Below, in pieces: positions 1 through 24,000 of a stretch of DNA of 24,000 bases. A model generated the notes under the pieces. It worked only from the letters and a program-made list of their open reading frames with translations. It ran no database searches and was not told where the DNA came from. Source of the stretch: Saltatorellus ferox (GTDB lineage: Bacteria > Planctomycetota > UBA1135 > GCA-002686595); the NCBI RefSeq assembly GCF_007751475.1, contig NZ_CP036434.1:3391524-3415523 (forward strand). Reading direction: 5' to 3'. The position numbers were made by a program, and so were the translations under genes. Numbering within the stretch: position 1 is the stretch's first letter; each line of letters begins with the position of its first letter.

Positions 1-722
1 GTTCCTTCTGCGCCCGTGACGGGCGAAGTCGGCACCAGCACCTCGGGAACGCGGAACTCCTTGATGAGTTCGCCGTCGCGGACGACCTCGACGGTCGGGT
101 CCGCGCTCTTGATCTTTGCGAAGAGGTCCGCGGAGTAAGGGTTGCCGAAGGGATCATTGGCGACCAGGCGGACGGCGCCCGGGGCGCGCAGGATCGTGTC
201 GACTGCCGGTGACAGCTGGAGGTCACCCTTGGCGTGAGGAGCGTAGACGACGAGGTACTCGATCGGAGTGCCAGGGGCGACGTCGGGACGGCGCACGCGG
301 CTGATGATCTCAACGACGTCCGCGCCGTCTTCGTTGTTTGCGTAGCGAGAGACGACTTCCACCTGGGTGGGGGAGGCCGTCGGGTCAGCGGAAGAGATGA
401 CGGCCAGGGGAACCTGGGCGTCATCAGCGGCGAACGTTCCGCGCGGGACGGGAAGCGTCGCGCGAAGCAGGAAGTCTGGAACAGCAGGAGCGTTCATCCG
501 GACCTTGCCAACGACGTATCCGTCGTTTTCGAAGTCGAAGGTGGGCGAGCTGACGACTCCGTCGTCGCCGAGGCCCACGCTGCTACTGGTGTCACCACCG
601 CAGCCCGCTGCAAAAATGGCGAATGCGCTGAGCGCGGTAAATCGTGCGACGTAAGCCGTCGCATACTTCTCGTCACCTTTACGCCCAGGCGTAAAGGGAG
701 CGGAGCCCCTCATCATCGTCAT
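1..722 (-). CDS. putative lipoprotein, N-terminal portion only (C-terminus lies beyond the left window edge)
   Basis: Missing from the ORF track because no stop lies in the window. Hand translation of the minus strand from ATG 722..720 gives MTMMRGSAPFTPGRKGDEKYATAYVARFTALSAFAIFAAGCGGDTSSSVGLGDDGVVSSPTFDFENDGYVVGKVRMNAPAVPDF..., open down to base 3. It has a lipobox-like FAAGC, GAGGA 8 nt upstream of the ATG, and strongly G/C-biased third positions. No family recognised. Confidence 0.6.
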   Translation of the reverse strand, partial: MTMMRGSAPFTPGRKGDEKYATAYVARFTALSAFAIFAAGCGGDTSSSVGLGDDGVVSSPTFDFENDGYVVGKVRMNAPAVPDFLLRATLPVPRGTFAADDAQVPLAVISSADPTASPTQVEVVSRYANNEDGADVVEIISRVRRPDVAPGTPIEYLVVYAPHAKGDLQLSPAVDTILRAPGAVRLVANDPFGNPYSADLFAKIKSADPTVEVVRDGELIKEFRVPEVLVPTSPVTGAEG

Positions 723-945
723 GGTAGTTGTCCTCGTTTGCCCTCGAGAGACGAGACAGCTGCAGTGCGAGCGCCGCCCTGCTGATGTGTCCACGAAGGA
801 AATCGGATTTGCCACAGGGCGGTCTGAAGCGCCGGTAAGCGAAATGTGTGGCGCGCCTCACCGAATGCGCTGGACTGGGACCGCATGGCGGGCCACGCCT
901 GAATAGCGGCCACTTCCAGGGCCTTTCGTGGGTGCCCCAAACAGA

Positions 946-983
946 GAAGGGGCGAGGCCGCATTCCTGCGCCCTCGCCCCTTC
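946..983 (-). terminator. candidate intrinsic terminator downstream of boxB
   Basis: 12-bp perfect inverted repeat GAAGGGGCGAGG (946-957) / CCTCGCCCCTTC (972-983) with a 14-nt loop, 37 nt after the boxB stop. On the minus-strand transcript the stem is followed by TCTCTGTTTGG, a modest U-tract. Confidence 0.5.
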
Positions 984-1019
984 ACTTCATTCCCGCTGAC
1001 GCGGTGCTTTCTCGTGGCT

Positions 1020-2438
<1,419 letters not shown>

Positions 2439-2613
2439 GGATGTTGTCTCCGTTGAAAGGAAGATGCGGCCCGGAGGCCAGGGTGAATCGTAGGGGCGAG
2501 TGAGAGCCTGAGCAGGCCTGGCTCTGGCTCGACGCGCATCTGCGTTAGCTGATGCGCCAGGGGCATCGAACAGCGAGCAAAATGGAATTTTGCTCAGGCT
2601 GTGAGCGATAGAA

Positions 2614-4311
2614 TCAGGTTCGCTCGACCTTGAACTCAGGACGCATCGGCGTGCCGTAGCAGCTGAGCGCGCCGCGTTCGCCAACGGCGTTCGGGCGCTG
2701 GAAGATCCAGTTCTGCCAGGCGGTGAGCCGCCCGAAGATCTTGGTCTCCATGGTTTCGGGGCCGGCGAAGCGCAGGTTCGCTTCCATGCCGGTGAGGGCG
2801 TCGGGCGAGAAGCTCGCGCGCTCCTCGATGGCCATGCGAAGCTCGTCCTCCCAGTCGATGTCGTCCGGGGCGAACGTCGCGAGGCCCAGATCATTGGCCT
2901 CATCGGCCGGGATCTGACGCATGCGCTCGAGGATCATGGCGACGCGAGTCGGCTCGCCGAGGAAGCGAGTCTCCAGGCGTGAGATGCCGTTCGCCATCGG
3001 GAACATCCCCGCGTTCGCGACCGTGACGCCGAGGTGCACGTCGAAGTCGGGGTCGTCGAGCACGTAGATGCGGTCGCTCGCGAGCGCGAGCTCGAGGAAC
3101 GTGCCGGTGAACGTGGTGCCGTCGCCCGCGAGGGCGTAGAAGCTCTTCGCGGTCACGTCGAGGCGCTTGAGAACGCGCTTGACGAAGTGCTTGACCTCGT
3201 TCACGAACCAGGAGTCGTGCTCCTCGTGACTGCCTGCCATGAGGCCGTCGGTCGTTTCGATGGTCTCGGCGCTTCCGGTGGCGCGCAGGAGCACCAGGGC
3301 CACGTCGCGGAGATTCGTGCGCAGGTTCAGGAGCGCGTCATCGAGTTCTCGGAACGCCTGGAAGATCCACCAGGCCGCTCCCGCCTCGTAGGCTTCGCTC
3401 ACGCTTGCGGGGCGCGTGTCGGGAGCGTGGATCGAGAGGTTCGCCGTACGCTGGGCCGGGTCGATCTCCATCGTCACGTACTCGTAGGTCCACGTGTTGC
3501 CGTCGACCTTCGCGACGATGTCCGGGAGCTCGACCCCCTTGGCCTTCGGGCGAGCGTCACACTGTTCGGCCAGCTCGCGCGCCTCCTCGGCGACGACCTC
3601 GTCCCACTGGGACAGCGAGGCGATGCGGTCGACGAGGTTCCACTCGACGGCGCGCTTGCCCTTAATGCCCTCGGCGATGCTGGAGAACACGTCGCAGCGG
3701 TCGCGACGCACCTTGCGCTTGTCCGTGATTCGGGTGAGTCCGCCGGTTCCGGGAAGCACGCCGAGGAGCGGCACCTCGGGGAACGACACGGCGCTGTTGC
3801 GGTCGTCGACGAGGAGGATGCGATCGCAGGCGAGCGCCAGCTCGTAGCCGCCGCCGGACGCCGTACCATTGAGCGCGGCGAGGAAGCGCTTGTTCGAGTT
3901 CGCCGAGGCGTCCTCGATGCCGTTACGGGTCTCGTTCGTGAACTTGCAGAAGTTGACCTTCTCGCTGTGAAGGCTGCTCCGCAGCACCACGATGTTCGCG
4001 CCCGCGCAGAACACGCGATCCAGCGCTCCCGTCATGACCACGGCGCGAACCTGCGGGTACTCGAAGCGCAGGCGCTGGATGGCATCGGCGAGTTCGATGT
4101 CCACCGAGAGGTCATAGCTGTTGAGCTTGAGCTCCACGTCCTCGCGCAGGCCACCGAACGGCTCGACGTTCATCGCCAGGGTGGCGACGTCGCCGTCGAC
4201 ACTCAGATCCCAGTGCTTGTAGCGGCTCGGGTGCGTGGCGAACCGGATGGTCTGGGCGCTGGTCGCATCCGGGCCGGTGCCGGCCTGGCTCTGTTCTTGA
4301 GTCGTGGTCAC
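2614..4311 (-). CDS. boxC: 2,3-epoxybenzoyl-CoA dihydrolase / benzoyl-CoA-dihydrodiol lyase BoxC (crotonase superfamily)
   Basis: C-terminal 565 aa of track ORF 2614..5079. Crotonase signature VRAVVMTGALDRVFCAGANI, a second degenerate crotonase-like half, and BoxC-like size and position next to boxB. The start is placed at GTG 4311 (VTTTQEQSQAGTGPD...). No clear SD, so the start is uncertain by some tens of nt. The upstream 256 aa of the ORF overlap boxR antisense and look non-coding. Confidence 0.85.
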   Translation of the reverse strand: MTTTQEQSQAGTGPDATSAQTIRFATHPSRYKHWDLSVDGDVATLAMNVEPFGGLREDVELKLNSYDLSVDIELADAIQRLRFEYPQVRAVVMTGALDRVFCAGANIVVLRSSLHSEKVNFCKFTNETRNGIEDASANSNKRFLAALNGTASGGGYELALACDRILLVDDRNSAVSFPEVPLLGVLPGTGGLTRITDKRKVRRDRCDVFSSIAEGIKGKRAVEWNLVDRIASLSQWDEVVAEEARELAEQCDARPKAKGVELPDIVAKVDGNTWTYEYVTMEIDPAQRTANLSIHAPDTRPASVSEAYEAGAAWWIFQAFRELDDALLNLRTNLRDVALVLLRATGSAETIETTDGLMAGSHEEHDSWFVNEVKHFVKRVLKRLDVTAKSFYALAGDGTTFTGTFLELALASDRIYVLDDPDFDVHLGVTVANAGMFPMANGISRLETRFLGEPTRVAMILERMRQIPADEANDLGLATFAPDDIDWEDELRMAIEERASFSPDALTGMEANLRFAGPETMETKIFGRLTAWQNWIFQRPNAVGERGALSCYGTPMRPEFKVERT

Positions 4312-4395
4312 TTGGAGATCCGAGTTGGGTGGACGGAAGTTCTGAGCAGGATATCGCTCAGGCGGAGTGCGTGGATGCACTATAGTTTCCAGGGC
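4312..4395. promoter_or_regulatory. divergent boxC / boxR control region with candidate operators
   Basis: 84-bp gap between divergent starts. It contains inverted repeat CTGAGC (4342-4347) N8 GCTCAG (4356-4361), and GTGC-N6-GCAC (4367-4380) that includes a TGCA core (GATGCACTATAG). No promoter hexamers assigned. Confidence 0.4.
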
Positions 4396-5145
4396 ATGAC
4401 GAAGCAAGGGGATCAGGCGCTGCTCCAGGCGCTGGGTGCGCGTATTCGCCGCACGCGGGAGGCCCTGGGCCAAACCGTGACGGGCCTGGCGGAGCGCGCG
4501 GGCGTTTCGCGGCGTTATGTCACGGAGGCAGAGGCGGGGAGGGCGAACTTGACCGTGCTCAAGCTGGCCGCCATGGCGGGGGCCCTTCGGATGTCCCTGG
4601 CGGAGCTCTGCGACCTCCCGGCGGCCTCGCCCAGGACCGAGCGGATCGCCCTCGTGGGCCTGCGCGGCGCGGGGAAGTCCACGGTGGGGCGCCTGCTGGC
4701 CCGGGAGCTGGAGACGCCCTTCGTCGAGCTGGACGAGCGGGTGGAGCGGCTCGCAGGCCTCTCGCTGACCGCTATTTTCGACATCCAGGGCGTCGAGACC
4801 TACCGCCGGCTGGAGCGCGAGGCCCTGGAGGACGTCCTCGCCGAGGGCCAGCGCCAGGTCATCGCGACCGGCGGCTCCATCGTCACGAGCCCCGAGACCT
4901 TCGCACGTCTGCGCGAATCCTGCCGGACCGTCTGGCTCCGCGCGGCGCCCGAGGCGCATCTGGCGCGCGTTCTCAGCCAGGGTGATCATCGACCCGTCGA
5001 GGGGCACCCGCGCGCCCTCGACGAACTCCGTGAGATCCTCGCCCGGCGCGAATCGCTCTACGCCCAGGCGGACGAGCATCTACAGACGGACGAGTCGGCC
5101 CCGGCGGCCGTGGTCCAGGCGCTGCTGGAGCGCCTGGGGGCCTGA
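4396..5145 (+). CDS. boxR: BoxR/BzdR-type regulator (XRE HTH fused to shikimate-kinase-like P-loop domain)
   Basis: C-terminal part of track ORF 3034..5145. MTKQGDQALLQALGARIRRTREALGQTVTGLAERAGVSRRYVTEAEAGRANLTVLKL is an XRE-type HTH. It is followed by a Walker-A GLRGAGKST and shikimate-kinase-like sequence (FVELDERVERLAGLSLTAIFD...). It is divergent from boxC. An alternative in-frame ATG lies at 4375. Confidence 0.8.
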   Translation: MTKQGDQALLQALGARIRRTREALGQTVTGLAERAGVSRRYVTEAEAGRANLTVLKLAAMAGALRMSLAELCDLPAASPRTERIALVGLRGAGKSTVGRLLARELETPFVELDERVERLAGLSLTAIFDIQGVETYRRLEREALEDVLAEGQRQVIATGGSIVTSPETFARLRESCRTVWLRAAPEAHLARVLSQGDHRPVEGHPRALDELREILARRESLYAQADEHLQTDESAPAAVVQALLERLGA

Positions 5146-5173
5146 GGGCCTGAGTGCCTGGGGGCCCCGTCGA

Positions 5174-6160
5174 TCAGGGCTGCTCGGCCACGATCACGAA
5201 GTGCCCCTGGTCGAGCTCCTCTTCGGTGAGCGGCTCCAGCACGGTCGGCATCCGCTCGATCATCGACACGACGGCCACGTTCAGGGACGGGTCCCGCAGC
5301 TTGAGCCGCTCGACCGTCCCGAGGCCGAAGTCGCTGTGGAAGCGCCCGTTCCAGTGGATCACCTGTGGCTTCTGCCCCGTGACCGGGTCGGCGGCCGCGG
5401 CCTCCAGCGCCAGCGCCATGCTCTCGGCCATCGTGTCGTCCTTGAGGCACTGCGCCTCATAGACGCGGTTCATGATGGCGTCGTCGACTCCGTTCCCGTG
5501 GCCGCCCATGACCTCGGTGAAGCGGCGGTGGTACTCGCTGTCCATGGGCGCGTGGATCGTGCGGGCCGCCCAGGGATCGCCGATCGCGGCCCTCGCGCCA
5601 TCGCGGGCCACACGCGAGGCGATCGGGCGATAGACGTTGGCCGCGAGGACAGGGAAGCCCTGCTCCTTGCAGAACTCGACGGCGGCGCGGTAGTGCTCGT
5701 CGTAGTTGGGCCAAAGACGCGCGATGCCCTTGAACGCCTCTTCCGACAGCGCGCCGGAGAGGTACAGATCGAGGCTCGCCTGGGCGTCCCGCTCGAACAT
5801 CTCCATGGACAGGATGATGTTGCCGCGTCGCCGGCCGAGCGCTTCCGTCAGCGCCAGCTGCACCGCGTGCCCTGCCGCGTTGTCGTGCTGCTCGCCCAGG
5901 AAGACCACGTCCGCGTCGGCGAGCACGTCGACCGCTTCCTCCAGGGTGACGCTGGTGCCAGCCGGCGTTCGAATGAGGTAAGCTGGCCCGGTGGCGCCGG
6001 TCGCAGCGCGCGTCTCGGCGGAGAGCTTCAGCGGCTGCATGGACTGTCCCGGGCTGGAGCACGCAGCGGCCAGCACGAGCAGGAGGCCAGCGGGGATCCC
6101 GCGATGATGCGCCGCGCCGACTCCTGGGAGAACAGCGGCGGTTCCGTTCCGTCGTTTCAT
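5174..6160 (-). CDS. ChaN-like (haem-binding uptake / Tiki superfamily) lipoprotein
   Basis: Track ORF 5174..6178 trimmed to ATG 6160 (MKRRNGTAAV...), with GAGGA about 7 nt upstream. It has a signal peptide with lipobox LAAAC, the motif VVFLGEQHDNAAGH, and a layout typical of the ChaN/PF04187-type family as I recall it. Confidence 0.65.
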   Translation of the reverse strand: MKRRNGTAAVLPGVGAAHHRGIPAGLLLVLAAACSSPGQSMQPLKLSAETRAATGATGPAYLIRTPAGTSVTLEEAVDVLADADVVFLGEQHDNAAGHAVQLALTEALGRRRGNIILSMEMFERDAQASLDLYLSGALSEEAFKGIARLWPNYDEHYRAAVEFCKEQGFPVLAANVYRPIASRVARDGARAAIGDPWAARTIHAPMDSEYHRRFTEVMGGHGNGVDDAIMNRVYEAQCLKDDTMAESMALALEAAAADPVTGQKPQVIHWNGRFHSDFGLGTVERLKLRDPSLNVAVVSMIERMPTVLEPLTEEELDQGHFVIVAEQP

Positions 6161-6210
6161 GCGGAGATCCTCGCACAACGGAACCCGGCGCGTTCGTTTC
6201 TAATAGGGCC

Positions 6211-9200
6211 ATGCTCGTTCAGATTCTGTCTGCATGCGTCCTGTCGCTTCCCCTGCCCCTTCCAGGCGTGTCCAGCGGCTCCGCGGCGCCTCCCCTGGAC
6301 TCCACGTCAGAGCTCGCGCTGGAGGCTGGCCGCGCCGCCGTGAAGCGCGGCCAGCCGGATCGGGCGCGCGAGCACTTCGAGCGCGCCCTCGCGTCGGCGG
6401 AAACACGCGCGGAGGCGGCGTTCGAACTCGGAGAACTCGCGCGCGCGGCGGGCGACGTGGACCGAATGGCCACGGCCGCGCTGATCCACGCCGAAGCGAC
6501 CGTCGACCCCCGCGGTTCTGGCGTCGCCAGCCCGCGCGGCGCCTGGACCATCGGCGGGAAGGAACTCGACGTCCAGGGGCTCGCGAAACGCGCCGCCGCC
6601 GCGCGCGTCCAGCTCGCCAACGCGCTGCTCGGCGTCGCCCAGGACCACGAGTCCAAGGGCTCGCGCTCACCCGAGGACCTTCTGACGGCGGCCTGGTCCC
6701 GGCGCTTCGCGCTGGACCTCGTCCAGCGCACGGCGAGGGTCGCGGAGGCGATGGGTCCAGCGCTCAAGCCGGACGTCTCGGTTCCCGCGGGCGCCCACGG
6801 CCCTGTGCTGAAGGCGCTCGATCGCGTGGGGGCGCGCGCGATCGCGACCGGCGACCTCGGCACGGCGATCCGCGCGGGTCGGATCCTCCGGGGTCTCGGC
6901 GTCCAGGCGGACTTCAGCGACCTGCGCGGAGATCGGCCGAGCGGCATGGCGAAGTGGCGGGCCAAGGGGTCCGATATCCTCGACAAGGCGCGCGAGCGCC
7001 AGGCGGAGCGCTCGGACAAACCGTGGACGGTGGAGGATCTGGAGTGGCTCAGCCTGCACGAGGGCGAGTCGTTCACGCGCAGTCACTCGAGCTTCGCCGA
7101 ACCCGGTGTCGCCGTTTCGCCGCGCGGCTACTACCGGATCGAATCGGACTGCGGGTACGAGACGCTGCTCGCGGTCGCGCGAACCATCGAGGATCACCAC
7201 GAGCGGCTGGCGAACTACTTCGGGTCGGATCCGTTCGTCAGGAACGGGACGAAGGTCGAGCGCCAGGGCCTGATCCGGATCGTGCCGGACCCGAGCGGCC
7301 TCGAGGCCGAGGGTGCGCCGTTCTTCTGGGTCGGCGGCTTCCAGAGCGGAGACACGACCGTCGTGCGCCTGGCCGCGGGCACGATCGAGGGCCTCGGGCG
7401 AACGCTGACCCACGAGCTGACGCACCGCTTCGACGGGGCCCTGCACGGCGGGATTCCGGCCTGGCTCGCAGAGGGTCGCGCGGTCTGGACGGGCGGCGCG
7501 TACGCGCGAATCGAAGACCACAGCTTCGTGGACGACTACGCGTCCCACGGCACGCTCATCAGCGTCGTGAATCGTGGACTGAGCAGCCCGCGAACGCTGA
7601 CGAACATCCTGAGCGGCACGCCCGGGGACTATCGGCAGAACTACAGCGCCGGCAACGCGCTCTACGTCTTCCTTTCGACGTGGTTCCCGGGCAACGCGCC
7701 GTCGATGTCCGGGGGCCAACCGCTGTTCCGCGATCTCCTGCACACGTACGAGGACCAGGGCAAGCACCCGTCGAAGCCCGACGATCTCTTCGAGGAGTTC
7801 GTCGATCACTTCTGCGACGGAAAGAACGGCCGGCCGTCTTCGTTCGACGAGTTCCAGGAGATGTTCACGGAGTTTCTCCGGGGCTTCGCGCTGCGTGAGA
7901 AGGCGCCGTTCACGAAGCGCTACATGAACACGCTGGAGGATCGTGAGGGAGCGACCTGGATCTACGACGAGCCGACCTGGACCTGGGACTGGGTGCGAGC
8001 GGAGCCGCTGTTCGGTCAGAACCAGGCGCGCGAGGCTGGCGCGCTCTTGCTGGAGTTCGGGAAGCCCGAAGAGGCGATCCGCGCGCTCGTCTGGGCGCGC
8101 GCGGTGGACGGATACGATCCGCGTACCGCGGCGTACCTCGTCGAGGCCTTCGAGAAGCTGAAGTCCCCATCGCTGCGCGAACGTGAAGCGCTGTGGACCG
8201 TTCAGCACGAGCGCAACGGCGAGCCGTTCGCCTCGCGCGTGCACGAGAAGTCGGCGCGCGCCCGGCTCGGGGCCTTCCCCGGCGATCTCAAGGCCGTCGA
8301 TGCCTGTCTCGCCGAACTCGGCGCGGTGGCGGCGGCGCTGGCCGCAGGCGGAGCGCCGGAATCCGCGCGCCGGGTGGCGGGCGACGCCGAGCGCGTGGCG
8401 GCCTGGGCCGGAGAGAGGGTCGGAGAGAGGGCCGGAGAGGAGACGGCGGCCCCGGGGGCCGTTGACCAGGCGATCGCGATCCCACCAGGCGAGCCCGACG
8501 AACTCGGTGGCTGGGTCGAGGAGTCCCTGACCCGCCTCGACGAGGATCGACCCGAGGGGCTCTACTTCGTCGAGGACGACGGGACGCTGCTCCTCGGAAG
8601 GAACTCGGCGCGGACGTCGACCGGCCGCTTCGATCGAAACGGCGGCGGTCGCTCCTTCGTGCGCGCGTCGCGCTGGATGCTTCCGGGCACCTACCGAATC
8701 CAGACGCGGATGAACTTCACGACCGCCTACGCCACCGGTCTGATCGTGCTGGGCTGGTCGAGCCGCGAGCGGAACATCCGCATTCCGCTGACCGCAGGCG
8801 ACGTCCAGTACGCGATCGGCGAGTCGGACGAGGAGCCGTCCTTCGACAAGGTGAACTGGCGCTTCGACGGGATGCGTACGCGGGAAGGCGGTCTCTGGAC
8901 CTCCGTCCGAGGCGGCGCCATCGAGCTGGATCCGCCCAGCGCTTCCATCGAGATCGAACTGCTGATCACGGGGCCGGTGGCGAGTCTCTGGATCGCAGGG
9001 CAGTTCGCGGGCTCCTACCACACCGTCGACGGTGCGCCCATCGAGGGCTACGTCGGCTTCGGCACCATGAGCGGTACGATCGCCGTCGCGCCGCCCATCG
9101 TGCGCCGCCTGGACCGCCAGCCCGTGGCGATCCTCGACCTCGATCGCGGAACCGGCCCCGAGTTCGACCGTCTGCGCAACGTCAGCGTCTACTTCGGCGA

Positions 9201-9777
9201 TCAGATGGAGCCGCCGACGAACGGTGCCCTCGTGCTCTGGATCCCGTCGGATGGGAAGGCGGGCTCCATCTCCAGCGCGGACGACGAGGGAGGAGAACTC
9301 TCCGCCGAAGACCAGAGGGACGACATCACGCGCGAGATCGCGCGCGCCCGCCGAACCGCGGTCCAGCTACTGGAGCGAATGTCCCGCAACGGCGTGGGCC
9401 AGCCCCTCGTGGTCGCCTTCCCCCGGCGCTTCGAGAAGGTCCTCGATCGTGCGGCGTTCGACGCCGAACTCCAGGACTCCGCGCCGGAGAACAGCGTTCC
9501 GCCCAGGATCGTGTTCCACGGGGTGACGGACCCCGCCGCTGCCGAGGACGAAGCCTCGGACGAGCACCGCTTCGAAGCGATCGACCAGGGCCGCCGCTGG
9601 CTGATCTTCGTCGACGGCTTCGGCGTCGCTCGGATGTGTCAGACGTTCACGAGCGCGGCCGCGATCAGCCAGCACCAGCTGGAGCACTGGCTGACGGTCT
9701 TCCGCGATCATGGCCGCCCGGAGCGCAAGCTGCCGGAGTTCAGCCGCCCGCCGGCCGAAGAGGACGAAGGGCAGTAG
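6211..9777 (+). CDS. large secreted multidomain protein with HExxH zinc-peptidase-like motif
   Basis: 1188-aa ORF with good codon bias throughout. The hydrophobic N-terminus is MLVQILSACVLSLPLPLPGVSSG. There is an Ala/Arg-rich helical (TPR-like) N-region, and LTHELTHRFDG (HExxH) near residue 400. A region around residues 800-950 (WMLPGTYRIQTRMNFTT...GYVGFGT) resembles a jelly-roll/LamG-like domain. The C-terminal tail is acidic. Beyond the HExxH motif the assignments are weak. Confidence 0.7.
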   Translation: MLVQILSACVLSLPLPLPGVSSGSAAPPLDSTSELALEAGRAAVKRGQPDRAREHFERALASAETRAEAAFELGELARAAGDVDRMATAALIHAEATVDPRGSGVASPRGAWTIGGKELDVQGLAKRAAAARVQLANALLGVAQDHESKGSRSPEDLLTAAWSRRFALDLVQRTARVAEAMGPALKPDVSVPAGAHGPVLKALDRVGARAIATGDLGTAIRAGRILRGLGVQADFSDLRGDRPSGMAKWRAKGSDILDKARERQAERSDKPWTVEDLEWLSLHEGESFTRSHSSFAEPGVAVSPRGYYRIESDCGYETLLAVARTIEDHHERLANYFGSDPFVRNGTKVERQGLIRIVPDPSGLEAEGAPFFWVGGFQSGDTTVVRLAAGTIEGLGRTLTHELTHRFDGALHGGIPAWLAEGRAVWTGGAYARIEDHSFVDDYASHGTLISVVNRGLSSPRTLTNILSGTPGDYRQNYSAGNALYVFLSTWFPGNAPSMSGGQPLFRDLLHTYEDQGKHPSKPDDLFEEFVDHFCDGKNGRPSSFDEFQEMFTEFLRGFALREKAPFTKRYMNTLEDREGATWIYDEPTWTWDWVRAEPLFGQNQAREAGALLLEFGKPEEAIRALVWARAVDGYDPRTAAYLVEAFEKLKSPSLREREALWTVQHERNGEPFASRVHEKSARARLGAFPGDLKAVDACLAELGAVAAALAAGGAPESARRVAGDAERVAAWAGERVGERAGEETAAPGAVDQAIAIPPGEPDELGGWVEESLTRLDEDRPEGLYFVEDDGTLLLGRNSARTSTGRFDRNGGGRSFVRASRWMLPGTYRIQTRMNFTTAYATGLIVLGWSSRERNIRIPLTAGDVQYAIGESDEEPSFDKVNWRFDGMRTREGGLWTSVRGGAIELDPPSASIEIELLITGPVASLWIAGQFAGSYHTVDGAPIEGYVGFGTMSGTIAVAPPIVRRLDRQPVAILDLDRGTGPEFDRLRNVSVYFGDQMEPPTNGALVLWIPSDGKAGSISSADDEGGELSAEDQRDDITREIARARRTAVQLLERMSRNGVGQPLVVAFPRRFEKVLDRAAFDAELQDSAPENSVPPRIVFHGVTDPAAAEDEASDEHRFEAIDQGRRWLIFVDGFGVARMCQTFTSAAAISQHQLEHWLTVFRDHGRPERKLPEFSRPPAEEDEGQ

Positions 9778-9867
9778 CTTGCGAGCCCGCTCGGCCCTCG
9801 GGGCGACCATCGTGGGTGCGAGGTCGGCCGGCGGGATCGCACACCACCGTCCATATCACCGTCTGCA

Positions 9868-10881
9868 TCACTGGAACGTCACGGAGTAGCCGTCCGTGAA
9901 GTTCGACGTGGGACCGGACGGGCTGCTGTCGCGGTACCACGCCTGGAAGCTCCAGGTCTCGGAGGCCATCACCGAGACGAAGCCCGTGGGGGTCGGAGTG
10001 GCCGTCAGGTCGAGGGGCAAGCTGATCATGCCGCCGAGGCCAGAGTTCTGGATCTGCCCCGAGCCGACGTAGCGTCCGACGGCGCCGGAGAGGCAGAGGT
10101 TGCCGGAGCTGCCGCCTGGGTTCATCACGAAGCCCTGGGCCTGGCTGGTGATGAAGAAGCAGAAGGCGAGCTGGGGCAGGCTATCGGCCAGGAGCGTCAC
10201 GTCATTGTCCGCAGCAGTCGCGCTTCCGGTGGCCCGGATGCGGGCCGACTGACCCGTGGAGTTCGGGTTCGCCGTGCAGTACGACGTGCCGAGACCGGCG
10301 CCCGGATCCGCGAAGGTGGCGAGGAATCGAAGGTCCTTGCTCTCGGTGTGCGGTGCACGGTTGGCGATGATCGAAGTGCCGCGATAGGCGTCGTTCGGCG
10401 CCGTCTGTCCGTCGAACTCCTGAAGGGAACGCGGCACCGTGTTGGTCGGGTTGACGTCCATCGGCGAGCTGGAGAGCACGCACCAGTATTCGGTGCCGGC
10501 GTTGAGTCTCAACGAGTCGAACGTCCAGGCGAGCTCCGTGTAGTTCGCGAGGCCTGCCGCCGAACTGGTGTCGACGAAGTTGCTGGAGGAACCAATGAGG
10601 TTGGCGGTGTCGGGGTCGCCGTCATAGACCGCGATGTAGGTGGTGGCGTGGCCGGTGCCACCCAGGTTGCCCGTCCAGAAGCTGAGGCCGATCAGGTCCA
10701 GCGTGGGCGTGTTCATGTAGCCAACGACGTCTTCCGGGAAGAACGACTGCCCCGAACCGAGGCCACCGAGGGAACTCGGGTTGTTCGTGGCGCTGAAGTC
10801 GATGGTCAATTGCATCGACGAGGCATCGCTGGCGGTCAGGCCGAGGAAGACGGCTGCGAGGAAAGAGGCTGGCAGATTCAT
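9868..10881 (-). CDS. secreted protein of unknown function
   Basis: 337-aa ORF with signal peptide MNLPASFLAAVFLGLTASDASS. The composition is Gly/Ser/Thr/Asn-rich with low charge. The C-terminal ~130 aa (YCTANPNSTGQSARI...GNLCLSG...WSFQAWYRDS...SNFTDGYSVTF) contain paired Cys and look like a discrete beta-rich module. No family name that I can support. Confidence 0.7.
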   Translation of the reverse strand: MNLPASFLAAVFLGLTASDASSMQLTIDFSATNNPSSLGGLGSGQSFFPEDVVGYMNTPTLDLIGLSFWTGNLGGTGHATTYIAVYDGDPDTANLIGSSSNFVDTSSAAGLANYTELAWTFDSLRLNAGTEYWCVLSSSPMDVNPTNTVPRSLQEFDGQTAPNDAYRGTSIIANRAPHTESKDLRFLATFADPGAGLGTSYCTANPNSTGQSARIRATGSATAADNDVTLLADSLPQLAFCFFITSQAQGFVMNPGGSSGNLCLSGAVGRYVGSGQIQNSGLGGMISLPLDLTATPTPTGFVSVMASETWSFQAWYRDSSPSGPTSNFTDGYSVTFQ

Positions 10882-11201
10882 GGTGAGCTGGAGAACGGAG
10901 AGGCCCGTGGCCCAGGTTCACCGTCGAACCAGGCGCCACATGGGGCCTCATCCTACGATCCAGGAAGATTTCCTGGTAACTTTGGGCGGCGCGATGGCAC
11001 AGCAGGTACCTGAGCAGGAGACCGCTGAATGGAGCCGCCAGGCTCAACGGGCATGAGCGGGCGGCCGGCTGGCAACTCCGGGGGCTTGCTCAAGCAACCC
11101 TGGAGAGGGGCGTCGGCGGCGCCCTGAGGGGGCGCGGCGGGCTCGTGGGGGATAGCTCTCGTCCCCTCGATCGCGCGGAAGCGGGGCCTGCCGCTTGCCG
11201 A

Positions 11202-12065
11202 TCAGGTCAGCTGGCCGAAGCGGCGCAGGTGCTTCTTCTTCACCTGAACCCAGGTGAGGAAGTCGATCGTTCCGAACTCATGATCGATGGCGGGCGGGCC
11301 GAGGACCAGCGCTCCGTTGCGCAGGTACGACGCGAAGAGCTTGGGGATCTCCACGTCGCCCGTGCCGGAACCGCCCTTGCGCAGCGGCCAGTCGAGGAGC
11401 GGGCAGGCCGTCGCGAGACGCGGCGGGGCGTAGAGCGTCGGGTGGACCTTGTCGTCGGCGAGGAGCTTCGCGTAGAGCGCGATGCCCTTGAGCGGGTCCG
11501 TTCCCGTGAGCGAGCTGCAGCCGAAGAAGGCCTCGGCGCCCACGTGCTGCTGATAGGCGATCAGACCCTGCCAGAGGAGGAACAGGACGCTCTTGTGACG
11601 GTGGGGACGCGCCACGCAGGCGCGGCCCAGCTCGACCGCGCGGTTCAGCGTATCCAGAGGAATGCGATCGAGTTCGAACTCGCCCGAGGTGTACCAGCCG
11701 TGACCGGCGGCAGCGGACTCGGCCGTTTGCATCCGGTAGGTCCCGATCACCGCGCCGGTCTCTACGTGGAGGACCATGAGATGCTGGCACTGGCGGTCGA
11801 AGGCGTCGGCATCGAGGCCGGTCTCGTGGGCGCCGTTGAGGCCCTCACCCAGCTCGACGTTGAAGACCGCGTAGCGGAGTCGGCGGACGGCTTCGAGGTC
11901 CGAGCCGGTCCGCGCGAAGCAGAGTCGGTAGGGGCCGAGCGTGACGTCGATGGACGGGACGAGATCGATGCCGTAAAGCAGATCCTCGCTGCCGGATCGG
12001 GTGGCGGCTGGCTGCATACGGGAGATCGGATCTCCGGAGAACGGGCCTTGGCTGCGTGAGGGCAT
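11202..12065 (-). CDS. OlsB-like GNAT-family lipid N-acyltransferase (hemolysin-like/Acetyltransf_5 type)
   Basis: C-terminal 287 aa of track ORF 11202..12683. The core LRYAVFNVELGEGLNGAHETGLDADAFDRQCQHLMVLHVETGAVIGTYRM and the tail IDHEFGTIDFLTWV are characteristic of ornithine/glycine-lipid N-acyltransferases. The start is placed at ATG 12065 (MPSRSQG...), with an alternative ATG at 12017. Neither has a clear SD. Confidence 0.75.
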   Translation of the reverse strand: MPSRSQGPFSGDPISRMQPAATRSGSEDLLYGIDLVPSIDVTLGPYRLCFARTGSDLEAVRRLRYAVFNVELGEGLNGAHETGLDADAFDRQCQHLMVLHVETGAVIGTYRMQTAESAAAGHGWYTSGEFELDRIPLDTLNRAVELGRACVARPHRHKSVLFLLWQGLIAYQQHVGAEAFFGCSSLTGTDPLKGIALYAKLLADDKVHPTLYAPPRLATACPLLDWPLRKGGSGTGDVEIPKLFASYLRNGALVLGPPAIDHEFGTIDFLTWVQVKKKHLRRFGQLT

Positions 12066-12208
12066 GGGAAGGGGGGGCGGGTTCGCGGTGGCTATGCCTG
12101 GATGGGGGAAGGGAGAGAGGGCCGCGCCAGCCCCGGACCCGTTTATACGGTGCGTTCGGCCCGGGACGATCAAGGGGTCGTGCAGATATCGTGAGCCTTT
12201 ACGGCCCC

Positions 12209-14830
12209 CTACGTCCTGTGGGACCGTTGTTTTCGCCGATATCGAACCCATTCGCGAAGAACCTGGCCGGCGCTCGCCTTGGGGGCCCCCGCGGCCGCGT
12301 TGCGGGCGCCGATCGAGTAGGCGAGCGCCCACTGCGCGAAGAGGATCCGATAGGAGGCCAGGATCGAGTGCTTCGGGTCGTAGAGGTTGGTCGCCTCGGA
12401 CGTCACGCCGTTGAGTTCGATCACGCCGAGGCTCTCCCCCCGGGCGAGATGCTCCGCCGAGGGAGCGCGCAGATCGTAGCGGCCGAAGAAGAAGCCCTCG
12501 TAGCCGCGGGACAGCTCCTCGACCGCTGCTTCGAGCTCGGGCGTGATGAGGTGGGCGCCCTCCAGGAAGAGCGCGCCGCGCGCGTGGGTGCCGACCTTCA
12601 CGAGCTGGACCTTCTCGCCGGGCGCAGGCACCTCGCTCGCGCGTTTTCCCAGCTCCTTCAGGTACGTCGCGTGGAGCGCGCACGCGCGCGGATCGTCCAG
12701 CAGCAGCTCCTCGACGGTGCGCTTCCCGTCGCCCTTGACCTCGGGCAGCACCTTGGTCGTGATCGCGAAGATCGAGCCCTTTTCCTGGCCCGGCTCGCGC
12801 GTGTAGAAAACGCCGAACTCCTCGCCGTCGAGTCGCTCTTGGAGCAGCGCGTCATGGTCGAGCGCGCGCACGCGTTCCACGAGATCTACCTCGCTCTTCA
12901 CGGAGGCAACGCCGGACCCGCGCTGGCCCTCGTTGGGTTTCAGGATGACCGGATAGTCGAGCGCGTGCTTCCCCATGAACGCGAGCGCGGCCTCGGCGCG
13001 GGCGTCGGGGCCAGCGGCTGCCTCGAGCAGCACGAACAGAGGGACCTCCGGTCGATCCACCCCGAGTCCTTCCAGGATTTCCGCCTTCGATTCGCCGATC
13101 AGCCCGCCCATGGGCATGGCCGGATTCGACGCGGTGAAAGCGAACGCGCCACGGTGCTTGATCGACAGCCAGACGAGCCACGGAACGAGCGGCAGGTAGG
13201 CGACGTAGGGGGGCCAGAACTCGAAGCGTGTCAGCCTCAGCCACTTGCCGCGCAAGAGGCGCCGTCCCTTGTGCGTGAAGAGCAGCGGCAGAAGACGGTA
13301 CGCCTGCAGCAGCACCACGATGAGCGCAAGGATGAACGGGAGCTGGCGCGCCCCCAGGCCTCCGATGGCTTCGGCCAGCTGCTCGCCCGCGAGCGCCGCG
13401 ATACCGACGAGCGCCGGCGTCCAAAGGAGGCCGGCGACCGCGAAGAACAGCGCGAACGTCGCGAAGCGCGTTCGCAGCACGCCCGCGGCCACGTAGGTGG
13501 GGAGGCGTAGCCCTGGCGTGAAGCGCGAGAGGAAGATGACGCCGATGCCCTTGGACTCGAACCACTGGCTCGCCCGCTCGACGGCCTCATCGGACACGAA
13601 CCAGCGGAACGGACGGCGGCGCAGCGCGGGGCGACCGAAGGTACGACCCAGGAGATAGAGCCCGATGTCGCCGACGAAGATCCCGACGAAGCAAGCGAGC
13701 GACGCGGCCACGAAGCCTATGCGGCCGTCGGCCACGAGGAGCCCCGCCGCGATGCACGCGAGGTCCTCGGAGACGAACGTCGCGACCGCGAGCAGCGCGA
13801 GGATCGTCAGAAGCGCCGGGCCCTCGAACGGCGGCACCTGCGCCGGATCGAAGGGCTCAGCCGCCAGCGCCCGCGCTTCGCCGGGCAGGTCCGATCGCCG
13901 CGGTGCCTCGCCAGCCTCGACGCGGTCCACGAACCGCGCGATCAAGGTCGCCACTCGCTCCGTTTGCAACCAGGGAAGGAAGTGGCTCGCGGGGCTGTCG
14001 AGCACGATGAGATCGGCCTGGGGCACGATGCGCGCGTGCTCCTCTGCGGCGGCCACGGGCACGAGGAAATCGTCTTCACCGTGGAGGATCAGCGTCGGGA
14101 CGTCGAGTGCCTCCAGGATGGGCCGGAGCCGCCGCTGGTCGGTGTCGTAGAAGTTGCGGCCGTACGGGACGCCGAGCATGGCCCGGTCGAACGCGCCGAA
14201 GTGGGGGACGAGCCAGCGCAGCGCTCGGAGCGCGCCCAGCTGGAGCCCGTGGATGCCGTGGTTGAGCGTATGGCCTCCGAGGAGCTCCAGCTCGATCACG
14301 CCGATGGCGGCGAGCAGCGTCAGCGACTCGACCCGCTCGGGCGCGCGGTCGATCATCTCCAGCGCGACGCCGCCGCCCATGCTGAAGCCGACGGCGTGCA
14401 CGCGCTCGATACCGAGTTCGTCCATCAGCTCGAGGCAGTAGCCCGCGTGGGCGCGCACCGAGACGTCGGGGATGTCTTTCGACGACTGTCCGAAGCCGGG
14501 CAGGTCGGGGGCGATCAGGCGGAAACGGTCGCGCAACAGCGGGACCACGTCGCGGAAATCGCTGCCGGAGCCAGGGCTGCCCTGGAGTAGCAAGAGCGCG
14601 GGCGCGGCCTTCGGCCCCGCGTCGAGGTAGGCGATCCGGACCGAGGCGTCGGTGCCGGGAGGCGAGGTCTCAAGTCCGTCCGAACCGAGAGCTGGCACGG
14701 TGGTGAAGGCAAAACCCGCGCGCGGCGCTTCGGGCGCGGGCGCTCGCCCGAGCATGGTCGCCCAGGAAACAGCGAGCGCGAGCGCGTAGAGACCGAGGAC
14801 GATCTTCCAGGCGGAGAACCGGCGCTTCAC
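12209..14830 (-). CDS. tri-domain membrane protein: alpha/beta-hydrolase + DedA/VTT (SNARE-associated) domain + ATP-grasp carboxylate-amine ligase
   Basis: Track ORF 12209..15076 trimmed to GTG 14830 (VKRRFSAWKIVLGLYALALAVSW, an N-terminal TM anchor), because upstream codons overlap the better-coding NRDE gene.
- Hydrolase domain: LLLLQGSPGSGSDF, nucleophile elbow GFSMGG, HGEDDFLVP (Asp), SPASHFLPW (His).
- DedA/VTT domain: FVSEDLACIAAGLL...FVGDIGLYLLGRTFG...FLSRFTPGLRLPTYVAAGV.
- Two further TM helices follow.
- ATP-grasp domain: YPVILKPNEGQRGSGVASV...GVFYTREPG...GRYDLRA...GVIELNGVTSEATNLYDP.
Total 873 aa. Confidence 0.75.
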   Translation of the reverse strand: MKRRFSAWKIVLGLYALALAVSWATMLGRAPAPEAPRAGFAFTTVPALGSDGLETSPPGTDASVRIAYLDAGPKAAPALLLLQGSPGSGSDFRDVVPLLRDRFRLIAPDLPGFGQSSKDIPDVSVRAHAGYCLELMDELGIERVHAVGFSMGGGVALEMIDRAPERVESLTLLAAIGVIELELLGGHTLNHGIHGLQLGALRALRWLVPHFGAFDRAMLGVPYGRNFYDTDQRRLRPILEALDVPTLILHGEDDFLVPVAAAEEHARIVPQADLIVLDSPASHFLPWLQTERVATLIARFVDRVEAGEAPRRSDLPGEARALAAEPFDPAQVPPFEGPALLTILALLAVATFVSEDLACIAAGLLVADGRIGFVAASLACFVGIFVGDIGLYLLGRTFGRPALRRRPFRWFVSDEAVERASQWFESKGIGVIFLSRFTPGLRLPTYVAAGVLRTRFATFALFFAVAGLLWTPALVGIAALAGEQLAEAIGGLGARQLPFILALIVVLLQAYRLLPLLFTHKGRRLLRGKWLRLTRFEFWPPYVAYLPLVPWLVWLSIKHRGAFAFTASNPAMPMGGLIGESKAEILEGLGVDRPEVPLFVLLEAAAGPDARAEAALAFMGKHALDYPVILKPNEGQRGSGVASVKSEVDLVERVRALDHDALLQERLDGEEFGVFYTREPGQEKGSIFAITTKVLPEVKGDGKRTVEELLLDDPRACALHATYLKELGKRASEVPAPGEKVQLVKVGTHARGALFLEGAHLITPELEAAVEELSRGYEGFFFGRYDLRAPSAEHLARGESLGVIELNGVTSEATNLYDPKHSILASYRILFAQWALAYSIGARNAAAGAPKASAGQVLREWVRYRRKQRSHRT

Positions 14831-14833
14831 GGG

Positions 14834-14857
14834 AGCGGACAAGTCAGCGGACAAGTC
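14834..14857. repeat. perfect tandem duplication of a 12-mer (AGCGGACAAGTC x2)
   Basis: 14834-14845 and 14846-14857 are identical. On the minus strand this reads GACTTGTCCGCT twice. It spans the NRDE-gene stop codon and the 25-nt spacer before the fusion-gene GTG, and it creates two in-frame TGA codons 12 nt apart. Confidence 0.9.
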
Positions 14858-15647
14858 AGGCGCCGCTGCGCGGCAGGTCCAGCGCGACGGAGACCTCCGT
14901 CGCATGGGGCGGGCCCGGGCGGTACTCGAAGTGGACGTTCGACTTCGTGACGACGATGTGGCACTGGCTCCGCGTGGCTGCGTCCGCGCGCTGCATCGTC
15001 GGCGTGAAAGCCGTCGGGCCACGCTCGGCGTCCACGTGACGCTGGAAGGCAGCGAGTCTCTCGGGATCCGGCGCATCGGCGCGCTTTTTCTCCTCTCCGC
15101 CGAGGACCAGAGAGGTGTAGAGCGCGCGCCTCGAAAGCTGGACCTCGTCCTGCTCGAAGCTGGAGGACGTGAGCGGCAGCTGGCGCTCGCCGCTGACGTC
15201 GATGGCCACGGTCAGTCCATCCCAGCGCGCGACGAGCGCGGGATCGCCCGGCGCCTTCAGCACCACGACCGCCGGCCGGTAGGGCGCCAGCTCGTGCGGT
15301 GACAGCATCGCGAGCGACTCGAGCGGACGCTCCAGCGACGCCAGCAGGCGAACGAGCGCTCCGCGGCTCTGGTAGTGCTCCAGCGTCGGGCCGCGGCTCA
15401 CGATGTAGCCGTTGAGGAGCGCCACCGTCAGCCCGTGTTCGTTCGCCGCGATCCAGGTACCGCCCGCCTCGCTGTCCCCCGGTGCGATGTAGCGCACGCC
15501 CTCCGGCGAGGTCTGGATCCGCGGCGGGATCTCGGGACCACGCGTCAGCAGCTCATCCCGGTTGAACCAGAGCGAATAGCCCGACTCCTCCGGATCAGGG
15601 GGCGAATCCTCACCAGCGCGCTGGCTCGTCCAGGTCAGCGTGCACAC
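14856..15647 (-). CDS. NRDE/TANGO2-family protein with N-terminal Cys
   Basis: C-terminal 263 aa of track ORF 14856..16349. The start is placed at GTG 15647, so the protein begins (M)CTLTWTSQ..., followed about 30 aa later by WFNRDE. This is the MC...NRDE pattern of the NRDE/TANGO2 family. The rest of the 497-aa ORF upstream is Arg/Pro-rich and overlaps the DinB-like gene in another frame. Confidence 0.7.
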   Translation of the reverse strand: MCTLTWTSQRAGEDSPPDPEESGYSLWFNRDELLTRGPEIPPRIQTSPEGVRYIAPGDSEAGGTWIAANEHGLTVALLNGYIVSRGPTLEHYQSRGALVRLLASLERPLESLAMLSPHELAPYRPAVVVLKAPGDPALVARWDGLTVAIDVSGERQLPLTSSSFEQDEVQLSRRALYTSLVLGGEEKKRADAPDPERLAAFQRHVDAERGPTAFTPTMQRADAATRSQCHIVVTKSNVHFEYRPGPPHATEVSVALDLPRSGA

Positions 15648-16207
15648 GTTTCGCTCGCCCGCTTCGCCTCGGCCTGCTGTGCCCAGTAGCGAATCGTCGA
15701 GGGCGCCACGCCGAACTCCGATCCAGGATCGCCGCCGCCCGACCGGACGGCGACGGCGATCAGCGCGTAGTGGTGGACCGTGTGGCTGACGAGCGACTGA
15801 AGTTCGCGGCTCACGTTCGACGGGACCCAGGGGGATCCGTCGGAGCGCACGCGGAGGGCCGCGTCGTTCCTGACCCGGTCGATGCTGGCGGCGCGCTGCA
15901 AGCGCTCGATCGTCGTCCGCAAGACCGCGGTCGCATACTCGGGATCGATCTCCACGCGAGGGTCGCGCTCCCGTGCGTCGTAGTCGACCTCGGGCACCTC
16001 GTTCGGGCCGAGTTCCGTCCGCTCCACCGCGGCCAGGAGGCGCTGGTAGAAGTCCACGACGTGCCGCAGGTGCGGCCCGACGCCAGACAGGGCGAGCGCG
16101 GGGGCGTTCTCCGTGAACTGGGCGGAGTCGAGGGCTGAGACGAGGGCCACTCCCTGGCGAAGGACCGCCAGGTTGTCGTCGATCAGCTGCTGTACGGTGG
16201 ACGTCAT
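15635..16207 (-). CDS. DinB-like (DinB_2 four-helix-bundle, metal-binding His) protein
   Basis: 190-aa ORF MTSTVQQLIDDNLAVLRQGVALVSAL... with spaced His motifs (GPHLRHVVDFY, VSHTVHHYALI) typical of the DinB superfamily. Its ATG overlaps the upstream PlsC stop (ATGA, 16204-16207). Its 3' end overlaps the NRDE start by 13 nt. Confidence 0.6.
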   Translation of the reverse strand: MTSTVQQLIDDNLAVLRQGVALVSALDSAQFTENAPALALSGVGPHLRHVVDFYQRLLAAVERTELGPNEVPEVDYDARERDPRVEIDPEYATAVLRTTIERLQRAASIDRVRNDAALRVRSDGSPWVPSNVSRELQSLVSHTVHHYALIAVAVRSGGGDPGSEFGVAPSTIRYWAQQAEAKRASETCAR

Positions 16208-17085
16208 CGGGACGTGATCGGAGTCGTGGGGCCGGCCGAGGAGTCAGCTTTGGAATCGGCCGCCGCGTCAGCGGCGGTGGCTCCCTGGCTGGCGGCTTCC
16301 CGAGAAGGGGTGAAGCAGCGTTCCGTGGCCAGCTGGGCGGCCTGGGCAAGCGCTTTACGGGCGCCGGCTTCGCTCTTCTCGGGCGTGCGGAGGATTTCGG
16401 GGGAGAAGGTTACGGTGGCGACGGTTCGGGGCTGATTCAAGAACGTGAGGAAATGCGACCCGAAAGGGGCGTCTCCCCACCAGCAGACGGCCTCCCAGGC
16501 CGGCCTGGGGCCCCGGGGGGCGTGATAGTGGAGAGCGGCGACCCGGACCGGCACCCCTGTTTCGACGGGGACCTCGAACAGTGACGGCTTGAATCGTTCT
16601 ACCTGGGAGCCGTCGGTGCTCGTGCCCTCGGGGAAGACGATGACGCCGGGGCCGCGGGCCAGGACGCTCTTCACCTCGGTGATCACGCGGGTCAGGTCGC
16701 GCTTGCGGCTGCGGTCCACGAAGAGCGTGCCCGTGCTGCGCGCCAGGAACCCGAGGACCGGCCAGCTGGCGATCTCGCTCTTCGCCAGGAACCGAGCGTC
16801 GAGCCGGCTCAGGAGGAGCGGGATGTCGACGTACGAGAGGTGATTGGCCACCAGGAAGTAGGCTTCCTCCTCGCCGGCGCGCCTGGGCACGGGGCCCTCG
16901 AAGCGCGCTTCCACGCCCATGATCCAGAGCACCGCGCGGGCCCAGGTCCCGATCCAGAGCCGCTGCAACGGCGCATCCGTGCCAGGGATGAGCCAGGCGA
17001 CGGGCCGCGTGAGGAGCCACCCGAGGAAGAGTGGGACCGTGACGCACGGCAGGAGCAGCAGTCGTAGGAGGACCCGGAGGGACAT
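16204..17085 (-). CDS. PlsC-family lysolipid O-acyltransferase (OlsA-like)
   Basis: 293-aa ORF with an N-terminal TM segment, the HX4D acyltransferase motif (ANHLSYVD), FVDRS and the VFPEGTST motif. The C-terminal tail is Ala/Ser-rich. Confidence 0.8.
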   Translation of the reverse strand: MSLRVLLRLLLLPCVTVPLFLGWLLTRPVAWLIPGTDAPLQRLWIGTWARAVLWIMGVEARFEGPVPRRAGEEEAYFLVANHLSYVDIPLLLSRLDARFLAKSEIASWPVLGFLARSTGTLFVDRSRKRDLTRVITEVKSVLARGPGVIVFPEGTSTDGSQVERFKPSLFEVPVETGVPVRVAALHYHAPRGPRPAWEAVCWWGDAPFGSHFLTFLNQPRTVATVTFSPEILRTPEKSEAGARKALAQAAQLATERCFTPSREAASQGATAADAAADSKADSSAGPTTPITSR

Positions 17086-17167
17086 GACCTTGGGCAGTTT
17101 GCCCGCTGCGGGGTGGCCAAGTCGAGGGAAGTGCTCGAAAGCGGAGGCCAGAACGGCGGGGGGGCTG

Positions 17168-18922
17168 CTACTTCTTGCCCGTCCGCCCGCTGGCGGACAC
17201 CTGGCTCGGCGAATCAGGTGCAGCCTTGGGAAAGGCCACCGCGACCGCCTGGCTCGGCTGGGCCGCCACGGGGGCCGTGGTGGGCTCCTGGCCGCTGGCC
17301 GTGCAGGTCACCGTCATGGGCTGACCGGGGCGGATGAGGTAGCGGCGCGGCTGAAGCGATTCCGCGTCTCGGCCCGTGAACGTGAGCGCCCGATGGTCGC
17401 CGGACAGCTCCACCGTGGCCCGGGCCCAGGCCTTGCGGCCCTCCTCGCTCTGGCGCCATTCCACGGGGCATTGAACGCTCAGGCCGACGACGGGGGCCCG
17501 CGCGACCTGCGGCCCTCCCGAGACCACGAGATTCTGGTCGAGCGGCTCCCGGTCGCCGAACGGCGACACCACGTCCACGAGGTGGATGCCGGCGTGAAGT
17601 CCCTCCAGAATGGCCTCCCCCGACGCGGTCGACTCGGCGAGCGCGCTCACCCGTGCCAGGCCGATCGGCTGGAGTTCGACCCCGCCTTTCCGACAGACCT
17701 GGGCATTCACATCCGGTGACCGCGCGGAGGACTTGACGAAGACGAATCCATCGACCTGGACAGGGAGTCCCCGGGCATCGAAAACGGAGATGACAGAGGG
17801 GTCCACTCTTGCCTGGAGCTGACAGCCCGCCACCGGTTCCTGGAAGGGATCGAGGACTTCGAAGCGGTGCCTGGGCGGCCTGATCCCTCGCAGCGTGGTC
17901 GGGACCTGCACCACGTTCTCCGGGTCGTCGTCGCCTTCCAGCAGCGCGGAGACGTCGATCAGATCCCCCGCCATCGCGGGCGATTCCGGGATCCCGAGGA
18001 TGACGGTCCACGTGGACTCCGTGGTGAAGCGGAGCATCGGCGCGCGCCGCGCTTCCCTTTCGCCGAAGGAGAGCGAGTCCAGCACCTGCACGTCACCGTT
18101 CTCCCTGATCGTGACGAGGGCGCAGCGCCCCGAGAACGACTTGCGAACCTCCCCGGGCCGGGGCCGGTCGGCCGGTCTCGACGCCAGGCGCAGACGGCCA
18201 TCCATCGGGACGAGCGTCACGGTGGGCGTGGCGGTGAACGTCAGGCCGTCCATGCCCCAGCTGCTGGGATAGATCTTGACGCTGGTCGGCAGCGCGTCCA
18301 AATGGTCGACGGTCAGCACGACGACAGGAGCGTCTTGAACCGGGCGATCCACGAGCTGGACCGAGGGTTGTTCCAGGAGGAACCCACTCCCCGTCGCGCG
18401 GCTGCCGCCGTAGTCCGCGATCAGCTGGACCGGATGGCCAGGATCGAAGAGGCGGATCCGATGGGCGTCGATGAGCGGGCGAATGATGAAGGAGGCTTTT
18501 ATCTCAGCAGGTGCTGGCGGAAGCGCGTAGCCGAGCGTCTCGAGTTCCTTCTTCTTCGCGCGCCTCTCCCGCCGGCCGGGCCTGCTCTGGTCCCGAACCA
18601 AGTCCCCGGAGGGGGAATTCTCGGAGCGTTCGGGCGGTGGCTCCGAGCCCATCGCGCGTGCGGCGCGGTCGGGGAGATCGGTCAGGGCGACCTCAGCGGT
18701 TCGTACCTCGGCCGCTGCGGGCGGGTCGCCTGCGAAAGCAATGGTGGCGGGCAGCGTCTCGGACTGGCCGCGCTCCAACGAACGCACGACGCCGAACGCG
18801 ATAAGGGCCACCGCAGCGACGGCGGCTGCGATCCTGAGAGCGTTCTTACGCTGGCGAGCGGAGCGAGCATTCATGCGGGCAGCGGGGAAGAAGTGAGGAG
18901 GTCTGCGACCTGTCGCGGTCAC
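17168..18922 (-). CDS. membrane-anchored protein of unknown function
   Basis: 584-aa ORF with good third-position bias. It has a basic N-terminus followed by one TM helix (ALRIAAAVAAVALIAFGVV), a charged linker (RRERRAKKKELE), then a ~430-aa predicted extracytoplasmic beta-rich region. GTG 18922 overlaps the stop of the upstream small ORF (GTGA). An alternative ATG lies at 18874 (MNARSARQRKN...). Confidence 0.6.
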   Translation of the reverse strand: MTATGRRPPHFFPAARMNARSARQRKNALRIAAAVAAVALIAFGVVRSLERGQSETLPATIAFAGDPPAAAEVRTAEVALTDLPDRAARAMGSEPPPERSENSPSGDLVRDQSRPGRRERRAKKKELETLGYALPPAPAEIKASFIIRPLIDAHRIRLFDPGHPVQLIADYGGSRATGSGFLLEQPSVQLVDRPVQDAPVVVLTVDHLDALPTSVKIYPSSWGMDGLTFTATPTVTLVPMDGRLRLASRPADRPRPGEVRKSFSGRCALVTIRENGDVQVLDSLSFGEREARRAPMLRFTTESTWTVILGIPESPAMAGDLIDVSALLEGDDDPENVVQVPTTLRGIRPPRHRFEVLDPFQEPVAGCQLQARVDPSVISVFDARGLPVQVDGFVFVKSSARSPDVNAQVCRKGGVELQPIGLARVSALAESTASGEAILEGLHAGIHLVDVVSPFGDREPLDQNLVVSGGPQVARAPVVGLSVQCPVEWRQSEEGRKAWARATVELSGDHRALTFTGRDAESLQPRRYLIRPGQPMTVTCTASGQEPTTAPVAAQPSQAVAVAFPKAAPDSPSQVSASGRTGKK

Positions 18923-19218
18923 TCAGGCTGGGGCGGGAAGAGCCACTGCCGGTCGATTTCGGCGCAGAGGTCAAGCCAGGCGTCATGTGCGAGGGCGACG
19001 GGCGGGTCGCCTCCTTCTTCCTCGAAAAACGCGAAGGTGCCCGCCAGAGCGACGGCACGCTCGTCGGGGGAGAGGTGGCGCGTGGCCCGCTCGAAGGCCC
19101 CTGCCACGAAGCGCTGGATGCGGCGTTCCAGCTGGAGGGCTTCTCTTCCACATCTGTGAAGCGAAAGAGTCGATGAGAGGCCGGAAGGAAGCGGAAGGAG
19201 TGACACGGCTCTTGCCAA
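18919..19218 (-). CDS. small conserved hypothetical protein (intact paralog, copy 1)
   Basis: 99-aa ORF. Its 3' ~225 nt (18954-19177) are about 89% identical, by my hand alignment, to 22531-22755. The mismatches concentrate at third codon positions of this frame, which supports real coding. The true start within the ORF is uncertain. Confidence 0.55.
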   Translation of the reverse strand: MARAVSLLPLPSGLSSTLSLHRCGREALQLERRIQRFVAGAFERATRHLSPDERAVALAGTFAFFEEEGGDPPVALAHDAWLDLCAEIDRQWLFPPQPE

Positions 19219-19463
19219 CGCCGTGGCGCGGGTGACGGTCAGCTCTCGGTCACTTCGTCAGATTGACCGCCATCGCAGCCTGGGGCGTGTTCGAGCTCGT
19301 GGCCCCCCCCGACGCCGCGAATGCGACAGTCAGCCATGCCGCTTGGAAGACCTATCCGTTTTCGACGTGAGACATGGGGGCTTCTACGGAAGGAGGGTTC
19401 GTTCGTGACATGGTAGCGCAATACGGGGCCCAGAAGGCCCGACTGCGCCGGGCCGACGAACGG

Positions 19464-19513
19464 ATACCTTGACAATCCAGGTATCACCGTCTATACCTGG
19501 ATTATCAAGGTAT
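19464..19513 (+). promoter_or_regulatory. PadR-gene promoter overlapped by nested palindromic operator
   Basis: ATACCT-N9-AGGTAT occurs at 19464-19484 and again at 19493-19513. The two units are themselves inverted copies: the 18-nt arms 19467-19484 and 19493-19510 match 17/18. TTGACA lies at 19469-19474, and after 17 nt comes TATACC at 19492-19497. The last hexamer overlaps the ATG at 19512, which implies a very short leader or a leaderless transcript. Confidence 0.6.
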
Positions 19514-19838
19514 GAGTGTATTTCCCAAAGGCGCCCTGGACCTGCTCGTGCTCAAGGTCCTCCAGTCCCAGAGCCTGCACGGCTACGGGATCGCGGCGCG
19601 CATCCAGGAGCTGAGTGAGGAGGTCCTCGCCGTCGAGGAGGGCACCCTTTACCCGGCCTTGCACAGGATGGAGCGCACGGGCTGGATCAAGTCGAGCTGG
19701 CAGCCGAGCCCCACGGGGCGGCGCGCGCGCTTCTACGAGCTGACGGGCAAGGGGCGCAAGTACCTCGCGGCCGGCGTGAGCGAGTGGGAGACCACGAACC
19801 GAGCCATCGGTCGCGTGCTGGGAACGGAGCCCGCATGA
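19512..19838 (+). CDS. PadR-family transcriptional regulator
   Basis: 108-aa ORF. LDLLVLKVLQSQSLHGYGIAARIQELSEEVLAVEEGTLYPALHRMERTGWIKSSW...RRARFYELTGKGRKYL is a canonical PadR winged helix. Confidence 0.9.
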   Translation: MSVFPKGALDLLVLKVLQSQSLHGYGIAARIQELSEEVLAVEEGTLYPALHRMERTGWIKSSWQPSPTGRRARFYELTGKGRKYLAAGVSEWETTNRAIGRVLGTEPA

Positions 19839-20776
19839 GTCGAGACCAGGCCGCCTTCGAGTTCGGTGAAGACGACGCGCCCGCGCGTTCGGAGCGCGAG
19901 CGCATCGAGCAAGAGATCGATGAGGAGATCCGCTTTCACCTCGAAGCGCGCGCCCGCGCGCTGGAGGAAGCCGGCCTCGACGCGAGGGCGGCGCATCGAA
20001 CGGCGCTCGCGTACTTCGGCGACCGGCGCCGGATCCGCCGGGCCTGCCTCGTCCAACGCCAATGGAGACCCATCATGCTGCAGAGACTTCATCTCGCGAC
20101 CACCGTCCTCCTGCTCGTCGCCGCGGCGATCCTCGGCGCGCGCTCCCTGCTGGCGGAAGCTGCCTACGAGTCACGCCTGGAGGAGCTTGGTGAAGCTGTC
20201 GAGCGCTTGCAGGCGTCCGCTTCGGCAAGTCTTGCTCCTGGCGCCATCGTTGCGCCCGGTCTTCCTCCAAAGCGGGTCGACCTGTCGACCATCGCTGTGG
20301 GCGACGTCCTGGAAGTGAGGAATGAGGCCCATCAAGACCTTCATGTCGTCTGCTCGGTGTGCTATGACGGCATGATTCTCTTGCCGCAGCTGGGCTGGTT
20401 CATGGCCGCTGGCAAGACACTTCCGGTCATCGATGCGGAGCTCAACACAGCCTTCTACGCCTACTACACCACGGCTCCGAAGATCGTCACGATGCTGAAA
20501 GAGGCAGCACTCATTCGGGTCGAGCCCGATTCGGATCGTCCCATCGCACCCGGCGATTACCTCCGTCTCTATGATGAGGCGCATCCATTCGACGTCAACT
20601 TCACCATCATGGTGGATCCAGACGGGACACTGCTTCTGGATCAGCTAGGCCGTTTTCACGTGGCCGGGTACACCCGCAGTGATCTGGAGACGATCCTGGT
20701 GGACCGCTCCCGACCATTCTTCACCGAGGAGCCCGTGATCCGCGTCACGGTAACGGACGCACCCCGCCCCAAATAG
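19835..20776 (+). CDS. PadR-coupled membrane protein: permease-prefix-like N-terminus, one TM, two Poly_export/SLBB-like repeats
   Basis: Track ORF 19784..20776 trimmed to ATG 19835, which overlaps the PadR stop (ATGA).
- The N-terminus ERIEQEIDEEIRFHLEARARALEEAGLDARAAHRTALAYFGD resembles the cytoplasmic prefix of PadR-associated permeases.
- TM helix: LHLATTVLLLVAAAILGA.
- Two repeats follow of the pattern GD.L.....E......V..DG...LP.LG....AG.T: GDVLEVRNEAHQDLHVVCSVCYDGMILLPQLGWFMAAGKT and GDYLRLYDEAHPFDVNFTIMVDPDGTLLLDQLGRFHVAGYT. Confidence 0.65.
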   Translation: MSRDQAAFEFGEDDAPARSERERIEQEIDEEIRFHLEARARALEEAGLDARAAHRTALAYFGDRRRIRRACLVQRQWRPIMLQRLHLATTVLLLVAAAILGARSLLAEAAYESRLEELGEAVERLQASASASLAPGAIVAPGLPPKRVDLSTIAVGDVLEVRNEAHQDLHVVCSVCYDGMILLPQLGWFMAAGKTLPVIDAELNTAFYAYYTTAPKIVTMLKEAALIRVEPDSDRPIAPGDYLRLYDEAHPFDVNFTIMVDPDGTLLLDQLGRFHVAGYTRSDLETILVDRSRPFFTEEPVIRVTVTDAPRPK

Positions 20777-20813
20777 GCGTCCAGGGCGAGGGCTGCACGT
20801 GTTTGCCCCGCGC

Positions 20814-22370
20814 CTATCGCGTGATCGTCCTGTCCAGGATCCAGCGCGGTCCCGATTCGTGCTCGCGCGTCGTGGCTCGGCAGGTCGTGCCCTCTGCGAT
20901 CTTCTCGAAGCTCGCCTTGTCGATGGGAGCGTACAGGTAGCCCCGTTGGCCCAACAGCCAGATGCAGCCGGGGTGGAAGCTCGCCTTGATCTCGTTGGAT
21001 CCGTCCGTGGTCAGCGTCACCTCGTTGTCCGCTCGCTTCAGCTGCTTGACGAGGTCGCCCATCGATCGGGCCGAAACCGCGGCGATGAGGCCGAGGCGGC
21101 CTCGGTCCTGGTTGCTCCGAAGGATGTCGTCAGGGAGCTCCTTCGAGTCGGTCCAGTAGAGGGCCTCCACGGTGATCACCGGGTCCTCGAGCGGCGGGTT
21201 CCGGACCTTGCCATGAACACCGAAGCTGTCGCGCAGGGCCAGGGTCGAGTAGGGGTTCTGGTGGCCGAAGACGTCCTCTTCCTTGTCGTCGTTGGAGAGG
21301 GTCGAGCGGCGTCCGATCGTCTCCCACATGCGCGCGTCGGCCCAGTCGTGGAAGGTGGCCACGTGGGTCATCAGCCCGAAGAAGCCCTCGTGGAACACGC
21401 CGGCGTCCATGTCGGAGTAGTTGAGCCTGTGCCAGCGACCCTCGACGTAGACCTCGTTGAAGGTGTGCGACGACCAGCCCCGTCGAGAGCCGTCCAGCGC
21501 AGCTTCGAGCGTCGTCCGGACGCCGTTGTGATGGAGACCGCGCTCGAGCAGCTCCCACTCGCGATCATCGCCCGCGTCGATGATGGGAATGCAGAGGACG
21601 GTCCGCGTGGGAACGCCGAGGGCGCGCAGGCAGCCCGACAGGTAGATGGCCGACGAGGAGCAGCTCCCGCGTTCGCCGTGTTCGAACATGCCGGCGGCTT
21701 CGAACTCGCGGGGCCACGCGTCCTCCGCCGTGAGGCCCTCTCCGCTGGCCTTTTTCCGCGCGTACGCGGCGAGATCCTCGGGAATGAAGAATGCGCCCTT
21801 CGCGTCGACAGCCGTGATGAACGTCGTGAATCGATCCTTGTACTTCGCGTGATCGAGAAGCCACTTGGCTGCCGCAGCGACGCCGCCCGCGCCGCGGAGG
21901 TCCGGGATGCCCTCGCCGCTCTTCTTCATGGCGGCACGGATGGCTTGCCCCAGGTCACGTGACGCGTTGGACGTGGGCCCGGGCTCCAGCCAGCGCGCGA
22001 CGTCTTCGGACTCGCCGTCCGCTCCGACACCTTTCAGGTCGACGAGCGGGTAGTGAATCACCTCCAGCTCGACGTACGTATCCGTCTCGTCGAGCACGCG
22101 GACGTCCTGGTACGCGTCGTTCAGGAACTCCGGGGTCACGGGCCTCATCACCTGGACGAGGGACCGCACGGTATAGGCGTACTCGCGCCGCTCCAGCCAG
22201 TCCCCGTCCGGTATCCCGTCGCCGTCCGAGTCGGCCTTCTGCGGATCCGTGAGGTACTTGTGAACTTCCAGGAAGTCGGAAAGTCCGTCGCTGTCGGAGT
22301 CGATGCCACCTGGCCCGGACGAGAGGGCCAAGGAGGCCGCAAAAAGGAGTGCATGGGAAGACGTGAGCAT
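20814..22370 (-). CDS. secreted transglutaminase-like (Cys-His-Asp) protein with N-terminal Ca-binding Asp-rich repeats
   Basis: Track ORF 20814..22457 trimmed to ATG 22370 (MLTSSHALLFAASLALSSG signal peptide). It has thrombospondin-type-3-like DSDSDGLSDF and DSDGDGIPDGD repeats. The transglutaminase-core-like motifs are GSCSSSAIYLSGCLRALGVPTR (Cys) and SSHTFNEVYVEGRWHRLNYSD (His/Asp). Confidence 0.65.
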   Translation of the reverse strand: MLTSSHALLFAASLALSSGPGGIDSDSDGLSDFLEVHKYLTDPQKADSDGDGIPDGDWLERREYAYTVRSLVQVMRPVTPEFLNDAYQDVRVLDETDTYVELEVIHYPLVDLKGVGADGESEDVARWLEPGPTSNASRDLGQAIRAAMKKSGEGIPDLRGAGGVAAAAKWLLDHAKYKDRFTTFITAVDAKGAFFIPEDLAAYARKKASGEGLTAEDAWPREFEAAGMFEHGERGSCSSSAIYLSGCLRALGVPTRTVLCIPIIDAGDDREWELLERGLHHNGVRTTLEAALDGSRRGWSSHTFNEVYVEGRWHRLNYSDMDAGVFHEGFFGLMTHVATFHDWADARMWETIGRRSTLSNDDKEEDVFGHQNPYSTLALRDSFGVHGKVRNPPLEDPVITVEALYWTDSKELPDDILRSNQDRGRLGLIAAVSARSMGDLVKQLKRADNEVTLTTDGSNEIKASFHPGCIWLLGQRGYLYAPIDKASFEKIAEGTTCRATTREHESGPRWILDRTITR

Positions 22371-22381
22371 GCCTCGCCTAC

Positions 22382-22820
22382 TCACTCCCCCCCGGGCAGT
22401 TTCAGCTCTGGATCCCGAAAGGCACCGAACGCGAATCGAGGTCGCCCATCCGTGCAATTGAGCCGCGCTACTTGTTCTTCTCTTCTACTTCGCTCGGGTC
22501 CGGTCCGGGGTAGCGGGAGAACCACCCGCTCGATCTCGGCGCAGAGGTCGAGCCAGGCTTCCTGTGCAAGGGCGACGGGCGGATCGCCTCCTTCGTTCGT
22601 CGAGAAACGCGAACGTGCCGGTCAGGGCCACCGCTCGCTCGTTGGGGGAGAGGTGGCGCGTGGCGCGCTCGAAGGCCCCTTCCACGCAGCGCTGGATGCG
22701 GCGCTTCAGCTGGAGGGTTTCTCTTCCACAGCTGTGAAGCGAAAGAGTCGATGAGGTGGTACTGACGTGTGCGATGGAGTGCCCAACTCCACGGGGGGAG
22801 CGCGGGACCTTGGGGGTCAA
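22382..22820 (-). pseudogene. frameshifted paralog (copy 2) of the small ORF at 18919..19218
   Basis: The homologous sequence is split over two frames. Track ORF 22485..22820 carries ...STLSLHSCGRETLQLKRRIQRCVEGAFERATRHLSPNERAVALTGTFAFLDE. A 1-nt insertion relative to copy 1 at about 22594-22603 then moves the conserved continuation EGGDPPVALAQEAWLDLCAEIE into another frame, which stays open to a TGA at 22382-22384, 12 nt before the transglutaminase-like start. This could also be a sequencing or assembly indel. Confidence 0.45.
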
Positions 22821-23180
22821 GGGAAACAGGGGCGCGGCGGCTGGGGCGATCCGGCTGGAAGCGGGCGGACTGCCTCAGATTTCCTTCGTGCTCTTCTTCG
22901 CGCGCCTCGACTCATCCATGGGGATCGCCCGGCTGGAGAGGGAACGGGAACCGAATGAAGTCGGACGGGGGGTCGTGGGGAAGGACAGGGGGTCCACGCG
23001 GGGTGGCAGAACGGCGCATGGCTCGATTCCGCGGACGATAGGCCTGGGCACGCTGGTCAGCACGACGTGACCCGCGAGCTGAAAGTGGACAGTTGCGTTC
23101 ACAGATCCCGCCCCGATTCAGAGATTTGCGGGCGACTGGCTCGGTGACCACCGGGCACTTGATCGACTACAGCACTTCCC

Positions 23181-24000
23181 ATGAATCACAGTCTCACCGC
23201 CCTCGTCACCACCTCGTGTCTGCTCATTGCGGCTACCGGTGTGGCGTCGGCTCAGTCACCAGCACCTGTCGAGGTTCCGGATCGCTCCGGGCGTGATCAG
23301 CTCTACGCCTGGCTCGACCGCCTGGACTATCCGGATGGAGTCGATCTTCGAACGGTTCGATGGACGCGACCTGGCGAGTCTGGCCTCGCGTTCGTCGTCT
23401 CGGAGTCGGATGATCGTATCGAGCTGTTCGCGTTCGGCGGTTTCTCGCTTCGCGTGCCGAAGGCGCAGGGGCCGGGTGCCGCTGACGCCATTCGGATGGA
23501 GTTCGTCGAATTCGCCGACGCGGCGGAGCGGTGGCTCCACGAGGTCCAACCGGGGAGCAGCGACGATCAGGGCGACGACGACGGCGCCTTTGGGTTCGGG
23601 AACGTCCTCCCCGTCCGCAGCCAGCTCATCATGGCGGCTCGCCGCGCCTACCGGAGCGACGCTGGGGATTTGGAGTCCCGCCTCCTCGGTGCGGCAGCGA
23701 TCAGGTACGGACTCGAGGGGCGATCGAGAGGGCGGTCAGGGACGCCGTTGGCCGCCCTCCTTCGAGCGGACACCGAGGTCTTCGAGCGCGTGGCCGCATG
23801 GACCGGTTCCGGGATGACCGCTGACCTTGCCGGGAAACGAGCGCGGCTCCTGCGTTTTGCCGAGCTCTTCCCCGAGAGTCACTTCGCGGGTCCAGCAGGT
23901 TCGGAAGCCGACATCTTGGCCCGCATGATCGTCGAGGCGCCGGGGCTTCCCACCGACGAGGAACTCGAATCCTTGACCGGAGAGTCGCTGGCGCGCGCGC
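23181..24000 (+). CDS. secreted protein of unknown function, N-terminal portion (runs off the right edge)
   Basis: Missing from the ORF track because no stop lies in the window. ATG 23181 gives MNHSLTALVTTSCLLIAATGVASAQSPAPVEVPDRSGRDQLYAWLDRLDYPDGVDLRTVRW..., open for 273 codons to the window end. It has a signal peptide with an ASA-Q cleavage site and strong G/C third-position bias. The competing listed ORFs 23227..23817 and 23531..23824 are Arg/Ser-rich artefacts. Confidence 0.65.
   Translation, partial: MNHSLTALVTTSCLLIAATGVASAQSPAPVEVPDRSGRDQLYAWLDRLDYPDGVDLRTVRWTRPGESGLAFVVSESDDRIELFAFGGFSLRVPKAQGPGAADAIRMEFVEFADAAERWLHEVQPGSSDDQGDDDGAFGFGNVLPVRSQLIMAARRAYRSDAGDLESRLLGAAAIRYGLEGRSRGRSGTPLAALLRADTEVFERVAAWTGSGMTADLAGKRARLLRFAELFPESHFAGPAGSEADILARMIVEAPGLPTDEELESLTGESLARA

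Follow-up and report, generated by a model that had tools for sequence, protein, structure and literature searches.

The question raised by this locus is why a DinB-family gene, an NRDE/TANGO2 gene and a gene for a three-domain membrane fusion should lie among acyltransferase genes of aminolipid synthesis, and what their products may do to the lipid. We analyzed a window from Saltatorellus ferox Poly30, that is, the whole stretch of 24,000 nucleotides (NZ_CP036434.1:3391524-3415523), with positions counted from its first letter. Five genes lie on the minus strand from 11202 to 17085:

16204-17085, minus strand: PlsC-like O-acyltransferase gene (293 aa)
15635-16207, minus strand: DinB-family gene (190 aa)
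14856-15647, minus strand: NRDE/TANGO2 gene (263 aa; GTG start, protein begins M-C-T-L-T-W; NCBI "NRDE family protein", Poly30_24780)
12209-14830, minus strand: alpha/beta-hydrolase + DedA + ATP-grasp fusion gene (873 aa)
13931-14830, minus strand: fusion part, hydrolase, residues 1-300 (Abhydrolase_1, Abhydrolase_6)
13226-13840, minus strand: fusion part, DedA/VTT membrane domain, residues 331-535 (PF09335)
12209-13225, minus strand: fusion part, hairpin and ATP-grasp, residues 536-873 plus stop codon (identified by PDB profile and Foldseek)
11202-12065, minus strand: OlsB-like N-acyltransferase gene (287 aa, Acetyltransf_5 GNAT)

All five co-directional genes of the original prediction were thus recovered at the positions given there, and the four junctions that it had read agreed exactly: the PlsC-like and DinB genes overlap in an ATGA (16204-16207), the DinB and NRDE genes overlap by 13 nt (15635-15647), the NRDE gene is separated from the fusion gene by 25 nt and the fusion gene from the OlsB-like gene by 143 nt.

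The outer genes had been predicted to encode a PlsC/OlsA-like enzyme with HX4D and FPEGT motifs and an OlsB-like enzyme, and both assignments were borne out. The PlsC-like protein matched Pfam PF01553 (3.5e-21) and the NCBIfam OlsA model (2.5e-39), the latter with 135 bits where the equivalog cut-off is 300. Its motifs NHLSYVD (HX4D) and FPEGTS are intact, and H82, D87 and E153 were each invariant in 55/55 homologues. We regard it as a putative, OlsA-like lyso-aminolipid O-acyltransferase. The OlsB-like protein matched PF13444 (3.7e-27), and its matches to the NCBIfam OlsB models (7.5e-35 and 4.1e-34) span residues 46-277 of 287, with scores of 121 bits (cut-off 350) and 118 bits (cut-off 320). 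Judged by its sequence it is a member of the OlsB family and not callable as an ornithine N-acyltransferase; since the scores are far below the equivalog cut-offs, no ornithine specificity is claimed. For the same reason, which applies to both proteins, the sequence does not fix the amino acid or the acyloxyacyl product. The Acetyltransf_5 enzyme and the PlsC-type enzyme with HX4D and FPEGT are common to the pathways for ornithine (OlsB/OlsA), glutamine (GluB/OlsA) and glycine lipids (GlsB/GlsA). As in the OlsB/OlsA pathway, most loci have the N- and O-acyltransferase genes side by side and in the same direction. The cassette departs from that pathway in the scores of its two proteins, which fall far short of the curated cut-offs for OlsB and OlsA, and in its three to four extra conserved genes.

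The conservation of the arrangement was assessed in 50 informative loci, all of different species. Most belonged to Planctomycetota and Acidobacteriota, the others to Verrucomicrobiota, Calditrichia and further groups, and a gene was counted as a neighbour if located within 5 kb of the ATP-grasp gene. An OlsB-like gene was a neighbour in 42/50 loci (co-directional in 39), a PlsC-like gene in 41/50, and both were present in 39/50. The arrangement had been expected to recur in related genomes if it was meaningful, and it did so in dozens of species spread over several phyla, so it is not due to chance. A co-directional DinB gene was found in 35/50 loci and an NRDE gene in 26/50 (52%). The DedA domain accompanied the ATP-grasp in 49/50 loci and was fused to it in 46; in two loci with split proteins (L055 and L079) the DedA gene was adjacent. 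The hydrolase domain was present in 70% of the informative loci and fused in 34/50. In the cassette, the hydrolase domain and NRDE are both optional. Nearly all cassette genes in the 50 loci were co-directional.

The usual gene order elsewhere was OlsB-PlsC-DinB-(NRDE)-fusion. The prediction that the two acyltransferase genes bracket the cluster therefore held for the window but not in general: the OlsB-like gene was downstream of the fusion gene only in the Saltatorellus clade (the window, L003, L005, L006, L008, and L009). Other loci carried other acyltransferases. In L084, DinB and NRDE genes lie beside an OlsF-type bifunctional synthase (NCBIfam OlsF, 4.6e-112) with no ATP-grasp in view, and in L086 a GlsA-type Acyltransf_2 gene follows NRDE and DedA-ATP-grasp. 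The module thus adjoins aminolipid acyltransferases of three independent types: the canonical OlsB/OlsA, OlsF and GlsA. Neither OlsB nor PlsC was found within 5 kb in 6/50 informative loci, and L083 and L085 have DinB-NRDE-fusion without OlsB or PlsC, so the tailoring module is separable from the synthase genes. None of the examined loci with the cassette came from Acetobacteraceae or Bacteroidota.

The fusion protein begins with a predicted signal-anchor helix (residues 10-28) with KRR just before it. The hydrolase domain that follows matched Abhydrolase_1 (6.5e-29) and Abhydrolase_6 (8.6e-17) and has a GxSxG nucleophile elbow with the triad Ser150-Asp254-His283, conserved in 59/60, 62/62 and 62/62 sequences, respectively. 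The distribution of charge and hydrophobicity, and a comparison with two-domain homologues in which the extra helix and the hydrolase are both missing, suggest that the hydrolase domain probably lies in the periplasm and the ATP-grasp in the cytoplasm. The DedA domain matched PF09335 (6.6e-19; 69 bits against a gathering score of 33.9). It contains the two re-entrant-loop motifs, FVSEDL and RFxPGxRxP, with E25, D26, R106, P109, G110, and R112 invariant in 80-81 homologues. Its best curated match was the NCBIfam model for the undecaprenyl-phosphate transporter UptA (1.1e-18), which at 68 bits against a cut-off of 250 we read as a resemblance only.

The ATP-grasp domain had no match above threshold in Pfam (ATP-grasp_4, 0.022; Dala_Dala_lig_C, 0.056; RimK, 0.17) or in NCBIfam, where cyanophycin synthetase was best with 26 bits against a cut-off of 850. 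A family profile searched against the PDB matched CphA2 (9e-7) and GshAB (3e-6), and also CphA1 and Ddl (to 4e-5). The AlphaFold2 (AF2) model (pLDDT 87.5) gave 333 Foldseek matches in the PDB at E<=1e-3, the best being CphA1 (8e-11), and the best 50 of the 333 were all ATP-grasp ligases, led by CphA1, CphA2, GshAB, and Ddl. K96 (VLKP), E136, R249, D251, E270, and N272 (ELNG) were invariant in 84/84 sequences, so that the catalytic set, the ATP-binding Lys/Glu and the Mg-binding E-x-N, is intact. The family comprised 1647 clusters at E<=1e-30. By these sequence comparisons it is a large family of its own without a curated model; it did not group with a family of known non-lipid function, an outcome that would have spoken against the original prediction.

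The nearest relatives (cyanophycin synthetases, GshAB, Ddl, and ArgX) all join an amino acid to a free carboxylate, and the domain is a putative carboxylate-amine ligase. It has the same predicted fold as the cyanophycin synthetase G domain, the GshAB C-terminal domain and Ddl (Foldseek 8e-11 to 1e-6; profile matches 9e-7 to 4e-5) and retains their ATP and Mg residues, while the identity is only about 18%. The cassette enzyme differs from them in having a short region behind a membrane hairpin and a fused DedA domain. The hairpin is Pro-rich and hydrophobic (WEFWPPY...), with positive charge on both sides, and is kept even in stand-alone forms of the ATP-grasp. The enzyme is thus predicted to be always membrane-tethered, either fused to DedA or with a DedA gene adjacent. 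The usual large N-terminal substrate domain is absent from the AF2 model, which would fit a substrate presented from the membrane.

For DinB the original prediction stood at the level of the family. The window protein alone scored below the Pfam gathering score for DinB_2 (3.5e-4; 21.4 against 24.8 bits), but 14/16 family members matched DinB_2 (best 1e-9). The family profile matched the DinB-like protein 3dka in the PDB (2.5e-4), and H49, H142, H145, and H146 were invariant in the family alignment. The protein is probably a DinB-superfamily member of the four-helix-bundle type and a predicted metalloenzyme.

The TANGO2-like gene had also been predicted and was confirmed by Pfam, the PDB profile and Foldseek alike. 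The protein matched PF05742 with 29 bits (gathering score 22.6) and carries an N-terminal Met-Cys2 and the motif N29-R30-D31-E32; in the family, C2 was conserved in 23/23 and R30-D31-E32 in 39/39 sequences. The family profile matched human TANGO2 (8sv7 and 9bwa; 3e-5). [quoted passage not shown] The protein is therefore a predicted Cys N-terminal-nucleophile amidase or acyltransferase, and the match of its fold to bile-salt hydrolase, penicillin V acylase and isopenicillin-N acyltransferase suggests a role on an acyl-amino-acid amide. The case of L084 shows that DinB and NRDE accompany aminolipid synthases also with no ATP-grasp gene in sight.

TANGO2 is a human disease protein. It has been proposed to function in heme trafficking (PMC10470608), to bind acyl-CoA (PMC11867700), and to be a Cys-Ntn hydrolase of fatty-acid derivatives, an activity that is unproven for the human protein (PMC13044924). 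Human TANGO2, CV2077, HtpA of Shewanella and the protein described here have the Pfam NRDE/TANGO2 domain, Cys2, the NRDE motif, and a TANGO2-type predicted fold in common. What sets the present gene apart from TANGO2 and other bacterial NRDE genes is that it is embedded in an aminolipid operon, a context not mentioned in any paper found in our search of the TANGO2/NRDE literature.

No paper describing the five-gene cassette was found in our literature search. According to a March 2026 review, ornithine lipid is known to undergo three hydroxylations, N-methylation and the transfer of taurine, and the known tailoring enzymes are the hydroxylases OlsC, OlsD, and OlsE and the methyltransferase OlsG (PMC12971839). 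The cassette genes are not among them, in agreement with the background given along with the original prediction, by which no ATP-grasp, DedA or TANGO2 homolog is a known tailoring enzyme. The addition of taurine to ornithine lipid, giving cerilipin in Gluconobacter cerinus, is ATP-dependent with the gene unknown, and no ligase has been named for the Ser-Gly lipodipeptide (PMC12971839). The head-group extension proposed here would likewise take place at the carboxylate and is likened by its chemistry to the taurine step and to the addition of serine to glycine lipid in flavolipin/Lipid 654; the ATP need of the taurine step is chemistry that an ATP-grasp would supply. Another planctomycete route combines an alpha/beta-hydrolase with an ATP-using enzyme: in Singulisphaera acidiphila the alpha/beta-hydrolase OlsI is the O-acyltransferase, while OlsH, a GH3-type adenylating enzyme releasing AMP + PPi, makes the amide (PMC12971839). 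The cassette is set apart from OlsH/OlsI by description, as it has an ATP-grasp rather than a GH3-type enzyme, together with OlsB/OlsA-type acyltransferases. It may also be compared to MprF by analogy.

In MprF an aminoacyl-phosphatidylglycerol synthase is fused to a flippase, and periplasmic aminoacyl-PG hydrolases are found nearby, such as PA0919 and AcvB, which are encoded beside MprF homologues. The logic of a cytoplasmic head-group enzyme fused to a lipid-translocating domain, with a periplasmic alpha/beta-hydrolase partner, would be common to both systems. The families are unrelated, with ATP-grasp and DedA here and a DUF2156 GNAT-like synthase and the MprF flippase domain there, and ATP-dependent ligation would replace transfer from aminoacyl-tRNA.

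The link of the cassette to aminolipids is well supported, and the probable function of the gene set is to make or edit a membrane lipid that has yet to be described. We propose a single conserved pathway, encoded by all five genes, in which an acyloxyacyl amino-acid lipid is made and its head group is then changed at the inner membrane, a reading to which we give slightly less than an even chance. The OlsB-like enzyme would N-acylate an amino acid with a 3-hydroxyacyl chain, and the PlsC/OlsA-like enzyme would esterify the 3-hydroxyl, leaving a lipid with a free carboxylate. We infer that the ATP-grasp ligates onto this carboxylate. Anchored at the cytoplasmic side of the membrane, it would convert the carboxylate to an acyl phosphate (ATP to ADP + Pi) and join an amine or a second amino acid to it, giving an extended head group that has lost its negative charge. 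The fused DedA domain would move the lipid across the membrane, in parallel to MprF, and the periplasmic Ser-Asp-His hydrolase, the cytoplasmic NRDE/TANGO2 amidase or transacylase, and DinB may trim, edit or recycle it. The original prediction likewise held that the ATP-grasp could add an amino compound at the carboxylate and that DedA could present or flip the lipid, and it gave the hydrolase a possible role in acyl-chain remodelling.

The order of ligation and acylation could be the reverse. The ATP-grasp would then make a dipeptide or an amidated or modified amino acid before the OlsB-like enzyme N-acylates it, with DedA, hydrolase, NRDE, and DinB serving export and editing. Synteny fits this equally well, Ddl and GshAB are amino-acid or dipeptide ligases with soluble substrates, and an OlsB-like protein as divergent as this one (121 bits against 350) could take an unusual acceptor. 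Yet there is no obvious reason to fuse a ligase to a membrane domain if its precursors are soluble, and 46/49 were fused; the hairpin retained in stand-alone forms and the missing first-substrate domain of Ddl and GshB also argue against it, and we find this order quite unlikely.

It is improbable, in our judgment, that DinB-NRDE-hydrolase-DedA-ATP-grasp acts on some other envelope molecule, such as an undecaprenyl-phosphate-linked intermediate, phosphatidylglycerol, or a lipoprotein or peptidoglycan component, and shares only an envelope-remodelling regulon with the acyltransferases. Adjacency to aminolipid acyltransferases was about 84% across distant phyla, and co-regulation alone poorly explains three acyltransferase architectures (OlsBA, OlsF, and GlsA). 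Another lipid is indicated by the UptA match of DedA, although this is far below cut-off, and by loci in which the module has no adjacent OlsB or PlsC (L083, L085, L026, L037, and L072). The middle genes might instead set aminolipid levels without making a new head group, with NRDE cutting the N-acyl amide, the hydrolase cutting the ester-linked acyl chain and the ATP-grasp re-ligating or salvaging the parts, in analogy to the periplasmic aminoacyl-PG hydrolases beside MprF homologues. Two of the middle components are hydrolase folds with intact nucleophiles, DinB-NRDE occurs with a synthase in L084, and NRDE was commoner in loci without a fused hydrolase (14/18 vs 21/48; Fisher p=0.025, not phylogeny-corrected), which hints at overlapping roles. 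The synthase genes are, however, accompanied most constantly by the ATP-grasp-DedA pair, a biosynthetic enzyme type, and to our knowledge fatty-acyl amide formation is not known in the ATP-grasp superfamily. Such a turnover role therefore also has little probability.

Within the proposed pathway of lipid synthesis and head-group change, the most specific reading is that the DedA-fused ATP-grasp is the first ATP-dependent ligase identified to extend an aminolipid head group at the carboxylate, that DedA flips the product, and that NRDE, as a Cys-Ntn amidase or transacylase, acts on the N-acyl-amino-acid bond of these lipids. We hold this combination to be tentative and on the whole doubtful. 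If true, the ATP-grasp would supply the kind of enzyme that work on cerilipin-like and lipodipeptide lipids has long lacked, the TANGO2 family would gain its first native substrate class, and the cassette would represent a new branch of bacterial aminolipid biochemistry.

The five genes form a cassette that is widely conserved and that is undescribed in the literature found. Gene models of the window (G+C about 68%) bore out the original prediction of five minus-strand genes:

11202-12065, minus strand, OlsB-like protein, 287 aa
12209-14830, minus strand, fusion of alpha/beta-hydrolase, DedA/VTT and ATP-grasp domains, 873 aa (877 aa in the NCBI model, which starts four codons earlier), 100% identical to a Saltatorellus ferox protein
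14856-15647, minus strand, NRDE/TANGO2 protein with a GTG start, beginning M-C-T-L-T-W (Poly30_24780, 'Planctomycetes bacterium Poly30')
15635-16207, minus strand, DinB-like protein, 190 aa
16204-17085, minus strand, PlsC/OlsA-like protein, 293 aa

The junctions were found exactly as claimed, i.e., an ATGA overlap between the PlsC-like and DinB genes, a 13-nt overlap between DinB and NRDE, a 25-nt gap before the fusion gene and a 143-nt gap before the OlsB-like gene. An extension of the operon was rejected on both sides. Downstream, a 337-aa gene (9868-10881) was conserved at no other surveyed locus. Upstream, a 584-aa gene (17168-18922, minus strand) was kept only in the two closest relatives, with homologues holding that position at loci L004 and L006 only. 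Its product had no family match; 82 nt separate the end of the gene from the PlsC-like gene that follows on that strand, and the two could be co-transcribed.

Convergent with the OlsB-like gene is a plus-strand gene (6211-9777), whose 1188-aa product carries TPR repeats at its N terminus and an HExxH region weakly resembling Peptidase_MA. This neighbor is kept in loci of the Saltatorellus clade (eight loci), and its synteny is therefore probably lineage-specific. On the plus strand (19512-20776), a PadR-family regulator (8.5e-24) and the start of a 330-aa ORF with a Poly_export domain overlap. The Rfam search of the window gave no matches, and a promoter and terminator scan of its GC-rich DNA gave nothing informative.

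The PlsC-like and OlsB-like proteins belong to PF01553 (3.5e-21) and PF13444 (3.7e-27), respectively. The NCBIfam OlsA and OlsB models aligned with them over their full length at 135 and 121 bits, far short of the equivalog cut-offs of 300 and 350 bits. Judged by sequence, they are family members whose amino-acid specificity is not assigned. The catalytic motifs HX4D and FPEGT of the PlsC-like protein are conserved in homologue alignments, as are four histidines of DinB. The window DinB protein scored below threshold; 14 of 16 family members matched DinB_2 (best 1e-9) and the family matched PDB 3dka (2.5e-4), which speaks for the predicted DinB assignment at family level.

The fusion matched Abhydrolase_1 (6.5e-29) and VTT/DedA (6.6e-19), while its C-terminal 338 residues, the ATP-grasp domain, had no family match above threshold in Pfam or NCBIfam. 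A curated family for this domain was sought and rejected, as sequence searches of Pfam, NCBIfam and PDB gave weak superfamily-level matches only. The clustering with a known non-lipid family that would have spoken against the original prediction was not found, and the fold could be placed only by profile and structure searches. A profile built from an alignment of 32 homologues and searched against PDB matched cyanophycin synthetase 2 (9e-7), GshAB (3e-6), CphA1 and Ddl. The AlphaFold model of the domain (pLDDT 87.5) was searched with Foldseek, and all matches listed were ATP-grasp peptide-bond ligases, with CphA1 best (8e-11). Profile and predicted structure together establish an ATP-grasp fold. 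The ATP- and Mg-binding residues (Lys, Glu, and Asn) were invariant in 84 sequences. The family comprises 1647 clusters of 50% identity at E ≤ 1e-30, and it has no name.

In homologue alignments the Ser-Asp-His triad of the hydrolase domain was conserved, and so were the acidic pair and the Arg/Pro/Gly motifs of the DedA domain. Three architectures occur: three-domain proteins (about 870 aa), DedA-ATP-grasp proteins (about 550 aa) and stand-alone ATP-grasp proteins (about 373 aa), next to which DedA is encoded by a gene of its own. We analyzed hydrophobicity and charge and compared the three-domain proteins with their two-domain homologues. The former carry an additional N-terminal helix preceded by K/R residues; the latter start with a short acidic stretch set right at the first DedA re-entrant motif. 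Loops 395-425 and 518-540 of the fusion contain seven K/R each. A Pro-rich hydrophobic hairpin with positive charge on either side precedes the ATP-grasp domain and is retained in the stand-alone forms. Read parsimoniously, the hydrolase domain would be periplasmic, the DedA domain would lie in the membrane, and the ATP-grasp domain would be cytoplasmic and hug the membrane.

The NRDE protein matched PF05742 above threshold (29 bits), and Cys2 and the R-D-E residues were conserved in homologue alignments. The family profile matched human TANGO2 crystal structures (3e-5). The best structural matches of the AlphaFold model (pLDDT 93) were TANGO2, the bacterial NRDE protein CV2077, isopenicillin-N acyltransferase, penicillin V acylase and bile-salt hydrolases. 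These enzymes cut or exchange acyl-amino-acid amide bonds. A severe metabolic disease results from TANGO2 deficiency in humans. The biochemical function of TANGO2 is contested, with heme trafficking (PMC10470608), acyl-CoA binding (PMC11867700) and Cys-Ntn hydrolysis (PMC13044924) proposed; an aminolipid operon context is mentioned in none of the TANGO2 literature found.

We scanned the ATP-grasp alignment against one genome per species. At least 578 species had relatives, and 80 loci were kept, in which ORFs were called and searched with HMMs derived from the proteins of the window. Fifty loci had enough flanking DNA to be informative, and the partners within 5 kb of the ATP-grasp were counted.

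Cassette partners of the ATP-grasp at the 50 informative loci
OlsB-like: 42 of 50 loci, on the same strand in 39
PlsC-like: 41 of 50 loci, together with OlsB-like in 39
DinB: 35 of 50 loci, on the same strand in all
NRDE: 26 of 50 loci, on the same strand in all
DedA: 49 of 50 loci, fused to the ATP-grasp in 46
Hydrolase: 35 of 50 loci, fused in 34

The canonical layout, OlsB-PlsC-DinB-(NRDE)-[hydrolase]-DedA-ATP-grasp, is co-directional throughout and was found in Planctomycetota, many Acidobacteriota classes, Calditrichia, Verrucomicrobiota/Opitutales, Gemmatimonadales and others. Among the surveyed loci, only the Saltatorellus clade has the OlsB-like gene downstream of the fusion. A lack of conservation in relatives, which would have counted against the prediction, was not found; the layout is shared across phyla, and this recurrence rules out chance adjacency. 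In the cassette, aminolipid synthase genes are combined with a membrane ATP-grasp-DedA unit and DinB, and the TANGO2 homologue and the hydrolase domain are often part of it.

De novo clustering of neighbors gave only lineage-restricted additions. One of them, a protein of about 246 aa, has an HExxH motif (HELGH) and a weak Peptidase_M48 match (1.9e-3), and was found at 18 loci, L025 (7348-8088) and 17 others of Acidobacteriota type; it lies co-directional and directly downstream of the fusion, and it occurs too at L026, L037, and L072, which lack OlsB and PlsC. DoxX_2, a small membrane protein, recurred in the vicinity at 15 loci. An enolase-superfamily gene was rejected as a regular member, being present at one locus among 83, the Acidobacteriota contig L002, where an MR_MLE_N/C gene (2149-3264) occupies the usual NRDE slot between DinB and the fusion. 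N-acyl-amino-acid racemases and dipeptide epimerases are members of the enolase superfamily. In Engelhardtia mirabilis, a supposed further 'ATP-grasp' about 3.5 kb downstream of the cassette (L080, 14561-17362, minus strand) proved to be a full, ordinary cyanophycin synthetase gene; it is a weak cross-hit of the ATP-grasp HMM (4.9e-6) and probably unrelated to the cassette. Several of the cassette-bearing MAGs (L003, L010, L015, L027, L038, L039, L053, L057, and L064) carry the label Paracoccaceae, Heliobacteriaceae or Heliomicrobium; since the proteins of their cassettes resemble those of Planctomycetota and Acidobacteriota, the labels may reflect mis-binning or mis-classification.

NRDE homologues led to further contexts. 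One locus (L088) had the canonical layout, and two (L083 and L085, from Kiritimatiellia and another MAG) had DinB-NRDE-fusion with synthase genes not adjacent. In a Pseudomonadales MAG (L084, 387-3547), DinB and NRDE of the cassette subfamilies are followed directly by an OlsF-type bifunctional synthase of 612 aa (NCBIfam OlsF 4.6e-112, 375 bits compared to a cut-off of 620); the ATP-grasp is absent from this 5.3-kb contig. In a Verrucomicrobiae MAG (L086, 6001-9373), NRDE, a 600-aa DedA-ATP-grasp protein and a GlsA/OlsF-N-type acyltransferase (Acyltransf_2) are consecutive, with no OlsB-like gene adjacent. At least one member of the NRDE subfamily occurs outside a cassette, a homologue with 38% identity to the window protein that stands alone among unrelated genes (L087, 6001-6819).

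Extended-head-group aminolipids have been known for decades. Their ATP-dependent extension has been shown biochemically with no gene assigned, according to a March 2026 review (PMC12971839). The modifications of ornithine lipid listed there are three hydroxylations, N-methylation and taurine transfer, of which the last is ATP-dependent with its gene unknown; Ser-Gly lipid is formed by way of glycine lipid, with no ligase for it named; and a third synthesis route uses OlsH (GH3-like) and OlsI, an alpha/beta-hydrolase O-acyltransferase (PMC12971839). Literature searches that paired ATP-grasp with ornithine lipid or with DedA gave no relevant result, and those on DedA-ATP-grasp, TANGO2 and ornithine lipid, and Blastocatellia lipidomes returned descriptions of neither cassette nor product.

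The cassette reads as an OlsBA-type aminolipid pathway joined to a new tailoring module, and it is likely that it acts on N-acyl-amino-acid lipids. The strongest argument for such a substrate is that three aminolipid-acyltransferase architectures stand beside the tailoring genes, which speaks against the rival explanation that the module acts on another envelope lipid. The module may otherwise serve precursor synthesis ahead of acylation, or turnover or homeostasis. The latter is weakly favored by NRDE being commoner where the fused hydrolase is missing (14 of 18 loci compared to 21 of 48, p = 0.025, with no phylogenetic correction), which hints at overlapping roles of the two. The aminolipid-tailoring reading of the original prediction is supported in part, having stood on both points that could be computed, conservation and ATP-grasp family. 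The best model for its chemistry, here put forward tentatively, is that, at the cytoplasmic face, the ATP-grasp would join an amine or amino acid to the aminolipid's free carboxylate, that DedA would next move the extended lipid across the membrane, and that hydrolase, NRDE, and DinB would edit or recycle it.

The cassette makes three questions testable: the aminolipid head-group ligase, the DedA cargo and the TANGO2 substrate. The class of head-group-extension enzymes now has a concrete candidate in this ATP-grasp, relatives of which were found in at least 578 species. To our knowledge, few of the widespread DedA proteins have an assigned cargo; here, the placement of a fused DedA domain between two enzymes encoded in a lipid operon points to one in particular. 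The presence of an NRDE/TANGO2 family member in a likely operon for N-acyl-amino-acid lipids hints at the class of substrate on which TANGO2 acts, and a bacterium would be a simple system for testing this. As Acidobacteriota and Planctomycetota commonly carry the cassette, an abundant, unrecognized lipid of soil and sea may be its product.

Follow-up and report, generated by a model that had tools for sequence, protein, structure and literature searches.

In a window of 24,000 nucleotides from Saltatorellus ferox, we found a single gene encoding an 873-amino-acid protein that joins an alpha/beta-hydrolase domain, a DedA/VTT membrane core and an ATP-grasp ligase domain, and its family is genetically linked to three non-homologous aminolipid synthase systems, OlsBA, OlsF and OlsH/I. 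The three-domain fusion is real and widely conserved, and is not a product of chance or of assembly, and the gene context strongly backs a lipid role for the family. If the reading developed below is true, the fusion would be a "make-flip-trim" enzyme for an acyloxyacyl aminolipid of the ornithine-lipid type, supplied by the adjacent OlsB-like and OlsA-like acyltransferases, and this hydrolase-DedA-ATP-grasp protein would represent a mode of lipid modification not described before.

The gene is an uninterrupted frame of 873 codons on the minus strand (12209..14830), running from a GTG start at 14830 to a TAG stop at 12209-12211. The preliminary description gave no strand; the plus-strand translation of the same interval is broken by many stops. 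TTG codons at 14842 and 14854 (minus strand) are further possible starts in the same frame. The longest possible ORF, reaching 15076, overlaps the upstream gene and was discounted. The protein is 100% identical to an S. ferox protein at NCBI labelled only "alpha/beta fold hydrolase", and since the NCBI version is four residues longer (877 vs 873 aa), it presumably begins at TTG 14842. Every feature previously listed for this one ORF, namely a TM anchor, the GFSMGG, HGEDDF and SHF motifs, a DedA/VTT core and more TM helices, was found, and the AlphaFold model is confident in every domain.

The fusion has more than 120 full-length homologues, at 48-76% identity, and a second family member used as the query matched 2421 proteins at E ≤ 1e-50. 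Among 600 pattern matches examined in a one-genome-per-species collection, relatives were confirmed in at least 551 species, and the family extends over Planctomycetota, Acidobacteriota, Gemmatimonadota, Rhodothermia and others. This spread of the fusion over at least 551 species and many phyla therefore dismisses the concern that separate genes had been joined by an assembly or frameshift error. The annotations of the family are generic only, and full-text literature searches on DedA, ATP-grasp, aminolipid and related subjects gave no paper on it, in line with the earlier view that the architecture is uncharacterised. The ATP-grasp module also occurs in other forms: stand-alone members of ~370 aa (P0139, P0161 and P0210) begin with a basic plus "W-E-F-W-P" helix segment, and P0190 is a natural TANGO2-TM-ATP-grasp fusion, so that the module has two separate fusion partners of hydrolase type, an alpha/beta hydrolase and a TANGO2-type putative Cys-Ntn amidase. 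An apparent two-domain variant, P0137, was rejected as a frameshift artefact of a three-domain gene.

The alpha/beta-hydrolase domain covers aa 40-305 (13916..14713, minus strand) and matches Pfam Abhydrolase_1/6 at aa 77-294 with an E value of 6.5e-29, above the gathering score. Its motifs are GFSMGG (aa 148-153), HGEDDF (250-255) and SHF (282-284), and the catalytic codons on the minus strand are Ser150 at 14381-14383, Asp254 at 14069-14071 and His283 at 13982-13984. The Ser-Asp-His set, previously described as apparently complete, is indeed so: the triad is invariant in an alignment of 41 sequences and aligns with that of BphD. The fold resembles carboxylesterases/esterases and the membrane phospholipase A PlaF (6i8w). 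It is most likely a periplasmic insert between TM1 and the first hairpin of the DedA core, and not simply a soluble domain at the N-terminus.

By hydropathy, the TM1 anchor spans aa 10-28 (14747..14803, minus strand; helix 7-28 in the structure model), follows a basic MKRRFSAWK segment and is predicted to be N-in. The DedA/VTT core (aa 337-517; 13280..13822, minus strand) was confirmed by Pfam VTT_dom at aa 360-477 (E 6.6e-19, 69 bits vs a cutoff of 33.9). It consists of hairpin 1 (337-367, with Glu355/Asp356), a TM helix (373-397), a cytoplasmic loop with hairpin 2 (Arg436/Arg442) and two last TM helices at 456-485 and 495-517. The core is of the COG0586 type, and D356, R436 and R442 are invariant and align with D51, R130 and R136 of E. 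coli YqjA; nothing in the fusion aligns with YqjA E39. The closest NCBIfam DedA model is UptA (63.7 bits, cutoff 250). Downstream lies a membrane tether (13157..13279, minus strand) composed of a basic amphipathic helix (aa 518-537) and a hydrophobic "W-E-F-W-P" helix (aa 538-558, or 541-558 by hydropathy and the model) with the invariant residues E537, W539, Y545 and P547; both helices are predicted to hold the ATP-grasp domain at the membrane. Mean net charges over 41 homologues are +2.7 for the N-terminus, -12 for the hydrolase, +7.0 for the loop 398-455 and +5.7 for the loop 518-540. This order agrees with the experimentally mapped topology of YqjA, which runs N-in, TM1, a periplasm-entering hairpin, TM, a cytoplasmic loop, a cytoplasm-entering hairpin and a cytoplasmic C-terminus. 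Judged by this charge pattern and by YqjA, the hydrolase most likely faces the periplasm and the ATP-grasp domain the cytoplasm.

The ATP-grasp domain occupies aa 559-873 (12212..13156, minus strand). Pfam matches to the fusion sequence alone were weak (ATP-grasp E 0.02-0.15, under the gathering scores), but Foldseek and the profile search placed the domain beside cyanophycin synthetase, GshF and Ddl. For aa 541-873, AlphaFold gave a model with a pLDDT of 90.8, and the best Foldseek matches in the PDB were all ATP-grasp enzymes: cyanophycin synthetase 7wae (E 3.9e-11, probability 1.0), GshAB and Ddl. A profile of 31 family sequences matched CphA2 7ta5 (E 1e-8) from the VVLKP lysine through the E-x-N magnesium motif; 24 of the 31 members matched Pfam RimK (E up to 0.1), and cyanophycin synthetase models scored best for the C-terminal domain in NCBIfam. 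The nucleotide-binding residues, whose possible loss had been raised beforehand, are kept on alignment, with conserved Lys and Mg-binding residues: K582, K631, E671, R784, D786, E805 and N807 are invariant in the family. From its positions ~15-19 onward, the profile aligns with DdlA from residue 117 and PurD from residue 91, and the fusion sequence preceding this point consists of membrane helices. The domain therefore has no N-terminal pre-ATP-grasp subdomain; the earlier call of a cytoplasmic ATP-grasp domain stood in its fold and predicted location, but this absence had gone unremarked.

One could argue, from the sub-threshold Pfam scores of the window sequence alone and from the frameshifted P0137, that the domain is a non-catalytic nucleotide sensor gating the DedA transporter, or that the fusion arose as an artefact of assembly or frameshift. 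Both are highly improbable, since catalytic and not merely binding residues (R784, D786, E805 and N807) are invariant, hundreds of independent assemblies, complete chromosomes among them, carry the fusion intact, and the structure model is confident throughout the domains.

The neighbouring genes in the window, all on the minus strand, point to lipid synthesis. The first gene of the apparent operon encodes an OlsA-like PlsC-type O-acyltransferase (16204..17085; Pfam Acyltransferase E 3.5e-21), whose closest NCBIfam model is the lyso-ornithine lipid O-acyltransferase OlsA (E 2.5e-39, 135 bits vs an equivalog cutoff of 300). A 190-aa DinB_2-like gene (15635..16207; Pfam DinB_2 E 3.5e-4, under the gathering score) has a 4-nt overlap with the OlsA-like stop, and is followed by a 263-aa TANGO2/NRDE-like gene (14856..15647; Pfam TANGO2 E 1.3e-6, above the cutoff) with a GTG start, an N-terminal Met-Cys and an FNRDE motif. 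These two conserved partners had been left out of the preliminary description. Directly downstream of the fusion is an OlsB-like GNAT N-acyltransferase gene (11202..12065; Pfam Acetyltransf_5 E 9.5e-27), with an uncertain start at ATG 12251, TTG 12173, ATG 12065 or ATG 12017; its closest NCBIfam model is the ornithine N-alpha-acyltransferase OlsB (E 7.5e-35, 121 bits vs a cutoff of 350).

The same linkage recurs across related loci. By tblastn, an OlsA-like gene is present in 56 of 80 loci, always on the strand of the fusion, and an OlsB-like gene in 65 of 80. At the 62 informative loci, defined by enough flanking DNA, an OlsB-like gene lies within 3.5 kb of the fusion in 54, and both genes share its strand in 47; neither gene occurs within 3.5 kb in 7 of these three-domain loci, and one more has the OlsA-like gene alone. 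A DinB-like gene is conserved beside the fusion in 46/80 loci and beside variant forms in L087-L089, and a TANGO2-like gene lies upstream in 30/80 loci and also flanks variant forms. A VTT-ATP-grasp variant adjoins an OlsH-like GH3 gene (417 bits) and an OlsI-like hydrolase gene, another variant adjoins an OlsF-like gene, and one three-domain locus (L065) has an OlsF-like gene directly downstream. No aminolipid synthase genes were found within 6-7 kb of the stand-alone P0139, the TANGO2 fusion P0190, L087 or L089. Since the fusion stands in operons making ornithine-type aminolipids, lipid modification is its most likely role.

It is rather improbable that the linkage to OlsBA reflects shared regulation only, with the DedA core recycling undecaprenyl phosphate or another polyprenyl-phosphate and the ATP-grasp and hydrolase domains acting on a cell-envelope peptide or polymer, like D-Ala-D-Ala ligase or cyanophycin synthetase. 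This idea draws on UptA, an undecaprenyl-phosphate transporter, as the closest DedA model, on the conserved COG0586 signature residues, on Ddl and CphA as the nearest ATP-grasp structures, and on the family members that have no aminolipid genes nearby. However, the UptA score is far under its cutoff, co-regulation alone hardly explains linkage to OlsBA, OlsF and OlsH/I in different phyla, no peptidoglycan, polysaccharide or cyanophycin genes are conserved around the fusion loci, and the ATP-grasp domain is devoid of the N-subdomain that Ddl-type enzymes use for soluble substrates.

Taken together, our preferred but tentative reading, to which we give somewhat less than an even chance, is that the ATP-driven ligase extends or caps an aminolipid head group, yielding a product that the DedA core flips and the periplasmic hydrolase then trims. 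At the cytoplasmic face, the ATP-grasp domain, held to the bilayer by the basic and hydrophobic helices, would phosphorylate a carboxylate at the expense of ATP, and the most likely candidate is the free alpha-carboxylate of an N-acylated amino-acid head group, which is chemically like the peptide C-termini used by CphA, GshF, RimK and Ddl. An amine (an amino acid, taurine, a polyamine or ammonia) would then attack the acyl-phosphate to yield the extended or capped head group. The COG0586-type core, with Asp356 and Arg436/Arg442 at its hairpin tips, may move the lipid to the outer leaflet, where the serine hydrolase, lodged in the periplasmic loop that joins DedA TM1 to hairpin 1, would remove the modification or an ester-linked acyl chain, and such trimming would set the steady-state lipid level. 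For the synthase-plus-translocase for a modified lipid that had been proposed beforehand, the OlsB/OlsA, OlsF and OlsH/OlsI neighbours uphold the lipid role, while ligation, transport and cleavage are what we infer, as are the topology, the substrate, the bond formed, the transport direction and the hydrolase target. Counting against the reading, the OlsB-like and OlsA-like neighbours score far under the NCBIfam equivalog cutoffs, the DedA core is of a subfamily (COG0586) whose studied members are proposed undecaprenyl-phosphate flippases and whose Arg pair is believed to bind phosphate, YqjA E39 is unmatched, P0139, P0190, L087 and L089 have no nearby aminolipid synthase genes, and 7/62 informative loci have neither the OlsB-like nor the OlsA-like gene close by, an eighth having the OlsA-like gene alone. 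Literature searches turned up no ATP-grasp enzyme acting on a membrane lipid, and a direct precedent is therefore absent.

The same domains could instead serve lipid repair or remodelling, in a Lands cycle like that of LplT-Aas: the periplasmic hydrolase would de-acylate an aminolipid or phospholipid, the DedA core would return the lyso-lipid or fatty acid inward, and the ATP-grasp domain would form the acyl-phosphate of the fatty acid and re-esterify or re-amidate. LplT-Aas couples a flippase to ATP-dependent re-acylation, and acyl-phosphates are known lipid acyl donors (PlsX/PlsY). The resemblance of the hydrolase to carboxylesterases and PlaF, the acyltransferases in the operon, and the fact that OlsI, an alpha/beta hydrolase, is the O-acyltransferase in ornithine-lipid synthesis are all consistent with remodelling, as is the partner TANGO2 family, whose members bind acyl-CoA and have been proposed to use fatty-acid derivatives as substrates (PMC11867700, PMC13044924). 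Nevertheless, we regard remodelling as unlikely: the nearest ATP-grasp relatives (CphA, GshF, Ddl and RimK) activate amino-acid or peptide carboxylates rather than fatty acids, literature searches found no ATP-grasp fatty-acid ligase, and the operon already contains dedicated N- and O-acyltransferases.

TANGO2 also bears on another scheme, in which the TANGO2-like Cys-Ntn protein would serve as a glutaminase or amidase and release ammonia, with which the ATP-grasp domain would amidate the carboxylate of the aminolipid, converting a zwitterionic lipid to a cationic one. Such charge capping would be functionally analogous to Lys-PG or to MurT/GatD amidation. Cys-Ntn enzymes include the class II glutamine amidotransferases, and the ATP-grasp carbamoyl-phosphate synthetase takes amidotransferase-derived ammonia. 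The structure of human TANGO2 points to a Cys N-terminal-nucleophile hydrolase, the TANGO2-like protein of the window starts with Met-Cys and has the NRDE motif, and the TANGO2-like gene is directly upstream in the window, as in the 30 loci above, flanks variants and is fused in P0190. The scheme nonetheless appears quite unlikely, as TANGO2 is missing from the neighbourhood in 50 of the 80 loci, glutaminase activity is not known for the family, for which published proposals favour fatty-acyl substrates, and a fully capped lipid would offer the DedA Arg pair no anionic group.

Compared with known systems, the ATP-grasp domain shares with RimK, CphA, GshF and Ddl the fold, the ATP-binding Lys (VVLKP) and the Arg/Asp and E-x-N magnesium motifs, and with CphA and GshF a "V-x-GDG-x-x-T-x-x-E-L" segment. 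These enzymes join an amine to a carboxylate that belongs to an N-acylated amino acid, peptide or cofactor, and chemically an aminolipid head group would offer the same. The fusion domain differs in its missing N-terminal subdomain, its tethering by conserved basic and hydrophobic helices and its identity of only 15-20%, with the window sequence under the Pfam gathering scores; literature searches found no enzyme of this branch with a lipid substrate. The chemistry expected of an ornithine-lipid-linked ATP-grasp enzyme, ATP-dependent amide formation on the ornithine-lipid carboxyl group, is that of the cerilipin taurine transferase, an activity of Gluconobacter/Gluconacetobacter (Alphaproteobacteria) with an unknown gene (PMC12971839), whereas the fusion family occurs in the phyla and classes named above. 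This activity is a biochemical precedent for the reading preferred here. With the COG0586 DedA proteins YqjA, YghB and UptA, the fusion shares the VTT/DedA domain, the two hairpins and the counterparts of the essential YqjA residues D51, R130 and R136, but a 270-aa hydrolase follows its TM1 as an insertion and an ATP-grasp domain forms its C-terminus, while only rhodanese and PAP2 fusions have been reported for this subfamily; its substrate is probably not the undecaprenyl phosphate proposed for them. Glutathionylspermidine synthetase/amidase combines in one polypeptide an ATP-grasp synthetase and a hydrolase cleaving the same amide, although it is soluble, uses a CHAP amidase domain, has both activities in the cytoplasm and contains no membrane or lipid component. 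It may be viewed as a parallel to the hydrolase-ATP-grasp and TANGO2-ATP-grasp fusions of the family.

MprF unites a cytoplasmic head-group synthase and a lipid translocator in one polypeptide (PMC11980842), and MprF/LpiA pairs with a periplasmic aminoacyl-PG hydrolase (AcvB/VirJ, PA0919) that controls the level of the modified lipid (PMC13197417). The fusion resembles MprF plus AcvB in having a putative synthase, a putative translocator and a predicted periplasmic serine hydrolase, with synthase and eraser encoded together. It is non-homologous to MprF, since Pfam finds no LPG_synthase_TM or DUF2156/GNAT synthase domain; its energy would come from ATP via an acyl-phosphate rather than from aminoacyl-tRNA, its translocator is of the DedA type, its hydrolase is Abhydrolase_1/6 rather than VirJ-type and lies in the same chain, and its genetic partners are aminolipid synthases instead of phosphatidylglycerol synthesis genes. 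The MprF-like logic suggested in the preliminary description thus holds as an analogy and not as family membership. Since MprF/LpiA is paired with AcvB, the predicted periplasmic placement of the hydrolase strengthens this analogy, and the fusion would follow an MprF/AcvB-like logic without tRNA.

The fusion is encoded on the minus strand at 12209-14830, the interval assigned to it by the preliminary description, as 873 uninterrupted codons running from a GTG at 14830 to a TAG at 12209-12211. The plus-strand reading of the same interval was ruled out, its translation being broken by stops. The true start is ambiguous because a perfect 12-nt tandem duplication (two copies of TGACTTGTCCGC, window 14835-14858, read on the minus strand), which straddles the TGA stop of the TANGO2-like gene, yields two in-frame TTG candidates (14854 and 14842) upstream of the GTG at 14830. 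The longest ORF, to 15076, was dropped, since it runs into the upstream TANGO2-like gene and is also disfavoured by the starts of homologues and of the NCBI entry near 14830-14842. At the GC content of the window (~68-70%) long spurious ORFs are common, so that ORF length by itself is no proof, and a scan for promoters and terminators carried no information at this composition. The translated frame was 100% identical to the NCBI entry 'alpha/beta fold hydrolase [Saltatorellus ferox]', and more than 120 full-length homologues were recovered at 48-76% identity. A second family member used as the query retrieved 2421 proteins at E <= 1e-50, and relatives were confirmed in 551 of 600 pattern matches (one genome per species), which places the family in at least 551 species. 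Taken together, the clean frame, the identity to the NCBI entry, the number of homologues and the spread across species indicate that the fusion is a genuine, old and widespread gene, and the single-ORF, three-domain architecture first read from the window is real, with no assembly error.

According to the record titles of the matches listed, the carriers are mostly MAGs and belong to Planctomycetota, several Acidobacteriota classes and Gemmatimonadota, with others among the same matches in Rhodothermia/Balneolaceae, Krumholzibacteriota, Calditrichota, Verrucomicrobiota and further groups. No cultured carrier with a known lipidome was found in the second homologue search and the cluster look-up, the entries there being MAGs or unnamed. 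Some titles are themselves doubtful. One related locus (L001) is titled as a Paracoccaceae MAG, yet it shares 76% identity, and its synteny, with the planctomycete gene, and 'Heliomicrobium/Heliobacteriaceae' MAG titles occur among L007, L008, L010, L013, L015, L020 and L028, loci typical of an Acidobacteriota-like group; such records may have been mis-binned or mislabelled.

In the window, the fusion belongs to a tight minus-strand array of five genes. An OlsA-like PlsC acyltransferase (16204-17085; best NCBIfam match OlsA, 135 bits versus a cutoff of 300) is overlapped at its stop, by 4 nt, by a DinB_2-like gene (15635-16207; Pfam E 3.5e-4, below cutoff), whose 190-aa product is His-rich with an HxxxxxxxH...HTVHH pattern. 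A TANGO2/NRDE-like gene (14856-15647), with an N-terminal Met-Cys and an FNRDE motif, immediately precedes the fusion, and an OlsB-like GNAT gene occupies 11202 to about 12065 (best NCBIfam match OlsB, 121 bits versus a cutoff of 350). The matches to OlsA and OlsB, two ornithine-lipid synthesis enzymes, fall under the equivalog cutoffs; they therefore represent family-level similarity and do not fix the head-group amino acid. A 304-aa plus-strand ORF at 11145-12059, with no Pfam match and with tblastn matches in 46 related loci, was rejected as the antisense shadow of the OlsB-like gene. Separately, a 584-aa minus-strand ORF (17168-18922) lies 83 nt upstream of the OlsA-like gene, is conserved in only 1 of 80 related loci and matched nothing in Pfam or NCBIfam. 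No tie to the fusion was seen for the competing ORFs at 2614-5145 (an enoyl-CoA hydratase on the minus strand versus an HTH protein plus shikimate kinase on the plus strand), a ChaN-type haem-binding protein (5174-6178), a 1188-aa TPR and weak peptidase-MA-like protein (6211-9777) or a Wza-like polysaccharide export protein (19784-20776).

The same partners recur on the same strand in related loci (tblastn, 80 loci), typically in the order OlsB-like, OlsA-like, DinB-like (optional), TANGO2-like (optional) and fusion. An OlsB-like gene lies within 3.5 kb of the fusion in 54 of the 62 loci with enough flanking DNA, and in 47 of those 54 an OlsA-like gene is also present, both on the strand of the fusion. 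Other family members neighbour genes of the remaining two known ornithine-lipid pathways. The VTT–ATP-grasp variant P0186 (L091 1-5689) adjoins a GH3 gene, whose best match is OlsH (417 bits), and an alpha/beta hydrolase matching OlsI; the same cluster holds an arginase, a pyruvoyl-dependent arginine decarboxylase and a deoxyhypusine-synthase-like gene, which could serve ornithine supply or hint at a polyamine as the ligated amine. The variant P0183 adjoins an Acyltransf_2 plus Acetyltransf_5 protein with an N-terminus that matches OlsF, and in L065 a three-domain form is followed by an OlsF-like gene. The strongest argument that acyloxyacyl aminolipids are what the family works on is that its genes neighbour three synthase systems that are not homologous to one another. 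We consider an accessory role of the fusion in aminolipid metabolism, acting at the membrane, very probable.

The two optional partners extend beyond these synthase clusters. The DinB-like gene is conserved beside the fusion in 46 of the 80 loci and also accompanies the OlsBA-less variants of L087 and L089, while the TANGO2-like gene neighbours the fusion in 30 of the 80 and also flanks variant ATP-grasp forms; TANGO2 family members map to L082 3182-5350, L087 7794-8519 and L089 5249-5977. In L087-L089, DinB-like and TANGO2-like genes flank the variants with no aminolipid synthase nearby; the stand-alone ATP-grasp protein P0139 and the TANGO2 fusion P0190 likewise had no aminolipid synthase gene in the 6-7 kb around them. 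For human TANGO2, a disease protein, two functions have been put forward: a hydrolase of the Cys-Ntn type that uses fatty-acyl derivatives, or a protein that binds acyl-CoA (PMC11867700, PMC13044924). An ammonia-dependent capping reaction that uses the TANGO2-like protein was weighed as a rival reading of the fusion; we regard it as improbable. As a further observation on these neighbourhoods, an ORF of ~135 aa occurs within about 1 kb of the fusion, usually just downstream, in 12 of the 80 related loci (L087 5597-6004; L014, L032, L041, L048, L054, L056, L058, L060, L064, L076, L080 and L083 are the loci recorded for it); it lies directly upstream of the VTT–ATP-grasp variant in L087/L088, its L083 counterpart carries a weak DoxX_2 annotation about 4 kb from a stand-alone ATP-grasp gene, and it is not found in the window.

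Pfam matches to the ATP-grasp region of the window sequence stay under the gathering scores (E 0.019-0.15), and a precomputed PF08443 match exists on some homologues; a RimK Pfam match at E <= 0.1 was obtained in 24 of 31 family members, the best at 1.2e-6. The predicted model of residues 541-873 (pLDDT 90.8, pTM 0.88) matched, among the PDB entries as listed by Foldseek, ATP-grasp enzymes only, at probability 1.0, led by the cyanophycin synthetase G domain (E 3.9e-11) and followed by CphA2, GshAB and many Ddl structures. A 31-sequence ATP-grasp profile aligned with CphA2 (7ta5) at E 1e-8, from the ATP-binding lysine K631 (VVLKP) to the Mg-binding E-x-N (E805/N807). In this alignment K631, D786, E805 and N807 pair with the corresponding CphA2 residues and R784 pairs with Ile; all five, as well as K582 and E671, are invariant in both the 41- and the 31-sequence sets. 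A non-catalytic sensor was also weighed as a rival reading of the fusion; set against the invariance of R784, D786, E805 and N807, it is very unlikely. The N-terminal pre-ATP-grasp (Rossmann-like) subdomain is absent, the profile alignments starting at DdlA residue 117 and PurD residue 91, and the sequence preceding the ATP-grasp domain consists of transmembrane or hydrophobic helices. The ligase of the fusion belongs to the ATP-grasp superfamily as a divergent member that lacks the N-domain. It is immediately preceded by two helices, one strongly basic (aa 518-537) and one hydrophobic and conserved ('WEFWP...', aa 538-558). Both are retained in the ~370-aa stand-alone family members, and we infer that aa 518-558 form a membrane tether for the ligase module.

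The hydrolase domain is an ordinary member of Abhydrolase_1/6 (aa 77-294; Abhydrolase_1 101.8 bits versus a cutoff of 25.8). Its triad, Ser150 (GFSMGG), Asp254 (HGEDDF) and His283 (SHF), is invariant in the 41-sequence alignment and aligns with that of BphD, and its neighbours by sequence and fold are carboxylesterases, C-C hydrolases, PHB depolymerase and PlaF (6i8w), a membrane phospholipase A anchored by a single helix. An LplT-Aas-like remodelling machine is another reading of the fusion, which we judge unlikely. The domain was ruled out as an OlsI orthologue, since its 24% identity to the OlsI-like neighbour in L091 is generic superfamily similarity.

The membrane core matched PF09335 (VTT_dom) at aa 360-477 with 69 bits versus a cutoff of 33.9. 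YqjA residues D51, R130 and R136 align with the invariant D356, R436 and R442 of the fusion; YqjA E39 falls on an alignment gap, to which the invariant E355 is adjacent. By its motif the core appears to belong to the COG0586 group, far under the UptA equivalog score: the model for this undecaprenyl-phosphate flippase gave 63.7 bits versus a cutoff of 250. The COG0586 type of DedA suggests a role in polyprenyl-phosphate or envelope-polymer transactions, a reading to which, next to this UptA score and the aminolipid synthases at the related loci, we give a small chance. In a survey of DedA fusions, those of the COG0586 subfamily were to rhodanese and PAP2 only.

The full-length model was confident in all domains (pLDDT 87.8, pTM 0.66). 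Mean net charge over 41 homologues was +2.7 for the N-terminus, -12 for the hydrolase domain, +7.0 for loop 398-455 and +5.7 for loop 518-540. The experimentally mapped topology of YqjA runs from a cytoplasmic N-terminus through TM1, a periplasm-side hairpin and a TM helix to a cytoplasmic loop, a cytoplasm-side hairpin and a cytoplasmic C-terminus (bioRxiv 10.1101/2021.10.18.464800). Together, the charge bias and the homology to YqjA suggest that the periplasmic loop between TM1 and the first hairpin carries the hydrolase as an insert, and that the ATP-grasp domain would be cytoplasmic, where ATP is available. The domain reading of the preliminary description holds: its ATP-grasp domain is borne out by the Foldseek fold, the profile matches and the Lys and Mg residues kept on alignment, its apparently complete Ser-Asp-His set by invariance and the BphD alignment, and its DedA/VTT core by a PF09335 match above the gathering score, while the cytoplasmic side it gave to the ATP-grasp domain is also the one predicted here.

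An exhaustive search with the ATP-grasp domain yielded 972 clusters at E <= 1e-30 and revealed a modular family. Besides the three-domain form (~850-900 aa), there are TM–VTT–ATP-grasp proteins of ~590-670 aa (P0126, P0132, P0183, P0186), hydrolase–TM–ATP-grasp proteins without VTT (P0160, P0201), a TANGO2–TM–ATP-grasp protein (P0190; TANGO2 domain E 8e-66) and stand-alone tethered ATP-grasp proteins of ~370 aa (P0139, P0161, P0210). P0137 (558 aa, 'VTT + ATP-grasp') was rejected as a hydrolase-less variant: just upstream, the same contig encodes its hydrolase in a different frame (L081 991-3610), so that a frameshift or an assembly error is indicated. The remaining VTT–ATP-grasp proteins, each of which has an N-terminal Met and a TM helix of its own, seem authentic. 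From these architectures and the neighbourhoods of the variants, the ligase module emerges as the constant core, which repeatedly recruits a hydrolase, of serine or Cys-Ntn type, and usually also a DedA translocator.

CphA, GshF, RimK-type and Ddl enzymes, the closest ATP-grasp relatives, act on an N-acylated amino acid, peptide or cofactor, phosphorylating its carboxylate before an amine is added. The head group of an aminolipid, an N-acyl amino acid whose alpha-carboxylate is free, is like the substrates of these relatives and is the proposed site of ligase action. In the mechanism that we propose, the tethered ligase would make an acyl-phosphate on the head group in the inner leaflet and couple an amine to it, the DedA core would carry the product outward, and the periplasmic hydrolase would take off the modification or an acyl chain. 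This specific ligase–flip–hydrolase sequence is plausible to us, if by a little less than an even chance. Three published findings support it: the transfer of taurine onto the ornithine-lipid carboxyl is ATP-dependent and the only known ATP-dependent head-group modification, its gene being unidentified, and the alpha/beta hydrolase OlsI takes part in ornithine-lipid metabolism (both PMC12971839); Lys-PG levels are controlled by pairs of a synthase/flippase and a periplasmic hydrolase (PMC13197417). A more far-reaching proposal, that the family would be the first ATP-grasp with demonstrated action on a membrane lipid, a tRNA-independent, ATP-driven head-group ligase for ornithine-type aminolipids that carries its own DedA flippase and an eraser on the periplasmic side, is put forward tentatively and with more doubt than belief.

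Aminolipids, that is, ornithine lipids and their relatives, are widespread stress and phosphate-sparing lipids, and the substrates of DedA proteins are still debated. How aminolipids cross the inner membrane is a question that the papers we read do not take up, and the family is a candidate both for this step and for ATP-dependent head-group modification, in the cultured Saltatorellus ferox. It also offers a clue to DedA substrates, with the core fused to two enzymes and linked by gene context to three different aminolipid synthase systems. Moreover, the TANGO2-like partner and the TANGO2–ATP-grasp fusion tie a human disease gene to a testable bacterial lipid pathway. If the proposal is true, it would supply a long-missing class of ATP-dependent aminolipid carboxyl-amine ligase (of the type needed for cerilipin, a taurine-capped ornithine lipid), imply uncatalogued lipids in Planctomycetota, Acidobacteriota and Gemmatimonadota, give a DedA domain its first natural substrate assignment through a fusion, and place bacterial TANGO2 homologues in a lipid-amide pathway, with a testable role for the human disease protein.

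The architecture had been described from the window as not recognisably characterised, and this agrees with the records: database names for the family are generic, the label 'alpha/beta fold hydrolase' hiding the ATP-grasp domain entirely, searches of the literature on DedA, ATP-grasp, aminolipid and hydrolase fusions and on ATP-grasp lipid ligases found nothing on the family, and a 2026 review of ornithine-lipid enzymes contains no such protein. In kind, the fusion would count among the bifunctional synthase/translocators that modify lipids, and it would come close to a new enzyme class should the lipid-ligase chemistry be confirmed. Of the MprF-like logic without tRNA that had been suggested for it, the logic is retained as an analogy, the combination of synthase, translocator and hydrolase resembling MprF plus AcvB, the periplasmic aa-PG hydrolase paired with MprF/LpiA. 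Membership in MprF is ruled out, as the LPG_synthase_TM and DUF2156 aminoacyl-tRNA transferase domains are absent in the Pfam scan; the fusion and the MprF plus AcvB system are alike in logic only, with no domains in common.
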